A DNA stretch of 64,000 nt from Bryobacteraceae bacterium. Its GTDB lineage: Bacteria; Acidobacteriota; Terriglobia; Bryobacterales; Bryobacteraceae. The notes under the pieces are model-generated. The model ran no database searches, had not been told where the DNA came from, and saw only the letters and a list, made by a program, of their open reading frames with translations. This document shows positions 1 through 64,000 of the stretch, piece by piece; the stretch's first letter is position 1; the number at the start of each line of letters is the position of its first letter. The stretch covers positions 973-64,972 of the forward strand of contig JANLPT010000361.1 in assembly GCA_031367405.1 (NCBI GenBank). Direction: 5' to 3'. Made by a program: the position numbers and the translations under genes.

Positions 1-31
1 ACCAGTGAACGTTACTGGGCGCAACCAAACA

Positions 32-108
32 TTCCCTCCCTGACGGTCGGGGTTCGTTTGAGCCAATGAATTCAGTTACTTGAAGAACCCTGACCGTCAG
101 GGAGGGGG
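32..108. repeat. REP-like palindromic element, copy 1 (about 20-bp stem, about 35-nt loop)
   Basis: Left arm TTCCCTCCCTGACGGTCGGGGTTCGTTTGAG (32-62) pairs with CCCTGACCGTCAGGGAGGGGG (88-108). The left arm is nearly identical to 18295-18327. Confidence 0.8.
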
Positions 109-301
109 TGCTCAGCGCGGCTGGTAATGATGCGAACTAAATTGTCACTCTACTAGTTTCTGGACCGTGTGATTTGTTGCTTTCGGCCTTCCTCAGGAAC
201 TGCTTACTCTCCATGAGGCATACTCGCAAGATCTTTATTTTCCATCAGGCGGGCCGGGGGGGCTAACTTAAGGCGAAATACAACAATTGTGGGTTGATCG
301 T

Positions 302-373
302 GGCCCGCTCCCTTCGGTCGCGGCTCGAGTGTTCTCGGCCCCTTTAGTTGGCCGCGACCGTAGGGGGCGGGCC
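302..373 (+). other. Long imperfect inverted repeat (about 24-nt arms): candidate structured RNA or leader element
   Basis: GGCCCGCTCCCTTCGGTCGCGGC (302-324) is complementary to GGCCGCGACCGTAGGGGGCGGGCC (350-373) apart from one wobble and one mismatch. The loop contains a small CGAG..CTCG hairpin. Confidence 0.5.
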
Positions 374-405
374 ATGATAACGTCCCCAGAAAATATGTGT
401 TCGGA

Positions 406-426
406 GTCGGGCCAGGGGGGCCCGAC
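406..426 (+). other. GC-rich stem-loop in the same leader
   Basis: GTCGGGCC-AGGGG-GGCCCGAC is a perfect 8-bp stem, followed by a moderately T-rich stretch (CGTCGTTGATTCGTGTTTATC). It lies about 110 nt upstream of the response-regulator ATG. Confidence 0.45.
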
Positions 427-533
427 CGTCGTTGATTCGTGTTTATCGGGGGAAGTTCGGTGCAATTGTGTATGAGACAAGAGTGCTTCGCCGGTGTCTG
501 GGGAGCCCTGCTACAGTGGTGGAACCACGCAGC

Positions 534-908
534 ATGAAAATCCTGATTGTCGACGACGAACCGCACCTCCGCATGTTGATTCAGCAGACCTTGGAAGAGT
601 TGGAGGATGAAGGGGTCGAACTGTTCACCGCCGCCAATGGCGAAGAGGCGCTCGAAACCATTCGTGCCGAGGAGCCGAACCTCGTCTTTCTCGACGTGAT
701 GATGCCTAAGAAGAATGGCTTCGACGTCTGTAACGCCGTCAAGAACGAGCTCGGGCTGAGCCACATTCACATCATTTTGCTCACCGCCAAGGGCCAGGAA
801 TTCGACCGGCAGCGTGGCCAGGAAGTGGGGGCGGATCTTTACCTCACCAAACCCTTCGACCCCGACATGATTCTCGCCAAAGCGCGCGCGGTACTGGGGC
901 TCTCATGA
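534..908 (+). CDS. Stand-alone response regulator (CheY-like receiver)
   Basis: From the internal ATG at 534: MKILIVDDEPH...FLDVMMPKKNGFD...LLTAKG...YLTKPF, the canonical REC residues. The stop overlaps the next start (ATGA at 905-908). Confidence 0.9.
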   Translation: MKILIVDDEPHLRMLIQQTLEELEDEGVELFTAANGEEALETIRAEEPNLVFLDVMMPKKNGFDVCNAVKNELGLSHIHIILLTAKGQEFDRQRGQEVGADLYLTKPFDPDMILAKARAVLGLS

Positions 909-3900
909 TCCGGCTGTTCCTGCTGTTCACTGCCGTTCTCTCCGCCCAGACCCTTCCCTCCGTAGGGGCGAGCGAAGTGGGCATGCCACTGATACGGAAC
1001 TACACGTCCGACGACTTCGGCTTTGCCCGCGGCTTCCGGAGCGCCGTGCAGGACCGCCGCGGCGTGATGTACTTCGCTGCCGGCCAACTCACCGAGTACG
1101 ACGGGGTCACTTGGCGGCAGTTGGGACTTCCCGATGGCCGCGGAACCAACACCGTGGCGATCGACGGCACCGGCAAGATCTGGATCGGCGGCGTCGAGAG
1201 TTTCGGTTACCTCGAGCCCGATGCCACCGGGACGATGCAGGCCATTTCGCTGCTCAAGAAGGTTCCGCCCGCCGACCGTGACTTCGGCGGCATCAACCGC
1301 GTTGCCACGACCTCACAAGGCGTTTTCTTCGGCAGCGCCAAGAAGCTTTTCCGCTGGGACGGCCAGCGGATGAAGGTGTGGAAATCGGCGTCCCGCTTCA
1401 TGGAGGTGGTGGAGGTCAACGGGAAAGTCTATGTTGTCCAGAGCGCGGCGGGCCTGCAGGAACTGGCCGGCGATGAGTGGCGCGACTTGCCCGGCGGCGA
1501 CGCCTATAAGAACGACGGCTTGAACGTGGCGACGGTCCGCCGCTACGACGATCGCCGGCTACTGGTGGCGGTGAGTGGCAAACTCACCCTCTACGATGGC
1601 GAGAAATCGACGCCGTTCGTGACGCAAACCGGCGACTATCTGGCGAAAAGCGAGTTGAGCACCTTCACCGATTTGCCGGACGGCGGCTTCTGTCTCAACA
1701 CCCGCAAGGGCGGATCGGCGCTGATCGAACACGATGGCCGGCTGCGGCGCATCATCAACCAGGACTCCGGGCTTCCGGCGGCGGGCATCCTGATGGCCTT
1801 CGCCGACCGGGAAGGTGCCCTTTGGCTCGGCCACCGGGGCGTCACGCGGGTGGAGCTCAACTCGGCGATCTCGATCATCTCGCGCTTGAACGCGAACTTC
1901 AGTGCGCGCCACAACGGCACCCTCTACGTCACTTCTTTGCTGCCGGGCAGATTTCTCTCCCGTCTCGTTCCGAACCGTGAGACGGGCCTGCCCACGCTGC
2001 AGCCCATCCCGACGACGCTCACCGGCAGCGGCATCTTTCCGCTCTTCGGCTTTCCCGCGAACCAGTTGGTGATCGGCACCGCGCAGGGGGTCGTGAAAGT
2101 AGAAGGAGAACGCATCTCTCCGGTGCTTCCGGATTTGCAAGGCGCGTCTTTCGGGGTGAATTTGCTGCTGGCCTCCCGCAAGTTCCCCAATCGGCTTTAC
2201 GTGGGCTACTTCAATGGGCTGGCCTCCCTGCGCTTCGAATCCGGCAAGTGGATCGACGAAGGGCGGCTGCCCAATTACGACGGGGCGGTCGTCGCCTTGG
2301 GCGAAGCATCCGATGGCGCGGTTTGGTATTCCGACAGCACTGATGTCGTTCGTGCCGAAGTACCTTCTACAGGCTTGCCGGACGCGAAAGTGGAGCGGTT
2401 CGGCGCCAAGCACGGCCTGGAATTGGGCTCAAAAGACGTCCTGCCCATCGCGGGCGACATCTTCATCAGTACCAGTTCCCAGGACGTCCGCCGGTGGGAC
2501 CCGGCCACCCGCACCTTCGTTCCCGACAAGCGCTTCTTCCTCCCTCTCAAAGACTCGCGGTTCGACTTCCTGAATGAAATGACGAACGGCGATCTCTTCA
2601 GTTGGAATCTCTCCGCTAGTGAACAGCGCTATGGCGTGTTCGAGCGGAAGGGACCCGGCAAGTACGAACTCCTCGAGGACCCCCTCCGCCGCCTCACCCG
2701 GTTGAGTCTGCGGCGGGCGGAGACCGACCCCGACGGAGTGATGTGGCTGAATGGTTCGGACGGCCTCTTCCGCTTTGACCGTCGCGTGAAAGCTTCCGGC
2801 GGCCAGGGCTTCCCGGTGCTCGTCCGGCGAGTCACCTCCGGTGCCGACGCCGTGGTCTTCGGCGGCGGGTCCGGCTCCACGGCTGGCTCCAGCCTGCCCT
2901 ACGATCGCAACTCCTTGCGTTTTGAGTTTGCCGCCCCCACCTTTGGCGACGAAAAAGGCACTCGCTATCAGTACCTGCTGGAAGGGGCGGACCGTGAGTG
3001 GTCCGCACCCGGCAATCAGACCGAAGCCAACTATAGCAGTCTCCCGCCCGGCACTTACCGTTTCCGCGTTCGCGCCCGCAACATCGATGGCCTGGCAGGA
3101 GAGGAGGGGGCTTATAGCTTCACGATCCTGCCCCCTTGGTACCGCACGAATTTCTCCTACATCGCCTACGGACTCTTCTTCGGCCTCCTCGCCCTGGCTG
3201 CCCGTCAACGGCTGATCAGCCGCGAGCGCGACAAAGCCCGCCGCGAGAATGAAGCGCTTGAAGCGCAAGCCAAGGCTCTCGAAGCCACCGTCGCTGACCG
3301 CACCAAGGACCTGAGCGAACGCGCCGCCGAACTCGCCACCGTCAACCGCATCACGCAAGCCCTCACCACCCAGCTCGACAAGGATGGCCTCATCCAACTC
3401 GTCGGCGACCAGATTCGCGACCTCTTCCAGGCCCCCATCGCCTACGTCGCCCTGCTCGACCGCTCCACCATGATGCTGCACTTCCCTTACAGCCACGGCG
3501 AGGAAGCGGCGCAATCCCGTCCCTTTGGGGAAGGGCTCACGTCGCAAATCATTCGCACCGGCCAGCCGCTGCTGATCAACCAGGACCTGCGGGGAAGCAG
3601 CGCCCGCCTCGGGGTGAAGAATATGGGCCGCCAGGCCGCTTCTTACTTGGGCGTGCCGATTGCTTCGGGTGGCGAGTCAATCGGCGTCGTCAGCGTGCAG
3701 ACCACGGAGGAGGAAGGCCGTTTTACCGAAGCCGATCAGCGCCTGCTGTCGACGATCGCCGCGTCCATTGGCGTCGCGTTCCACAATGCCCAGCTCTTTG
3801 AAGAAGCCCAGAAGGCCCGCGCCTCGGCCGAACAAGCCGACGCCGCCAAGAGCACCTTCCTGTCGACGGTGAGCCATGAACTGCGCACGCCGCTGACCTC

Positions 3901-5251
3901 GGTGCTCGGCTTCGCCAAGATCATTCGCCGCCGCCTGGACGAGCGCATCTTCCCTTTGGTGCCCGAAGACGACAAGCGCATCGCGCAGACCAAACGGCAG
4001 GTGAGCGACAATCTCAACATCGTGGTCAGCGAAGGCGAACGCCTCACCAAGCTGATCGACGACGTGCTCGATCTCGCCAAGATCGAAGCAGGCAAGTTCA
4101 CCTGGAACATGGCACCTTTGTCGGTGGGCGAAGTGGTGGAGCGGGCCATCGCGGCCACTTCCTCACTGTTCGAAACCAGGAAGCTTGATCTCGTCAGGAA
4201 CATCCAACCCGGCCTGCCCATGCTGACCGGCGACGCTGACCGGCTGATGCAAGTGGTGATCAACCTGATCTCGAACGCGGTGAAGTTCACCGAGACCGGC
4301 AGCATCACCTGCTCGGCGCTGCTGCGGCAGGGGCTGGTGGTGGTCAGTGTGAAGGACTCGGGCGTCGGCATTAAGCCGGAGGACCAGCCCAAGGTCTTTG
4401 AGCGCTTCAAACAGGTGGGCGACACGCTGACTGACAAGCCCAAGGGCACTGGTCTTGGCCTGCCGATTTCGAAGGAGATCGTCGAGTATCACGGGGGCCG
4501 CATCTGGGTGGAAAGCGAGATCGGCGTCGGCAGTACTTTTTCCTTCAGCTTGCCGGTTGCTGGCGACAGGACGGTTTCTACCTCCCGTGCTGTCGACATC
4601 GAGGCCCTGATGCGCCAGTTGCGCGACAACATTGTGAAGCACGAGCCGCGGCCGAAGTCCGTGCTGGTGGTGGATGACGACCCGCACATCCGCTCCCTGC
4701 TGCAGCAGGAGTTCACCGAAGCCGGCTATCCAGTCCGCCTCGCCGAAGACGGCCTGCAGGCGCTCGCTCTGATTCGCGAGGAGACGCCGGGCATCGTGAT
4801 TCTTGATGTGATGATGCCGAAGATGAATGGCTTCGACGTAGCGGCGGTGCTGAAGAACGACCCCGCCACGATGGACATCCCGATCATCATTCTGTCGATC
4901 GTCGAGGACCAGGAGCGCGGCTTCCGGTTGGGCGTCGACCGCTACCTCACCAAGCCCATCGACACGGCCTCGCTGTTCCGCGAAGTCGGCACGCTGCTGG
5001 ACCAGGGCAAGTCCAAGAAGAAGGTGATGGTGGTGGATGAAGACGCCTCCACCATCCGCACGCTGACTGAGGTCCTGGAGGCCAGGGGCTATCACGTGAT
5101 GGAGTCCAACGGTGCCGATCTAGTTTCCCGGGCGGTGAGCGCCAAGCCCGATATCATCGTCCTTAGTTCGCTGCTTTCGAGCAATGAAGGGGTCCGGGCG
5201 CTGCGGTTTGAGAAGGGGTTGGAGAACGTTCTGTTTCTGATTTATCCTTAG
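905..5251 (+). CDS. Hybrid sensor histidine kinase: periplasmic beta-propeller/Y_Y_Y sensor, GAF, HisKA, HATPase, REC plus a degenerate short REC
   Basis: 1448 aa. Propeller-type repeats and YRFRVRARNIDG (Y_Y_Y-like), then a TM segment FSYIAYGLFFGLLALAA, a coiled coil and a GAF domain. H-box SHELRTPLTS, G-box GTGLGLPISKEIV, receiver VILDVMMPKMNGFD. The last 77 aa are receiver-like with Ser at the phospho-Asp position. Confidence 0.95.
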   Translation: MIRLFLLFTAVLSAQTLPSVGASEVGMPLIRNYTSDDFGFARGFRSAVQDRRGVMYFAAGQLTEYDGVTWRQLGLPDGRGTNTVAIDGTGKIWIGGVESFGYLEPDATGTMQAISLLKKVPPADRDFGGINRVATTSQGVFFGSAKKLFRWDGQRMKVWKSASRFMEVVEVNGKVYVVQSAAGLQELAGDEWRDLPGGDAYKNDGLNVATVRRYDDRRLLVAVSGKLTLYDGEKSTPFVTQTGDYLAKSELSTFTDLPDGGFCLNTRKGGSALIEHDGRLRRIINQDSGLPAAGILMAFADREGALWLGHRGVTRVELNSAISIISRLNANFSARHNGTLYVTSLLPGRFLSRLVPNRETGLPTLQPIPTTLTGSGIFPLFGFPANQLVIGTAQGVVKVEGERISPVLPDLQGASFGVNLLLASRKFPNRLYVGYFNGLASLRFESGKWIDEGRLPNYDGAVVALGEASDGAVWYSDSTDVVRAEVPSTGLPDAKVERFGAKHGLELGSKDVLPIAGDIFISTSSQDVRRWDPATRTFVPDKRFFLPLKDSRFDFLNEMTNGDLFSWNLSASEQRYGVFERKGPGKYELLEDPLRRLTRLSLRRAETDPDGVMWLNGSDGLFRFDRRVKASGGQGFPVLVRRVTSGADAVVFGGGSGSTAGSSLPYDRNSLRFEFAAPTFGDEKGTRYQYLLEGADREWSAPGNQTEANYSSLPPGTYRFRVRARNIDGLAGEEGAYSFTILPPWYRTNFSYIAYGLFFGLLALAARQRLISRERDKARRENEALEAQAKALEATVADRTKDLSERAAELATVNRITQALTTQLDKDGLIQLVGDQIRDLFQAPIAYVALLDRSTMMLHFPYSHGEEAAQSRPFGEGLTSQIIRTGQPLLINQDLRGSSARLGVKNMGRQAASYLGVPIASGGESIGVVSVQTTEEEGRFTEADQRLLSTIAASIGVAFHNAQLFEEAQKARASAEQADAAKSTFLSTVSHELRTPLTSVLGFAKIIRRRLDERIFPLVPEDDKRIAQTKRQVSDNLNIVVSEGERLTKLIDDVLDLAKIEAGKFTWNMAPLSVGEVVERAIAATSSLFETRKLDLVRNIQPGLPMLTGDADRLMQVVINLISNAVKFTETGSITCSALLRQGLVVVSVKDSGVGIKPEDQPKVFERFKQVGDTLTDKPKGTGLGLPISKEIVEYHGGRIWVESEIGVGSTFSFSLPVAGDRTVSTSRAVDIEALMRQLRDNIVKHEPRPKSVLVVDDDPHIRSLLQQEFTEAGYPVRLAEDGLQALALIREETPGIVILDVMMPKMNGFDVAAVLKNDPATMDIPIIILSIVEDQERGFRLGVDRYLTKPIDTASLFREVGTLLDQGKSKKKVMVVDEDASTIRTLTEVLEARGYHVMESNGADLVSRAVSAKPDIIVLSSLLSSNEGVRALRFEKGLENVLFLIYP

Positions 5252-5276
5252 GTATGGGAACCAATTCCCGCTGCCC

Positions 5277-5308
5277 CAAACGAACTCCGACCGTCAGGGT
5301 ACAGGGAT
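5277..5308 (-). repeat. REP-like element, degenerate half copy (reverse orientation)
   Basis: CAAACGAACTCCGACCGTCAGGGTACAGGGAT compared with the reverse complement of the consensus left arm, CAAACGAACCCCG(A/G)CCGTCAGGGAGGGAT. Confidence 0.6.
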
Positions 5309-5350
5309 CTCAGGGTGATCGTCGAACGGGAATCTGAAGAACAGGACTAA

Positions 5351-5620
5351 CTCATAAACCTCACCCTCGACCTCCCAGAAGAGAAATTAGCGGCGTGGCG
5401 ATCGCAAGCGGAAGCCGAAGGCCTCACCGTTGAGACTTGGCTACAAACCATCGCGGAGGAGCACCTTCGTCCCTTGTCCTCCGACCCCGCCGACCAATCC
5501 ATCTGGGATCGGCTCGCCGCCCTTGCGGCAAGTGTGCCGCCGGAAGCCCTGGAGTCGCAACACAAGGATGGCGCTGCGCAAGTTGACCACTATCTCTATG
5601 GGCATCCCAAGCGGTATTAA
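5351..5620 (+). pseudogene. VapB-like (ribbon-helix-helix type) antitoxin lacking a canonical start codon
   Basis: Open frame after the TAA at 5348: L-I-NLTLDLPEEKLAAWRSQAEAEGLTVETWLQTIAEEHL...YGHPKRY*. There is no ATG/GTG/TTG before codon 42. ATA at 5354 sits 7 nt after AGGA. The stop overlaps the next ATG (TAATG). Confidence 0.5.
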
Positions 5621-5655
5621 TGAACCCGATTTTCGCGGATACATTCCCTAGCTAG
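5620..5655 (+). pseudogene. PIN-domain (VapC-like) toxin, N-terminal 11-codon stub
   Basis: MNPIFADTFPS* matches the M..(I/V)FADT(F/S)Y.. N-terminus typical of one PIN toxin family. It is cut off by the CTAGCTAGCTAG stop block. Confidence 0.5.
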
Positions 5656-5659
5656 CTAG
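5648..5659. repeat. (CTAG)3 palindromic 12-mer giving stop codons in all six frames
   Basis: CTAGCTAGCTAG read directly. TAG at 5649, 5653 and 5657 covers the three plus frames, and the sequence is its own reverse complement. Confidence 0.95.
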
Positions 5660-5745
5660 CCCTCCCCGTGAGCGGTGGGGTGGTCTTTCACCCGCTAACC
5701 CGCTTGGTACGCATGGAGGAGACCAAATCATGCTATCATGCAGTC

Positions 5746-6009
5746 ATGCAAATCGAAATCAAGACGATTGGGTCCAGTGGACAGATTTCGCTCGGCAAGC
5801 AGTACGCGGGTCGCGTCGTCACGGTCGACCAAGTTTCGGACGGCGTTTGGACAATCAAAGCTGCGCAGGTCATTCCGGACGACGAACTCTGGCTCCACAC
5901 CCCGGAAATGCGCGCCAGTCTTGACCGCGCTCTCGAGTGGGCCGCTACCCATCCACCTTCGGAAACTGACCTGACTGCGCTTACGAAGAAAGTACTTCGT
6001 AAGCGATAG
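5746..6009 (+). CDS. AbrB/SpoVT/MazE-family antitoxin
   Basis: MQIEIKTIGSSGQISLGKQYAGRVVTVDQVSDGVWTIKAA... is a swapped-hairpin-type N-terminus. It ends 6 nt before the downstream small ORF. The ATG at 5746 is preferred over the ORF-track start at 5668. Confidence 0.7.
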   Translation: MQIEIKTIGSSGQISLGKQYAGRVVTVDQVSDGVWTIKAAQVIPDDELWLHTPEMRASLDRALEWAATHPPSETDLTALTKKVLRKR

Positions 6010-6015
6010 CGGTCT

Positions 6016-6312
6016 ATGCCCGTCCGGCTCGATTTGAACAATCCCGAGTTTCAGAAACAGTGGTTCTCCTTGGAGAGGGAGGATCGGATTGCCGTGCTGA
6101 ATTGTTGTGTCAAGCTGGCAGGCATGGAATGGAACGCGGTTTACCGGGACAAGGGTCTTCGCTGGGAAGTTGTCCATAGCCGGACCGGTATTGAGCGAGA
6201 ACGACTATATTCAATTCGCCTAAGCCAAAAGGCACGCGCGATCGTCCGCCGGCACGGTGAGTTTCTACAGTTTCTGTCCCTACATGCGGATCACGATTCC
6301 GCATATCGCTAA
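6016..6312 (+). CDS. RelE/ParE-superfamily-like toxin (putative)
   Basis: 98 aa, paired with the antitoxin. The C-terminus ...LYSIRLSQKARAIVRRHGEFLQFLSLHADHDSAYR resembles the RelE/HigB-type YSIR...(R)AI....v.vl.v..H.dY pattern. Confidence 0.5.
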   Translation: MPVRLDLNNPEFQKQWFSLEREDRIAVLNCCVKLAGMEWNAVYRDKGLRWEVVHSRTGIERERLYSIRLSQKARAIVRRHGEFLQFLSLHADHDSAYR

Positions 6313-6346
6313 CGAAAGTGCCTCCGTATCACTCACCAGCCCTGAC

Positions 6347-7855
6347 ATGGCCAACCTGAACCTCAAAACCCTCCTCCGCTCCGGTGCCCTCCCAGCGGTC
6401 ACCGCCCTCGCCGCGTCGCTCGACCTCGCCCTCGAAGACGCCGCAGGCCAGGCGATCCTCGGCACGCCCGGACTCTCGCGCCATCCTATCGTCCATGAGG
6501 ACACGACCCTCGGCTGGGTCAGCGGACTGGTCACTGGACCGTCTGCGCCGGCGGCTGCTCTCGTCACCCTCATCACGCATCTCGCCGCCAAGGAGTCCGA
6601 GCGCCGCGCCCTCGCCGGTGAAGTGCTCCACCTCTATCGGGAAGTCCATCTCATTGAGCAGCTCTCGGAACAGCTAGCAGCGCTGCTCGACTTTGCGGCC
6701 GTCGGACAGTCCGCGCTCGACCAGGCCCGCCGCCTCATCGCCGCGTCGCACGGCGGCGTCCTGGTGATGGACACGGAAGGCGGACCCTTGCGCCCGGTCG
6801 CCGCTTTCGGCCCCGAAGGCGCCCTGCCGGCGGATTCGCCCCTGGTTGCTTCGGCCGTCGAACGCGCGGTCGAACGCGGCATCGCGGAGATCGTCAATAC
6901 GCCCAATGGCTCCGCCATCTGCGCGCCTTTAAGAGCCAAGCAGCGCACCGTCGGCGTCATTTCGCTCGGCAACGATACCGGCGCATCCTATTCGAGCGTC
7001 GACCTCAAGCTGCTGAACACCATCGCGCTCCAGACCGCTGCCGCCATCGAAAACTCGTTTCTCTGCGCGGAGATGGTGGACGCCGTGCGTGACCGCGAAC
7101 AACTCGCCGCGCTGCAAAAAGAGCTCGATACCGCGCGCACCATTCAACACTCACTGGTGCCCCGCATCTTCCCGCCTTTCCCCGACCGCACGGACTTCGA
7201 TATCCACGCCGCGATGCACTCTGCCAAAGCCGTCGGTGGCGACTTCTTCGATTTCTTCTTGATCGACGACGACCGTCTGGGCCTCGTCATCGGCGACGTT
7301 TCCGGCAAAGGCATCCCCGCCGCGCTCTACATGGCCGTCACCCGCACGCAGATCAAGACCACGGCCCTTCAAGGCGTCGCGCCGGCGGAGTGTCTGCTCG
7401 AAGTGAACCGTGTCCTGGTGCGCGAGAAGGTGTCGAGCATGTTCGCGACCTGCTTTTACGGCATCCTCCACCTGCGCTCCGGCGAGTTTCACTTCTGCAA
7501 CGCCGGCCACAATCCGCCCTACCTGCTGCGCGCCTCCGGTGCGGTGGAAGAAGTGCCCATCACCGGCGGGCTCCCGCTGGGGATGTTTGCCAAACTGAAG
7601 TGTACGGCGGGCAGCGCCGCGCTCGCGCCGGGTGACGGACTCTTCCTCTACACCGACGGCGTTCCCGAGGCGGTGAACGCCACCCTAGAGGACTTCACCA
7701 ACGAACGGCTCGTCGCCGGTCTCGAAGGCGCCTCCTCCCTCGCCTCCCGCCACCTCATCGACCGGATCACCGGCAGCCTCCTCACCTTCACCGCCGGAGC
7801 CCCCCAGTCCGACGACATCACCATGCTCACCCTGCGCCTCGGCGCTAGGGGGTAG
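6347..7855 (+). CDS. GAF-domain PP2C/SpoIIE-family serine phosphatase (RsbU-like)
   Basis: Central GAF-like region, then PPM motifs GGDFFDFF, GDVSGKGIPAALYMA, YTDGVPEA and SDDITML. The ATG at 6347 (MANLNLKTLL) is preferred. Confidence 0.85.
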   Translation: MANLNLKTLLRSGALPAVTALAASLDLALEDAAGQAILGTPGLSRHPIVHEDTTLGWVSGLVTGPSAPAAALVTLITHLAAKESERRALAGEVLHLYREVHLIEQLSEQLAALLDFAAVGQSALDQARRLIAASHGGVLVMDTEGGPLRPVAAFGPEGALPADSPLVASAVERAVERGIAEIVNTPNGSAICAPLRAKQRTVGVISLGNDTGASYSSVDLKLLNTIALQTAAAIENSFLCAEMVDAVRDREQLAALQKELDTARTIQHSLVPRIFPPFPDRTDFDIHAAMHSAKAVGGDFFDFFLIDDDRLGLVIGDVSGKGIPAALYMAVTRTQIKTTALQGVAPAECLLEVNRVLVREKVSSMFATCFYGILHLRSGEFHFCNAGHNPPYLLRASGAVEEVPITGGLPLGMFAKLKCTAGSAALAPGDGLFLYTDGVPEAVNATLEDFTNERLVAGLEGASSLASRHLIDRITGSLLTFTAGAPQSDDITMLTLRLGARG

Positions 7856-7864
7856 GGTCAGGGG

Positions 7865-8188
7865 ATGAAAGAGGCCTACGTGGAACAGATGTGTAGTTTA
7901 GCCAAAGTAAGTCGCGCCAGTTACTATCGCGACTGGGCGCAAGCCGCGCCCGCCGAAGCGGATGTGGATCGGCGAAACGAGATCCAGAAGATATGTCTAA
8001 GTCATCGCCGTTACGGCTACCGGCGCGCCGGCGTGGAGTTGCGACGGCGAGGCCGCGTGGTGAATCATAAGAAAGTACGGCGGCTCATGCTCGAGGATAA
8101 TTTACCGGATGGGCCGGACCAAGTATGGGTGTCCGATATTACTTACATCACTCCCCTCTACTCTCTACTCGATCTCTCGATCTCTTGA
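7865..8188 (+). mobile_element. IS3-family transposase (OrfB) N-terminal relic, internally deleted and truncated
   Basis: ...VSRASYYRDW...HRRYGYRRAGVELRRRGRVVNHKKVRRLMLEDNL..PDQVWVSDITYI is an HTH_21-type segment running straight into the start of the DDE core, then it is lost. No integrase core follows. Confidence 0.7.
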
Positions 8189-8229
8189 CCCCGATCTCTT
8201 GGGTGTGAGCGTGTTTGACCCCGATCTCT
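8171..8229 (+). repeat. Cluster of four GATCTCT repeats, including 2x TTGACCCCGATCTCT
   Basis: GATCTCT at 8171, 8179, 8193 and 8223. The 15-mer TTGACCCCGATCTCT occurs at 8185-8199 and 8215-8229, at the 3' edge of the IS3 relic. Confidence 0.8.
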
Positions 8230-8411
8230 CTGGTGATGTCAGGCACGAACTGGGCTTAGAAATGGTGGGGGGTGCAGCGACCCCCACCCCTCGCGGAGGA
8301 TCCAGAAATAGTCGTAAATTATTGTAACGTTGAGTCGTTATGGTCCGGCGGGATGAGGATCGGGGTAAGAGGGTCTTTGACACGAATTCCGCGACGGTGG
8401 TGCAGCGGCGG

Positions 8412-9140
8412 TTACTTGTGGCACCAAAGCGGCCAGGCAAGCGGCACGAGTACCGGCCATAGGAACACCACGCTTGCGGCTAGTTGCGCCACGTCCGCTG
8501 AAAAACCTGGTTGCTGGAGGTCTGTCCAAAGTAAGGCCGTTATTGAAGCTCCCGTCAGGCCCAAGGCGTGGCGACCTGAGAGTGACACACCGATTAGCCC
8601 CTTTCGCAAACCGGCAAACGCTGGTGCCGCAATTAGCGCTCCCGTCATCAACACTGCCAGTACCTTCAGGCGCAACGGGCCGCTTGCTACGGCACCACCG
8701 TCAATGAGCAACAAGCCTGCCAACGTCAACACGGGTAATACGCTGATGTAGGCCCGGCCCGCCACCCAGCCCAGGCCAAAGCCAACACTCCAGGACCAGA
8801 TCGCAACAGTAATGCTGGACGCGAGCGACAGGTTCACCATTTGGGCCGGCGTCAACGCATGAATGTCGTGCCAGGGGTACTTGGAAATGATTTGCCCGAC
8901 CGAAAAGACACAACCGATCAACATGCTGAGCGGCGGGAAAAGTGAGATCAACGCGATCCATGGGCGCCACCCGGCCCACGCACGAAACTGCTGCGCGCCG
9001 ACAAACAAAAAGACATCGGCTAGCCCACGGGCGGTGCCGTTCAATCGCCGCTCTTCCAGATCACCCAGCAGGGGGTCCTGGTCGGCAGCGGCGAGCAGCT
9101 TGGACAATATCAGAGTCAGACGCCAAAACAAGTTGTGCAT
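8412..9140 (-). CDS. PadR-associated integral membrane protein
   Basis: 242 aa with several hydrophobic helices. The start overlaps the padR-family stop by 25 nt, the usual acidobacterial PadR plus membrane-partner layout. Confidence 0.75.
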   Translation of the reverse strand: MHNLFWRLTLILSKLLAAADQDPLLGDLEERRLNGTARGLADVFLFVGAQQFRAWAGWRPWIALISLFPPLSMLIGCVFSVGQIISKYPWHDIHALTPAQMVNLSLASSITVAIWSWSVGFGLGWVAGRAYISVLPVLTLAGLLLIDGGAVASGPLRLKVLAVLMTGALIAAPAFAGLRKGLIGVSLSGRHALGLTGASITALLWTDLQQPGFSADVAQLAASVVFLWPVLVPLAWPLWCHK

Positions 9141-9472
9141 TGTTTCGCTCCTTCCCAGCGGATGCCCAACGAGGCTCGGGCGACTGTGGAGTAGAACTCC
9201 GCCGCGGCACGCTGTCCTAAACCAGTGATTTGAACCAGCCGTTTCGCACGCCCACCCCGTTGGTGCGTCGCTTCGCCCATGCGAGTCGCGACGAAGCCCT
9301 TCGCCTCCAGCCGATCCAAAGTCAGGTAGAGTGCGCCGGAGGAACAGGGGCGGGCGGTGGCCGCCTCAACATCCTCCGCGATGGAAGTTCCATAGGCTCC
9401 ATCGCCCAGCCGTTGGCAAGCGGCCAGCACCAGATATTCAAACTCGCCGATCACATTTCGCGTCCTCACCAT
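9116..9472 (-). CDS. PadR-family transcriptional regulator
   Basis: EFEYLVLAACQRLGDGAYGTSIAEDV....SSGALYLTLDRLEAKGFV is the PadR winged-helix signature. Confidence 0.9.
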   Translation of the reverse strand: MVRTRNVIGEFEYLVLAACQRLGDGAYGTSIAEDVEAATARPCSSGALYLTLDRLEAKGFVATRMGEATHQRGGRAKRLVQITGLGQRAAAEFYSTVARASLGIRWEGAKQCTTCFGV

Positions 9473-9659
9473 AATGCCTACATTGTGCTCTAAATCCGAA
9501 TGGCCGTCGATCCGTTGATCACCCTACATGGCCTTAGCCCGCCCGGCCACTTGGATCCCGACCCATCGGAGCCGTTTGTTGCCTGCGGCGCGAGACGCGA
9601 TCACCGCGTTTCCGGGAAATGACGGGGTCGCGTCACGACACGGCCACTCCTATCACGAG

Positions 9660-11459
9660 TTAACTCAGCTTCTTCGCCACCGTATCCCGCAGCAGGACTG
9701 CCAGCAGGCCATCCGTCGCCGAGGCGGACTTTTCGCCTCCCGATACCAGGACGTCTGGCGTCAAGCGGATGCCTTTTTCGGCTAAGACGGTGAAGATTTG
9801 CAGCATGGAATAGTTTTCTCCCATCGCCTCGACGCCAAGCTTGTAGGCGTCGGCGCGGGCCTGGCCGATGGCCCGGATGGCTTCGGCTTCGTTGCGGCCG
9901 CGGATGGCTACCACTTCGGCTTCTGCCTCGCCGATGCGCTTTTTGGCTAAGGCTTCGCCTTCGGCACGGCGCGATGTGACCAGCGAATCGCCTTGTGCGC
10001 CTTCGACGGCCGCTTTGGCACGCATCTCCGAAACGCGAACGTCCTGCTCGGAATTGACGAGTTCCTTCTGCTTGTCAGCGAGGGCTTTTTGCCGCTCAAG
10101 TTCCTGGCGCGTGCGCTGCGCTTGCTCCTCAATCTGGAACGTCTTGCGTTGCTCCTCGGCCATCTTGCGCGCGGTGAGGGTGTGCATCAGTTCGGGCGGC
10201 GGCGTGATGTCGCCGATCAGGGTGTCGACGCTTTGGACGTCGTATTCCTTGATGGCGTCGGTGATGTGCTGGCGCGCTTCCTGTTGACGCCCGGCGCGGT
10301 TCGAGAGGAAGTCGAGCACGCTGTAATTCTGCGCGCTATTGCGGAAGTAGTTGCCGACGATCGGCTCCAGCACCTGGTTCACCAGATTGCGTACGCTGCC
10401 GACTCGCGAGATCACCCAAGGCGCTTTGGTCGCGCCGATGTTGATGATCTGCGAGACGTCCAAAGTGAAGTTGAAGCCGTCTTGCGAGCGAACGGTGATC
10501 GTCGAGAGCTTTTCATCGAGCTTATGCGCTTCTGATCGCGCGTTCGCCCAGTTGAGGACGATGTTGGTGGTCGGTACAGCTTCCACCTTCATGATGCGCG
10601 AGTTCAGCGGATGCTTGCCGGGGTAAAGCGGCTCGTCCCACACGCCTTTGCCGCCTTTGCGGACGATGTTGCCGTGCGTGAATTGCTCGCCAGAAATGTC
10701 TTTCATGTCGTCGCCGACAAAGCTGACGACGACGCCCACGTAGCCGATGGGCACTTCGTAAAGGTCGGATTGCTCGATTTCGGCGAACCAGGGGTTGATG
10801 TTGTAGTTGCCGGCCAGAATGATTTGCTCCTGCAGGCCGCGGCAGCCGCCCGCGCGGATAAAGGCGGCGGGATTTTGGAAGTCCTCGTGACCCTCGGCGC
10901 GCTTGGAGGCCATTTGACCCTCGGGCATGGGCGCGCCATCCATCACCGTGACGATGCCGACTTTGTCGGAGCCGATTTTGGTCATGGCGATGTTGGGGAC
11001 GACGCGGAACAGCACCGGGTTGATGCGATAGAAACCGGCGGTGAGGATGGCGGATTGACGCCCCTTTTGGCCACCGGAGCGCAAGAACTTTTCGGCGGAT
11101 TGGTAGTCGTCGCAAGCGACCGGCTGGCACAGCACCCGGTCAACCGGCATGGGCGCGCCGTCGTTGGCGATCACCAGGCCAATGCAGCCGGGCTCGATGA
11201 TCGTCATCGGAAACTTCTCCACTTTGTACTGCCAAGGCCAGTAGAACGGGTGTACGCCGGGGGCGAGCGTACCGGCTTGATAACCGGCTTCGCCTTCGAG
11301 CGAAACGACGCGGCCATCGGGTAGTTTACGGCCACCGAAAGTGAACCGCTTCACAATCACGCCGACTTGATCCTCGCGGATGATCACCAAGCCGCCGAGG
11401 CGTACGGCGAGGACGAACAGCACGATGACGGCGGCTAAACCAATCAGGAACGGGTACAT
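9660..11459 (-). CDS. SPFH/Band-7 (flotillin-like) membrane protein with a triplicated N-terminal module
   Basis: N-terminal TM helix, three repeats of about 65 aa, an SPFH core (ITVRSQDGFNFTLDVSQIINI...) and a Glu/Ala-rich flotillin-type C-terminus (EAEAEVVAIRGRNEAEAIRAIGQARADAYK). Confidence 0.85.
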   Translation of the reverse strand: MYPFLIGLAAVIVLFVLAVRLGGLVIIREDQVGVIVKRFTFGGRKLPDGRVVSLEGEAGYQAGTLAPGVHPFYWPWQYKVEKFPMTIIEPGCIGLVIANDGAPMPVDRVLCQPVACDDYQSAEKFLRSGGQKGRQSAILTAGFYRINPVLFRVVPNIAMTKIGSDKVGIVTVMDGAPMPEGQMASKRAEGHEDFQNPAAFIRAGGCRGLQEQIILAGNYNINPWFAEIEQSDLYEVPIGYVGVVVSFVGDDMKDISGEQFTHGNIVRKGGKGVWDEPLYPGKHPLNSRIMKVEAVPTTNIVLNWANARSEAHKLDEKLSTITVRSQDGFNFTLDVSQIINIGATKAPWVISRVGSVRNLVNQVLEPIVGNYFRNSAQNYSVLDFLSNRAGRQQEARQHITDAIKEYDVQSVDTLIGDITPPPELMHTLTARKMAEEQRKTFQIEEQAQRTRQELERQKALADKQKELVNSEQDVRVSEMRAKAAVEGAQGDSLVTSRRAEGEALAKKRIGEAEAEVVAIRGRNEAEAIRAIGQARADAYKLGVEAMGENYSMLQIFTVLAEKGIRLTPDVLVSGGEKSASATDGLLAVLLRDTVAKKLS

Positions 11460-11717
11460 GGAAACAACCTTTCCCGGTACGAACTCGACGACAACGAGTG
11501 CGCGAAACGTGAACCGGAGAGAATAATCGGACCGGACTCTTCGCGCGGGAAGGAATTCATCCTAACAGCGAACGATGTGAAGAGTCAGGCGCACCACACA
11601 AGAATACGGCAATTCTGGAGACAAGTTCGGAAAACCGGCGGGAAATCGCGTTCACCCTACAGAAAATGAGCTCGATCGCCGATCCCTCTAGGTAAATCAC
11701 CTGAGGAGGATGGCAGG

Positions 11718-14150
11718 ATGAGCCGAATTCCAGCGACCATTCAAGATGAGCTTACTTTAGGCTCCGGGCAAGCCGCCGGACCTTACCGTCTTACCCGCCG
11801 GATCGCCCGCGGCGGCATGGGCGATGTCTGGCTCGCCCAGCGTGCCGACGGCCTGTTTCGCCGTCCGGTGGCGATCAAACTCATGCACGGCCACCTACTG
11901 GAGCCTGGCCTCGAGCGGCGCTTTCAGGCTGAACGCGAGATCCTTGCCGCGCTTGACCACCCCAACATCGCCCGCCTGGTGGATGGCGGCGTCACCGCTT
12001 CCGGCGTCCCCTTCGTCGTGATGGAGTACATCGACGGCCATCCGATCGACGATTACTGCCGCGTCCGGCAACCCACGCTGGATGAGCGCCTGCGCCTCTT
12101 TCGCCAAGTCTGCAACGCTGTCCACTACGCGCACCGCAACCTGATCGTTCATCGCGACGTGAAGCCGGGCAATATCCTGGTGACGCGCGAAGGCGAAGTG
12201 AAGCTGCTCGATTTCGGCATCGCTAAGCTGCTGCGCCCCGAGCTTGGGGCGTTTACCCAAGCCGTCACGCGCCCTTTCGACCGCCTGATGACGCCCGAAT
12301 ACGCGAGCCCTGAGCAACTGCGGGGCGAGCCCATCACTACCGCCACCGACGTCTATTCGCTGGGACTGCTGCTCACGGTGCTGCTGGCCGGCCGTCTGCC
12401 CTACGCCGTGGAAGGCCTCGATACCAACGAGATCCGCCGCATCGTCTGCGAGCAGGAACCCCAGCCCTTAGCCCAGTTAACCGGCCTGCCCACTGCCGAG
12501 CCAACGGCCGTGCCCGCCGATATCGCCGCCATTGCCGCCAAGGCCCTTCGCAAAGAGCCCGGCGCACGTTACGCCTCCGCTGACCAGCTTGGCGGCGATG
12601 TGGGCCGCTACCTGGATGGCTTCGCGGTCACCGCGCACGAGGGGCGCTTCGTCTATGTGGCCCAGAAGTTCATGCGCCGCCACAAGCTGGCTGTCGCCTT
12701 CGCCGTGATTCTGCTGGCCGTCCTGGTGGCCTCCGGAGTCATGCTCACCAATCTCAATCGCCAATACAAGCACGAGCGCGATACGGCCCAGGCGGTGCAG
12801 AAATTCCTGGTCGACCTCTTCGACGCTTCTGACCCCAATGGCACCAAGGGCGCGGACCTGCCAGCGCGCGTCCTGGTGGATCGCGGTGCCGCCCAACTGC
12901 GGCAACAGTTCGCCGGGGAGCCGGCCGTCGAGGCCGCGCTTTCTGAAAAGCTCGGCGACGTCTACCGTCAACTCGGCCTTTTTCAGAAGGCCTTGCCCCT
13001 CTTCGAGCGAAGCTTGCAGTTGGAAGAGCAGGTCACCGGTGCTGACTCGCTCAGGGTCGCCCGCATTGCCATCCGCCTCGCCGACTTACTCCGCGAGTTG
13101 CCGCAAAACGATCGCGCCGAGCAGCTGGTGGCGCGCTCTTTGAAGATTCGCCGCGCCAAACTGTCGCCTGACGATGAGATGATCGCCGATTCGCTCAATA
13201 TTCTCGGCATCCTGCAGCAGATCCGTGGCCGCCTTCCGGAGAGTCGCGCCACGTTTCAGGAGGCGGTGCGCATCCGCCGCACCGCGCTTCCACCGGGTCA
13301 TTACCTGACGGCGCTTTCCTTGGGCAACCTGGGCAATGTCGAGCGCGGACTCGGCAATCTGGACGCCGCCGAAGGCCTCTTCACTGAGGCTCTCGCCATC
13401 CGGCGTAAACAGTGGGGCCCCCACCATCCACGCGTTGGTTCAAGCCTGAGCCAGTTGGCGGGGGTTGCCCTGGCTCGCGGCGAAGTGACCCGAGCGCTCG
13501 CGCTCTCCAATGAATCCGTCGCCCTCGCTCGTGCGGCTTACCCAGGCGGCCATCCTGAACTGGCGCGGTCCCTCAACACCAATGCCGCCGCCTTTTGCGA
13601 AGCCGGCCTGCTGCGGGAAGCCGAAGCCCTGAGCCGCGAATCGGTCGCCCTGGAGCAGCGCTTTCACGGGTCCAACGGCACCGAACTCAGCTTCGCCCAA
13701 GGTCAATTGGCCGCCGTACTGCTAGCGCAAGGCCGCCTGGCCGAAGCTGCGCCGGTGATCGACAACGTCCTGCGCATTCGCCGCGCTCGCTTAGGAGAAA
13801 AGCATGCCTTGACGAGTCGCGCGATTGAGCAACTCGCCGAACTTCGCGAGCGCTCCGGACAGCTGGTAGAAGCGGCGGAGCTTTATGGCCAGGCCATCGC
13901 CATTCGCCGTCAAAATCTGGGTGAGCAGCATCCCGATGTGCTGCTGGGCTTGTTCGCTAGCGGCGATCGCGCCCACGCCATTGAGGGGTTGAAGCAACGC
14001 CTTCCCGCCGCGCACAACCTCCAAGCCAAGCTGTGGCTCGAATGGGCCCGCCGCGAGCCCGTCCGCCGTGAGGAGTTGCAAGCCAAAGCGCGCGCCGCAC
14101 TCGCTTTGGCGGCTCCCCCTGATCCGGTCTGGTTAGCCCGCCTGCGATAG
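11718..14150 (+). CDS. Ser/Thr protein kinase with TM segment and C-terminal TPR repeats
   Basis: Hanks motifs GGMGDVWLA, VAIK, HRDVKPGNIL, DFG and SPEQ. A TM segment (AVAFAVILLAVLVASGVML) is followed by TPR-like repeats. GAGGAGG RBS upstream. Confidence 0.92.
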   Translation: MSRIPATIQDELTLGSGQAAGPYRLTRRIARGGMGDVWLAQRADGLFRRPVAIKLMHGHLLEPGLERRFQAEREILAALDHPNIARLVDGGVTASGVPFVVMEYIDGHPIDDYCRVRQPTLDERLRLFRQVCNAVHYAHRNLIVHRDVKPGNILVTREGEVKLLDFGIAKLLRPELGAFTQAVTRPFDRLMTPEYASPEQLRGEPITTATDVYSLGLLLTVLLAGRLPYAVEGLDTNEIRRIVCEQEPQPLAQLTGLPTAEPTAVPADIAAIAAKALRKEPGARYASADQLGGDVGRYLDGFAVTAHEGRFVYVAQKFMRRHKLAVAFAVILLAVLVASGVMLTNLNRQYKHERDTAQAVQKFLVDLFDASDPNGTKGADLPARVLVDRGAAQLRQQFAGEPAVEAALSEKLGDVYRQLGLFQKALPLFERSLQLEEQVTGADSLRVARIAIRLADLLRELPQNDRAEQLVARSLKIRRAKLSPDDEMIADSLNILGILQQIRGRLPESRATFQEAVRIRRTALPPGHYLTALSLGNLGNVERGLGNLDAAEGLFTEALAIRRKQWGPHHPRVGSSLSQLAGVALARGEVTRALALSNESVALARAAYPGGHPELARSLNTNAAAFCEAGLLREAEALSRESVALEQRFHGSNGTELSFAQGQLAAVLLAQGRLAEAAPVIDNVLRIRRARLGEKHALTSRAIEQLAELRERSGQLVEAAELYGQAIAIRRQNLGEQHPDVLLGLFASGDRAHAIEGLKQRLPAAHNLQAKLWLEWARREPVRREELQAKARAALALAAPPDPVWLARLR

Positions 14151-14161
14151 GCGGGCCGCCC

Positions 14162-17100
14162 TTATTGCTTTACGGCAATGGTGAGGAACGGCTGCGCGTT
14201 GGTGTCACGGTATCGCAAACCGAAGGGGGTCGCGTTGCCCGGAGGCACGCTGCCCGGGATTTCGACGTTGATCTGCCAGACGCTGATCAAACCCGGCGTC
14301 AAGCCCGAGTATTTGATATTCGCGGCCGGTACCTGAGCCGCACCGATGATCACCACGAGGGTACCCGAGGTGAGTGCGCCGCCGCCGGCCGGAACGCCAT
14401 CGTCCGGAGCTCCAGCCACGTTACCGAGGCCGGTGGCGTAGATGGTGATCACTGAACCGCGAGCGGCGGCATTGGAGGGCGAGTTCACGCTACCGTCCTG
14501 GTTGGTTGCTGCCACTTGGCCCCGTCCGCCGGCACCGGCGAAGACCGCCGGCGCGACGATGTCCATTTCAGCGATGCCCGCCGCCAGCACTTGTCCGGTG
14601 CTGGGCCGTTCCACCACCACCTCGACGGTGCCGGAAGTGGGCGTATCCTTGGGCACCACAAAGTTGATCTGGCTGGGCGAAACGAACTGGATGGGGGCGG
14701 CGCGTTCGCCGACGATCACGCGGGTGTCGCCCACCACGGTCGGCATCGGTACCGGATTCGGCTCTTCAGTGAATAGCTTGGTGACGTTGCCAAAGACTTT
14801 GTCCGCCCCATAAATGGCCGAGTAAGTGGAGGGCGCAACCTGGGTGCGATGCGCCGCCGCCGAGTTCAAGACGCGGATGCCCGGATAGTAGAATGCGATG
14901 CGGTTGACGGCATCGGCGGTGATCAGATTGCCGAAGCGGTCCAGGGCCATCGCCAAGGGGAAAGGTGACCCAATCTGCTGTTCCGGAGTGATGGCACCGA
15001 CCGGGAGCTGGCTGAAAGGCGCCAGCCGGAAAATGCGCTGATTGCTCGTATCCGCCACCCAGATATCGCCCGTTTCCGGATTGATGTAGACGGCCTGAGG
15101 CGCACCGAGGCCGCTAAAATCCTGCCGGGCCGTTGGGTTCGAAGCGGCCAAACCCGCCTCGCTAAAGATCAGCACGCGGTTGCCGAGTACTTCGGCCACA
15201 TAAAGACGGTCATCACTGTCGGTGGCGATGCCCTTGGGCGCGCCGAAGCGGTTCAGGGTGACTCCGCGGACACTATCGGTAAAATTGGCTTGGCCAAAAA
15301 CTCCGTCGGCGGCTTGGCCGTTTTGAAAGTCGCCGCCCGCCGGTTTGCGGAAGCGCAGCACCCGGTTGTGCAAATAGTCCGATACCAACACGCTACCGTC
15401 ATTGAGAAACGCAATTCCGGCCGGTGCCCGCATGGTGCGCGAAGTGGGATCGGTGGAGCGGGCGGTGAATGAGCTTTGGCCGAGAACCAGATTCGGCTGT
15501 TTCAAACCGGGTCCGGTCTGGTCGAACGGCCGCGGGAAACGCAGCACGCGGCTATTGCCGGTATCGGCGACCCAAAGGTTGCCGTCCCGATCAACGGCCA
15601 CGCAGGTGGGGCCATTCAAGCCGCGGTCGCTGGTCGTCCCCAATTCGCCGCCCGGCGCGTTAGGAACGGTGCTGGTGATGTCGGTTTGCCCGATAACCAG
15701 GACGGCGGAATCGAGCGGTTTCACCCGGCGCACGTCCGGGAAAGCCAGCACGCGATGGTTTTGCGAATCGGCCACATAGAGCCGGTCGCCATCAAGGGCC
15801 ATGCAGGTTCCCGCCAATTGGGTACCCACCGCTTGCCGATCGCCCGTAAAGCCATCCAGGAAGTAAAACTCTTTGCCTTCCACCAAATTGGGTCCGCTCT
15901 GCGTGAAGCCCGTTTGGCCGACTACGCGAGAAGCCGCGTTGAAGGCGAAGTCCCGCCCGGCCATGGCCAAGATCCGGTTGTTACCCGCATCGACCACGAA
16001 CATTTCCGAGCCACCCACCCACAAAGCGATGGGATAGGCAAAGCCATTGTTGCCGACGGGCAGGCCGTTGCGATTTGCTTTGCCGACGTTGAAACTGTCC
16101 TGGCCGATCACCGCCCGTGCGGGGGGTGAAATTCTTGTAGTCTCGGCGGGCCAATTGTCGTAAGCATCAAAAACCAGGATGCGATTGCTGCTGACATCAG
16201 GCACGTAAAGATTGGTACCGAAGAGGAATATGCCGGGCCTGACACCGTCGACGGCACCCTGCTGAAACGCTCCTGCGCCATACTCATTGATCAGCGGCAG
16301 TTGTTGCCCGGCACCGGGCGCGGTTCCGATCCCGACGATGCGGTTGGCTGATTTGCCATTGAAAAACGGCGACGCCACTTCCCAAACCAAAACCCGCGAA
16401 AAGCCCGGGGCCCAATCCCGGACGAAGAGACGGCCCCGGCTATCGAACCCGATTCCGGTGGGAACGTAAAGATAGTCTTTCCGCAAAGCGATGTCTTGAA
16501 CGAAGGGAAGAGTAATGCGGCCCAGCGAAGTCGTAAATTCGGTGGCCCCGAGCACCAAGTCAGCGGCGGGGGCGAAACCGCCCCGGGCCAGCGCGGCCGG
16601 CGGATAACGTAACACGCGGTGGTTCAACGGATCGGTGACCCAAAGATTGCGTTGCGGGTCGAACGCCATGCCCGCGCGCTGGACGGTGCCGCCCGGCTGG
16701 GACAAGAACAAACTCGTTTCCGACATTCCCCGGTCGCCCAAGCCCTGATTGAAAAGATTCTCGTTGATGCTGCGCTGCCCGATCACCAAATCTACCTGCA
16801 GAAGTTCGGAATTTTGCTCGAAGGGCTTCGGGAAACGGAGGATGCGATTGTTGCCAGCATCCGCCACATAGAGGTTGCCCACGGCATCGGTGATTACGCC
16901 GTTCGGAGAGTTCAGGCCGCTGGCGAGACGCTGGCCATTTTGATCGGGCCCCTGGGGCGAGGTGGATTGGAGGTCCCGCTGGCCGATGACCAAATCGGCG
17001 GGGGCCCCGGAGTTGGCCGTGGCTGAATTCTTCCACGCCAGCACCCGGTTGTTGCGCGTGTCGGCAACGTACAGAATCGAAGTGGCGCTCGCGACGTCGA

Positions 17101-17287
17101 TCCACACGCCTTGCGGCGCATACAGTTCGCGTCCTTCCACCAGATTCACGCCGCCCGTCAGCACATTCGCTTTTGCCTGCCCCAGCACCCGGGTCGGGTT
17201 TCCATTCATCACCACCGTGGGCTGCGCCACGGCGGCCAAAGTGGCGACGATAAACGTCAAAGATCGCATCAGTAATTGGGATTTCAT
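14162..17287 (-). CDS. Secreted NHL-repeat protein with Solibacter-type C-terminal domain
   Basis: Signal peptide, then many (G)NLYVAD..N.RVLRF-type NHL repeats. The C-terminus ...VITIYATGLG...YSGLTPGLISVWQINVEIP... resembles the family I recall as TIGR03437. Confidence 0.9.
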   Translation of the reverse strand: MKSQLLMRSLTFIVATLAAVAQPTVVMNGNPTRVLGQAKANVLTGGVNLVEGRELYAPQGVWIDVASATSILYVADTRNNRVLAWKNSATANSGAPADLVIGQRDLQSTSPQGPDQNGQRLASGLNSPNGVITDAVGNLYVADAGNNRILRFPKPFEQNSELLQVDLVIGQRSINENLFNQGLGDRGMSETSLFLSQPGGTVQRAGMAFDPQRNLWVTDPLNHRVLRYPPAALARGGFAPAADLVLGATEFTTSLGRITLPFVQDIALRKDYLYVPTGIGFDSRGRLFVRDWAPGFSRVLVWEVASPFFNGKSANRIVGIGTAPGAGQQLPLINEYGAGAFQQGAVDGVRPGIFLFGTNLYVPDVSSNRILVFDAYDNWPAETTRISPPARAVIGQDSFNVGKANRNGLPVGNNGFAYPIALWVGGSEMFVVDAGNNRILAMAGRDFAFNAASRVVGQTGFTQSGPNLVEGKEFYFLDGFTGDRQAVGTQLAGTCMALDGDRLYVADSQNHRVLAFPDVRRVKPLDSAVLVIGQTDITSTVPNAPGGELGTTSDRGLNGPTCVAVDRDGNLWVADTGNSRVLRFPRPFDQTGPGLKQPNLVLGQSSFTARSTDPTSRTMRAPAGIAFLNDGSVLVSDYLHNRVLRFRKPAGGDFQNGQAADGVFGQANFTDSVRGVTLNRFGAPKGIATDSDDRLYVAEVLGNRVLIFSEAGLAASNPTARQDFSGLGAPQAVYINPETGDIWVADTSNQRIFRLAPFSQLPVGAITPEQQIGSPFPLAMALDRFGNLITADAVNRIAFYYPGIRVLNSAAAHRTQVAPSTYSAIYGADKVFGNVTKLFTEEPNPVPMPTVVGDTRVIVGERAAPIQFVSPSQINFVVPKDTPTSGTVEVVVERPSTGQVLAAGIAEMDIVAPAVFAGAGGRGQVAATNQDGSVNSPSNAAARGSVITIYATGLGNVAGAPDDGVPAGGGALTSGTLVVIIGAAQVPAANIKYSGLTPGLISVWQINVEIPGSVPPGNATPFGLRYRDTNAQPFLTIAVKQ

Positions 17288-17440
17288 GGTTTTTTTACTC
17301 CGAACGGCGGAACGCGGCCTACGGGCCTTCGCCGGGTCAACAGGGGATGTCGCCGGGATACTCCTTTAAGATATTACAATTCCCTCGCGAAACTGGAGAG
17401 ATTTCGGCCGGCAAGTGTAAACCTTGCGCCTAAAGCTGCT

Positions 17441-18265
17441 TCACGCGTCGTCGACCGTCGTGATCTCGGGGAGCGCATAAGCGAATCGCCCCTCAAAGGT
17501 GTCGTGAAAAATATTGAGCGTGCCGGGGTGAATTTTCCCGTTCGACGCCAGAAGGTGAATGGAGTCCAAACGATGAGGACGGCCTCTCATGTCCGTCACT
17601 GTGCCGCCCGCCTCTTCAATTAACAGCTTACCAGCTGCCATGTCCCACGGGCTCAAACGAAATTCCCAAAACCCATCCAGCCGGCCGCAAGCCACGTGCG
17701 CCAAGTCGATGGCGGCTGAGCCGCTGCGCCGGATGCCGTGCGTCACCATCGCCAGTTGATAGAAAAAGTGAATATTGACATCGAGGTGGCGGCGGCGCGT
17801 CGGGAACCCCGTCGAAAACAAAGCCACTTCAATGTTCGGTGCGGGGGAAACCTGGATGCGCCGGTTGTTCAAATAGGCCCCGCTGCCGCGCTCTGCCGCG
17901 AACATTTCGTCACGCGTCGGGTCATAAACCACGCCGGCAATCAGCTCGCCTTTGTGCTCCAGCGCCAGCGTCACATTGTAGACCGGGTAGCCATGCGCGA
18001 AGTTCGTCGTGCCATCTACCGGATCCACATACCAGCGGTATTCGCTACTCTTGTCATGCAATCCGCTTTCTTCGGCCACGATGGTGTGCGACGGAAAGTG
18101 CGACCGCAATCGCTCCAGAATCAGCTCTTCGCTCGCCCGGTCGGCTTCGGTCACCAGATCCTGCTCGCCCTTGATCTCAAACTGCACGCCGCGGTTGAAG
18201 TACTTGGTGGTGAGCGCGCCTGCCTCGCGGGCGATCCCCGCCGCTATTTCGAGATAAGAGGTCAT
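17441..18265 (-). CDS. suhB: Inositol monophosphatase family protein
   Basis: DLVTEADRASEE, EESG and WYVDPVDGTTNFAHG motifs; 274 aa. Confidence 0.9.
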   Translation of the reverse strand: MTSYLEIAAGIAREAGALTTKYFNRGVQFEIKGEQDLVTEADRASEELILERLRSHFPSHTIVAEESGLHDKSSEYRWYVDPVDGTTNFAHGYPVYNVTLALEHKGELIAGVVYDPTRDEMFAAERGSGAYLNNRRIQVSPAPNIEVALFSTGFPTRRRHLDVNIHFFYQLAMVTHGIRRSGSAAIDLAHVACGRLDGFWEFRLSPWDMAAGKLLIEEAGGTVTDMRGRPHRLDSIHLLASNGKIHPGTLNIFHDTFEGRFAYALPEITTVDDA

Positions 18266-18294
18266 GGATGGTTGGCACCGTGGTCTGCAACAAC

Positions 18295-18350
18295 ATCCCC
18301 TCCCTGACGGCCGGGGTTCGTTTGAGGCACCCGGCCGTGAGGGAGGGGAT
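18295..18350. repeat. REP-like palindromic element, copy 2 (21-bp stem with 1 mismatch, 14-nt loop)
   Basis: ATCCCCTCCCTGACGGCCGGG-GTTCGTTTGAGGCA-CCCGGCCGTGAGGGAGGGGAT lies between the hfq-like stop and the suhB start. Confidence 0.9.
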
Positions 18351-18367
18351 GCCGGCTTACCGCACTG

Positions 18368-18601
18368 CTAACGATTCTCATCTTCAAATAGATACTTGAT
18401 CTCGTGCTTATACACAAAGAGGTTGGGGGCGTTTTCCCGGGTGAGGCGAATAAAATGGCGGTCGTAATACTCCACCATCCCGTACAGCAATTCGCCACTC
18501 ACCAGCTTCAGAGCGACCGGAATTTTCCCATCGATTAATTGGCGCAGGTACTGGGGTTCGGCCAGCGTGTTGTCGGGAGCGAGGGTTTTAGCTTTGGCCA
18601 A
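18368..18601 (-). CDS. Hfq-like Sm-fold RNA-binding protein (divergent), TTG start
   Basis: 77 aa. ...PQYLRQLIDGKIPVALKLVSGELLYGMVEYYDRHFIRLTRENAPNLFVYKHEIKYL parallels Hfq Sm1/Sm2 (..FLN.LR....PV.I.LVNG..L.G.I..FD.F.ILL......VYKHAIS). The start codon is TTG. Confidence 0.6.
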   Translation of the reverse strand: MAKAKTLAPDNTLAEPQYLRQLIDGKIPVALKLVSGELLYGMVEYYDRHFIRLTRENAPNLFVYKHEIKYLFEDENR

Positions 18602-18604
18602 GGA

Positions 18605-19510
18605 CTAGTCCGAATCTCCATAATAGCCGTTGCGGGAGAGGAGCTGCAAACCGTTGGCCGGAACGGTGGCTCCCGTCAGCGTCACGCGTACCGGATGAAA
18701 GGGTTTGGCATCGGCCGGCAGCGCCCGCGGATAGTACCCCAACAAGTACTGGGTGCGCAGGTCGCTCAAGATGGCGGCGAAGGCCGTGTCCAGCTGTTTG
18801 CCCAGCGTCGGCCGGAAAATGCGCCCGCCGGTGCTGCCCGCCAAAGTGATCAGCGCATTCTCGCCGCCCACATTGTGTCCCACCTCGGCCGTAATCGGCA
18901 CCACCAGAATCGAATAGATCACGGCGTCCGCGCGCTGGGCCGCTTCGAGCGCATCGCGATACTTCTTGCGCGAAGTGGTATCGCCGCCATCGGTCACCAC
19001 CACCAAAACCCGCCGGCCGGATCGCCGTTCGAGATCCTGCGAAGCGAAGCACAGCGCATCGTAGAGCGAGGTACCCGAAAGCGGCTTCAGCTTCGCCAAC
19101 GGCCGCAGGATGCGGTCGAGCGAACGCGTAAACCCGGTCTGCATAATCACTTCGTCATGGAAGCTGTACAGTGCCGCCCGGTCATCCGGGTTGCCCGCGC
19201 CATAGAGCGCGGCGAGGAAGCCCTTGATGGCCCGCGACTCGTACTCCAGGTTCGTCGCCGTCGACAAGCTGGTATCGATCAGTAACGAGACCGACAGCGG
19301 CTGCGCCGTCGAGCGCTCAAACACCGCAATCTCCTGGGGAACGCCGGTGTCGGCGACGGCAAAGTCTTCGCGGCGAAGGTGGCCCACGGGCTCCCCTTGC
19401 GGATCTTTTACGGTCACGAGCAAGCGCACCAGCTTCACCTGGACGCGAATCACCGGCACTTCCTGGGCCAAAAGCAGAACCGGCGTCAGCAGCAGGGTAC
19501 GGCGTTTCAT
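18605..19510 (-). CDS. Secreted VWA-domain protein (acidobacterial VWFA-related type)
   Basis: Signal peptide MKRRTLLLTPVLLLAQ, MIDAS-like DTSLS, VVVTDGGDT. The ATG at 19510 overlaps the upstream stop (ATGA). Confidence 0.85.
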   Translation of the reverse strand: MKRRTLLLTPVLLLAQEVPVIRVQVKLVRLLVTVKDPQGEPVGHLRREDFAVADTGVPQEIAVFERSTAQPLSVSLLIDTSLSTATNLEYESRAIKGFLAALYGAGNPDDRAALYSFHDEVIMQTGFTRSLDRILRPLAKLKPLSGTSLYDALCFASQDLERRSGRRVLVVVTDGGDTTSRKKYRDALEAAQRADAVIYSILVVPITAEVGHNVGGENALITLAGSTGGRIFRPTLGKQLDTAFAAILSDLRTQYLLGYYPRALPADAKPFHPVRVTLTGATVPANGLQLLSRNGYYGDSD

Positions 19511-20259
19511 GGCGCGAGGCCGGCGCGACTCACCACCGCATCGTCCCAATCGCCATCCACCCACACTTCGCCATCGGCAAAGTACTCTTTTTTCCAAATC
19601 GGCACAGTCTTCTTGAGCCGGTTGATCCCGTCCAGCGCCGCCGCGAAGGCGGGGCCCCGGTGGGGTGACGTGGCGATCACCACGACGCTCGCCTCGCCAA
19701 TCTCCAGCCGCCCCAAACGGTGGACCAGCGCGATGCGGCTGATGGCATGCGCTTGCGCGATCTCGCGGCCAATCTGCGCCATTAGCTTGATCGCCATGGC
19801 TTCATAACACTCATAGTCCAGGAAGCGCGTCGCCCGGCCCTTGGTGTTGTCACGCACGACACCTTCGAAGTCGCACATTGCCCCGTCGTGGGCAGCCAAC
19901 AAGCGGCGCTTTATGCTGTCGGTGTCGATCTTTTCTCGTGTCAAGGCGAAAAAGTGGCCCGCCGTATCGTCAATGACATGGGAATAGGGCCCCGCACCGC
20001 CCGAAACCGGCGGCAGAAACGCGATCTCGTCACCGTCCGCAATCAGACAGTCCGGGGCCTCGAAGCTTTGATTGCGCGCCAGCACAATGCTCGCCGCCAA
20101 CCCCGCCAGACGCGGATCGCGTTGGGCGTAGTAGGAAAAAACATCGCGGAGCCGGAAGCCTTCGGTAGGGGTTTCACCGAGGTCCAGGTTCTCTTGCGAT
20201 TTACCCATCAGGTCTCGCAAGAGTCCGAAAAATAGGACTTGGACGCGCACAGGAGTCAT
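19507..20259 (-). CDS. moaDE: Fused MoaD-MoaE molybdopterin synthase (small plus large subunit in one ORF)
   Basis: From ATG 20259: MTPVRVQVLFFGLLRDL...DGDEIAFLPPVSGG (MoaD with terminal GG). It runs directly into the MoaE core (...CDFEGVVRDN..., IATSPHRGPAF, PIWKKEY). Confidence 0.85.
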   Translation of the reverse strand: MTPVRVQVLFFGLLRDLMGKSQENLDLGETPTEGFRLRDVFSYYAQRDPRLAGLAASIVLARNQSFEAPDCLIADGDEIAFLPPVSGGAGPYSHVIDDTAGHFFALTREKIDTDSIKRRLLAAHDGAMCDFEGVVRDNTKGRATRFLDYECYEAMAIKLMAQIGREIAQAHAISRIALVHRLGRLEIGEASVVVIATSPHRGPAFAAALDGINRLKKTVPIWKKEYFADGEVWVDGDWDDAVVSRAGLAP

Positions 20260-20274
20260 CTTAACAGACGCCCC

Positions 20275-21023
20275 ATGAACGTCTCCGATTTCAACAATTT
20301 TACCTATCTTCCGCCGCCAGCGGCGGTGGGGGCGCAACGCATTCTCATTAAGCCAAATCTCGGCTATCCCCTTGGCCCGCCGGTTACCGTCTCCATGCCG
20401 GTATTGGAGGCGGTGATCGCCGGCATCCGCGCCGTCAATGCGAAGGCGGAGATTCTGGTCGTCGAAGGCGTCTGCCATCGCCTGCCCGCGCACGAAATTG
20501 CCACCCGCCTCGGCTTGAGCCATGAGATTACGTTTCTCGACGCCGACCAATTGCCGCTCGCCACCTACCTGAATCTCCTCGCCACGCCCGCCCGTTTCAG
20601 CGAATTTCAAGCGCCCGCGCTCTTACGCCAAGTGGACTGCCGCATCTCCATCGGCGCGTGTAAGTGGACCATCCTCAACGGCCGCCCCCTCTTCAGTGGC
20701 TGCGTGAAGAACTTATACGGTTTGCTGCCCCGCTCCGCTACCGCAGCCGTAGTGCACACAGCCGCGGGCAGTTACACCGTCCCGATGTCTGGAGTGTGAT
20801 CGAAGACGTCTGGGCAACGCTGGGTCCGCTCTTCGGTGGCGGCGTGGTCGACGCTAGTGAGGTGATGATCAGCCAGGACTGGCGTCCTGATCGCGGCCAA
20901 AAAGTAAAACTCGGCCAAGTCTTCTGGGGCCCGGACCTCCGCGCTATCGACGCCGCCGCCATCGCCCAAACACAACCACTTCTTGCCGCTGAATCAAAAC
21001 GATGCGTCGATGGCAAGATCTAA
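20275..21023 (+). pseudogene. DUF362-family protein interrupted by a frameshift
   Basis: Frame 1 (20275-20799) reads ...ILIKPNLGYP...CKWTILNGRPLFSGCVKNLYGLLP.. then hits a stop. The remainder (..VIEDVWATLGPLFGGGVVDASEVM...) continues in another frame (20664-21023). The two frames overlap at 20664-20799. Confidence 0.55.
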
Positions 21024-21424
21024 AGCGAATAGTACTGCCCGCCATCGGGATTCCAATAGGCGTAGCCATCGGGTACTAATTCCAGATTGGGCTCGAGTCC
21101 CGCGCGCCGCAGCAGCCTGGACGATTGCGCGCGGTCGCGCATGTTCGGAATGTCCACCACTTCCAGCCGTTCCAGCAATCCCCGGTAATGATCGAGAATG
21201 TTGCCGATCAGCTCTCCGGGCTGGCCTTCGCCCACCCAGTCGACGTGGATGTCATGGTCAGCGGCGAAGGTGCGGATGCGCCACGCCTGCCCTGGCTCCA
21301 GCCACCACTGCACCGTATCGTGGACGCCGTTGCCGGCGGGATCGCCAAAGTTCTTGATGTAGCTGCTGCGAATGTTCAGGATTCCGACAATCAACTTAGC
21401 GGGCATGGAGTCTCTTTCGGCCAC
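21020..21424 (-). CDS. Hypothetical protein
   Basis: 134-aa ORF with balanced composition. The plus-strand ORF 21125-21439 looks like its antisense shadow. No family recognised. Confidence 0.5.
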   Translation of the reverse strand: MAERDSMPAKLIVGILNIRSSYIKNFGDPAGNGVHDTVQWWLEPGQAWRIRTFAADHDIHVDWVGEGQPGELIGNILDHYRGLLERLEVVDIPNMRDRAQSSRLLRRAGLEPNLELVPDGYAYWNPDGGQYYSL

Positions 21425-21536
21425 CCGCCCCCAAAGTAATAGGGCTTTTACCGAATTGACCAGGACCGAGGCGAATCAAGAGCTAGAGTGCGGAATCCCT
21501 GAGAGCGAACTCAGGTCTTTTCCGTAGTACTCAGTT

Positions 21537-22316
21537 TTAGGGACGCGCGATGCCCCGTTTGCTCGCGCGCACAAAGTCGGCCAATTCCTGGGTACCGGGT
21601 TCGGAGTCGAGTCGCTTTAAGACATCCGTTCGCGGCAGGCCGCTCTCGTAAAGCACCCGATACGCCTGCTTCAGCTCACTGATTTGTTGCTGAAGGAATC
21701 CCGCGCGCCGCAAGCCGACCAGATTCAAGCCCGTGGGACGCGCATCGAAGCCCGCATAAAGAAAGAACGGCGGCAGATCGAGATTCACCCGGCTGTTGCC
21801 GCCCACCATCGCATGGCGGCCGATGCGCGAATGCTGATGCACCACCACGCCGCCCGAAAGAAACGCCTGGTCCGCAATGTGGACGTAGCCTGCCACCAGC
21901 GTGTTGCTGGCGATGGTGACGTGATTGCCAATCTGGCAATCGTGCGCAATGTGGCCCGAGCCCATGATGTAGTTTTCGTCGCCCACGCGGGTGACGCTTT
22001 CGGGCTTGGTGCCCCGCGAGATGGTCCAATGTTCGCGAATGCGGTTGCGATGGCCGATGATCAGGTAGCTGCGCTCGCCGGTGAACGCTTTGTCAAAAGG
22101 GTCGGTGCCGAGGACAGCGCCGGCCGAGATCTCGTTCCCGTCGCCCAGCGTGGTGAAGCGCTTCAGGTAGACGTAGGGCTCCAGCCGGTTGGCGCGCCCG
22201 AGCCGCACGTCCTGCTCAATCACGCAATATTCGCCGATCACACAGTGCGGGCCGATTTCGGCGTCCGGGTGAATCCGCGCGGTAGCCGCCACTTGCGCCG
22301 AAGAGTCGATGGCCAT
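21537..22316 (-). CDS. lpxA: Acyl-ACP--UDP-GlcNAc O-acyltransferase
   Basis: Hexapeptide repeats from IHPDAEIGPHCVIG onward, plus the LpxA-type C-terminal helical domain (LNLVGLRRAGF...ELKQAYRVLY). 259 aa. Confidence 0.9.
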   Translation of the reverse strand: MAIDSSAQVAATARIHPDAEIGPHCVIGEYCVIEQDVRLGRANRLEPYVYLKRFTTLGDGNEISAGAVLGTDPFDKAFTGERSYLIIGHRNRIREHWTISRGTKPESVTRVGDENYIMGSGHIAHDCQIGNHVTIASNTLVAGYVHIADQAFLSGGVVVHQHSRIGRHAMVGGNSRVNLDLPPFFLYAGFDARPTGLNLVGLRRAGFLQQQISELKQAYRVLYESGLPRTDVLKRLDSEPGTQELADFVRASKRGIARP

Positions 22317-22337
22317 TCCTCTCTATGATAGTGTCTG

Positions 22338-23321
22338 ATGCGAATCGATGAAATTGCGGCGCTGTTGCGGGCTGCGGCGGATGGCCCGAGCGGCCCCGGC
22401 GATGGAGAAGCGGCGGGCGCGGCGGCCTTGACCGAGGCCGGGCCCCAGGACATCGCCTTTGCCAATACGGCAGCGCAGGCCTTAGAGAGCCAGGCCGGCT
22501 GCGTCATCGGGCCGCTGGACTGCCCCGCCTTGCCGGGGCGCACCGTGATCCGCGTGCCGCATCCGCGAGCGGCGTTCGCCCAGGTTCTGCGAGCGCTCTA
22601 TCCGCCGCCTACACCCGCGCCCGGCGTCGATGCGTGGGCCAAAGTGGACGCCAGCGCCCAACTCGGCGCGCGCGTCAGCATCGGCGCTTTCTGTATCGTC
22701 GAAGCCGACGCCGTCATCGGCGACGACTGCGTTATTGGCCCCGGTTGCCGCATCGGCGCGGGCGTCGCGCTGGGGCCCGGCGGCCTTCTGCATGGCAACG
22801 TCACCCTGTATCATGGCGTGCGCATTGGCGCGCGAGCGGTGCTGCATGCGGGTGCGGTGATCGGCGCGGATGGCTTTGGCTTTGTCTTCGCGGCCGGACA
22901 CTACGAGAAATTCCCGCAAGTGGGCATCGTCGAATTAGGGGACGATGTCGAGATCGGTGCCAACGCCTGTGTCGACCGCGCCGCGCTCGGCGTCACGCGC
23001 ATTGGCGACGGCACCAAGCTCGACAACATGGTCCACATCGCCCACAATTGCCAAATCGGCAAGCACGTGGTGATCGCCGCGCAGACGGGCCTGGCGGGCG
23101 GCGTTACGGTGGGCGACTATGCCGTGATCGGCGGGCAAGTGGGCGTGGGGGAGCGGGCGCGCATCGAGTCGCGCGCCGTGGTCGGATCCGGCGCGGGCAT
23201 CCTGACCGCTAAGATCGTGCGCGCCGGAGAGCCGGTTTGGGGCACGCCCGCCCGGCCCTTGCGCCAATACCTCAGTCAACTCGCCAGCCTGCGCCAGATA
23301 AGGAAGCTCCTCGACAAATGA
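22338..23321 (+). CDS. lpxD: UDP-3-O-acylglucosamine N-acyltransferase
   Basis: 327 aa. N-terminal LpxD domain, then a long left-handed beta-helix (hexapeptide) region and C-terminal helix. Divergent from lpxA with a 21-bp spacer. Confidence 0.9.
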   Translation: MRIDEIAALLRAAADGPSGPGDGEAAGAAALTEAGPQDIAFANTAAQALESQAGCVIGPLDCPALPGRTVIRVPHPRAAFAQVLRALYPPPTPAPGVDAWAKVDASAQLGARVSIGAFCIVEADAVIGDDCVIGPGCRIGAGVALGPGGLLHGNVTLYHGVRIGARAVLHAGAVIGADGFGFVFAAGHYEKFPQVGIVELGDDVEIGANACVDRAALGVTRIGDGTKLDNMVHIAHNCQIGKHVVIAAQTGLAGGVTVGDYAVIGGQVGVGERARIESRAVVGSGAGILTAKIVRAGEPVWGTPARPLRQYLSQLASLRQIRKLLDK

Positions 23322-23734
23322 TCCTGGCGGTGGGCGGCAACGCCCGTGGCACGGGCAAGACGACGCTGATCTGCGCCATCATCCGGCAGTGTCCAGAATT
23401 GGCTTGGCACGCGCTGAAGGTGACGCCGCATGAGCACTTACACGAGTCCGGGGACACGGCGCGCTTCCGGGCGGCGGGCGCGGTGGAGGCTTACCTGCGG
23501 TCGACGGCTGACTTACCCGCGCTGGATCAAGGTAACTGGATCATCGAGTCGAACCGCATCCTCCACTTACTCACGCCGGACGCTTATATCTTTATTCAGG
23601 GTGATGATGTGGTGGATGAAAAGCCGCAATCGCGATGGCATTTGCCCCAGGCCGATGTGATTCTGCGCGGCTGGATGCCCGCTGAAGAGCTTCCGCCGGC
23701 GGTGAGCGCGTTGTTGAACCGCTTAGTAAGATGA
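23318..23734 (+). CDS. MobB-like P-loop NTPase
   Basis: MILAVGGNARGTGKTTLICAII...ALKVTPHEHLHESGDTARFRAAGA parallels MobB (..GKTTL...LI......KH.HH...D....R.AGA). Its ATG overlaps the lpxD stop (ATGA at 23318-23321). Confidence 0.65.
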   Translation: MILAVGGNARGTGKTTLICAIIRQCPELAWHALKVTPHEHLHESGDTARFRAAGAVEAYLRSTADLPALDQGNWIIESNRILHLLTPDAYIFIQGDDVVDEKPQSRWHLPQADVILRGWMPAEELPPAVSALLNRLVR

Positions 23735-23735
23735 C

Positions 23736-24797
23736 TTACTTGGCGCGCGGCTTGTTGCCTACTTTGAGAATGGCGGCAATAGTCTTATCGCGCTCGTCGG
23801 CGGCCCAGGTGCGCTCAATCTCGGTTTCGGCCATGCCGGCTGAGCGGCCCAGCAGCACGTAAGCGGGCAGCGCGTGCGGCAGATATTTCCAACGCGCCAT
23901 CTCGACGAGGGTGTCGCGCGAACGCTCGGCCAGCATCTGCATCAGTTTAGGATCGCGAACCTCGGTTAAAGTCAGCAGCACCTGCATCGCCTGCTGGCGA
24001 TCGTTCCAGTCGAGCGAATGCAACATCTCGACGATCCAGGTGGGCAGCACCTGCATTTCGAGTTTAGGATCGCGGCGGGCCAGGACGCTGAAGGCGGCCA
24101 GGGAACGCAAAGCGTTGGCGCGCACTTTAGCACCGGGGTCGCGCATGGCGAGCTGCAGGTCGTTGATCACCGCGCGCTTATCGGTGACGTAGCCGATCGT
24201 GTAAGCGGCAATGGCCCGCTCCTCTTCGTCGCCATCTTTTAGCGCTTGGCGCAGCTCAGCCAGACTGGCATCGGCCAGTTGCAGCAAGCGCAGCTGCCAG
24301 CCGCGGCTCGTCTCATCCACCAGCAGCGAGTGCCCACGTGACCAATCCTCGGCGGTGGTGCCCGCGCGTCCCGCCCCCGCCATCGCCTCAATCAACTGCC
24401 GGTACGCACTGACGATGCCTTCCGGCAGCAGCGGCACGCCAGAACCTTCAAACGACGGGCGCACATCGAAGTGGAGCGACCCTTTCTCTTCAATGCCGAT
24501 ATACAGAATGGGCTGGCCGGGGCTGGCGCAGCAAACCGCTTCCACGCGGGCACCCACCACTCCATCCACTTCTTCCAGCTTCTCCTCCAGGTCAACGCGC
24601 GAGGCGGGCAGTGGGTCGCCGGCCTTCAGCTTTAGGTCGCGCAAGAGCCGGTCCGCCGTCAGCTTATGTACGCCGTAAAAGTCGATCGCAAAAATCCGCG
24701 GAACGGCAATCACGGTCTCGGCGCGAGGAGATGCAATGGAGGCGGAGCTAAGCGCGGCAGGCTCCTGCGCCAGCAGAAGCAGTAAGGCAATCACCAT
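23736..24797 (-). CDS. Secreted protein with POTRA-like N-terminal module and HEAT/ARM-like repeats
   Basis: Signal peptide, then FAIDFYGVHKLTADRLLRDLKLKAGDPL...VVGARVEAV...LYIGIEE (POTRA-like). HEAT-like repeats follow (RAIAAYTIGYVTDKRAV..L..AMRDPGAKVRANALRSLA). Confidence 0.6.
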   Translation of the reverse strand: MVIALLLLLAQEPAALSSASIASPRAETVIAVPRIFAIDFYGVHKLTADRLLRDLKLKAGDPLPASRVDLEEKLEEVDGVVGARVEAVCCASPGQPILYIGIEEKGSLHFDVRPSFEGSGVPLLPEGIVSAYRQLIEAMAGAGRAGTTAEDWSRGHSLLVDETSRGWQLRLLQLADASLAELRQALKDGDEEERAIAAYTIGYVTDKRAVINDLQLAMRDPGAKVRANALRSLAAFSVLARRDPKLEMQVLPTWIVEMLHSLDWNDRQQAMQVLLTLTEVRDPKLMQMLAERSRDTLVEMARWKYLPHALPAYVLLGRSAGMAETEIERTWAADERDKTIAAILKVGNKPRAK

Positions 24798-24903
24798 TTC
24801 ATTATCGGGCTTACGACAGGCGTTGTGGCGGGCAGCCTCGAAGAGTTAACGGGCGAGGTCCAGCGCGGCCTCAGGTGGGCCGGGTCTGCACAGGGGCACT
24901 TTG

Positions 24904-27900
24904 CTATGCCACCTCCTTGCTGCCTCCCGTGGACGGGCTACTGAAGCGCTCGTAACGCTCCTCCACCAACCGCTTCACCCGCGCCATGCTCACACTCTTG
25001 ATCTCGCCGTAGCCCCGGATCTGGTCGACCAGGGACAACAGCTCCACCGCCGTTTCGTTCTCAGCGCTCCAACTCTGCGCGCACCGCTCCACCCAACCCC
25101 GGTACCAAACGATCGTCTCCCGCTCCTCGCGCCGGTGCCGGGCGTATCCAAACACGTCCCACGCGCCGCCGCGTAAAAACTTGAGCTTAGCCATCAGCCG
25201 CATCGGCCCCGTTGCCCACGGGCCCAAATTGATTTTCTTCGCGTAACCGAACGCCCGCAAAATCGGCGGATGCAGGATAAATCCATGCCACAACGGCGCG
25301 CTGAATGTGCCCTCGACGCCAGCGAGAAACTCGGGCGCTGTCAGCAGCCGTGCCACTTCGTACTCGTCCTTGTAAGCCATCAGCTTGTAGAGATAACGGC
25401 CCACGACTTCGCGCATCCCCGCCGGTTGCGCTTCCACAAAATCCCTCCAGCGTTGGGCGTAAGCCTCGTTCTGATACGCCGTCAACCTCGCGAAATAATC
25501 CACCTTACTGGCCACCGCCGCTAGCCCCGGCTGCACCTCCGCCTCCACCCGCGCGGCATCGCGATAATACAAGCGCCCCCACCGCAGCGCTTCCAGATTG
25601 CGCTTCGCATCCACGCCATTCAATCGGATTGACTCTTCAATGGCCCCCAGCGTCAACGGCATCAACCCCGCTTGCCATGCCACACCCAGCAAAAACACAT
25701 TCACCGCCAAATGGCTGCCGAACAGCGTCTCCGCTATCCGCGTCGCATCGACATACACGTTCCGCTCGCGCCGCGTCACCTGCGCCACTAAGTCAATATT
25801 CCGTTGCGCACCCGGCATCGCCCAACGCTGCCGGATTGACTCGGAGGTGGGCACCACATGCGTATTGATCACCGCCGCCGTGCGCGTGGCATCGGCGCAT
25901 TTCAAGTTATCGGCCGCCGCCGCGCCCAACGAGTCAAAGCCCAGAATCAAGTCCGCATTGCCCGTGTTAATCCGCCCCGCCCCGCGCCACGCATGATGGC
26001 TCAGCGTCAGATGCGACACCACCGCGCCACCCCTTTGCGCCAAGCCTGTCTGGTCGAGCGTCGACACTTCCAGGCCATCGAGCACCGCCGCCGTGGCCAG
26101 CAACGCGTTGATCGTGATCACCCCCGTGCCGCCAATGCCCGGCGACAGAATCCGGTAGCCGCCCGCGCCCACCTTCACCATGTCGCGCGGTGCCGGCAAA
26201 TCGGTCACCTTCGGCAATTGCCTCTTCGGCAATCCGGTGCCGGCCTTCACTTCCACCATCACGAACGACGGACAATCGCCCAGCGCGCACGTATAATCCT
26301 TGTTGCAAGACGACTGGTGGATGCTCATCTTCTCGCCCAGTGGCGTCTGCACCGGTTGCAGACTCATGCAGTTCGATTGCGCCACGCAGTCGCCACAACC
26401 CTCGCAAACCTCCTGGTTGATCATCAGCCGCCGCGTCGGCTCCACGCTCTTGCCGCGCGAACGCGAGCGCCGCTTCTCGGCTGCGCACTCCTGGTCATAA
26501 ATCATCACCGTCACCCCGGCGATCTGCGGCAACTCCCGCAGCGTCCGCTCGAGATCCGTGCGGTCGCGGATCTCCACCCCTTTGGCGAAGCGCGCACCGT
26601 CGTGCGCCCGCACGTCTTCCACTAACACCACGATCTTCTTGACGCCCTCCGCCGCCAGCTTCTGCGTTAACTCCGGCACTGCCAGCACACCCGCCGGCGC
26701 TTGCCCGCCCGTCATCGCCACATGCCCGTTGTAGAGCAGTTTGAAGGTGATGTTTACCTTCGCCGCCACGCAAGCCTGCACCGCCAGAGACCCTGAATGG
26801 AAGTAAGTGCCGTCGCCCAGATTCTGGAAGATATGGTCGCGTTTGCTGAACGGGGCCATCCCGATCCACGGCACCCCTTCGCCGCCCATCTGCGTCGAAA
26901 ATTCGTATCCGCGCCCCGTCTCGGGCATCAGAATTCCCATCCCATGGCAGCCCGTGCCGCCCCCCGCTACTTGCCCCGGCAACAGCAACGTGGACCGGTT
27001 ATGCGGACAGCCCGAGCAGAAGTTCGGCATGCGCGCCGGTGCGGGCGAACCCATCACCACGGGCCTTCGCAACGCTGTCACGCGCTTCGCCAGCCCGGCC
27101 TGCGTCAGCACCCGCTCCAGAATAGTTGCGATCATATCCGGGTCCAGCTCGTTGTAATTCGGCACCAACGTCTCGCCGGCCGCATCCAGCTTGCCGATCA
27201 CCCGCGGACGCTCCGGCAAATCGTACAGCGCATCGCGGAGCTGGGTCTCCAAAAACGCGCGCTTCTCCTCAATCACCAGGATCGTCTCCAACCCCTCAGC
27301 GAACTCCCGCGCAAAAGCCGTCTCCAGTGGAAACGTCATCCCGAACTTCGCAATCCGAATCCCCACCGCCTCCAGCTGCCCCGTCAAACCCGCGTCATCC
27401 AGCGCTTGCAGTAAGTCGTAGTAAGGCTTGCCCGCCGTCGCGATGCCGAGCTTTGCGCGGCCCGCGCCCTCCATCCGGTTCAGGCCATTCGCCGCCGCAA
27501 AACGTTTCGCGGCGTCCAGGCGCGGCCCAAAAGCCTCGCGCTCGGCGGCGATCGTCCAGGGTGCCAGCATTTTTGTTTCGCTCTTTTTCTGGTAATCGTC
27601 CGGCACCACGAACGCGTGCCGGTCAAGATCCAGCTGAATGGTCGCGCCGCCGTCGCAAACATTGGTGACCAGTTTGAGGCCCACCCAAGCGCCCGAATAG
27701 CGCGACATTGCTAAGCCCGCCAAACCTAGATCCAGCACCTCCTGCGGATTGCCCGGCACCAGCACCGGCATGGCCCAGTTCATCAGGCTGAAGTCCGATT
27801 GATGCGGAATCGTAGAGCTCTTCGACGCGTGGTCGTCACCCGCCAGCACCAGCGCGCAACCCAAGCGGCTCGTGCCCGCCAGATTCGCGTGCCGGAAGAT

Positions 27901-28266
27901 ATCCCCGCTGCGATCGACCCCGGGGCCCTTGCCATACCAAATCCCCGCCACGCCATCCACCCTTGCCTCGCCCATGGTGCCCAGAATCTGCGACCCATAA
28001 ATCGCCGTCGCGCCCAGGTCCTCATTCACCGCCGGCCAATGGTGGATTTCATACTCGGCCAGCAGCGCCCGCTCTTTGCCCAGCGCTAAATCATAGCCCC
28101 CCAGCGGCGACCCCTCATAGCCCGAAATCAGCGCCGCCGTCTTCGATCCGGATAGACGGTCCAGCCGCATTTGATCCAGCGGCAAACGCACCAGCGCCTG
28201 AATGCCAGTGAGATACGCCTGGCCGGCGGTCCGCGTAAATTTGTCGCTCAGTTCCAACGAGCCCAT
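24904..28266 (-). CDS. Indolepyruvate:ferredoxin oxidoreductase family protein (fused alpha/beta)
   Basis: 1120 aa. The N-terminus DKFTRTAGQAYLTGIQALVRLPLDQ is typical. TPP-binding region and a Cys cluster CEGCGDCVAQSNC. Confidence 0.9.
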   Translation of the reverse strand: MGSLELSDKFTRTAGQAYLTGIQALVRLPLDQMRLDRLSGSKTAALISGYEGSPLGGYDLALGKERALLAEYEIHHWPAVNEDLGATAIYGSQILGTMGEARVDGVAGIWYGKGPGVDRSGDIFRHANLAGTSRLGCALVLAGDDHASKSSTIPHQSDFSLMNWAMPVLVPGNPQEVLDLGLAGLAMSRYSGAWVGLKLVTNVCDGGATIQLDLDRHAFVVPDDYQKKSETKMLAPWTIAAEREAFGPRLDAAKRFAAANGLNRMEGAGRAKLGIATAGKPYYDLLQALDDAGLTGQLEAVGIRIAKFGMTFPLETAFAREFAEGLETILVIEEKRAFLETQLRDALYDLPERPRVIGKLDAAGETLVPNYNELDPDMIATILERVLTQAGLAKRVTALRRPVVMGSPAPARMPNFCSGCPHNRSTLLLPGQVAGGGTGCHGMGILMPETGRGYEFSTQMGGEGVPWIGMAPFSKRDHIFQNLGDGTYFHSGSLAVQACVAAKVNITFKLLYNGHVAMTGGQAPAGVLAVPELTQKLAAEGVKKIVVLVEDVRAHDGARFAKGVEIRDRTDLERTLRELPQIAGVTVMIYDQECAAEKRRSRSRGKSVEPTRRLMINQEVCEGCGDCVAQSNCMSLQPVQTPLGEKMSIHQSSCNKDYTCALGDCPSFVMVEVKAGTGLPKRQLPKVTDLPAPRDMVKVGAGGYRILSPGIGGTGVITINALLATAAVLDGLEVSTLDQTGLAQRGGAVVSHLTLSHHAWRGAGRINTGNADLILGFDSLGAAAADNLKCADATRTAAVINTHVVPTSESIRQRWAMPGAQRNIDLVAQVTRRERNVYVDATRIAETLFGSHLAVNVFLLGVAWQAGLMPLTLGAIEESIRLNGVDAKRNLEALRWGRLYYRDAARVEAEVQPGLAAVASKVDYFARLTAYQNEAYAQRWRDFVEAQPAGMREVVGRYLYKLMAYKDEYEVARLLTAPEFLAGVEGTFSAPLWHGFILHPPILRAFGYAKKINLGPWATGPMRLMAKLKFLRGGAWDVFGYARHRREERETIVWYRGWVERCAQSWSAENETAVELLSLVDQIRGYGEIKSVSMARVKRLVEERYERFSSPSTGGSKEVA

Positions 28267-28326
28267 CGTATCAGCCTGCCGTATCAGCCCCTTCAGCGAT
28301 GCCCGCTCAGCGATACAATAACGGCG

Positions 28327-29595
28327 ATGGCTTTACCTCGCACCGTCCTCGTCAAACAACACTTTCCTGATCGCCGCATCGCGGACATTCCTGCTGAGGT
28401 TCAACGGCAATTGTCGGGCTCATCCTTAGGCACCAACTTGCCGCCGGGCGCGCGGGTGGCCATCGGCGTCGGCAGCCGGGGCATCTCAAACATTGCCACC
28501 ATCGTTCGCGCCGTCGTGGACTATTGGCAGTCGCGCGGCATGCGGCCCTTTATCTTCCCGGCCATGGGCAGCCACGGTGCCGCCACCGCCGAAGGCCAAG
28601 CCGCTGTCCTGGCCCACTATGGCATTCATGAAGCCAGTATGGGCGTGCCGGTGATTTCGAATTTGGGTGTCGTCAGCGCCGGCAAGACGGCTGACGGCAT
28701 TGAAGCCTTTATTGACCAGCAGGCTTTCGAGAGCGACGGTATCATGCTCATCGGCCGCGTCAAGTGGCACACCGACTTCGCCGGTGCCATCGAAAGCGGC
28801 CTCTTCAAAATGATGGCCATTGGCTTGGGTAAGTTCGCCGGGGCGCAAAACTATCACACGCACGCCTTCAATAAAGGCCTCGACCACGTCATCCGCGCCG
28901 TCGGCCGCCAAGTGCTCTCCTCCGGGCGCATCCTCGGTGGACTCGCCATTCTGGAAGACGCCAACCACCGAACCGCTAAACTCGAAGCCGTCTCTACCTC
29001 CGGCATGGAAAAGCGCGAAGAAGAGTTACTCGTGCTCGTCAAAAGTTGGATGGGGCACGTGCCCTGTCACCTCGACATCCTGATCCTCGACGAGATCGGC
29101 AAGAATATCTCGGGGGCCGGCATGGATACCAAAGTCGCCAACCGTTCGGTCCAAGGCGGTTACAATCCCTGGCCCAATACGCCGCATTTTCAGCGGATCT
29201 TCGTGCGGGACGTTTCCGACAACACTTATGGCAATGCGGTCGGCCTCGGCATGGCTGACGTCATCAACAGCCGCATGTTAGCCAAAATCGATTGGAAGCC
29301 CACGCGCATCAACTCGCTCACCGCCTCCACGCCCGCCGCCATCCGCACCCCCGTCCATTTCCCCACTGACCTCGAGTGTCTAGAAAGCATGATGCCGACG
29401 GTGGGCAAGCATGACCTCTCCGAGGTCACCATTGGGCGCATTCGCAATACTCTGGAATTGGGCTTAGTGGAGCTATCGGAGAACTTACTGCCGCTCATCG
29501 CGGGCCGCGCCGAAATCGAAGTCATCTCCCCACCACAAGCGATGGATCTGGACAGCGAAGGCAATTTCCGCTCCAAGCTTTCGCCCACTCACTAG
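28327..29595 (+). CDS. LarA-related (DUF2088 / lactate-racemase N-terminal-like) protein
   Basis: From ATG 28327. AMGSHGAATAEGQ and IGRVKWHTDFAGAIESGLFKMMAIGLGK parallel the LarA segments ATGFHR... and EGFIESHFFAGFSGGRKSVLPG. Confidence 0.55.
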   Translation: MALPRTVLVKQHFPDRRIADIPAEVQRQLSGSSLGTNLPPGARVAIGVGSRGISNIATIVRAVVDYWQSRGMRPFIFPAMGSHGAATAEGQAAVLAHYGIHEASMGVPVISNLGVVSAGKTADGIEAFIDQQAFESDGIMLIGRVKWHTDFAGAIESGLFKMMAIGLGKFAGAQNYHTHAFNKGLDHVIRAVGRQVLSSGRILGGLAILEDANHRTAKLEAVSTSGMEKREEELLVLVKSWMGHVPCHLDILILDEIGKNISGAGMDTKVANRSVQGGYNPWPNTPHFQRIFVRDVSDNTYGNAVGLGMADVINSRMLAKIDWKPTRINSLTASTPAAIRTPVHFPTDLECLESMMPTVGKHDLSEVTIGRIRNTLELGLVELSENLLPLIAGRAEIEVISPPQAMDLDSEGNFRSKLSPTH

Positions 29596-29690
29596 TACTA
29601 TGTTCTTACGGCAAGTCTGTGAGCCTTCGGTCCGCAGTATGGCTCGAGCATAACTTATGTTTCGTAATCAGCTGATCGAACCGCTAGCCC

Positions 29691-30542
29691 TTAAGGCTGC
29701 CGCACTGTCCGGAAGCCAATCATCCGCCACGCCTGTAACGAAGGCCATCCGCCCGAACGGGCATAGCTTCGTGCATCCTGCGGCTCAAAGAAAAAGCTGC
29801 CCCCGCGTAACACCCGGTAAGCGCCCTTCTCCGGGCCCTGCGGATTCTTCTTCGCTGACTCAGCATAGTAACCCCGGCTGTACCAATCCTGGCACCACTC
29901 CATCACATTGCCGGCCATGTCCATCGCTCCGTACGGCGATGCGCCGCTGTGCGTTTGTAAGTCGCCGCGCTTGCTGCCATCGTAGTAACCCACGCTTTGC
30001 GCCGTTTCGAAAGCAGCCGAATGCGTGAAGCTCGCGTAACTCAGGTCAATGTCGTTGCCCCACGGGAAGCGGCGTTGGTCAGTGCCGCGCGCCGCCTTCT
30101 CCCACTCCGCTTCCGTGGGCAAACGATACTTTTTGCCGGTCTTCCGGCTTAGCCAATGGCAGTAAGCTGTCGCCGCATCCCAATTCACCCCCAGCACGGG
30201 GTAAGTGTCGCTGCCCGCCGTGCCGCCGCCATGGTTATTGGCTTGCGTCCAATAAGGGCTCTGATCTTTCGGAACTACGCGATTGCCGGGCCACAGCTTC
30301 GCATCGTCATAAGCCGCGTCGTCACGGAACTTACGCCAATCGGCATTCGTTACTTCGAATTTCCCGATGTAATAGGCGTCTAACGTCACGGCATGCACGG
30401 GCCGCTCCCGGCTTTCGCCATCGCCGAAGTTATCGCCCATTTTAAATGCGCCGGCCGGTACATAAACTAAGTCACCGTAGCCGTCGTTGACGGTTTGATC
30501 TGCCGCCATCAGGCTGCTCGCCAGAAGAACGAAGGCGATCAC
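29691..30542 (-). CDS. Formylglycine-generating-enzyme (SUMF1/FGE-sulfatase) family protein
   Basis: YYIGKFEVTNADW, GVNWDAATAYCHWL, YRLPTEAEWEKAARG and RVLRGGSF are classic FGE-domain motifs. Signal peptide present. Confidence 0.9.
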   Translation of the reverse strand: MIAFVLLASSLMAADQTVNDGYGDLVYVPAGAFKMGDNFGDGESRERPVHAVTLDAYYIGKFEVTNADWRKFRDDAAYDDAKLWPGNRVVPKDQSPYWTQANNHGGGTAGSDTYPVLGVNWDAATAYCHWLSRKTGKKYRLPTEAEWEKAARGTDQRRFPWGNDIDLSYASFTHSAAFETAQSVGYYDGSKRGDLQTHSGASPYGAMDMAGNVMEWCQDWYSRGYYAESAKKNPQGPEKGAYRVLRGGSFFFEPQDARSYARSGGWPSLQAWRMIGFRTVRQP

Positions 30543-31346
30543 TTACTTGGTGCTCCCAAAGAATCCGCCCAATTGAAGAAAGTGCTTCAGCTGGTCCATC
30601 CAAGGGGCAAACTCCGGGCTGGTGGCTGCGGCGCCAAAGCCATGCCGGCCCTTCTGATAAATATGTAACTCGGCCACGCCGCCCGCTTTATTGATGTCGA
30701 GAAATAACTGTGCCGAGCCATTGGCCGCGCCGCGATCTGCCGCCGCCGACAGCAGAAACGTGGGCGGAAAGTCTTTCAGGTTCTCGTTGGGCAATGGCCG
30801 GCCCGGCCCGTAAACCATCAGCAGATGGTTGGCCTTTGACGGCAGCCGCTCGACGGGGTCGGCCGCTTGCGGATCGCCCAAGCTCGCCGACGCCGTCACT
30901 AAGCGCGCCATGCTTGAGCCGGCCGAGAAACCGGCGAAGAGAATCCGGGCCGGGTCCAGCTTAAACTCCGCCGCCCGCGATCGCACCAGCCGCAGGGCCC
31001 GGTTGCCGTCCAGCGCGCGCGCTTTGTCGTCATAGCGCGGCGATAGGCGGTAGGTGAGCACGAACGCCGTCGTGCCCCAATCGTTAAAGCGCTCGGCGAC
31101 CTCCAACCCTTCCACGCCGTACATCAGCATGATGTTCGAGCCGCCCGGCGCGATGATCACTGCCGAGCCATTGCGCTTGTTCGCGGGCGGCGCGAAGACG
31201 GTCAGAAACGGCCCGTCCAGCGGCCCGTCGCCCACCGCCAGCGGCACCTTGCCGGGCTCCCATAGATGAATATTGAAATTCGCTTCGTCGGCCCAGAGGG
31301 CCCCGGCCAGCAGGAGCGTGGCGGCCCCTTTCAGTAAATGCGTCAT
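30543..31346 (-). CDS. Secreted alpha/beta hydrolase (esterase/lipase-like)
   Basis: Signal peptide, nucleophile elbow GFSAGS, late His (GRHGF). Directly abuts the downstream gene. Confidence 0.8.
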   Translation of the reverse strand: MTHLLKGAATLLLAGALWADEANFNIHLWEPGKVPLAVGDGPLDGPFLTVFAPPANKRNGSAVIIAPGGSNIMLMYGVEGLEVAERFNDWGTTAFVLTYRLSPRYDDKARALDGNRALRLVRSRAAEFKLDPARILFAGFSAGSSMARLVTASASLGDPQAADPVERLPSKANHLLMVYGPGRPLPNENLKDFPPTFLLSAAADRGAANGSAQLFLDINKAGGVAELHIYQKGRHGFGAAATSPEFAPWMDQLKHFLQLGGFFGSTK

Positions 31347-31359
31347 CGCCTGGAGTCTA

Positions 31360-32064
31360 TCACTTGATGCGGGCGTAATAGGCTTCAGTCAACTCGATCA
31401 GGTTGCGCTCTTTGCGGCCGGCCTTCAGCCCGCGCAGCACGCCTTCGCGATCGGCCGGCTGCCGTTCATGCCCCAGCTTGAACTTCGCCTCCACCTGCTC
31501 AATCTTCATCTCGTAAGGCACAATGCCTTGCCGCATGCCCTTCAGATAGGCGTCGGTAAGTTTATTGAAGTCCCACGCCGTGCCACCGCCATAGCGGCTT
31601 TCGTTCTGCGCCACCAGCCGCTTCAGGTTGCGGGCGAAGGCCTCATCGCCGGTGATGCGCTGCGGACGTCCGGTGGCATGGACGACGGCGAAGTTCCAGG
31701 TAGGCACGGAGTTCGTGCCGCCATACCAGTTCGGCGAAATGTAGCCATGCGGCCCGTGAAACACCACCGTGCATTCGGTGCTGCCATCGAAGGCCTCATT
31801 CTGCGCGTTGCCCTTGGCGATATGCCACCACAGCTTGCCCCAACCGTTCTCGTTACGGTCAAGCAGCGTGGGGACATTGGTCACGTGGACCCCGCCCTTG
31901 GCCGTGATCAACATGCCAAAGCTGTACTCGTCAATAAACTCGACGATGAATTTCCGGTCTGTCTCCAGCTGTTTCTGGGGAATATAAATAGTTTCTTCCG
32001 CGTCTGACTTGGCGGCGGCAGCGAGAAAGGGCATGGCCAGCAGAAGATCGCGGCGTTTGGACAT
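31360..32064 (-). CDS. PaiB-family FMN-binding protein with N-terminal Tat-like signal
   Basis: The PaiB core starts at IYIPQKQ.. (FGMLIT..., GYISPNWY, PTWNFAVVHATG, KFKLGHE). It is preceded by MSKRRDLLLAMPFLAAAAKS. Confidence 0.8.
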   Translation of the reverse strand: MSKRRDLLLAMPFLAAAAKSDAEETIYIPQKQLETDRKFIVEFIDEYSFGMLITAKGGVHVTNVPTLLDRNENGWGKLWWHIAKGNAQNEAFDGSTECTVVFHGPHGYISPNWYGGTNSVPTWNFAVVHATGRPQRITGDEAFARNLKRLVAQNESRYGGGTAWDFNKLTDAYLKGMRQGIVPYEMKIEQVEAKFKLGHERQPADREGVLRGLKAGRKERNLIELTEAYYARIK

Positions 32065-32093
32065 GCCCCTATCTTACTTGCTACCGGGAGCGC

Positions 32094-32882
32094 TTACTGG
32101 GCGGCGCTGAACTCGACGCTCGTCACCACCCCCGGGTCGGCGCGTACCGCCACCAACTGTTTGGCGTTGATCTCCACAAAGCGATAAGTCGATGTGGCAT
32201 AAGCCGTGACGGTGGTAATGTCGCCATCGGCGTTCTGCGAAGAAGTTTGCGACGGCGCTTGCAGTTGCAATGTGCCCGCACCATCGACGCCCGCCGTGTA
32301 AGTCCCGGCGATCTCATATTGCGCTTCCGGCCCGAAGTTCTTGCGAGTGGCCCGCCCGTGCGCCTGGCCGCCATCGAAATTCAAAGTAGTGAGCGAAACA
32401 AAGCTTTGGCCGGCGCTTTCCACGCTTGATTCATTGAGGATAAATTGCCCTTTCAGCGGCGTGTTGGCCGGCGCAATTGCGATCATTTGCGCGTCGGAGA
32501 CCACGCCCACGTCGGTGCGTATCGCATGCATGGCGTCACCGCTCCCCACGATTCGGTAGTTCATTGCCACCGGTACAGCGTCGCCGCCGGCATTCGCCGT
32601 CGAGTAAGTCAAGGCCAGGCTATTGTCTGCGCCGCGATAAGTGCCGTCGAGCGCCAAGTCTGCCGCCCCGGCTGAGCCCCGCAGAAACTCGCTGCCGCTG
32701 GCATGGCCTTGGGCATCGATACTGATCGTGCCGAGGGCCACAAACTCCTGCCCCGTGGAGAGTACGCCTCGTTCGACCAAAGCGAATTTTCCTTTTAAGG
32801 CCGATTGGGCGAAGAGCGAAGAAGTCGCGAGTGCCAGCGTCGTAAGTGCGAAAAGCGATTTGATGGTCATCATAAAGTTCAA
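32094..32882 (-). CDS. Secreted hypothetical protein with internal duplication
   Basis: Signal peptide, then two modules of about 110 aa each beginning LKG(K/Q)F.L.E......GQ.FV.L.T and ending ..R.D.GVV. Confidence 0.7.
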   Translation of the reverse strand: MNFMMTIKSLFALTTLALATSSLFAQSALKGKFALVERGVLSTGQEFVALGTISIDAQGHASGSEFLRGSAGAADLALDGTYRGADNSLALTYSTANAGGDAVPVAMNYRIVGSGDAMHAIRTDVGVVSDAQMIAIAPANTPLKGQFILNESSVESAGQSFVSLTTLNFDGGQAHGRATRKNFGPEAQYEIAGTYTAGVDGAGTLQLQAPSQTSSQNADGDITTVTAYATSTYRFVEINAKQLVAVRADPGVVTSVEFSAAQ

Positions 32883-33047
32883 TTCCTCTAGTTGTTATTC
32901 TCATCAGGCCTTGGCCTGGATAGAAGGACGAACCCTTACGTCCGCGGCAAAGTCGCGTTAAGTTATCTGGAGAAATGTAAAGGCCAAGCGATGCCGCGAT
33001 TGTGTAATTTAACAATTGATGATGACTGCTGATGATGAACTCACACT

Positions 33048-34493
33048 TTAGGCTACCGGTTTGGCCACTGAGATCGCGGCAGCGGAAACTGGAGTGGAAA
33101 CGGGATTGGGAGAAACCTGAGCGCTCAACCGCGCTAAGCCGGCATTGGACTCAATCAGTGCCTGCAGACAATCCGCATCGATGGCGTGCGGGGCGTCGCG
33201 GCGCATGATGGCGAAGACGTGGTCAACGGGCAATGCGTCGCGGTAAGGGCGTTGCGCGGACAAGGCATCGAAGATGTCGGCGACCACCAGGATGCGCGCC
33301 GGAAGCGACAGTTGCGCCGCTTTCATGTTCCGGAAATAGCCACTACCATCGAGCTTCTCGTGATGCGAGGCGGCAATCTCCGCTTGCCGTTGAAACCCCG
33401 GGATGCGCTGCAAGACATCGAGCGAATAGGCAGGATGCCGCCGGACGATTTCCCACTCCTCAGGGGTGAGTTTATCCGGCTTTTCGAGAATCGCGTTCGA
33501 GACGCTCAGCTTGCCAACATCGTGCAACAAAGCGGCTTGACGCAGCTCACGCAAAGCGTCGCCATTGAGGCCCAGCCGCTGCCCGATGGCCTGGGCTGCG
33601 GCCGCCACCCCCAGCGAATGACGATAAGTAAAAGGACTCTTCGCGTCAACAATATCGGCAAATGTCAGGCAAATGTCGTCCAGCACCTGCGCGCCCAGCA
33701 GACGCCGATCGCGCTGCGGGTCGAGCGCCGCCACCCAGTCACCCGAGAGATTCAGCTGGTGGAAGAGTTCACCGCGATCATTCAGCGCCACAGCGGCGCG
33801 CACGAGATTTGGGTCGAACCAGCGGCCACTGCGTTCACGGGCCATGGCCATGGCGGCGGCGACCGTGCGTTTCGTGAAGAAGATTTCGAGGTTCTGCGCC
33901 AGATTGAGAATGCGGGCCATCAGCGGGATGGCTTCGCCTCGCAAACGGTCCGGATAGCCGAGGCCATTCCAGTGCTCATCCAAGGCGTAAATCGCCTGGG
34001 CCGTGGTGTCGGTGAGTCCCAGACGCCGGGCGATACCGGCCCCCCGTTCGCAGCGGATCTGGATCATGGCGTGGGCATTCGGCTGGCTGTTCTTCGCCAA
34101 CTGGAAGAGGCCGCGAACGCGTTCGAGGAAAGGTGCGCCCTTGTTAACATGGGTCAGGGCGTAGCGCAAAGTCTCCCAGCCAACCTTCGTCCAATCGGTT
34201 GTTTTCACATCGCGCTTGGCCGCGATCTCGTCGCCGCCCATGATCTGGTACATCCGTGAAGCGTTGCTGCTACAGCCAGCGTCCTTCAGCAACAGAGCGT
34301 AGTAGAGGTCGGCGCGCCCTGCTTCGTCGAGGCCGATTTCTCGCGCGATGCGCATCCCCAGCACGCAGGTACGAGCCGCATGACCGGTCGGCTGGCCTTC
34401 ACTCGTCAGGTCAAGGGCGTAGGAAAGCGCTGCAATGACATCGCCCACGCGAGGCGGCCTTTGGCTACCTTCCGGTCCAATTTTCTCCCTCAC
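33048..34493 (-). CDS. HD-GYP domain phosphodiesterase-like protein
   Basis: C-terminal LLHDVGKL......HHEKLDGSGYFRN (an HD-GYP variant, GYF). A second, degenerate HD-like domain lies N-terminally (LLKDAGCS). Confidence 0.85.
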   Translation of the reverse strand: MREKIGPEGSQRPPRVGDVIAALSYALDLTSEGQPTGHAARTCVLGMRIAREIGLDEAGRADLYYALLLKDAGCSSNASRMYQIMGGDEIAAKRDVKTTDWTKVGWETLRYALTHVNKGAPFLERVRGLFQLAKNSQPNAHAMIQIRCERGAGIARRLGLTDTTAQAIYALDEHWNGLGYPDRLRGEAIPLMARILNLAQNLEIFFTKRTVAAAMAMARERSGRWFDPNLVRAAVALNDRGELFHQLNLSGDWVAALDPQRDRRLLGAQVLDDICLTFADIVDAKSPFTYRHSLGVAAAAQAIGQRLGLNGDALRELRQAALLHDVGKLSVSNAILEKPDKLTPEEWEIVRRHPAYSLDVLQRIPGFQRQAEIAASHHEKLDGSGYFRNMKAAQLSLPARILVVADIFDALSAQRPYRDALPVDHVFAIMRRDAPHAIDADCLQALIESNAGLARLSAQVSPNPVSTPVSAAAISVAKPVA

Positions 34494-34653
34494 TCTGAGG
34501 TTATCGGCTGATTCGGGCTGAACCTGAAGGCACTGATCCCAAAGATGCGTCGCCCGCCACGAAAACTGCCGATTCTTTCTTACCCGCCTCAGCGGACCAT
34601 CATTGGTTTCAACCAGATAGACTTTGGCCCGTTACATGCTTAGCTAAGCTCCT

Positions 34654-35442
34654 GTGAAAGAAGCCGCTCTTCCTGACAGTCCTCTGAAACCAGTCCTGGC
34701 GATGGTGGAATGGTTTGGCGAACTGGGGCAGTTCTGCATGCGCGTCTTCCAAGCCGCGATCACCCCCCCTTACGAGTTCCGCGAACTGCTGCGGCAATGC
34801 GACAGCATCGGCTCGAAGTCATTGCCACTCGTCGCCTTAGCCGGGGCGGCCATTGGCGTCGTCCTTTCGCTGCAAACGCGCGATAGCCTCGTGCGGTTCG
34901 GTGCCAAATCCTTCCTGCCTGCGGTGGTAATCTTCTCCATCATCAAGGAAAGCGGCCCCATCATTACGGGTTTGGTCGCCAGTGGGCGCGTGGGCGCGGG
35001 CATCGGCGCTGAACTTGGAGCCATGAAAGTCACCGAGCAGATCGACGCGATGGAAGCTTCCGCTGTTGACCCGCACCGTTACCTCGCCGGCACCCGCGTC
35101 GTGGCCTGCATTCTGATGATGCCGCTGCTCACCGTTGTCGCCGATTTCAGCGGCATTGTGATGGGCTGGCTCTTCGCCAATCTCGCCGAACCCATTTCGC
35201 TGCGGCTCTTTCTCGAAACCGGATTGAAGGGCGTCCGCTTTAGCGACTATGTGCCGCCGGTGATGAAGACCATGGTCTTCGGCTTGATCATCGGCTTGAT
35301 TTCTTCTTTCGAAGGAATGCGCACCCACGGCGGCACCGCTGGCGTGGGCCAATCGACCACCAGCGCCGTGGTGCTGTCCTCGCTTTTCGTCATTCTGGCG
35401 GACGTCGTCTTGGTGCGGGCGATTCAGGTGATCTATGGCTGA
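34654..35442 (+). CDS. mlaE: MlaE-family ABC transporter permease (GTG start)
   Basis: 262 aa with the typical MlaE topology and sequence (SLPLVALAGAAIGVVLSLQ..., MKVTEQIDAMEA). It overlaps the mlaF start. Confidence 0.9.
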   Translation: MKEAALPDSPLKPVLAMVEWFGELGQFCMRVFQAAITPPYEFRELLRQCDSIGSKSLPLVALAGAAIGVVLSLQTRDSLVRFGAKSFLPAVVIFSIIKESGPIITGLVASGRVGAGIGAELGAMKVTEQIDAMEASAVDPHRYLAGTRVVACILMMPLLTVVADFSGIVMGWLFANLAEPISLRLFLETGLKGVRFSDYVPPVMKTMVFGLIIGLISSFEGMRTHGGTAGVGQSTTSAVVLSSLFVILADVVLVRAIQVIYG

Positions 35443-36184
35443 AACCGCCGCGCTGCCGCCGATTTTTATTGAAGGGGTAAAAAAGTCGTTTGGCCAACAG
35501 GTGGTTCTGGACGGAGTGACGTTCCGCGTAGCCAAGGGCGAGACCCTGGCGGTGCTGGGCCGCAGTGGCTCAGGCAAAAGCGTACTGCTGCGGTTGATGA
35601 TCGGTTTGCAGAAGCCGGACGCGGGCTCCGTTCGCATCGACGGCCAGGAGATCGCCACGCTCGACTCTGATTCCCTTGTGGCGATTCGCAAAAAGATGGG
35701 CTTCCTTTTCCAGCAATCCGCGCTCTATGACTCGCTCACGGTGGGCGAAAACGTCGCCTTCCCGCTGGCCCGCCACACTCAACTTTCCGCCGCCGATTGC
35801 ACCCTTAAGGCGCGTGATCTCTTGAAATCCGTGGGCATGGAAAACGAGCTGGACAAGTTGCCATCCGACATCTCCGGCGGCATGCAGAAGCGCGTGGGCC
35901 TGGCCCGCGCCCTCGCGCTTGACCCCGAAATTCTCCTTTGCGACGAGCCCACCGCCGGGCTTGACCCCATCACCGCTTCCGAAATCGGCCGGCTCATCGT
36001 CGACATGCAGAAACAGCGCCAAGTTACCACCATCGTCGTCACCCACGATCTGCGCGGCGCCAAACTCTTCGCCAACCGCCTGATGCTGATCAACGACGGC
36101 AAAACCGTCGCCGAAGGCGACTATGCCAGCTTCGAAAATAATCCCGATCCCTTTGTCTCACGCTTCTTCGAGGAGGCTAAATAA
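35435..36184 (+). CDS. mlaF: MlaF-type ABC transporter ATP-binding protein
   Basis: Walker A GRSGSGKS, signature SGGMQKRVGLARA, Walker B ILLCDEP. Confidence 0.92.
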   Translation: MAETAALPPIFIEGVKKSFGQQVVLDGVTFRVAKGETLAVLGRSGSGKSVLLRLMIGLQKPDAGSVRIDGQEIATLDSDSLVAIRKKMGFLFQQSALYDSLTVGENVAFPLARHTQLSAADCTLKARDLLKSVGMENELDKLPSDISGGMQKRVGLARALALDPEILLCDEPTAGLDPITASEIGRLIVDMQKQRQVTTIVVTHDLRGAKLFANRLMLINDGKTVAEGDYASFENNPDPFVSRFFEEAK

Positions 36185-36186
36185 TT

Positions 36187-37260
36187 ATGAGCCGCAACCT
36201 CCGTCTCGGGCTCTTCATCATCCTGGCGCTGGCCTTATTCTCGGTCGGCATCTTTTGGATTGGTAAGAAACAGTTCCTCTTCCGTTCCACCTACCAGCTC
36301 TCCGCCGATTTCCCCAACGTCGCCGGGCTCATCGTCGGTTCCGTGGTCCGTGTCGGCGGCACCCAGCAAGGCACCGTCACCCACATCAATCTGCCCCCGC
36401 GTCCCGATCAAAATGTCCACGTGGTCATGGACCTTACCGATGGCACTCGCCAAGTGGTCCGCCACGATTCCACGGCGTCCATCAGTTCCGAGGGCTTGGT
36501 GGGCGACAAATATGTCGAAGTCTCGTTTGGCTCCCCCGACTCGCCACCAGTAAAAGACGGCGAGCGCATCAAAGCTCTGCCTCCGCTCCAAATCTCTGAC
36601 CTCATCGAGAAGACGAACGGTGTCCTCGACACCGCCAGGAATTCTATGGACCATGTTGAGACCATGGCCGAGAACCTGAAGCTCATCACCGGCAAGATCA
36701 ACGATGGTAAAGGTACGGCCGGCGCGCTAATCAATGACAAGAGTCTCTACAGCAACATGAACGCCGGCGTCAACGCCATGCAGGAAGATATGCAGGCTCT
36801 AAAGAAAAACTTCCTGCTGCGCGGCTTTTTTAAGGACCGCGGCTATGAGGATTCTACCGAACTCACCAAGAATCAAATCGCCCAACTTCCCTCGCAGCCG
36901 CCGATGATGAAATTCGTTTACGACGGGGAAGAGCTTTTTGACAAGCCGGCCACGGCAAAACTGAAGAAAGAGAAGTTACTCACTGAAGCCGGACGTTACC
37001 TCGAAAAGACACCCTTCAGCCTTGCCGTCATCGCCGCAGACACCGACATGAAGGGCGAAAGCGATAAAGACCGCATACTCACCCAGGCTCGCGCTACGGT
37101 AGCCCGCGCCTATCTGGCACGTAATTTTCGTATTGACGATAAGCGTTTGAAGACCATCGGATTGGGCAAGTCCAGCGAGGTAAGCAGCACCAGCCGCCTG
37201 CAGATTCTCGTCTTTGCGATCACCTCCGCCAAGCCGCCTGCGCTCGAGAAGCCTCGCTAA
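36187..37260 (+). CDS. mlaD: MCE/MlaD-family substrate-binding protein with extended C-terminus
   Basis: N-terminal TM plus MCE domain (FPNVAGLIVGSVVRVGGTQQGTV). The C-terminal part carries a long helical region and an OmpA-like tail fragment. Confidence 0.85.
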   Translation: MSRNLRLGLFIILALALFSVGIFWIGKKQFLFRSTYQLSADFPNVAGLIVGSVVRVGGTQQGTVTHINLPPRPDQNVHVVMDLTDGTRQVVRHDSTASISSEGLVGDKYVEVSFGSPDSPPVKDGERIKALPPLQISDLIEKTNGVLDTARNSMDHVETMAENLKLITGKINDGKGTAGALINDKSLYSNMNAGVNAMQEDMQALKKNFLLRGFFKDRGYEDSTELTKNQIAQLPSQPPMMKFVYDGEELFDKPATAKLKKEKLLTEAGRYLEKTPFSLAVIAADTDMKGESDKDRILTQARATVARAYLARNFRIDDKRLKTIGLGKSSEVSSTSRLQILVFAITSAKPPALEKPR

Positions 37261-37764
37261 TCGGCACGCCTCTTCCAGATGGAGCGGCCCAGTAAGATTC
37301 CTGTCACCGTTCCCGCAACCAGGGCGTGAAAGGATTTTTGTCCACCAGAGTGGCGCAATCCTTCACGACGTCGCCGCTGGTGGTATCTCGAAGGAATTTC
37401 GCGCCGTCGGTCAGTCCGATGGCCGCCGATAAGCCTGCCCTTCCAGCGCTTCCGCACCGGACCGCAGCCATTCCGTCCTCACAGCAATCGGATTGCCAAA
37501 CGGACCATCGCCCGTAGGCAGACTTCAACCAAATAAAATTAAAGGGCCTTTCCGTGCAGGTGCGCAGAAACCGGCTCGCGCGCGCGGTTTACCTGTTTCA
37601 CCGGCAAAACGGAGCCGGTTTGGCCGCCGTCTGGCAAAAGAAAAATAGGCCAAAAGAAGAGGTTTTCAGGGGTCATGAGGCGGTAATCGATATAATGCCT
37701 CTTCGGGGCCGATTCCTCTTCTTGTATTTCACCAGGAAAACGCCAGCGGAAAGTGAGCTGATGC

Positions 37765-39081
37765 ATGGGTAAAAGTGGTTTCAACGCCTCTCAGCGCGAG
37801 GCGAGTGTACGCCAGAAGGCGGCGGGGTCGCTGGAGCGCTTTGAACGGTCGCGCCGAAGCTTGGCCGGGGGCGTCTCGAGCGGACTACGCCGCGCCGCCC
37901 GTCCTTTTCCTTTGTTCTTTCACCACGGCAGCGGGACGCAGTTGACTGATGTCGATGGCAACGTCTATACCGACTACACTCTGGCTTGGGGACCGTTGAT
38001 TTTGGGCCATGCGCCGGCGGCGGTTAACCAGGCCGTCATTGAGCATCTGGAACGCGGCCACACCTTCGGCGCGCAGCACGACCTGGAGTATGAAGTAGCC
38101 GAGTTAGTGCAGCAGTACGTGCCTTGCGCGGAACGCGTTTGCTTCGCCAATAGCGGCACGGAGATCGTGCAGTTAGCTCTGCGTTTGGCGCGCGCGCACA
38201 CGGGCCGCCACAAGTATTTGAAGTTTGAGGGCCACTATCATGGCTGGGATGATAGCGTGCTGGTGAGTTACCATCCATCGGCCGGGCAGATTGCGGAGTT
38301 TGGCGATCAGCCAGTGCCGGTGGGCGCGGGGCAACGTCCTCATTCGGGAGCGGTGGTGGTGGAGTGGAACGACCGCGCCGCTGTCGAGGCCGCCTTCCGT
38401 CACCATGCCCTATCCGCCGTAATTTGCGAGCCCATTCTCTGTAACAGTGGCTGCATTCCGCCGGACCCCGGCTTCCTTGAGTTTCTGCGGACCATCACCG
38501 GGAAGGCAGGCGCGCTGCTCATATTCGACGAAGTAATTACGGGCTTCCGCCTGGGGCTCGGCGGTGGGCAAGCGCACTTCGGCGTTACACCGGATCTGGC
38601 TACCTTCGCTAAGGCCGCTGGCGGGGGGCTGCCGTTCAGTCTGCTGGCCGGCCAGGCTGCGGTAATGGAGCACATTGCCAATGGCTCCGTGGTGCATGCC
38701 GGCACGTTGAACGGCAATCCGCTGGTGCTGGCCGCGGCTAAAGCAACCATTGAGGCGCTGGCGGCCAACGACGGTGAGGCGTACCGGACCATGTGGGCCT
38801 TGAGCAACCAGTTACGCGAAGGCCTTGATGAGTTACTTACTCAGAAGGGCTATACCGTCGCCGTGAATGGCTTGGGCCCTGTATTCCAGCTGAGCTTTCA
38901 AGCGACAGCTCCCCGGACTTACCGGGAGACATTGCTGGCCGACGCCAATCTCTATAGTGACTTTGCGCTAGCCCTGCTGGACGAAGGCGTCCTGGCATTG
39001 CCGGATGGGCGCTGGTATTTGTCGGCGGCCCATACCGCCGCAGACATTAGCCGCACGTTGGACATCGTCAGGGCGCTGTAA
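37765..39081 (+). CDS. Class-III PLP-dependent aminotransferase (glutamate-1-semialdehyde aminomutase-like)
   Basis: GGVSS..R, DVDGN.YTDY...WGPLILGH, FANSGTE, FDEVITGFR and TFAKAAGGG (Lys) motifs. Confidence 0.9.
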   Translation: MGKSGFNASQREASVRQKAAGSLERFERSRRSLAGGVSSGLRRAARPFPLFFHHGSGTQLTDVDGNVYTDYTLAWGPLILGHAPAAVNQAVIEHLERGHTFGAQHDLEYEVAELVQQYVPCAERVCFANSGTEIVQLALRLARAHTGRHKYLKFEGHYHGWDDSVLVSYHPSAGQIAEFGDQPVPVGAGQRPHSGAVVVEWNDRAAVEAAFRHHALSAVICEPILCNSGCIPPDPGFLEFLRTITGKAGALLIFDEVITGFRLGLGGGQAHFGVTPDLATFAKAAGGGLPFSLLAGQAAVMEHIANGSVVHAGTLNGNPLVLAAAKATIEALAANDGEAYRTMWALSNQLREGLDELLTQKGYTVAVNGLGPVFQLSFQATAPRTYRETLLADANLYSDFALALLDEGVLALPDGRWYLSAAHTAADISRTLDIVRAL

Positions 39082-39086
39082 TATTT

Positions 39087-40547
39087 ATGAAACGCGTTGG
39101 CCTATTGGGGTTTCTGCACGAATCGAATACCTTTCTCCCTGTGGCTACGACTTACGAGCACTTCGCTTCGACGTCATTGACGCGCGGCGAAGGCTTGCGC
39201 CAACGGTGGCAGGGGGCGCACCACGAGTTGGGCGGATTGCTAGCGGGCTGCGATGAAGCCGGGCTCACCGCCGTGCCCGGTATGGCTACCTTCGCCGTGC
39301 CGAGCGGCACTATCACGGCCGAGGCCTATGAGCAGTTAGTTACTGAGTTACTCGCTTCGATTGAACTACCGCTCGATGGCCTATTAATCGCGCTACACGG
39401 AGCCACCGCCAGTGCCGCCTATCCGGACGCGGACGGCGAGATTCTGCGGCGCATTCGTCAACTTACCGGACCCGGCCTGCCGATCATCGTGACGATTGAT
39501 CTGCACGCCAACGTCTCCGCCGAGATGGCGCGTTACAGTACGGCCATCGTCGCTTACCGTTCGAACCCGCACCTGGACCAATTCGAGCGAGGCCGCGAAG
39601 CCGCCTGGTTGATGGCCCGGGTGCTGCAGGGCGAAGTACGGCCGGTGCAAGCGCTCGTGACTCCGCCCATGCTGATTCACATTTCGCGGCAGCACACCAG
39701 CGTCGAACCGGCGCGGGGACTATACGCCGATTTGGAGACCGTACTTACTTGGCCCGGCATTCTAACGGCCAGCGTCACCATGGGCTTCTACTACGCCGAT
39801 GTGCCGGAAATGGGCATGGCATTCTTGGCGGTCGCCGACGGGGACGAGCCGTTAGCCCAGCGGGCGGCGCAGTGGATGGCGCAGCGGGCTTGGGAACGGC
39901 GGGCGGAGTTTGTGGGCCAGTTACTTACTCCGGAAGCCGCTATTCAGTATGCCCGGCAAGCCAGGAACAAGCCGTTCGTGCTGATGGATGTCGGCGACAA
40001 CGTGGGCGCCGGAAGTCCGGGTGACTCGACGATCCTGCTGGCCGAGGTGCTGCGGCAGGGCGCGCGCAATGCAATGGTGATTTTGTATGACCCTGCGTCG
40101 GTGGAGCATTGCGTGGCGGCCGGAGTGTGTCATCCGGTTCGGCTGAGCGTGGGCGGTAAGACTGACTTACTGCATGGCTCACCGGTCGTGATCGAGGGTA
40201 CCGTGCGGACGCTGTCCGATGGGGTCTTTGTCGACCCGCAAATCCGGCACGGCGGCTGGGGCGGGGGCGACCAGGGACTTACGGCTGTCCTCGAAACTCT
40301 TGAAGGCCATACGATTGTTCTGACGAGCCGGCGCATGGCCCCGATGAGTCTGGAACAGGTGATCAGCCTGGGCATTCATCCGGAACGCAAGGATATTCTG
40401 ATCGTGAAAGGCGTTGTGGCACCGCGTGCGGCTTACGAGCCGGTGGCGGGCGAAATATTACTGGTGGATACGCCGGGCGTTACTAGCGATAATCCTGCGG
40501 CATTCACTTACCAGCACCGGCGGCGGCCTTTGTATCCTCTTGAATGA
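39087..40547 (+). CDS. M81-family metallopeptidase (MlrC-like)
   Basis: MKRVGLLGFLHESNTF..., GLLIALHGA and the C-terminal MlrC domain. It starts 5 nt after the aminotransferase. Confidence 0.85.
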   Translation: MKRVGLLGFLHESNTFLPVATTYEHFASTSLTRGEGLRQRWQGAHHELGGLLAGCDEAGLTAVPGMATFAVPSGTITAEAYEQLVTELLASIELPLDGLLIALHGATASAAYPDADGEILRRIRQLTGPGLPIIVTIDLHANVSAEMARYSTAIVAYRSNPHLDQFERGREAAWLMARVLQGEVRPVQALVTPPMLIHISRQHTSVEPARGLYADLETVLTWPGILTASVTMGFYYADVPEMGMAFLAVADGDEPLAQRAAQWMAQRAWERRAEFVGQLLTPEAAIQYARQARNKPFVLMDVGDNVGAGSPGDSTILLAEVLRQGARNAMVILYDPASVEHCVAAGVCHPVRLSVGGKTDLLHGSPVVIEGTVRTLSDGVFVDPQIRHGGWGGGDQGLTAVLETLEGHTIVLTSRRMAPMSLEQVISLGIHPERKDILIVKGVVAPRAAYEPVAGEILLVDTPGVTSDNPAAFTYQHRRRPLYPLE

Positions 40548-40620
40548 CGCCGTGAGCTAGTAAGCTCTTCGGCCGATTCGGCGAAACTTATAAATCACCG
40601 GCCAGTTCCAAAGTTGGCAC

Positions 40621-41712
40621 TTACTCGATCTTTTTCCGCTCCAGCGTCCAGGTAGGATCCTGACAGAGGCCGCAGGCATCGCCGGCAAACATTTTTCTAG
40701 CGGCTTCGTCGCCTTTGAGCCGCCACTTGAGCCAGGCACCCACCGCCTTGGCGAAAGCACCGCCGTTCGGCTGCCGGTAAGTCGCTGGATAGTGACCTAC
40801 GTCCTGATAGGCAAGCGCGACCGGCATATGTTGAATGGCCTCAAAGTTAGCTTTGGCATTGGCGAAGCCCGAGTCCTTCGGACCGCCATTCAGAAATAGG
40901 ATCGGGGCGTGTAACTTGCCCAGAATTTCCACACGGTTTGGTGCGGGCAGTGGAGCGGCGGAATCTGCCGGGACGCGCACCAGCGCGGGTGCCAGCGGAG
41001 CATAGCGGTCCGGCGGCGGCGCAGCAGACCCGGGAGCCCGGAGTTGCTGGCCGGCCAGACCGCCCGGAGGCCGCTGGGTCATGTTCACGCCTTGATTCAA
41101 CACGACCGTGGTAGTGACGCGCGGATCCAGCGAAACATCCACCGCTTGCCCGCCACCGCAGGATTGTCCCATCACGGCCACCTTCGTAATATCAATCTTC
41201 TGGTGGAAGCCGCTGCCTTCGCGGCTATTCTCGCCGATGGCCCAGGTAACTCCGTCCAGTAACTGCGACGATGCCGTGGTGTTCGTCCGTTCTTCCGAGC
41301 CCATTACCACGGAGTTTCCCGCCGGTCCGATCGAGACTACTAGAAACCCCTGGGAAGCGATATCGGAAAGGAAGTTGCGGAACTCGCCCGAAGTATTCCG
41401 GCAGCCGCCGTTGGCGAACGCCACGATGGGCAGCAGATGGCGCTTGCCAAACGGCTGCAAGTTATGCGGGCGGTAAATGGCATGGGTTGGTAAGGAGGGG
41501 TCGCCGGAAAGTATCGCTTTGTAAGGCCCGGTCCCTCCATTTCCGATAGTAACTTCCAGGGTCTCGACTCTCCCACTGCGGGAGTCGACGTCGAAAGCAA
41601 TCGTCCCGGTAAGTTCGGGCGTCTTTTTTCGTTGCGCCACCAGGAATGGTGAGGCAAGCAGCAGGGCGCACAAGGTTGCCCATCGGCGTAATTGGTTCCG
41701 TTTCGTGATCAT
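40621..41712 (-). CDS. Secreted alpha/beta hydrolase (lipase/dienelactone-hydrolase-like)
   Basis: Signal peptide, nucleophile elbow GQSCGG, His near the C-terminus (DVGHY). Confidence 0.75.
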   Translation of the reverse strand: MITKRNQLRRWATLCALLLASPFLVAQRKKTPELTGTIAFDVDSRSGRVETLEVTIGNGGTGPYKAILSGDPSLPTHAIYRPHNLQPFGKRHLLPIVAFANGGCRNTSGEFRNFLSDIASQGFLVVSIGPAGNSVVMGSEERTNTTASSQLLDGVTWAIGENSREGSGFHQKIDITKVAVMGQSCGGGQAVDVSLDPRVTTTVVLNQGVNMTQRPPGGLAGQQLRAPGSAAPPPDRYAPLAPALVRVPADSAAPLPAPNRVEILGKLHAPILFLNGGPKDSGFANAKANFEAIQHMPVALAYQDVGHYPATYRQPNGGAFAKAVGAWLKWRLKGDEAARKMFAGDACGLCQDPTWTLERKKIE

Positions 41713-41719
41713 GTCTCAC

Positions 41720-42155
41720 TATCTTAGTCGTCCCGGCACCAACCAGCTCTGGATCCGCGACCTCGCCACCGAACCAGCCAAAATCCTCGCAGGAGCCGGG
41801 AATGCCGAGGGCCCCTTCTGGGAGGGGCCTGGACGGACGATCCGGAGGGTGGCAGTCTCAAACAGGTCATCGCGCCGGGCCGGGGATCAGCAATTCGTTT
41901 CCCTGCAATTTCTTCTTCGTCGGGAGAACTTCTGGCTATGGCCGGAAAAGGAACCATATCTGCCCAGACCATCGAATGGGCCGATCTAAAGGCCGGTACC
42001 AGCAAAACACTCCTTCCGGGCACCTTTGCGGTTCAAAACCCCGGCCGCCATGGGCTTCAACGATGTCTCGCCCGACGGCAAACGACTCCTCATCACAACG
42101 CCAAACCGTCTTCCATCCGCATCGTGCAAAACTGGACCCGCGCTGTTGAAATAGC
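41720..42155 (+). pseudogene. Decayed fragment of a TolB-like beta-propeller protein (multiple frameshifts and deletions)
   Basis: The pieces are spread over three frames: GTNQLWIRDLATEPAKILAGAGNAEGPFW..GRTI, GSLKQVIAPGRGSAIR, FNDVSPDGKRLLITTPN and IRIVQNWTRAVE. Confidence 0.5.
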
Positions 42156-42306
42156 GGCCGTAACCGTTTCCGCAATTCTGCAAGCGTTCACGCGGCGTCG
42201 CGGCCTTCGATTTTCCATCGAAGTAGCGCCGTTCGCCTTATGGCAACGTAGAGACACTTTAGGGATTGCGCAGGACCGGGAAGGGACACCCGCCTAAGGC
42301 TGACGA

Positions 42307-43692
42307 CTACGCCACAACCTGCGGGATCACTTCGCCATAGACATCCGTGAGCCGCATGTCGCGGCCGCTTTGGCGAAATGTCAGCCTGGTATGGTCAAGG
42401 CCCATCAGGTGCAGGATCGTCGCGTGGAGGTCGTGGACACTGACGGGCTGCTCCTCGGCCTTGTAGCCGAACTCGTCGGTGGAGCCAATGACTTGCCCGC
42501 CGCGAATCTTGGCACCGGCCATCCAGATCGACATAGCGCCTGGATTATGGTCACGCCCCAAGCCGCGTTGCGAGATCGGCATGCGTCCGAATTCGCCTTG
42601 CCAGATCACGAGAGTCGAATCCAGCAGGCCACGGGCTTTCAAGTCGTCCAGCAGTCCGGCGATCGGCGTATCCACCTCGGCGGCGTGCTTCGTATGGTTC
42701 GAGCGAACGTCTTCATGCGCGTCCCAGGTGTCAGTGTTCTGATTGCCCAAGCCGCCGTGATACAACTGCACGAAGCGCACCCCGCGCTCCACCATGCGGC
42801 GGGCCATCAGGCACTGCCGGCCGAAGGGCTCGGTGACCGCCTCGTCCATGCCGTAAAGCTTACGCGTGGCGGGGCTTTCGGCTGAAATGTCCACGGCCTC
42901 GGGCGCGGTGGACTGCATGCGGAAGGCGAGTTCATAGCTCTCAATACGCGCCGCCAGTTCGGTATCCGAAGCATGGTTGGCCGCGTCGAGCGAGTTCAAC
43001 TTGCCCAGCAGCGCCAGCCGCGCGCGCTGTTCTTCAGTGGACACGCCGGCGGCGGGACGGAGGTCGAAGATGGGGTCAGCGGCCGAGCGAAATACCGTGC
43101 CCTGGTAGGCGGCGGGCATGAAGCCGGCCGACCAGTTGGCGGGCCCACCGAAGGGACCTCCGCGATGATCATAGATGACGACGAAGCCGGGCAGATCGCG
43201 CGACTCGGAGCCCAAACCGTAAGTGACCCACGAGCCTAAACTCGGGTGCCCCATGCGGATGACGCCACTCGATAGGCCGTAAGCGGCTTGCACATGGTCG
43301 TTCGATTTAGAGACCACCGAACGAATCAAAGCCAGTTGATCGGCCCGCGCACCGACGCGCGGGAATAACTCTGACACCTCGAGTCCGCTTTGGCCGTGAC
43401 GCTGGAAGGCGAAGGGGCTCGGCATCAGCGGCCCGGGATGGCCTTGCCGTACGACGACGTCGCCTTTGCCGGAGAGCGGTTGCCCCGCGTACTTTTCGAG
43501 CATCGGTTTGCGGTCGAAGGTGTCGACATGCGAGACACCGCCCATCATAAAGAGGGAGATGACGGCTTTCGCGCGCGGGGCGAAGTGCGGCCCCACGGGA
43601 TGGCCGGTTGGATGGTCGGCGGCGAGCAGTTGCGAAAGCGCGAGTCCGCCGATTCCACCACCGGCTTCAAACAGAAGGCGTCGTCGTGTCAT
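42307..43692 (-). CDS. DUF1501 (sulfatase-like) protein with Tat signal
   Basis: MTRRRLLFEAGGGIGGLALSQLLAA, then the DUF1501-type core (MMGGVSHVDTFD..., GLLDSTLVIWQGEFGR). Confidence 0.85.
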   Translation of the reverse strand: MTRRRLLFEAGGGIGGLALSQLLAADHPTGHPVGPHFAPRAKAVISLFMMGGVSHVDTFDRKPMLEKYAGQPLSGKGDVVVRQGHPGPLMPSPFAFQRHGQSGLEVSELFPRVGARADQLALIRSVVSKSNDHVQAAYGLSSGVIRMGHPSLGSWVTYGLGSESRDLPGFVVIYDHRGGPFGGPANWSAGFMPAAYQGTVFRSAADPIFDLRPAAGVSTEEQRARLALLGKLNSLDAANHASDTELAARIESYELAFRMQSTAPEAVDISAESPATRKLYGMDEAVTEPFGRQCLMARRMVERGVRFVQLYHGGLGNQNTDTWDAHEDVRSNHTKHAAEVDTPIAGLLDDLKARGLLDSTLVIWQGEFGRMPISQRGLGRDHNPGAMSIWMAGAKIRGGQVIGSTDEFGYKAEEQPVSVHDLHATILHLMGLDHTRLTFRQSGRDMRLTDVYGEVIPQVVA

Positions 43693-43768
43693 GCCGAAAG
43701 AATCATATCAGCCTCGCAACCTGAGCGCCACCCGGCCAGAAAGCGGCCAGAAAAGCGAGGCGAGAGTC

Positions 43769-45616
43769 TCAGATCGAAAAGTCGCCGTCGATGTAGCAGT
43801 AAATCTCCGTGCCTTTGGTGACCAGGATGCCTTCCGGCACCGTCCCGGGCGAGAGACCTGAGGCGTCGATGGGGCGGCGGGATTGATCGGCCGGGCCGCC
43901 GGCGACGCGGGATCGAATGCGGATCTGCCGGCCGTCGATCGCCCGCACGCTCTCGAGCGAAAACAAGACGCGGGGCCCCCGGCCCAGCAGCTTGCGGCCC
44001 GGAGCAATGGTGAGCGTCGCCATGATCGGAGCACCCGCTGCGATCACCACGTGGCCATTGACACTGACATTTTCCGACACCGATATTTTCAGCGGCGAGG
44101 CGGGGCGCGGGGCGCGAGGCACGTCTTCATCCAGCATGATGCGGATGCGCGTGCCGTCGGCCAGGATGACCGGACTCTTCGCGGCAATCACCGCCGGCGT
44201 CACGAGTTCGATTTTCGCCGGTGCCGCTGGCGCTACGGTGGCGGGCGCAAGCGGGGACGCCGGGCTCTGGCCCGCCGCTGGCTTGACGGCAGCGGCGACG
44301 GGCGTGGCTTGCAAAGGAGAGGCCGGTAACACCGCCTTCGGATCGCGCATGACGGCGACCACCGCCTCAGAGATGCCGTTCTGCCCTAACCGGATCAGCT
44401 CCGGGGTGGACAGGTCAAAGTGCGTTTTGGCACTCCGCAGTTGCGACACAATGAAACGCTCCGGCAGCTTGGCCTTCACCATTTCGATGACACTCTCATT
44501 GGTGAGGACGTCGGGCATGTGGGGCGGCGGTGGCGGCTGGTGAGCAATCACGGCCGTGTCTTCGGGTTCGGGACGGACGGGCGGGGGCGGATGGAGGCGC
44601 GGCCACAGGAATGCGGCGAAGGCGGCGGCCACGACCGCGAAACCACCGAGAGCTAACCAGAGCTGCGACTTCCCCTTGGATGGGGTGACGGCCGCAGCGG
44701 CGGGCGCGGGCGGCAAGACAATCGAAGGCGAACTGGGCGATGACAGAATGCCGCTATCATGGGCGGCTTTGATGCGGGCCATCTCCGCGCGCACCTCATT
44801 CATGTTCTGGTAACGATCGACGGGATTCTTGCGCAGGCAGCGATTCACCAGGGCGACCAAGTCCGCCGGTGTTGACGCCGGCAAGGCGGCCGGTTCGTCT
44901 CGCAGGATCGCCGTCAGCGTGGCGATTTGCGATCCGCCTGCAAATGGCGGTTTGCCGGCGAGCATCTCATAGACTACTCCGCCGTAAGTAAACATGTCGG
45001 ACCGCGCATCGACCTGCTTGCCCTCAGCCTGTTCCGGCGACATGTAGTTGATGGTGCCCAGCAGCGACCCCTCAATCGTCTGCGGACCCAGCGTGCGGGT
45101 AGCGTCGGTGCCCGAGTCGCTGTTCGGATCAGGCTCCGGTGCGACGAGTTTGGCCAAGCCAAAGTCCAGCAGCTTCACCAGACCCTGGCTCGAGATCATG
45201 ACATTGGCGGGCTTCAAGTCGCGATGGACAATGCCTGCCGAATGCGCCGCCGCCAAAGCATCGGCCACTTGCAGAGAATACGAGAGCGTCTCGCGCAGGC
45301 CCAGGCCGCCGGCAGGAATGGCTTGCGTGAGCGTTTTGCCGGCCAGGTACTCCATCACCAGGCAGTCGCCACCGGAATCGGCCAGTAGATCGTGGACGGT
45401 GATGATGTTCGGATGATTGAGGCCCGAAGCGGCTTGTGCCTCCTGCAGAAAGCGGCGCCGGCGGTCAGGGTCGGAGAGCTTTGCCTGGGGCAGGATCTTG
45501 ATGGCCACTTGGCGATTCAAACGAGTATCGCGCGCCGCATAGACTTCGCCCATGCCGCCTTCACCGATCTTCGCGGTGATTTCGTATTGTGCAATCGAAC
45601 GCCCCACCCAATTCAT
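43769..45616 (-). CDS. Ser/Thr protein kinase with TM segment and uncharacterised C-terminal domains
   Basis: GEGGMGEVYAA, VAIK, HRDLKPANVM, DFG and SPEQ, then a TM segment and a Pro-rich linker. The start overlaps the upstream stop (ATGA at 45613-45616). Confidence 0.92.
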   Translation of the reverse strand: MNWVGRSIAQYEITAKIGEGGMGEVYAARDTRLNRQVAIKILPQAKLSDPDRRRRFLQEAQAASGLNHPNIITVHDLLADSGGDCLVMEYLAGKTLTQAIPAGGLGLRETLSYSLQVADALAAAHSAGIVHRDLKPANVMISSQGLVKLLDFGLAKLVAPEPDPNSDSGTDATRTLGPQTIEGSLLGTINYMSPEQAEGKQVDARSDMFTYGGVVYEMLAGKPPFAGGSQIATLTAILRDEPAALPASTPADLVALVNRCLRKNPVDRYQNMNEVRAEMARIKAAHDSGILSSPSSPSIVLPPAPAAAAVTPSKGKSQLWLALGGFAVVAAAFAAFLWPRLHPPPPVRPEPEDTAVIAHQPPPPPHMPDVLTNESVIEMVKAKLPERFIVSQLRSAKTHFDLSTPELIRLGQNGISEAVVAVMRDPKAVLPASPLQATPVAAAVKPAAGQSPASPLAPATVAPAAPAKIELVTPAVIAAKSPVILADGTRIRIMLDEDVPRAPRPASPLKISVSENVSVNGHVVIAAGAPIMATLTIAPGRKLLGRGPRVLFSLESVRAIDGRQIRIRSRVAGGPADQSRRPIDASGLSPGTVPEGILVTKGTEIYCYIDGDFSI

Positions 45617-46911
45617 CCGGCGATATCATTCCTCTTCAAGTCCCACTTCACGACACGTTCTTCGCGCGCCGACATATTCAGCATGTGCGCGCAAGCCGCC
45701 GCCCGATGGCCGACTTGCGCGTTTTCCCAATGGCCCTTTCGGGTGCGAATGCCGCGCAGCCAGTTGGCAAAGTGCAGCTCCGTGGCGTCGGCACCCTCCG
45801 CCTTGTAGCTCTCACTGCCCGGCACCATGCGCGCGGCGCGGGTATCGGGCAGTTCGCTTTGCCGGATCTTCGGATCGTCGTAATAAGCCTTCTCCATGGC
45901 GCGCGGCCAGCTCTCGACAATCCAGCGATTGTCCTCGCCACCGGCTTCAGCCAACACCTGCAAGCCGGTAAAATTCAGCACCAACGTGCCTTCGGTACCC
46001 AGAAACTGAAAGCTGCCCGCGGCGAGCGACTCGTTGTTAAACGTCGAACTGAGGTTGGCGGCAAAGCCCTCAGGATACTCAAGCAAACCGTTGATCGTGT
46101 CGTAGACGTCGCGATTTTCTTTCCAACGATAAAGCTCTCCCATGGCAACGGCTTTTGACGGCCCATCGGACTTCATCACGAATTGAATTGTCGTGCAAAG
46201 ATGCACGAACAGGTCAGTGGCAATGCCGCCCGAATAGTCGTTGAAGCAGCGCCAGCGGAAGAAGCGGTCGTTCGAATAGCCGTGCTTCGGGGCGTTGCCA
46301 AGGAAGCGATCCCAATCGACGGTTTGCGGCGTGGCATCGGGCGGAATCGGGTATAGCCATGCACCGGAAGCGGAGTTGCGATTGTAGGCGGCGCGGATCA
46401 AAGTGACGCGGCCAATCTTGCCACTTTGGACGATTTCGCGCGCCCGTTCCTGCAGCACGCCGCTGCAGCCTTGGCTGCCGACTTGCACGATGCGCCCCGC
46501 CTTCGCGGCCGCTTCGGCGATCTCCTTACCTTCGCTGGAGCGATAGGTGAGTGGCTTCTCACAGTAAATGTCCTTGCCGGCAGCGATGGCGTCGAGGCAC
46601 ATGCGGTGGTGCCAATGGTCGGGCGTGGCGATGACGACGGCATCAATATCGCGGCGGCCCAGAATTTCGCGGTAGTCGCGATATTCCTTAGCGCCCGCGC
46701 CCCAATTCTCTTGCGTCCGGACGACGCGGCCGCGGTAAGCGTCGCTGATGGCCGTGATCGCCACCCCCGGATTCGCCATCAAACCCTGCATCAACTGCTG
46801 CGATCGCGCCCCGCAACCGATGACGCCCACCTGGACGCGGCCGTTGGCCGAAGTTTGAGCCAAGGCGGCGGCGGCCGAGCCAAGAACGAAACTGCGCCTG
46901 GAAAAAGCCAT
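45613..46911 (-). CDS. Gfo/Idh/MocA-family oxidoreductase with Tat signal
   Basis: MAFSRRSFVLGSAAAALAQ, then the Rossmann motif VGVIGCGARS. The alternative upstream ATG at 46932 is less likely. Confidence 0.88.
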   Translation of the reverse strand: MAFSRRSFVLGSAAAALAQTSANGRVQVGVIGCGARSQQLMQGLMANPGVAITAISDAYRGRVVRTQENWGAGAKEYRDYREILGRRDIDAVVIATPDHWHHRMCLDAIAAGKDIYCEKPLTYRSSEGKEIAEAAAKAGRIVQVGSQGCSGVLQERAREIVQSGKIGRVTLIRAAYNRNSASGAWLYPIPPDATPQTVDWDRFLGNAPKHGYSNDRFFRWRCFNDYSGGIATDLFVHLCTTIQFVMKSDGPSKAVAMGELYRWKENRDVYDTINGLLEYPEGFAANLSSTFNNESLAAGSFQFLGTEGTLVLNFTGLQVLAEAGGEDNRWIVESWPRAMEKAYYDDPKIRQSELPDTRAARMVPGSESYKAEGADATELHFANWLRGIRTRKGHWENAQVGHRAAACAHMLNMSAREERVVKWDLKRNDIAG

Positions 46912-46952
46912 CGTCCGATTATATGCTGCCATTTGGGGTTACAATTCTAACC

Positions 46953-47372
46953 ATGCTGAAAACCTTATCCATTCTGCTCCCAGTCGCCGTGTTGATCTTC
47001 GCGGGCGGCTATTTTTCGGGCGTCCATGCCGCCGGACCCGCCCGCGTTTTCGAACTGCGCACCTACACCACCTTCGACGGCAAGCTCGACGCGCTCAATG
47101 CTCGCTTCCGCAACCACACGATCCAGATTTTCGAAAAGCACGGCATGGCCAACATCGGCTACTGGACCCCGATGGACGCCCCCACCAAGAACAATACGCT
47201 GATCTATCTCATCTCGCACGCCAGCCGCGATGCCGCTAAGCAATCCTGGGACGCTTTCCGCAACGATCCGGAATGGAAGAAGGTGGCTGCGGAATCTGAG
47301 AAAGACGGCAAGATCAATCAGAAGGTAGAGAGCGTGTTTCTGGAACCCACTGATTATTCGAAGATCAAGTAA
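46953..47372 (+). CDS. NIPSNAP-family protein with N-terminal signal/anchor
   Basis: VFELRTYTTFDGKLDALNARFRNHTIQIFEKHGM..IGYW is a NIPSNAP signature. Confidence 0.8.
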   Translation: MLKTLSILLPVAVLIFAGGYFSGVHAAGPARVFELRTYTTFDGKLDALNARFRNHTIQIFEKHGMANIGYWTPMDAPTKNNTLIYLISHASRDAAKQSWDAFRNDPEWKKVAAESEKDGKINQKVESVFLEPTDYSKIK

Positions 47373-47381
47373 GTTCCGGCG

Positions 47382-48413
47382 ATGCGGCGCGCGATTTGGT
47401 TGAGCATGGCGATCATGGCGGTGGCCGCTTTGGTAAACAGCCGCGCCGGAAATCCCTTGGCGGCGGTTCCCCAAGTGGGGCCGCCCCCCAGCGGACTGGA
47501 GCAGCGATTCAGCCGTCCAGCCACCTGGGAATGGAGCCTGTTTGAAAGCCGGGACGGGGCACGGCTCCGTTCCGGTTCGGCCAAGCCAATGTCATCGGTG
47601 CCCTCCAAGGCGACGATTATTCTAGTGGGCGGCTATACCGAGTTCGCGGAAAAATACTTCGAAACTTTTAATGACTTACTCGCGCATGGCTACAACGTGG
47701 GTACCCTCGATTGGCGGGGGCAAGGCGGGTCGCAGCGTTATTTAACTGACCCGCAGAAGGCGCATTCCATCGGTTTCGAGCACGATAGCGCCGACCTCGC
47801 GCAGTATCTCAAACAATATTCAGGCGCACCCGTGTATCTGGTGGCGCATTCGATGGGCGGTAACATCGCCCTGCGCCTCTTGCACGATCATCCGGACTTG
47901 GTGCGCGCCGCGATCCTTTCCGCGCCCGCGCTCCGCCTTGGTTCGCGGGCGGCGATGCCGGCTTGGCAAGCGCGAGCCCTTTCCGGCCTCATGATCGGCG
48001 CGGGCCCCGGTGAAAGTTATGCGTTGGGCCAACGCCAATGGCAGGACCGGGATACGGTGAATAGTCCGGTTTCGCACGATCCGGTAAGAGACCAAAACGG
48101 CCTGCGTTGGTTTCGCGAACGTCCTGAGTTACGGTTGGGCGGCGGAACTTATCGCTGGGCTTATGAATTCTACAGTTCCTGTGCCACGGTGATGAATTCG
48201 AGTTACTTAGCCGCCATCCGCACACCGGTTCTGATGGGTTCAGCCGGCCAGGACAGCTTCGTCGATTCGACGGCCCATCGGGAAGCCTGCGCCAAACTGC
48301 CCGATTGCCGGGTCGTGCAATATCCTGATTCGCGGCACGAGTTACTGATGGAAACTGACGCGATCCGCACGCCCTGGTTAAACGAAATCGAACGGTTTGT
48401 GGCGGCGCATTGA
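47382..48413 (+). CDS. Alpha/beta hydrolase (lysophospholipase-like)
   Basis: Signal peptide, nucleophile elbow AHSMGG, late ..SRHELLME. Confidence 0.8.
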   Translation: MRRAIWLSMAIMAVAALVNSRAGNPLAAVPQVGPPPSGLEQRFSRPATWEWSLFESRDGARLRSGSAKPMSSVPSKATIILVGGYTEFAEKYFETFNDLLAHGYNVGTLDWRGQGGSQRYLTDPQKAHSIGFEHDSADLAQYLKQYSGAPVYLVAHSMGGNIALRLLHDHPDLVRAAILSAPALRLGSRAAMPAWQARALSGLMIGAGPGESYALGQRQWQDRDTVNSPVSHDPVRDQNGLRWFRERPELRLGGGTYRWAYEFYSSCATVMNSSYLAAIRTPVLMGSAGQDSFVDSTAHREACAKLPDCRVVQYPDSRHELLMETDAIRTPWLNEIERFVAAH

Positions 48414-48614
48414 TTGGCTACCTAACAGCGAGTCGGCAGAAAGGCTGAAGTCTGCACATGTATAGCGAGCCGGTTGTATTTCGGCTAGGCGCTCCAAAGC
48501 GGCACGCCGGCCGCCAGTAATAGTCGAGACCTGCTGGCCCACTTGCGCCGCCGCCGGAAACTCGGCGCGCAAGTAACCCACTAAGTCGTCGCGACTCACA
48601 AAGTCACGCCGCAT
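48378..48614 (-). pseudogene. N-terminal stub (78 codons) of a photolyase/cryptochrome-related FAD-binding protein
   Basis: [51 protein letters not shown].. then unrelated residues and a stop inside the 3' end of the convergent hydrolase gene. The ATG overlaps the DUF2256 stop. Confidence 0.5.
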
Positions 48615-48759
48615 GCGCCGCCTTCTTATGCCGCCGGCAGCGCTCACTGCAATAGCGCACTTGCTCCCAATCGCGTTCCCAACGTTTGCGCCAGACGAAC
48701 GCCCGGGCACATACCAGGCAAACCTTCGCCGGCAGATTTCGCTTTTTCACACCGCGCAT
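48604..48759 (-). CDS. DUF2256-family small zinc-ribbon protein (51 aa, absent from the ORF track)
   Basis: My translation: [51 protein letters not shown]. It matches the remembered DUF2256 pattern K.C..C.R.F.WRKKW...W..V.YCSERCR. Confidence 0.8.
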
Positions 48760-48792
48760 GCCTACACGGATGCCGGGGCACCACCCACCGCG

Positions 48793-49629
48793 CTACCAAA
48801 TCGAATCTTCGGCAATCACGGGAGCGGGAGGTGCGTCCACGCAAACGTTCAACACGGCGGGGGGCGGAAACAGAAACTTCAGCGCCATGGGCAAGCGATG
48901 GGCCCAGGCCCGCTCGCTGTGCGTGGCCCCCGCGTCTTCGAAATAAAACAGATCCTCGCCCTGCCGCCAGCCGCGCGCAACTAGTTCATCCCGCAGTTGA
49001 CGCGTTTGCAAAACGGTTTGCGCATAGGCGCGACCTTCCCGGGTGCCCGTATCGAGCCACAGACGCGCGCGCCGGCGGTGGATGTTGGCCCGCAAGCGCC
49101 GCAGCATCATCTGGCGATCCCACCAGATTGAAGGCGACATAAGAGCCAGCCGCCCAAAGACATGGGGCGCGCGAAAACCAAGGTAGAGCGAGACGAGCCC
49201 ACCGAGCGAACTGCCGCCCATGGCGGTGTGGCAAGCGTCGGATTGCGTGCGAAACTCGTGGTCAATCCAGGGCTTCAGCTCTTCGATGATCAGGCGGCCA
49301 TAGGCTTTGGCGAGTCCGCCGCGCTTGGTCCGCAAATCGACCGTGGGCGTGTATTCATCAATGCGCTGCGGGCCCGCGTGGTCAATTCCGACGATGATGA
49401 GCGGCTCGATCTCGCCCGCTTCGATCATCGCGTCGACCGTCGATTGCACATGCCAGATTTCGCCCGGCACAAACGCCCGATGCTCCTCGAAGAGATTCTG
49501 GCCATCGTGGAGGTAGAGCACCGGATAGCGCGCGTCGCCCTCGTCATAGCCGTCGGGCGTGTAAATCGTAATCTGGCGTTCCGCCAAAAACTTCGACTTC
49601 CACCCCGGTATCGTGCATAACTTTCCCAA
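48793..49629 (-). CDS. Esterase-family protein (putative esterase / siderophore-esterase-like fold)
   Basis: ITIYTPDGYDEGDARYPVLYLHDGQNLF and GGSSLGGL motifs. Confidence 0.8.
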   Translation of the reverse strand: MGKLCTIPGWKSKFLAERQITIYTPDGYDEGDARYPVLYLHDGQNLFEEHRAFVPGEIWHVQSTVDAMIEAGEIEPLIIVGIDHAGPQRIDEYTPTVDLRTKRGGLAKAYGRLIIEELKPWIDHEFRTQSDACHTAMGGSSLGGLVSLYLGFRAPHVFGRLALMSPSIWWDRQMMLRRLRANIHRRRARLWLDTGTREGRAYAQTVLQTRQLRDELVARGWRQGEDLFYFEDAGATHSERAWAHRLPMALKFLFPPPAVLNVCVDAPPAPVIAEDSIW

Positions 49630-49676
49630 TACACCAGTGTAAATGCATAAGCTAAACTGAGAGCTACGTCCCCCTC

Positions 49677-50147
49677 ATGCATCCTAAAACTATCGAAGGC
49701 GAATTGAACGCCGCCGGCCTCCGCTTCGCCATCGTCGTGAGCCGTTTCAACAGCCTAATTACCGACCGTTTGCTGGACGGTGCCCTCGACACGCTCGCGC
49801 GCTCCGGTGCCCGCGCCGCCGACATTGAAATTGTGCGTGTGCCCGGCGCATATGAGATGCCGCTGGTAGTGCGCGAAATCGCGCGGCAGAATCGTCACGA
49901 TGGCATCCTCGCGCTCGGCTGCGTCATCCGCGGCGACACGTCTCACTTCGATTACGTGGCCGGCGAGGCTGCCAAAACCGGGGCCGCCGCGCTCGATGCG
50001 GGCATCCCTGTCGCCTTCGGCGTCCTCACCACCAATACGCTCGAACAAGCCCTGGACCGCGCCGGTGGCAAGGCCGGCAACAAAGGCGCCGACGCCGCTT
50101 CTACCGCCATTGAGATGGCGAACCTTTTGAAGAAGCTGCGCGCCTAA
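49677..50147 (+). CDS. ribH: 6,7-dimethyl-8-ribityllumazine synthase
   Basis: [21 protein letters not shown]..., [24 protein letters not shown]. Confidence 0.95.
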
Positions 50148-50605
50148 TGCCCGGACGCAGTAAGTCACGCGAACGCGCGCTGCAAGTGCTTTTCTCTTGC
50201 GACATGCGCAAGCTCGACGTACACGAAGCGCTCGATGCCTTCTATTCCACCCTCTATTCGACGGAAGATCTGCCCGAAACGCGCCTGGAGCGCGATCGTT
50301 TTATGGAAGCGCTCGTTTACGGCACCATCGACAAGCAAGCCACCATCGACGAAACCCTCACTAAGTACTCCCAAAATTGGCGCCTGGAGCGCATGCCCTC
50401 GGTGGACCGCAATATTCTACGCGTCGCCACTTACGAACTGATGCGCGGCGAAAGCGCCAGCGCCATCGTGATTGACGAAGCCATTGAACTCGCGCGCCGC
50501 TTCTCGGGCGATGAGAGCATCGCCTTTGTCAACGGCGTGCTCGATGCGGTGGCCAAAAGTATTGAAGCCACTCAACCGGCCCCGCGCGCCGGGAAGGCAA
50601 AATGA
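50147..50605 (+). CDS. nusB: Transcription antitermination factor NusB
   Basis: SRERALQVLF..., RILRVATYEL, VIDEAIELARRF..., FVNGVLD. Classic ribH-nusB order with a TAATG junction. Confidence 0.95.
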   Translation: MPGRSKSRERALQVLFSCDMRKLDVHEALDAFYSTLYSTEDLPETRLERDRFMEALVYGTIDKQATIDETLTKYSQNWRLERMPSVDRNILRVATYELMRGESASAIVIDEAIELARRFSGDESIAFVNGVLDAVAKSIEATQPAPRAGKAK

Positions 50606-51807
50606 ACAAACGCGCGGTCTCCACGGTGACCGTCAGCCACCTGTTCCTCGACATTAGCCAAGGCGCGGTGCCCGCCATGGTGCCGTTTTTTGTTTCGGAA
50701 CGCCACTATACTTACGCCGCTGCGGCCAGCTTGGTCTTCGCCGCCAATGTGGTCTCATCGGTCATCCAACCTTGGTTCGGCCACATCGCTGACCGTAAAA
50801 ATTCGCCGTGGCTGTTGCCGGTGGGGCTCGTGCTCGGCGCGGTCGGATTGGCCCTCGCCGGCTGGTCATCCAGTTACCCGCTCGCCCTCGGCTCCATGAT
50901 GCTCGCCGGTACCGGCATGGCCGCGTTTCATCCTGAAGCCGCGCGCCTCGTCATGCTTTCTGCCGGCCGGAAGCATGCCACGGGCATGAGTCTGTTTGCG
51001 GTGGGCGGCAATGCCGGCTTTGCGTTGGGCCCTTTTTTGGCCACGCAAGCCATGGTGAGTTATGGCTTGGGCGGCGTGGCGTGGCTGCTGGCACCAGCGA
51101 TTTTGATGGCCACCTTGCTCTGCACGCAGTTAGGCTATCTGGAGCGGGTGGCACGTGAGCGGCAAGCGATCCGGCAGACCGCCGGCAGTGTGGGAGTCGA
51201 TCGCTGGAGCGCCTTCTGGCGCTTGAGTGGCTGCGTGGCGGCGCGGTCAACTGTCTCGTTTGGCATTTACACTTTCCTGCCGATTTTTTGGATTGAAGTC
51301 TTGCATCAGTCGAAGTCGGCCGGCGGTACGGCGCTTTCAATTCTGTTAGGCGCCGGTATTTTCGGTACGTTGCTGGGCGGCCAAATGGCTGATCGCTGGG
51401 GCCGCAAACGCGTCATCATCATCGCTTTCGCCTTGTTGAGTCCGACGATCTGGCTGCTGCAACAAGCTCGCGATATCACCGTGGCGACACTGTTACTCAT
51501 TCCCCTCGGCATCGCGCTCTTTATCCACTTCAGCGTGATGGTCGTCTTAGGGCAAGAGTATCTGCCTAACCGCATCGGCACCGCGTCCGGCATCACCATT
51601 GGCCTCGCGACCACCGTCGGCGGCGTGGCCTCGCCGTTACTCGGATGGCTGGCCGACCATTCGTCCTTGGAGCGTATGTTTCTGGCCGTATCGGCGATTC
51701 CATTAGCCGGCTTAGCGATCGCCCTCACGTTGCCCGCTGCCGATACCCAGCGCCCATCCACCGAACGAGAGGAGATCGAGCAGATGGCTGCTCAGCAGAG
51801 CGAATGA
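50602..51807 (+). CDS. MFS transporter
   Basis: 401 aa, about 12 TM helices, GHIADRKN and MADRWGRKR loop motifs. ATGA overlaps at both ends. Confidence 0.85.
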   Translation: MNKRAVSTVTVSHLFLDISQGAVPAMVPFFVSERHYTYAAAASLVFAANVVSSVIQPWFGHIADRKNSPWLLPVGLVLGAVGLALAGWSSSYPLALGSMMLAGTGMAAFHPEAARLVMLSAGRKHATGMSLFAVGGNAGFALGPFLATQAMVSYGLGGVAWLLAPAILMATLLCTQLGYLERVARERQAIRQTAGSVGVDRWSAFWRLSGCVAARSTVSFGIYTFLPIFWIEVLHQSKSAGGTALSILLGAGIFGTLLGGQMADRWGRKRVIIIAFALLSPTIWLLQQARDITVATLLLIPLGIALFIHFSVMVVLGQEYLPNRIGTASGITIGLATTVGGVASPLLGWLADHSSLERMFLAVSAIPLAGLAIALTLPAADTQRPSTEREEIEQMAAQQSE

Positions 51808-52547
51808 TCAAAGCCCGCAAACTTACGAAGACTTACGGCGACCACATCGCGGTCGATGCGCTTGACCTCGATATTAGCCGCGGGAGTATCTGCGCCTTTC
51901 TAGGGCCCAACGGTGCCGGTAAATCCACGGCCGTGAAAATGCTCACTGGTTTACTTACTCCTACCAGCGGCTCGGCTACCGTCGCCGGGATCGATTGTTC
52001 ACCCGCCACGCCCGCTTTGTCGCGCGCCGTGGGCGTGTTGCCGGAGAGCCTGGCTCTTTTCGATTCATTAACCGTGGAAGAGCATCTCACTTTAACGGGA
52101 TCTGTCTACGGCATTAGTCAGAGCGAGACGGAGCGGCGCTCGGCGGAGTTACTCAGTGCGCTGGCGCTTGAACATGGGCGGCGCACGTTTCTCGACGAAT
52201 GCTCCTACGGCATGCGGAAGAAGACGGCGCTCGCCATGGCTTTGCTGCCGAACCCGCCCGTCCTGTTTCTCGATGAGCCATTCGAAGGGCTTGATCCGGT
52301 GGTCTCGCGCACCATTCGCGACTTACTGGTGGAAATTGCGCCGCGCGGCGTCACCGTCTTTCTTACTTCGCATATCTTGTCGATTGTCGAAGAGATTGCG
52401 ACTCATGTGATGATGATCCGCGCCGGTAAACTGGTTTTCGATTCGCGCCGCGACGGGCTTACCCGGCCATTGGAATCGATTTACTTTGACTTAGTAGAGG
52501 CACCACGCGCCGGGGATTGGTCATGGCTCGGCTCGCCTCAATCCTAG
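51804..52547 (+). CDS. ABC transporter ATP-binding protein (ABC-2 type)
   Basis: From ATG 51804: Walker A GPNGAGKST, signature YGMRKKTALAMAL (degenerate LSGG), Walker B VLFLDEP. Confidence 0.88.
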   Translation: MIKARKLTKTYGDHIAVDALDLDISRGSICAFLGPNGAGKSTAVKMLTGLLTPTSGSATVAGIDCSPATPALSRAVGVLPESLALFDSLTVEEHLTLTGSVYGISQSETERRSAELLSALALEHGRRTFLDECSYGMRKKTALAMALLPNPPVLFLDEPFEGLDPVVSRTIRDLLVEIAPRGVTVFLTSHILSIVEEIATHVMMIRAGKLVFDSRRDGLTRPLESIYFDLVEAPRAGDWSWLGSPQS

Positions 52548-53557
52548 TTATTCTGGCGAAACTGAGTTGGCGCGATCTGCGCCGCTTTAATTCGCTGGGC
52601 ACCAATAATTTCTTTATCTTTGCCATGTTCATCTTCGCGATGCAACCGGCCAATGCTTTTCTACCGCTAGTGCTCGGGCTGATTCTGCTGTTTCCCTTAA
52701 GCGCCGATCCGCTCAGCCGCATCCCGGCTGACCGGTTGGGCCACTGGCCACTCAGCCGCATGGAGCGGATTGCTTTGCGGGCCGGAAGTCTGCTGATGAG
52801 CCCGATCGCCTGGATCACCCTCGGCCTGATGGCTTGGGGAGTCCGCAGCCAGGCGAAATCGTTCGATCTCGGCTGGCGCTTTCTGGCCCTCGGCGCCGGC
52901 ATCGCTTTCCTCACTTACATTCTCACCACCATCCCGGAGCGCTTGCCGCAATTGAACCTGATGCGCCTCGTTACCGTGCCCCACCATCCGCTGGGGGGCC
53001 TGGCCGCCAAGAACACCCGCGAGTTATTCGGCGTGCTGGATCTTTACCTCGCGCTCGTCCTGGCGCTCACGGCCACCGCCTTTCGTTTCTTCGGCAAAAA
53101 CATTGACGGGGAAGCCTTCTTCGGGGTCAGCCTGTTAGTGGTACTCGCGTTCAGCACCATGGCGCAATCGCTGCTCGCGCTCGATGGGCCGTCCGGCTTG
53201 GTGCGCTATCAGTTAATGCCATTGCGCGGTTGGCAGATCTTACTCGCCAAGGACTTGCCCTTACTGGCCATCGCCGTCGTCTTTACCAGTGCGCTGGCAC
53301 CCCTGCCCGCCTTGGCCGGCATGCTGGCCGCGCTCGCCGTGGGCCATCATCCGTCAGTGGTGAAGCCGCGCCAGCAAAAGCGGTGGCGCTTCGCGGCCGG
53401 TGCCTCCCTGGAGACGAGCATCTTACAAATTGTGATGATGCTCGGAGCCGGCACGGTCGTCCATCGCGTCGACGAGCGCTTGATCGCCGTCGCCGCCACG
53501 GCTTGGGCCATCTCGCTCAGTTTCTACGGCTACGTCCTCGACCGCGATCGCGGCTAG
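52517..53557 (+). CDS. Polytopic membrane protein, presumed permease partner of the ABC ATPase
   Basis: 346 aa and very hydrophobic. It overlaps the ATPase 3' end. Start is TTG at 52517 or ATG at 52523. No family recognised. Confidence 0.65.
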   Translation: MVMARLASILVILAKLSWRDLRRFNSLGTNNFFIFAMFIFAMQPANAFLPLVLGLILLFPLSADPLSRIPADRLGHWPLSRMERIALRAGSLLMSPIAWITLGLMAWGVRSQAKSFDLGWRFLALGAGIAFLTYILTTIPERLPQLNLMRLVTVPHHPLGGLAAKNTRELFGVLDLYLALVLALTATAFRFFGKNIDGEAFFGVSLLVVLAFSTMAQSLLALDGPSGLVRYQLMPLRGWQILLAKDLPLLAIAVVFTSALAPLPALAGMLAALAVGHHPSVVKPRQQKRWRFAAGASLETSILQIVMMLGAGTVVHRVDERLIAVAATAWAISLSFYGYVLDRDRG

Positions 53558-53571
53558 GCGCAGTTTACCAG

Positions 53572-53603
53572 CAAAACAGAACCCCGGCCGTCAGCGAGGG
53601 GAT
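53572..53603 (-). repeat. REP-like element, half copy (reverse orientation)
   Basis: GCAAAACAGAACCCCGGCCGTCAGCGAGGGGAT compared with the reverse complement of copy 2's left arm, CAAACGAACCCCGGCCGTCAGGGAGGGGAT. Confidence 0.7.
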
Positions 53604-53628
53604 ATTCGCAGCAAACTAAACCGGCATT

Positions 53629-54048
53629 CTACAAGTAAGTCAGCGCTTCTGGCGCTGCCAAGGTTTGATCGGCGTCCGGCAAGAAACTGTTAGCGTGGTG
53701 AAACCGGCCTTGCCGCACACTGAGCACCACGAAGCTATACCAGGGGCAGCTATGCTCCAGGTCGGTCTTGGAGAAGTAAGCATCGCAATCGGGGTGCGAA
53801 TGGAAGATACCAATCACCGTGAGCTTCTGTTCACGAGCCTCGCGCTCGATGCGCAGTAAATCCGCCGGCCGGATCTCGTAGCGATCTTCCTGGCCGCCCT
53901 CATAAGCATTGTCGACGGCGCGGGCGATCGTTACCAACTTATGATCGCCCTGCGCCGTCCCTAACATGACGCCGCAGCACTCGCGCGGATAAGTGGCTTC
54001 GGCGTGGCTCACCATCACTCGCCACGCCTCGCCTTCAATGGTTAGCAT
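53629..54048 (-). CDS. JAMM/MPN+ (Mov34) metalloprotease
   Basis: E..CG (YPRECCGVMLG) plus HSHPDCDAYFSKTD is the complete JAMM motif. 139 aa. Confidence 0.88.
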   Translation of the reverse strand: MLTIEGEAWRVMVSHAEATYPRECCGVMLGTAQGDHKLVTIARAVDNAYEGGQEDRYEIRPADLLRIEREAREQKLTVIGIFHSHPDCDAYFSKTDLEHSCPWYSFVVLSVRQGRFHHANSFLPDADQTLAAPEALTYL

Positions 54049-54070
54049 ACATATTCAAACGGTCAGAATA

Positions 54071-57028
54071 CTAGAAAGTAATCCGGGCCGCAATTTGTAA
54101 GATACGCGGATCGGCCGTGGCATTGGCCGCCTGAAAGTTAGTCGTCGGCGTAAATACGCGCGTCGTAGCGTTGTAGTTATAGGGCACGAGTTGGAGCGCC
54201 GTGAAGTTCGTATGGTTAAAGCTGTTGAACGCCTCACCCATAATCCTCAGCTTCACTCTTTCGCCCGCCAGTGGAATGTCCTTGGATACGCGCATATCGA
54301 TCGAGAAGAATCCCGGGCCTTCGATCGTGTTCCGCCCAAAGCCGGGCGAACGATCGCTAAAGCGATTGCCGTCGTTATTCAAATCGACATTCGAGCGTGC
54401 CGAGAAGTAACGGCCCGATTGCGAAGTGGAGATGCCCGAAACCTGCCAACCGCCCAGGACGTGCTTCATCACCGGGTTCGCATTTTTGAAGTAATTCAAA
54501 TCCCAAACGCCCGAAAAGACGAAGCGGAAAGGAACGTGGGCATCGCCTAACGCCCGGTCGGAGTTAGGCAGCAGCGTATCGAAGGCCACCTTGGCATCGT
54601 CGCCGCCGTTGTTCGGCACCACCGAGGTTTGGTCAGGCAAGGTATCGATCACTTTCGACCACGTGTAACTCGCCAGGAACTGGAAGTTCTGCGCATAGCG
54701 CTTGGTGATTTGGATAAAGCCCGCATGATAGATGGAGTCGCCGCCCGAATCGTCCAGCGTAACGCGGCCGAAGTTCGGATTGGGGCGCGTGTTCGGCCTA
54801 CGCCCGACTTGTACCGGGCCGTTGCCGTTGGTAAAAGTAGCCGTCGTGTACTGCAGCGGGAAATGGTTGATGTCGCGGGCGCGGGTGAGGTGTTCGCCCC
54901 GGACGCCGAGGTAGCCGAATGTGATCGCCGTGTCGCGGCTCAATTGCAATTCATAGTTAAGATTAAATTGATGGCTAAGCGGCTGCACATAGTCCGGAGC
55001 GACGACATAGATATCGGGCGTACGCAGCAGCGCGGGCGGCGCGGCCAGGATGGCGGGGTAGCGCGGAATCAACGCGGCCTGCGCCGGGATGCCCCCGTTC
55101 AACGAGTAAGTCTGCACTTGGATGCCATTCTGCGAATGCGCCGTCCCCAATAAGATGGAGGCCGTGCGGCCGTAGAACATGCCGTAGCCGCCACGCACTA
55201 CTTGTTTGCCCTCTTTGTCGACCCGGTAAGCAAACCCGAACCGGCCCGCCAGGTTATTGGTGTCGCGGTTGAATCGAGACGTGTCGAGCTTCGCTGCGGC
55301 GAGACCCGGATCAGGATTCTTCACCGGGTTTTGCGCGTAAGTGAACAAGTCGTAGCGTCCGCCGTAAGTCAAGGTCAGGCGGTCGGTTAAGCGCCATTGA
55401 TCCTGGGCGAAGAAAGCGACTTCATTAGCATTGGGATAAGTGGTGGCCCCGTTCGTGCCGGCACCGGCGAAGCCTTGCGTAAATGAGGAGGGGCGGCGAT
55501 TCGCAAAATCGATTAAGGTATCGAAGATAAACGCGCCGCTAAAGTTGCCGGGGAACAGGTTGGCAATCCGCTCAAAGTTGAAGTCCCCGCCCACCTTGTA
55601 ACTGTGCTTGCCGCGCGCCAGCGATACCGCGTTAATGATCTGATACTTCTTCGAGTTGGTATAACGGGGCGAAAAGCTATTGCGCCCGATCGAGAGCAGC
55701 GTGGTGCCGCTTTGACGGATTTGCGCTTCGGGGTCAGCTGAATTCGCCTCGCCCGGCGCGTCGTCGCGCAGGTAGATGAAGCGCGAATCCCACACGGTAG
55801 TAGCGCCAAAGATCTTCGTATAATTCACTGCCAGATTGTCAGTAGTGTTCTTCGAGTTGCCGGTATGCTCGGCCGCGGATTGATTGCCGCCGTTCTCGAA
55901 GTTACGCCCCGTGAAACGGTGCAAATTATAACGGACACTCAGCGTCTGCGTAGAGGAGAGGTTGTAATCGATCTTGGCCGTATGAATGTTATTCACCAAG
56001 CCGGTGGTGTAGGGATTCTGGTACTTACGCAGGTCCTGCGCGGTTTGTTGTGAGACAGCGTCGGCCGGGATGGTGACGTTGGGCGGGAAGAAAACCGCAT
56101 TGGGCAAAGTGTTGCGTTGGCCATCGTAATTGTAGAAGAAGAAAAGCTTATTTTTCTTGATGGGCCCACCGATGTTGCCGCCAAACTGATTAAAGTGATA
56201 TGGCTGGCGGACCCGCCCGGCGGCGTTATTAAAGAAAGTATTCGCATTCATCGCCTTGTCGCGAAAGAACCAAAAGGCCGTGCCGTGCAAAGCGTTCGTA
56301 CCGGACTTGGTTACCACATTGATGACGCCACCGCCCGCGCGCCCGATTTCCGGAGCGTAACCGTTCGTATTTACCTGAAATTCCTGCACGGCATCCTGCG
56401 AGAAGGTGTAAGGATTGCGGGTGCCGGCGCGGCCAGACGATTGGCCAAAAAACAAGTTATTCGAGTCGCCGCCGTCGATCAGGAGGGAGTTAGCCGTGCC
56501 GCGTTGCCCGCCGAAGCTGAGGTCGCCGCCCCGTGGATCGCGCACGACTCCGGGAGTGAGCACCGTGAAATCGAGAAAGTTACGGCCGTTGATGGGCAAG
56601 TCACGCACCGCGCGTTCATTCACTGCCGTGGCGGTATTGGCCCGCGTCGTTTCCACCAGTGGCAAGTCGGTATTGACATCGACCGAGGCCGTGGATGAAG
56701 TAACTTGTAATTTCAAATCCAAATTGGCTTGCGAGCCTACCACAAGAGGCAGATTATCCAGCTTCAGCGTCGTGAAGCCCGCTTGCTGCACTTCCACGTT
56801 GTAAGTGCCGACGGGTAGCCGCACAAAAGTGAAGAAGCCGGCATCGGTGGTGGTGAGCGAGCGGACTAGCCCGGTCGCCACGTTGGAGGCGGTGACCTTG
56901 GCCCCTGTGACGACAGCGCCACTAGGGTCAGTTACAGTACCGGAGAGAGAAGCGCTTCCGATTTCGGACTGCGCGAAAGCAAGCGAGGAGAGAGCCAGGA
57001 AAAGGGTAAGAACCCGGGAAAGCAGCAT
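54071..57028 (-). CDS. TonB-dependent receptor with N-terminal CarboxypepD_reg-like domain
   Basis: Signal peptide, SGTVTDPSGAVVTGAKVTASN..., plug and a 22-strand-type barrel, terminal ...ARITF. Confidence 0.92.
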   Translation of the reverse strand: MLLSRVLTLFLALSSLAFAQSEIGSASLSGTVTDPSGAVVTGAKVTASNVATGLVRSLTTTDAGFFTFVRLPVGTYNVEVQQAGFTTLKLDNLPLVVGSQANLDLKLQVTSSTASVDVNTDLPLVETTRANTATAVNERAVRDLPINGRNFLDFTVLTPGVVRDPRGGDLSFGGQRGTANSLLIDGGDSNNLFFGQSSGRAGTRNPYTFSQDAVQEFQVNTNGYAPEIGRAGGGVINVVTKSGTNALHGTAFWFFRDKAMNANTFFNNAAGRVRQPYHFNQFGGNIGGPIKKNKLFFFYNYDGQRNTLPNAVFFPPNVTIPADAVSQQTAQDLRKYQNPYTTGLVNNIHTAKIDYNLSSTQTLSVRYNLHRFTGRNFENGGNQSAAEHTGNSKNTTDNLAVNYTKIFGATTVWDSRFIYLRDDAPGEANSADPEAQIRQSGTTLLSIGRNSFSPRYTNSKKYQIINAVSLARGKHSYKVGGDFNFERIANLFPGNFSGAFIFDTLIDFANRRPSSFTQGFAGAGTNGATTYPNANEVAFFAQDQWRLTDRLTLTYGGRYDLFTYAQNPVKNPDPGLAAAKLDTSRFNRDTNNLAGRFGFAYRVDKEGKQVVRGGYGMFYGRTASILLGTAHSQNGIQVQTYSLNGGIPAQAALIPRYPAILAAPPALLRTPDIYVVAPDYVQPLSHQFNLNYELQLSRDTAITFGYLGVRGEHLTRARDINHFPLQYTTATFTNGNGPVQVGRRPNTRPNPNFGRVTLDDSGGDSIYHAGFIQITKRYAQNFQFLASYTWSKVIDTLPDQTSVVPNNGGDDAKVAFDTLLPNSDRALGDAHVPFRFVFSGVWDLNYFKNANPVMKHVLGGWQVSGISTSQSGRYFSARSNVDLNNDGNRFSDRSPGFGRNTIEGPGFFSIDMRVSKDIPLAGERVKLRIMGEAFNSFNHTNFTALQLVPYNYNATTRVFTPTTNFQAANATADPRILQIAARITF

Positions 57029-57068
57029 ACTTCAGCATATCAGTTGAGCGTTTGCAGTTGCATAAATG

Positions 57069-57428
57069 TTAATTTTTGCCGCTGTCGCCGGACGTCAGCA
57101 CCATGCGCAAGGCCCAGTTGACGATGCTCAGGCAGACCGAACCGATCAGCGCCGTGACGAACGTGTCAATCCGGAAACCCGTCACGAAGTATGTGGCAAT
57201 CCACAACATAATGGCATTGATCACCAGCGAAAGCAGCCCCAGTGTCAGCAGGCGTAACGGAAAAGTCACCAGCTTCACCAGAAGGCCGAGTGTCCCGTTG
57301 ATGAAGCCGATCACGACGGCGGCAATCAGCGCCGTGACGAAAGTGTCGACATGAAAGCCGGGCACAAAATAGGCGACAACCAGAAGGCTGATGGCGCTAG
57401 CAAGCCAACCCAGCAATAAATTCAACAT
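57069..57428 (-). CDS. Phage-holin-family-IV-like 4-TM membrane protein
   Basis: 119 aa from ATG 57428. Internal duplication GF(H/R)(V/I)DTFVTALI occurs twice. Confidence 0.7.
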   Translation of the reverse strand: MLNLLLGWLASAISLLVVAYFVPGFHVDTFVTALIAAVVIGFINGTLGLLVKLVTFPLRLLTLGLLSLVINAIMLWIATYFVTGFRIDTFVTALIGSVCLSIVNWALRMVLTSGDSGKN

Positions 57429-57486
57429 GCGCTCATCATAGCGCGTTGCCTTCAATAGAGTCGGCCAGCGCGGTACGCTCGGAATT

Positions 57487-58758
57487 ATGCGATTTCTGAT
57501 GCTCCTTTCGGCCATCTCCCTGTTCGCGGATACGCGGACCTTGACGCTGTCGCAAGCCGTGGATCTGGCGCTCCAACAAAGTCCGGATCTGGTGCTGGCG
57601 CGTTTGGATGAAGTGAAAGCGAACCAAGCCGTCCGCGCGGCGCGCGACCCGTTCATCCCCAAGATCTACGTGGGCAGCGGCCTCGCCTACACCTACGGCT
57701 TTCCGATGAGCATCGATGGGTCAGCTCCGTCGATCGTCCAGGCGCGGGCCGCCGCATCGATTTATGACAAAACCAAGAGCATCAAGCTGGCTGAGGAACG
57801 GGAGAACGCGCGGACGGCGAAGTTGACCGCTGACGGCCGCCGGGAAGAAGTGGTGGAGCGGGTGGCCACCGCGTATCTCGACGCTGACCGCGCCGCGCGG
57901 CTGGCCCGAGTCGCCACCAAGCAGGTCGACGCTTTGACCCAGGTACTCGATGCAACCAAGGCCAAGGTGACCGAAGGGCGCGCCATTCGGCTGGACGAAA
58001 TGCGGGCCGAGCTGGATCGCGAACGGGCCAGGGAACGCGCCCGCTTGCTCGAAAGCGATGCGCGCTTTGCACAAACCCAACTCTCCTTGCTGGTGGGCGG
58101 CAGCGCCGACGATCGCATTGAAACCAGCGTGGAACTGGCCCCGATCACCGGCCTGCCCGGCTCTGAAGCGGAGGCCGTGAAACAGGCGCTCGACAGCTCA
58201 AACGAGTTGAAAAGGCTGCAATCGAGTCTGCTGGCGCAGGGCTTCAGTTTGCAAACCGAGCGGGCGGCGCGGCTGCCGAAAATCGAATTGGTGGCCCAGT
58301 ACGGACTGTTCGCTAAGTTCAATCACTTCGAAGACTACTTCAATCGCTTCCAACGCAACAATGGCCAATTGGGCATGTCGTTCCAACTGCCGGTGTTGGG
58401 GGGTACGGCGGCTTCGGCGGCCACCGCCACCGCGCAGGCCGAAGTAAGCCGCTTGCGGACCGAAGTGGGCCGTGTGCGCAATCGCACCAGCTACGAAACT
58501 CAGCGCGCTTACCAAGCCGTCACCAACGCGACGCGAGGCCGTGAATTGGCGCGCATGGAGCTGGATCTGCAACGCGAGAACGTCGCCGTCACATTGGCCC
58601 GCCAGGAGAGCGGCCGCGCGACCTTGGCCGAAGTTGAACAGGCGCGTTTCAACGAAGGCGAACGCTGGATCGGCTATTACGATGCGCAGCATCAACTGGA
58701 GCGGGCGAAGGTGGCCTTACTGCGCTGGTCCGGTGCCTTGTTAGTCGCGTTACGATGA
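57487..58758 (+). CDS. TolC-family outer-membrane efflux protein
   Basis: Signal peptide, LTLSQAVDLALQQSPDL, and two repeats of the OEP helical/beta motifs. Confidence 0.88.
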   Translation: MRFLMLLSAISLFADTRTLTLSQAVDLALQQSPDLVLARLDEVKANQAVRAARDPFIPKIYVGSGLAYTYGFPMSIDGSAPSIVQARAAASIYDKTKSIKLAEERENARTAKLTADGRREEVVERVATAYLDADRAARLARVATKQVDALTQVLDATKAKVTEGRAIRLDEMRAELDRERARERARLLESDARFAQTQLSLLVGGSADDRIETSVELAPITGLPGSEAEAVKQALDSSNELKRLQSSLLAQGFSLQTERAARLPKIELVAQYGLFAKFNHFEDYFNRFQRNNGQLGMSFQLPVLGGTAASAATATAQAEVSRLRTEVGRVRNRTSYETQRAYQAVTNATRGRELARMELDLQRENVAVTLARQESGRATLAEVEQARFNEGERWIGYYDAQHQLERAKVALLRWSGALLVALR

Positions 58759-59837
58759 GCGTTATGCCGAAATTGATCTTCGACGCTCACCTGGACCTTT
58801 CCATGAACGCCATGGAATGGAACCGGGACATTCGTTTGCCGCAAGTGGAGATCCGCCGTCGCGAGTTGGGCATGAAAGATCTGCCCGACCGCACCCGCAA
58901 CACGGTCTGCCTGCCCGAAATGCGCCGGGGCCGCATCGGCCTTTGCGTCGCCACCCAGATTGCGCGCTTCTCGGCGCGCTTCAGCAATCTGCCGGGCTGG
59001 CGCAGTCCGGAACAGGCCTGGGCGCAGACGCAAGGCCAGCTCGCCTGGTATCGCGCGATGGAAGAGTGTGGCGAATTGGTGCAGCTGCGTACTTGGCCGG
59101 AGGTGGAGGCGCATGCCAACCTCTGGCGCGAGACGACGACGTGCAACTTACCCATCGGCTACTTACTCAGCCTCGAGGGCGCGGACTCCATCTTGAGTTG
59201 GCGGCATCTGGAAAAATCGCGGGCCGATGGCCTCATCGCCATGGGCCCCGTCCACTATGGCCCGGGTATCTACGGGCACGGCACGGACGACCAAGGTCCA
59301 CTTACACCGAAAGGCCGTGAGTTACTCAAGGAAATGGAACGGCTGGGCATCATTCTCGATGTTACTCATCTTTGCGACGAGAGCTTCTGGGACGCGCTCG
59401 GACATTTCCATGGCCCCGTCTGGGCCAGCCACCATAATTGCCGCGCGCTGGCCGATTGGAATCGTCAACTCGCCGACGACCAGATCAAGGCATTGGTGGA
59501 GCGGGGTGCCGTCATCGGGATGGCCTTCGACGCCATCATGATGGTGCATGGCTGGACCCATAAACGCTCCACGCCGCAGGACTTCGGCTTGAAGATGGAG
59601 AAAATCTGCGAGCACATTGACCATATCTGCCAGATCGCCGGCGATGCCCGCCATGTCGGCATCGGCACGGACCTGGACGGCGGCTACGGCACCGAGCAAA
59701 CGCCAATGGACCTGGATAGTATCGCTGACCTCACCACGCTCGCCGCCCCGCTCGCCCAACGCGGTTACACCAGCGAAGACATCGACGGCTTCTACCAAGG
59801 CAACTTTCTGCGCTTCCTTAAAGAGCACTTGGCGTGA
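58755..59837 (+). CDS. M19-family membrane dipeptidase-like protein
   Basis: IFDAHLDLSMNA..., LSLEGAD, DVTHL and GIGTDLDGG motifs. The ATG overlaps the tolC stop (ATGA). Confidence 0.85.
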   Translation: MSVMPKLIFDAHLDLSMNAMEWNRDIRLPQVEIRRRELGMKDLPDRTRNTVCLPEMRRGRIGLCVATQIARFSARFSNLPGWRSPEQAWAQTQGQLAWYRAMEECGELVQLRTWPEVEAHANLWRETTTCNLPIGYLLSLEGADSILSWRHLEKSRADGLIAMGPVHYGPGIYGHGTDDQGPLTPKGRELLKEMERLGIILDVTHLCDESFWDALGHFHGPVWASHHNCRALADWNRQLADDQIKALVERGAVIGMAFDAIMMVHGWTHKRSTPQDFGLKMEKICEHIDHICQIAGDARHVGIGTDLDGGYGTEQTPMDLDSIADLTTLAAPLAQRGYTSEDIDGFYQGNFLRFLKEHLA

Positions 59838-61123
59838 GGCCAACCAGCGTTCGCTACGCCGTCTTGGGCGTCGCCACCGCCAACGCCTTCATCCTCTATC
59901 TAGACCGCGTTTGCATGGGCGCGGTGGTCCAATCGGTGAGCTTTCAGCGAGAGCTCGGGCTGGGCAAGGACCGTATTGGCGACGTACTCGCGGTGTTTTT
60001 CTTCGCCTATGCGATCGGGCAAACGCCGGCCGGTTACCTGGCCGACCGTTTCGGGCCCCGGCGCATGTTAGTCACTTACATTTTGCTATGGTCAATTTGT
60101 ACCGCGCTAACTGGCTTTGTCGGCGGCATGGTTGGCCTGATCGTCGTGCGCTCCGCTTGCGGACTCGCCGAAGCCGGTGCCTATCCCGCCAGCAGTCTTT
60201 TAGTCACTCGCTGGTTCCCTTTCGCCCAACGCGGACGCGCCAATAGCGTCGTCGCTTTCGGGGGCCGCACCGGTAACTCACTCGCGCTTTGGCTCACCGC
60301 CGGGGCAATCGCCGCCCTCGGCTCCTGGCGGCCCGTGTTGTGGATCTATGGTGCCATCGGCCTTGCCCTCGCCCTGGCCACCCTGATCGTCTTTCGCGAC
60401 GACCCTGCCACGCACCCGTGGGCCAACGAAGCCGAACGCGAGTTGATCCGCCGCGATGCCCCGCCCGTCAAAGCGCTCCGCCGCAAGTCACCCTGGCTCG
60501 CCCTGGTCCGCCACCGCGGACTTTGGTTCTTAAACCTCGGCACCATCGGCATGAACATCGGCTGGGCCTTCCTGATCACGTGGCTGCCCACTTACTTGCA
60601 GGAAGTGCGCGGGCTTGACCCGATCACCGCCAGCCGTTACGTCTCCATTGCCTTGGCCTGTAGCCTGGGCGGCGTGCTGTTCGGTGGCTGGTGGTGCGAC
60701 GTGCTCACCCGCCGCTTCGGACGCACCTGGGGCCGGCGTTTGCCGTTCCTGACGGGCAGTTCTGTGGCGATGGCCGCCTACTTACTCTGTCCCCTGCTGG
60801 GCACCCCCATTGCGGTGGCTGTAGCTTGTGGCATCGTCGCTTTCGCCACCGATAGCATGGTACCCGCAGTGTGGGCGCTGGCCCAGGATATTGGCGGGAC
60901 ACACGTCGCGTCGACCTTGGCGTGGAGTAACATGTGGGGCAACTTCGGCGCTTCCGCCATCGCAAAATTGATCCCTTTTATCCTCGCTACTTCACTGCAC
61001 TTTACTGACTGGCGCGAGATCTTCTGGTTGTGCGCCGGCGGCTTCGCCCTGCTCGGCGTTGCCGCCATGCTGGTGGATAGCGCGAAGCCACTTACCGATT
61101 CTCATCCCGCAGCTCCGCGCTAA
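59834..61123 (+). CDS. MFS transporter (anion:cation symporter-like), GTG start
   Basis: 429 aa with 12 TM helices, YLADRFGPRR and GLAEAGAYPA motifs. GTGA overlap with the dipeptidase stop. Confidence 0.85.
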   Translation: MRPTSVRYAVLGVATANAFILYLDRVCMGAVVQSVSFQRELGLGKDRIGDVLAVFFFAYAIGQTPAGYLADRFGPRRMLVTYILLWSICTALTGFVGGMVGLIVVRSACGLAEAGAYPASSLLVTRWFPFAQRGRANSVVAFGGRTGNSLALWLTAGAIAALGSWRPVLWIYGAIGLALALATLIVFRDDPATHPWANEAERELIRRDAPPVKALRRKSPWLALVRHRGLWFLNLGTIGMNIGWAFLITWLPTYLQEVRGLDPITASRYVSIALACSLGGVLFGGWWCDVLTRRFGRTWGRRLPFLTGSSVAMAAYLLCPLLGTPIAVAVACGIVAFATDSMVPAVWALAQDIGGTHVASTLAWSNMWGNFGASAIAKLIPFILATSLHFTDWREIFWLCAGGFALLGVAAMLVDSAKPLTDSHPAAPR

Positions 61124-61143
61124 ACTCAAAGCTACTGCCATCT

Positions 61144-61938
61144 ATGCCTTGGATGAAATTTGAAATTTCCGCAATCTGGACGGTGATGGTGGTGGCATTC
61201 CTCGTCCTGGCAATCTGGGAAGGCGCACGGCCCCGGCGGCAGTTATCGATGCCCGCCGAGCGGCGTTGGGGACGTAGTGGTTTGTTACTGGTGGTGGGCG
61301 GCGTCTTTCAGGCGGTTGCCTTCCGGATCAGCCCGGTTGTCTTCGCCGCCACCGTCATTCACCGCCCGTGGGGTCTTCTGAACCGGCCCGATCTTCCGTT
61401 CGCCGTCCAGTTTGCCGCCGCCATTCTGCTGCTCGATCTCGTCCACTACCTCGGCCACCGGCTCTTTCATTCCGTCGGCGTTCTGTGGCGCATCCATGAA
61501 GTGCATCACTCCGATGTGGATTATGACGTCTCGACCGCTGCCCGCTTTCATCCGCTCGAAATTATCGGGGCCAAAGCCTTCTACTTAGGCGGCATCCTAC
61601 TCTTGGCACCGCCCCTGTCCGCCGTCTTCGCCGCGGAGTTACATACGGCTTTGCTGAATGTATTTGCCCACGCCAACGTCGCTTTGCCAACCCCCGTCGA
61701 GCGCTGGTTGCGCTGGGCGATCATTACACCGGACCTTCATCGCATTCACCATTCTGAAGACGTGGCCGACCAGAATCGTAACTTCGGCCAGACCTTTATT
61801 TGGTGGGATCGTCTCTTCGGAACTTATCTGCCCCGCTCAATTTCCGGCAACGAAGGCGTGGCCACTGGAGTTCGCGGCGTTTCTGGTGACGCGGGCGTCG
61901 TCGCCCTAATCACCCGGCCATTTCAGCGCCGTTCATAA
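61144..61938 (+). CDS. Fatty-acid hydroxylase / sterol desaturase superfamily membrane protein
   Basis: Histidine boxes HYLGHRLFH, HEVHH and HRIHHS. Confidence 0.88.
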   Translation: MPWMKFEISAIWTVMVVAFLVLAIWEGARPRRQLSMPAERRWGRSGLLLVVGGVFQAVAFRISPVVFAATVIHRPWGLLNRPDLPFAVQFAAAILLLDLVHYLGHRLFHSVGVLWRIHEVHHSDVDYDVSTAARFHPLEIIGAKAFYLGGILLLAPPLSAVFAAELHTALLNVFAHANVALPTPVERWLRWAIITPDLHRIHHSEDVADQNRNFGQTFIWWDRLFGTYLPRSISGNEGVATGVRGVSGDAGVVALITRPFQRRS

Positions 61939-61941
61939 AAA

Positions 61942-61972
61942 ACGGGCCGCTGGCCCGAAGGCAGCGGCCCGT
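61942..61972 (-). terminator. Rho-independent terminator for the minus-strand mini-gene (also between convergent genes)
   Basis: CGGGCCGCTGGCC-CGAA-GGCAGCGGCCCG is a GC-rich stem. On the minus strand it is followed by TTTTT (plus-strand AAAAA at 61937-61941). Confidence 0.8.
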
Positions 61973-61989
61973 CGAATATTGGCCACTTA

Positions 61990-62148
61990 CTACTTCTTGC
62001 CGCGCCGGCTACGGAGCACCAGCATGCCCCCTGAAAGCAGCGCTAAAGCCGCCGCACCGGTTGACGCGTCAATCTCGGGAACCGTACCCGCGAAAGCTGC
62101 TCCGCCCATGCCAAAAAACATCATTAACAAACCAACTGATTTCTTCAT
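61990..62148 (-). CDS. 52-aa mini-protein: signal peptide plus VPEID/PEP-CTERM-like sorting tail
   Basis: My translation: MKKSVGLLMMFFGMGGAAFAGTVPEIDASTGAAALALLSGGMLVLRSRRGKK*. Paralogous to 62225-62389, with mostly synonymous differences between them. Confidence 0.8.
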   Translation of the reverse strand: MKKSVGLLMMFFGMGGAAFAGTVPEIDASTGAAALALLSGGMLVLRSRRGKK

Positions 62149-62224
62149 GTCAAGAACGTACCACACGCCTCATCGACAATCCATACCCCCAACCTGGGGA
62201 AAGGAGTGGTGTAGATAGGGGTAC

Positions 62225-62389
62225 TTACTTCTGGTTACGACGGCTTCGAAGCACCAACATGCCGCCCGATAAAAGCGCGAGCGCCGACGCGCCCGTCGAC
62301 GCGTCAATTTCCGGTGCCGGAAACGGGGTGCCGAACGCCGACCCAGCCACGCCCATCAAAACCATTGCCAAACCAAGGAATTTCGTCAT
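62225..62389 (-). CDS. 54-aa mini-protein: signal peptide plus (A)PEID/PEP-CTERM-like sorting tail
   Basis: My translation: MTKFLGLAMVLMGVAGSAFGTPFPAPEIDASTGASALALLSGGMLVLRSRRNQK*. Confidence 0.8.
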   Translation of the reverse strand: MTKFLGLAMVLMGVAGSAFGTPFPAPEIDASTGASALALLSGGMLVLRSRRNQK

Positions 62390-62495
62390 GCGAGAAAAGT
62401 AGCATGGGCTCGATTGCCCCTGCCATGCCCTTCAGCGCGAGAAAATACCATAACCAATAGACCTTTAGTAATGCCTGGCAACGACCCGGCCGTGC

Positions 62496-63377
62496 TCAAT
62501 TCATCAGCCAGATTCCGGCGGGCACCAACACTGCTGCGGCTAAGGTCCACACGGTGATCGCCTCGCCTTGAAAAACGGCGCTCAGCACCACGGCGAACAC
62601 CGGCACCAAATTCAAGTAAGCTCCGGCGCGTGCGGGGCCCAGGGCGTACACCGCATCCATGTACCACAGGAACGCGAGCGACGTGCCCATCACCCCGAGA
62701 AACGCCAGCGCCAGCCACACCTTCAAAGGCCATACGCCAGCCGGTGCGGGGGGCGACAACGCCGCATCCAAAACAAAGATCAACGCCGCGCCCAGCAACG
62801 TGGAATAGCCCGTGGCGGCCACCGGTGAAGAGCCCGCAATCGCCGGCCGGCCCGCCAAAGTATACACGCTCCAGCCAATCACGCAGCCGCAGATTACCAG
62901 GTCCCCCAAGCCCACACCGCCGGAGGCGAAAGCGGCAAAGTTCCCCTGCGTCAGCGCGAGCGCCGCTCCCGTGAACGCGACCAACACCGCGAGAATCCGG
63001 CGGCCGGTGAGTCGCTCGCCCATCAATAGCCCCGCGAGCAGCAACATTGACGGATTGGTTGCCACGATGAGCGAAGCCCGGCCGGCGGGGATAAATCGCA
63101 GGCCGTAAAAGAAGCAGACGTTGTAGAGGACAATCCCGAAAAGCGCCATCACGGCCATCGGCAACCAGACGCGTCCACGCGGCACGGGTTCCCGCCGTAC
63201 CAGCAGCAGTACTAAGAGTCCGAGCGCGCCGAAGAAAAAGCGCCCGCTCGCCGCGTGCAAAGGCGCGATCCCCTGTTGCGCCACGATGCGCCCGGCCAGC
63301 CACGAGCCGGCCCAGATCACCGACGCGGCAATTACTTTGAAAGCGGGAGACACCAGTGGGAACCTCCAGTGTCGCAT
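62496..63377 (-). CDS. EamA-family (DMT superfamily) transporter
   Basis: 293 aa, 10 TM helices, two EamA repeats. Confidence 0.85.
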   Translation of the reverse strand: MRHWRFPLVSPAFKVIAASVIWAGSWLAGRIVAQQGIAPLHAASGRFFFGALGLLVLLLVRREPVPRGRVWLPMAVMALFGIVLYNVCFFYGLRFIPAGRASLIVATNPSMLLLAGLLMGERLTGRRILAVLVAFTGAALALTQGNFAAFASGGVGLGDLVICGCVIGWSVYTLAGRPAIAGSSPVAATGYSTLLGAALIFVLDAALSPPAPAGVWPLKVWLALAFLGVMGTSLAFLWYMDAVYALGPARAGAYLNLVPVFAVVLSAVFQGEAITVWTLAAAVLVPAGIWLMN

Positions 63378-63413
63378 CCCGGCTGGCGGGGTTACTGTAT
63401 TACAGGAGACTGC

Positions 63414-64000
63414 ATGGCGAACATCAAGATCAGCGACAAACTCGGCGTCACCCTTTTGACCACCCCTTCCGGCCCCGGCTCAGGGATTTCCAAATACTTC
63501 ACCGGCAACACGGCGGCCTTTGTGGCTTCGGCGCAATTGGCAACCGCTCTCAACAAGCCCGTGGGCTCTTTGACCGCCGCGCCCCTGGGCCTCGGCATGA
63601 CCTTCGCCAGCGACGGAACTTTCGGTACCACCGGCGTGGAATGGCAGTTTTCAGCGGGTGCCCAGGTCACCGTCCAGGCGACGCAAGCCGCGAACCAAGT
63701 GCCTGGCGACGACGTCTTTCAAAACCCCATTACCGTCGAAGCCGGAAAGACACTGGTGGCGGCCACCTTCACGCCCTCACTCTCCGTGGGCTTGTCGGAA
63801 GGCATTGGCAACCTGCAGTTCGGCTTCACTGCGGGGGGCTCCGTCGCCTTTCGCGCCGGACGTCTCATTGACCTTGCCGGCGGTGCCGGACCCAAGCTCG
63901 GCGAGGCCCTGCAATCGTTGCTCTCCAGCGCCATCGTCCCGGCCAATGTGCTCGACCTGGCCACCATGCTGGAAGGCGACCTCGGATCGGTGAGCGGCGC
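63414..64000 (+). CDS. Hypothetical protein, N-terminal part (runs off the window)
   Basis: ATG at 63414 lies 4 nt after AGGAGA. The frame is open for 195 codons to the window end (MANIKISDKLGVTLLTTPSGPGSG...). It is absent from the ORF track because no stop is reached. No family recognised. Confidence 0.65.
   Translation, partial: MANIKISDKLGVTLLTTPSGPGSGISKYFTGNTAAFVASAQLATALNKPVGSLTAAPLGLGMTFASDGTFGTTGVEWQFSAGAQVTVQATQAANQVPGDDVFQNPITVEAGKTLVAATFTPSLSVGLSEGIGNLQFGFTAGGSVAFRAGRLIDLAGGAGPKLGEALQSLLSSAIVPANVLDLATMLEGDLGSVSG

Follow-up and report, generated by a model that had tools for sequence, protein, structure and literature searches.

Two very short reading frames in tandem raise the question of whether such small frames are genes and, if they are, which enzyme acts on their products when no exosortase gene lies beside them. 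Both are on the minus strand of the window, the whole stretch of 64,000 nucleotides analysed here. Gene A (62225..62389) encodes 54 aa and gene B (61990..62148) encodes 52 aa, each from an ATG start, and the two minus-strand ORFs and translations given in an earlier reading of the sequence (the original prediction) were reproduced exactly. For gene B, the M-K-K conserved in homologues was taken as the start, although the mechanical ORF reaches a GTG at 62166. Genes A and B are small genes of the kind missed by ORF-length filters and gene callers; in a near-identical contig (L027), both were left out by the gene caller.

Each product can be divided into a signal peptide, a short core and a sorting tail. 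The Sec signal peptides were called by rule-based prediction only: the n-region of each protein contains Lys, the hydrophobic stretch is ~15 residues long, and positions -3 to -1 read A-F-A or A-F-G. For gene A, the predicted signal peptide (aa 1-20, 62330-62389, minus strand; cleavage between ...SAFG and T) is followed by the variable core TPFPA, which spans 5 aa from the predicted signal-peptidase site to PEID (62315-62329), the PEID motif (62303-62314), a hydrophobic helix with an RSRRNQK tail (62228-62302) and the stop codon (62225-62227). The corresponding parts of gene B, also on the minus strand, are a predicted signal peptide (aa 1-20, 62089-62148; cleavage between ...AAFA and G), the 3-aa core GTV, delimited in the same way (62080-62088), PEID (62068-62079), a helix with an RSRRGKK tail (61993-62067) and the stop codon (61990-61992). 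A tripartite C-terminal signal of (V/A)PEID, hydrophobic helix and basic cluster can thus be read from both sequences, with a tail of 29 aa in gene A and gene B alike. The cores of 3 and 5 aa agree with the tiny cargo originally claimed, and the N-termini with the proposed Sec-type signal and its AFA/AFG-like cleavage site.

Family membership was assessed with profile models. Both peptides exceed the curated cutoff of 33 bits for NCBIfam TIGR04161 (VPEID-CTERM sorting domain-containing protein), gene A with 35.3 bits (E = 8.8e-9) and gene B with 34 bits (E = 2.1e-8). No VPEID-CTERM match to either peptide was returned by a local copy of Pfam, and the canonical PEP-CTERM model (TIGR02595) matched neither of them even at E <= 10. 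An LPXTG sortase substrate was considered and rejected: the two peptides score 14.3 and 9.1 bits against TIGR01167 (cutoff 15.9) and 13.2 and 7 bits against PF00746 (cutoff 20), the motif is absent in both, and these weak matches come from the helix and basic tail alone. Among 59 database homologues, which are 48-78 aa long, 58 carry a precomputed match to Pfam PF27847, labelled VPEID-CTERM. The VPEID-CTERM identity, which the original prediction had proposed from the motif, is therefore borne out, and on the evidence of these models genes A and B belong to a known, already modelled family of VPEID-CTERM mini-proteins (minis).

When 1.84 billion representatives were searched with a profile, 2,369 cluster-representative matches were obtained at E <= 1e-3, almost all of 50-60 aa, and the best 150 of these align over the whole ~53-aa unit. 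Among 198 unique family members, PEID is present in 179, the tail measures 27-29 aa in 184, and the core between the signal-peptidase site and PEID spans 3-10 aa with a mode of 5. Where a cleavage site could be assigned, Ala occupies position -1 in 178 of 190 members and position -3 in 143. In an alignment of 51 members, no variation occurs at P, E and I of PEID or at R48 of the tail, and conservation of D, S49, R50 and R51 reaches 90% or more. A genome scan with a 9-sequence alignment gave a best match of 72% identity. These comparisons suggest that the architecture of signal peptide, 3-10 residues and tail is the rule of the family and not peculiar to this locus, a point that had been overlooked. 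The survey indicates a very large family of mini-substrates in soil Acidobacteria, in arrays of up to seven copies. No larger protein with a VPEID- or PEP-CTERM tail was found by a crude regular expression in the window or the neighbouring loci checked. In one locus (L002), a 200-aa protein adjoining a mini ends in a VPDGG-type tail, not VPEID.

That the two frames are chance ORFs or non-coding sequence, and not genes, would be in keeping with their length of less than 60 aa and with their omission by the gene caller. This reading is contradicted by the HMM scores above the curated cutoff, by homologous ORFs of equal length, which number in the hundreds, and by the differences between the two paralogues. 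From PEID to RSRR, genes A and B differ in 17 of 26 codons, 16 of them synonymous and one Ser/Ala, exactly as first counted. At the nucleotide level, 19 of 78 positions differ, 15 at third and 4 at first codon positions. In a neutral simulation (n = 200,000) in which 19 substitutions were placed at random, a mean of 11.5 codons changed nonsynonymously with a minimum of 4, whereas one was observed; with none of the 200,000 simulations coming close, the synonymous excess is significant (P < 5e-6). Gene B differs from two near-identical metagenome copies only at position 62005, and this change (CGG to CGA) is synonymous. We conclude, as had been proposed, that purifying selection acts on genes A and B, which are real paralogues. 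The chance-ORF reading, to which we would assign almost no probability, is effectively refuted.

Expression signals were sought around both genes. The strong terminator reported earlier was located 3' of gene B (61937..61971, minus strand; consensus scan and fold), with a stem rich in GC, UUCG in the loop and a run of six U; it falls within the 51 nt that separate gene B from a convergent hydroxylase gene. The 71-nt terminator segment folds at -33.2 kcal/mol (z = -3.58), and none of 200 shuffled sequences was as stable. A further terminator-like site at 62278-62295 lies inside the coding sequence of gene A and was attributed to chance (two regional matches against 1.6 expected from shuffles). 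Genes A and B are separated by 76 nt (62149..62224, minus strand), and this spacer has no structure beyond that of shuffled sequence (fold z = -0.07). A search of the region against Rfam gave no family match and nothing near a gathering score, which also argues against non-coding sequence. Neither gene A nor gene B has a recognisable Shine-Dalgarno sequence, and no sigma-70 consensus was found upstream of minis; both observations would fit chance ORFs. In most minis of other loci, a GGAGG Shine-Dalgarno is present at the proper distance. A sigma-54 activator is encoded near xrtE, the gene for exosortase E (XrtE), in three loci (L029, L031 and L032), which prompted a search for sigma-54 promoters; no consistent GG-N10-GC match was found upstream of minis.

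Among 23 distinct loci found through their minis, mostly in Bryobacterales, xrtE adjoins one to seven tandem minis in 17. In metagenome loci retrieved with an XrtE query (P0060), minis were found 3' of xrtE in four of five, and the contig of the fifth ends ~210 nt past xrtE. The XrtE proteins combine fused Exosortase_EpsH and Rce1-like domains and pass TIGR04162 (exosortase E/protease, VPEID-CTERM system). The Cys, Arg and His that are invariant in exosortases are all present in these proteins, as are the CPBP protease motifs EExxxR, FxxxH and HxxxN; in P0060, the exosortase Cys is C205 and the CPBP Glu-Glu pair is E427/E428. The C-terminal domain of XrtE is matched by TIGR03008 and, weakly, by the MrtJ and Mrt_core models. 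The adjacency of minis to a TIGR04162 protein upholds the tie between VPEID-CTERM and exosortase E put forward in the original prediction. The literature that was searched makes no mention of VPEID-CTERM, XrtE (as an exosortase), TIGR04161, TIGR04162 or PF27847. Judged by co-occurrence and curated models, the VPEID-CTERM minis appear to be dedicated substrates of XrtE.

Adjacency to xrtE, the usual context of VPEID-CTERM genes though not part of the HMM definition, was not found here. The 64 kb window was searched by tblastn with an XrtE query, and its six-frame ORFs of >= 70 aa with a profile HMM of 10 XrtE proteins and by phmmer with an XrtA-like query; no exosortase or CPBP gene was detected, in agreement with the original prediction. 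A further 7.9 kb past the window end, available through the L027 extension, contains no exosortase or CPBP gene either, giving ~72 kb in total without xrtE.

Comparison with relatives suggests how this arrangement arose. The relatives with the closest synteny have xrtE first, followed by minis, convergent fatty-acid hydroxylase, MFS and M19, and so keep the module of xrtE, minis and hydroxylase. The window has the same order minus xrtE, with an EamA transporter in its position. One relative (L029) is 76-88% identical in amino acid sequence to the window over NusB...JAB-holin-OEP-M19-MFS and 70% over the hydroxylase, and its xrtE occupies precisely the position of EamA in the window. The EamA/DMT transporter gene (293 aa, 62496..63377, minus strand; Pfam EamA 1.5e-42), which we regard as context and not as a member of the system, has no homologue in three loci where xrtE precedes the minis (L008, L029 and L030). 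In L030, orthologues with a TPFP(V/A)PEID core adjoin xrtE, and its spacer between xrtE and the first mini aligns with the 106-nt spacer upstream of gene A (62390..62495, minus strand; alignment and comparison of upstream sequences). Two blocks are shared, GTACTA...GTATTTT.TCGCGC and GA.CCCATGCTAyTTTTCTyGC-ATG. The positions 61901-62520 (620 nt) differ from L027 at five sites, four of them in this same spacer, which probably serves the minis as a regulatory and leader region of their own. By synteny and alignment, a rearrangement breakpoint can be placed directly after the ancestral xrtE stop codon, at the distal end of 62390..62495. The absence of an exosortase beside genes A and B would thus be explained by a rearrangement that moved xrtE away, an explanation missing from the original prediction. 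Taken as a whole, the account that these are XrtE substrates of a module split by rearrangement, with xrtE elsewhere, is in our view likely.

Two loci (L031 and L038) have an intact xrtE with an L029-type left flank (79-95% aa identity) and no minis; in L031 the flank comprises a sigma-54 activator, zf-HC2, an ECF sigma factor, tRNA-synt_1c and DUF1080. A look-up of the hydroxylase retrieved L027 and L028, the near-identical copies of the locus, whereas exact look-ups of the gene A, gene B and EamA proteins gave no match. L031 shares its metagenome sample with L028, whose identity to the window is 99.6%. Two members of the 90% cluster of the L031 XrtE were also looked up: P0336 gave nothing, and P0332 gave L038, an equivalent contig that ends at the same point as L031 and belongs to a sister sample within one project (BUSI22-1 samples). 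No link between L031 and the window was found; a metagenome scan with the L031 XrtE gave only relatives at 48-51% identity. Most likely, xrtE survives elsewhere in the genome, and the L031 xrtE is a candidate for it.

The gene downstream of the terminator bears on the fate of xrtE from another side. It encodes a fatty-acid hydroxylase family protein (264 aa, 61144..61938, plus strand, convergent; Pfam FA_hydroxylase 1.1e-30) whose sole NCBIfam match is OlsE, at 89.8 bits far under the cutoff of 475. A homologue adjoins minis in 18 distinct loci, including all six without nearby xrtE, and for that reason the mini-hydroxylase adjacency is at least as stable in Bryobacterales as the mini-xrtE adjacency. 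The conservation pattern marks the hydroxylase as a predicted member of the module in one architecture of the family. This adjacency was not noticed in the original prediction, and we consider it a modest new lead.

The same pattern could be taken to mean that the lineage lost xrtE altogether and kept orphaned minis for an XrtE-independent role, possibly as small one- or two-helix membrane peptides acting with the adjacent hydroxylase, or as substrates of another exosortase. Such a loss would account for ~72 kb around the genes without xrtE, for the 6 of 23 mini-found loci in which xrtE is out of reach and the hydroxylase is present, and for two loci (L011 and L012) where mini and hydroxylase are co-directional and ~37 nt apart. 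However, PEID, helix and RSRR are all kept in both paralogues across saturating synonymous divergence, as continued sortase recognition predicts, and an intact xrtE without minis occurs in the sample of a near-identical copy of the locus. The family-wide Ala at -3 and -1 favours signal cleavage over a two-helix hairpin, and loci in which minis precede xrtE (L001, L002, L016, L019, L021 and L025) have no hydroxylase nearby. We therefore regard outright loss of xrtE as unlikely and prefer its displacement.

For the displaced-xrtE reading, the following pathway can be proposed. The ancestral module of xrtE, minis and convergent hydroxylase would have been cut immediately 3' of the xrtE stop codon, so that the minis kept both the hydroxylase and the region upstream of them. 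Each precursor would be exported by Sec and cut by signal peptidase I after AFG or AFA, giving a peptide of ~32-34 residues with its C-terminal helix in the inner membrane and RSRR in the cytoplasm. XrtE, in which an exosortase cysteine-protease domain appears fused to a CPBP/Rce1-like glutamic intramembrane protease, would then recognise the PEID motif and helix and cleave at or near PEID. The analogy with sortase, ArtA and rhombosortase suggests that XrtE may then pass the very short N-terminal fragment (GTVPE- or TPFPAPE-like) on to an acceptor, provided that exosortases are transpeptidases, an as yet putative activity (10.1101/2023.06.07.544157). What is left of the helix may be removed by the CPBP domain. 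Possible roles put forward in the original prediction are a sortase-substrate mimic or regulator, a tiny anchored peptide and a minimal acceptor.

The minis form arrays of one to seven tandem copies, and in each copy two conserved processing signals enclose a short core that is hypervariable; such arrays also resemble the diversified precursor arrays of RiPPs or pheromones. Signal peptidase and XrtE could accordingly excise the 3-10-residue core of a secreted-peptide precursor, to be released free, for example as a signal. The cores consist mostly of A, V, G, T and P and lack conserved or charged features, and this composition is more like that of a spacer than of a ligand. Moreover, the products of sortase, ArtA, rhombosortase and myxosortase stay anchored and are not released (PMC11980579; 10.1101/2023.06.07.544157), and the neighbourhood has no conserved receptor or transporter gene. 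A freely released peptide is accordingly quite improbable.

Even where xrtE has been separated from the minis, they retain the hydroxylase as a neighbour, which hints that the acceptor could be a lipid. One tentative extension, for which we see a small chance, is that the minis are ribosomal peptide donors: signal peptidase and XrtE would carve out a peptide of ~5-9 residues, XrtE would transfer it to a membrane lipid or polysaccharide, and the OlsE-like hydroxylase would make or modify the acceptor or the product. If true, this would be a previously undescribed small lipopeptide or glycopeptide decoration of the envelope, abundant in soil Acidobacteria, and would offer the smallest possible substrate for identifying the attachment partner of an exosortase. 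With only ~5-9 residues, the predicted mature N-terminal fragment would be ideal for mass-spectrometric identification of the product in exosortase chemistry.

Among known systems, PGF-CTERM/archaeosortase A and GlyGly-CTERM/rhombosortase offer a mechanistic analogy: a lipid-containing anchor is attached in a step coupled to loss of the C-terminal helix (10.1101/2023.06.07.544157), but these systems belong to another domain of life or an unrelated enzyme family, and their substrates are large, e.g. the S-layer glycoprotein and VesB. JDVT-CTERM/MrtJ shares with the minis a gene neighbourhood of dedicated sorting enzyme and target. There, as in MYXO-CTERM/MrtX, the enzyme is a CPBP glutamic intramembrane protease, and cleavage by MrtX has been demonstrated by experiment (PMC11980579). 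However, JDVT- and MYXO-CTERM signals need an invariant lipid-modified Cys, whereas the minis of the window contain no Cys, and myxosortases lack a fused exosortase domain. The PEP-CTERM/exosortase A system (XrtA, EpsH) also has a tripartite C-terminal signal whose Pro-Glu signature abuts the helix, a deeply membrane-embedded Cys/Arg/His exosortase and, commonly, a CPBP partner (TIGR03008 being the model that matches the C-terminal domain of XrtE). It differs in having many targets per genome, usually larger and Ser/Thr-rich, and in its links to EPS loci and PrsK/PrsR regulation, whereas the targets here are ~53-aa minis essentially without cargo. The VPEID-CTERM/XrtE system itself (TIGR04161 and TIGR04162; PF27847) shares with genes A and B the HMM scores above cutoff, PEID followed at the very C-terminus by a helix rich in Ala, Leu and Gly and by an RSRR tail, the build of signal peptide, 3-10 residues and tail, and the tandem gene copies. 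The TIGRFAMs family was first defined mainly on Alphaproteobacteria. In contrast, the window member and most relatives found are Acidobacteriota (Bryobacterales), and this locus is further set apart by the lack of xrtE within ~72 kb, by EamA in the ancestral place of xrtE and by a conserved fatty-acid hydroxylase neighbour.

Open reading frames of at least 20 aa were listed on the minus strand of 61700-62700. Gene A occupies 62225-62389 and encodes 54 aa (MTKFLGLAMVLMGVAGSAFGTPFPAPEIDASTGASALALLSGGMLVLRSRRNQK), and gene B occupies 61990-62148 and encodes 52 aa when counted from ATG (MKKSVGLLMMFFGMGGAAFAGTVPEIDASTGAAALALLSGGMLVLRSRRGKK), its mechanical ORF having six extra codons upstream, to a GTG. 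Both minus-strand frames and translations match the original prediction exactly, and its count of codon differences was reproduced: the stretch that begins with the P of PEID and ends with the final R of RSRR comprises 26 codons, and the two genes differ at 17 of these, 16 times synonymously and once by a Ser/Ala replacement. At the nucleotide level 19 of 78 positions differ, 15 at third and four at first codon positions. When 19 random substitutions were simulated under neutrality with the observed transition fraction (200,000 runs), a mean of 11.5 codons changed nonsynonymously and never fewer than four, against the one observed. This synonymous excess shows that the minus-strand frame is coding, that the duplication is old and that the peptide is, as had been claimed, under purifying selection, which is strong. 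Within genes A and B, two near-identical metagenome copies of the locus, L027 (98.8% identical over 60727-64000) and L028 (99.6% identical), differ from the window only at position 62005, by a synonymous CGG to CGA change.

Both peptides score above the curated cutoff of 33 bits for the NCBIfam model TIGR04161, 'VPEID-CTERM sorting domain-containing protein' (gene A, 35.3 bits, E = 8.8e-9; gene B, 34 bits, E = 2.1e-8), so the VPEID-CTERM identity that had been proposed is correct, and genes A and B belong to this curated family. Matches to LPXTG, MYXO-CTERM and similar models all stayed below threshold and involved the helix and basic tail alone; the canonical PEP-CTERM model was absent among the HMM matches of both peptides. 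Among 5.8 billion proteins, a word-indexed search found 59 homologues, all of 48-78 aa, with precomputed Pfam PF27847 (labelled VPEID-CTERM) on 58 of them. Searching 1.84 billion cluster representatives with a full HMMER profile yielded 2,369 proteins at E <= 1e-3, 220 of which reach E <= 1e-10. With HMM scores above the curated cutoff, homologues, the synonymous excess and 2,369 profile matches, the notion that genes A and B are chance ORFs is effectively excluded.

Among the best 150 of the 2,369 profile matches, the whole ~53-residue unit is covered, and it lies at the C-terminal end of the longer proteins, whose extra length looks like the product of an over-called start or of reading through two minis. 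PEID is present in 179 of 198 unique members, its P lies 27-29 residues from the C-terminus in 184. Of the 190 members whose cleavage site can be assigned, 178 have Ala at position -1 and 143 have Ala at position -3. The core between the cleavage site and PE spans 3-10 residues (mode 5) and, apart from an abundance of A, V, G, T and P, is unconserved. Gene A (core TPFPA) and gene B (core GTV) show every sequence-level feature that defines the family and are typical members. The description of a signal peptide and sorting tail with tiny cargo (five and three residues) thus stands, but not as an oddity: these member statistics and profile matches make the architecture the norm across the family and no peculiarity of the window locus. 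Gene callers often miss minis, both being uncalled in L027 (1213-1769), and an uncalled third mini in the related contig L029 (10166-10315) starts 4 nt past the second. P0180, a database protein of 105 aa that was matched in two stretches, seems to be a pair of minis annotated as a single protein, and locus L009 has seven in tandem (9390-10734).

The strong terminator assigned to the first gene in the original prediction is real as a GC hairpin with a U6 run, and it lies after gene B, at 61937-61971 on the minus strand (GC stem, UUCG loop). A 71-nt segment containing it folds at -33.2 kcal/mol (z = -3.6); all 200 shuffles were less stable. No Rfam family matched the mini-gene region. Most minis of other loci are preceded at the proper distance by a Shine-Dalgarno GGAGG. 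The gene A leader (62390-62495, minus strand) is without a Shine-Dalgarno sequence and shares two conserved blocks with the leader of the first mini in contig L030 (3622-3710), one of which, CCCATGCTAyTTTTCTyGC, abuts the ATG; this leader may act as an unusual element for translation initiation or regulation that only first minis of the TPFPxPEID type possess.

Context look-ups and a mini-alignment scan (one genome per species) yielded 23 distinct mini-bearing loci, window included, almost all from Bryobacterales or Solibacter-type Acidobacteriota, with one from Burkholderiales and one from Rhodobacterales. In 17 of the 23, one to seven tandem minis directly adjoin a protein of 500-570 aa that combines Exosortase_EpsH and Rce1-like domains. 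Representatives of it score 199 and 186 bits, above the cutoff of 150, with TIGR04162, 'exosortase E/protease, VPEID-CTERM system', and JGI and NCBI annotate it under the same name, so this synteny in relatives bears out the proposed link to exosortase E (XrtE). An alignment of ten XrtE proteins is invariant in ECSGLEG, NAxRIA and GFHSQAGW, which contain the Cys, Arg and His of the suspected exosortase triad (Haft preprint, 10.1101/2023.06.07.544157), and in the CPBP motifs EELAFR, FGxxHG and HxxxN (compare PMC11980579). An XrtE query added five loci; minis follow xrtE in four, and the fifth contig stops ~210 nt past xrtE. Two locus types recur, one with xrtE, minis and a convergent FA_hydroxylase gene in that order, and the other with minis followed by xrtE and no hydroxylase nearby.

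In close relatives, a conserved set, made up of a sigma-54-dependent activator and an ECF sigma factor with a zf-HC2 protein as its anti-sigma factor, lies a few genes upstream of xrtE (L029 4168-5487, L031 4709-6052, L032 6222-7478); no sigma-54 promoter consensus was found upstream of the minis. One XrtE/mini contig, L002, has further features at 2779-7116 and 9234-9836: a second, stand-alone exosortase, whose neighbours (a HisKA_7TM histidine kinase, a sigma-54 response regulator and a large TPR protein) resemble a PEP-CTERM regulatory set, and, directly upstream of the mini, a protein of 200 aa that ends in a VPDGG-type tail.

Following what is known of Sec signal peptides and the sortase/archaeosortase/rhombosortase paradigm (Haft preprint; PMC11980579), the mini precursor would be exported by Sec and cleaved by signal peptidase I past AFG or AFA, leaving a ~32-34-residue peptide that would be held in the membrane with its N-terminus out and its C-terminus in. 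XrtE would then recognise the PEID motif and helix and cleave at or near PEID; it may pass the tiny N-terminal fragment to an acceptor, and its fused CPBP domain would possibly clear the helix remnant. One-step transpeptidation by any exosortase remains open (Haft preprint, 10.1101/2023.06.07.544157), and experimental work on XrtE or VPEID-CTERM did not turn up in a literature search. That the core peptide is instead released as a free signal, as tandem arrays with variable cores would fit, seems improbable given its bland composition and neighbourhoods that contain no conserved receptor or transporter.

The adjacency to xrtE that is usual for the family is absent at the window minis. Searches by tblastn and profile HMM confirmed the claimed absence of an exosortase gene from the 64-kb window and found no CPBP gene in it; neither was found in L027, which extends 7.9 kb beyond the window end. 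The minis are flanked on one side by the convergent FA_hydroxylase gene, then MFS, M19 dipeptidase and OEP genes, and upstream by an EamA transporter gene. The closest syntenic relative, the 59.7-kb JGI contig L029, has in common with the window the order NusB, MFS, ABC, ORF, JAB, holin, OEP, M19, MFS, (RraA), FA_hydroxylase, minis, with 76-88% amino-acid identity for most syntenic genes and 70% for the hydroxylase. A 528-aa xrtE in L029 takes the exact position of the window EamA, and L008 and L030 have the same arrangement as L029, directly supporting a rearrangement in the window. Because this synteny ends at the upstream edge of gene A, and ~90 nt of the 106-nt stretch that precedes gene A can still be aligned with the sequence separating xrtE from the first mini in L030, the breakpoint is placed, from these alignments, immediately past the stop codon of the ancestral xrtE, the minis having kept their own upstream region. 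Elsewhere in the window, a 985-aa outer-membrane beta-barrel protein (54071-57028, minus strand) that resembles a TonB-dependent receptor and has a CarboxypepD_reg domain at its N-terminus sits between JAB and holin-like genes that are adjacent in L029, by insertion in the window or deletion in L029.

Intact xrtE genes that retain the ancestral left flank and have no minis downstream were found in L031 and L038 (both 10001-11560) and in L032 (10001-11557). In L031 and L038 this flank (sigma-54 activator, zf-HC2, ECF sigma, tRNA-synt_1c, DUF1080) is 79-95% identical in amino acids to the xrtE side of L029. Past xrtE lies an unrelated convergent gene, which encodes a Zn-dependent alcohol dehydrogenase in L031 and L038 and is a different one in L032. 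The L031-type xrtE has all catalytic motifs and scores above the TIGR04162 cutoff, and the metagenome sample that yielded L031 also yielded L028, which matches the window locus at 99.6% identity; L038 belongs to a sister sample within that project. L031 and L038 stop at an identical position, which suggests an assembly break there. Contig searches found no physical link between the L031/L038 xrtE half and the window half, so we can only infer, but consider likely, that the source genome retains xrtE at another place. Alternatively, xrtE could have been lost and the minis function independently of XrtE, since six loci have no xrtE in reach (L011, L012, L022, L023, L024 and the window) and all six keep the hydroxylase beside the minis, co-directional and ~37 nt away in L011 and L012; however, the minis have kept every residue of the XrtE recognition signal, and an L031-type xrtE exists, which makes such loss unlikely, and we favour survival of xrtE outside the window.

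The fatty-acid hydroxylase family gene lies at 61144-61938 on the plus strand, convergent with the minis. A homologue adjoins minis in 18 distinct loci (window, L008-L015, L018, L020, L022-L024, L029, L030, L035 and L037) at 42-70% amino-acid identity, usually in convergent orientation, and is absent from loci with the order minis, xrtE. Besides xrtE and the hydroxylase, no neighbour of the minis is conserved in more than a few loci. The hydroxylase may be a third component of the mini/xrtE module. Its sole NCBIfam relative is the ornithine-lipid hydroxylase OlsE, at 89.8 bits and far below the cutoff of 475, which is no more than a hint of a lipid connection.

The identification of genes A and B is largely what curated models already predict, and the conserved hydroxylase is its most interesting by-product. 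VPEID-CTERM/XrtE resembles PEP-CTERM/XrtA in sorting signal and enzyme class, and JDVT-CTERM/MrtJ in pairing a dedicated enzyme, including a CPBP protease, with its target. Unlike the targets of both systems, however, the VPEID-CTERM minis carry practically no cargo.
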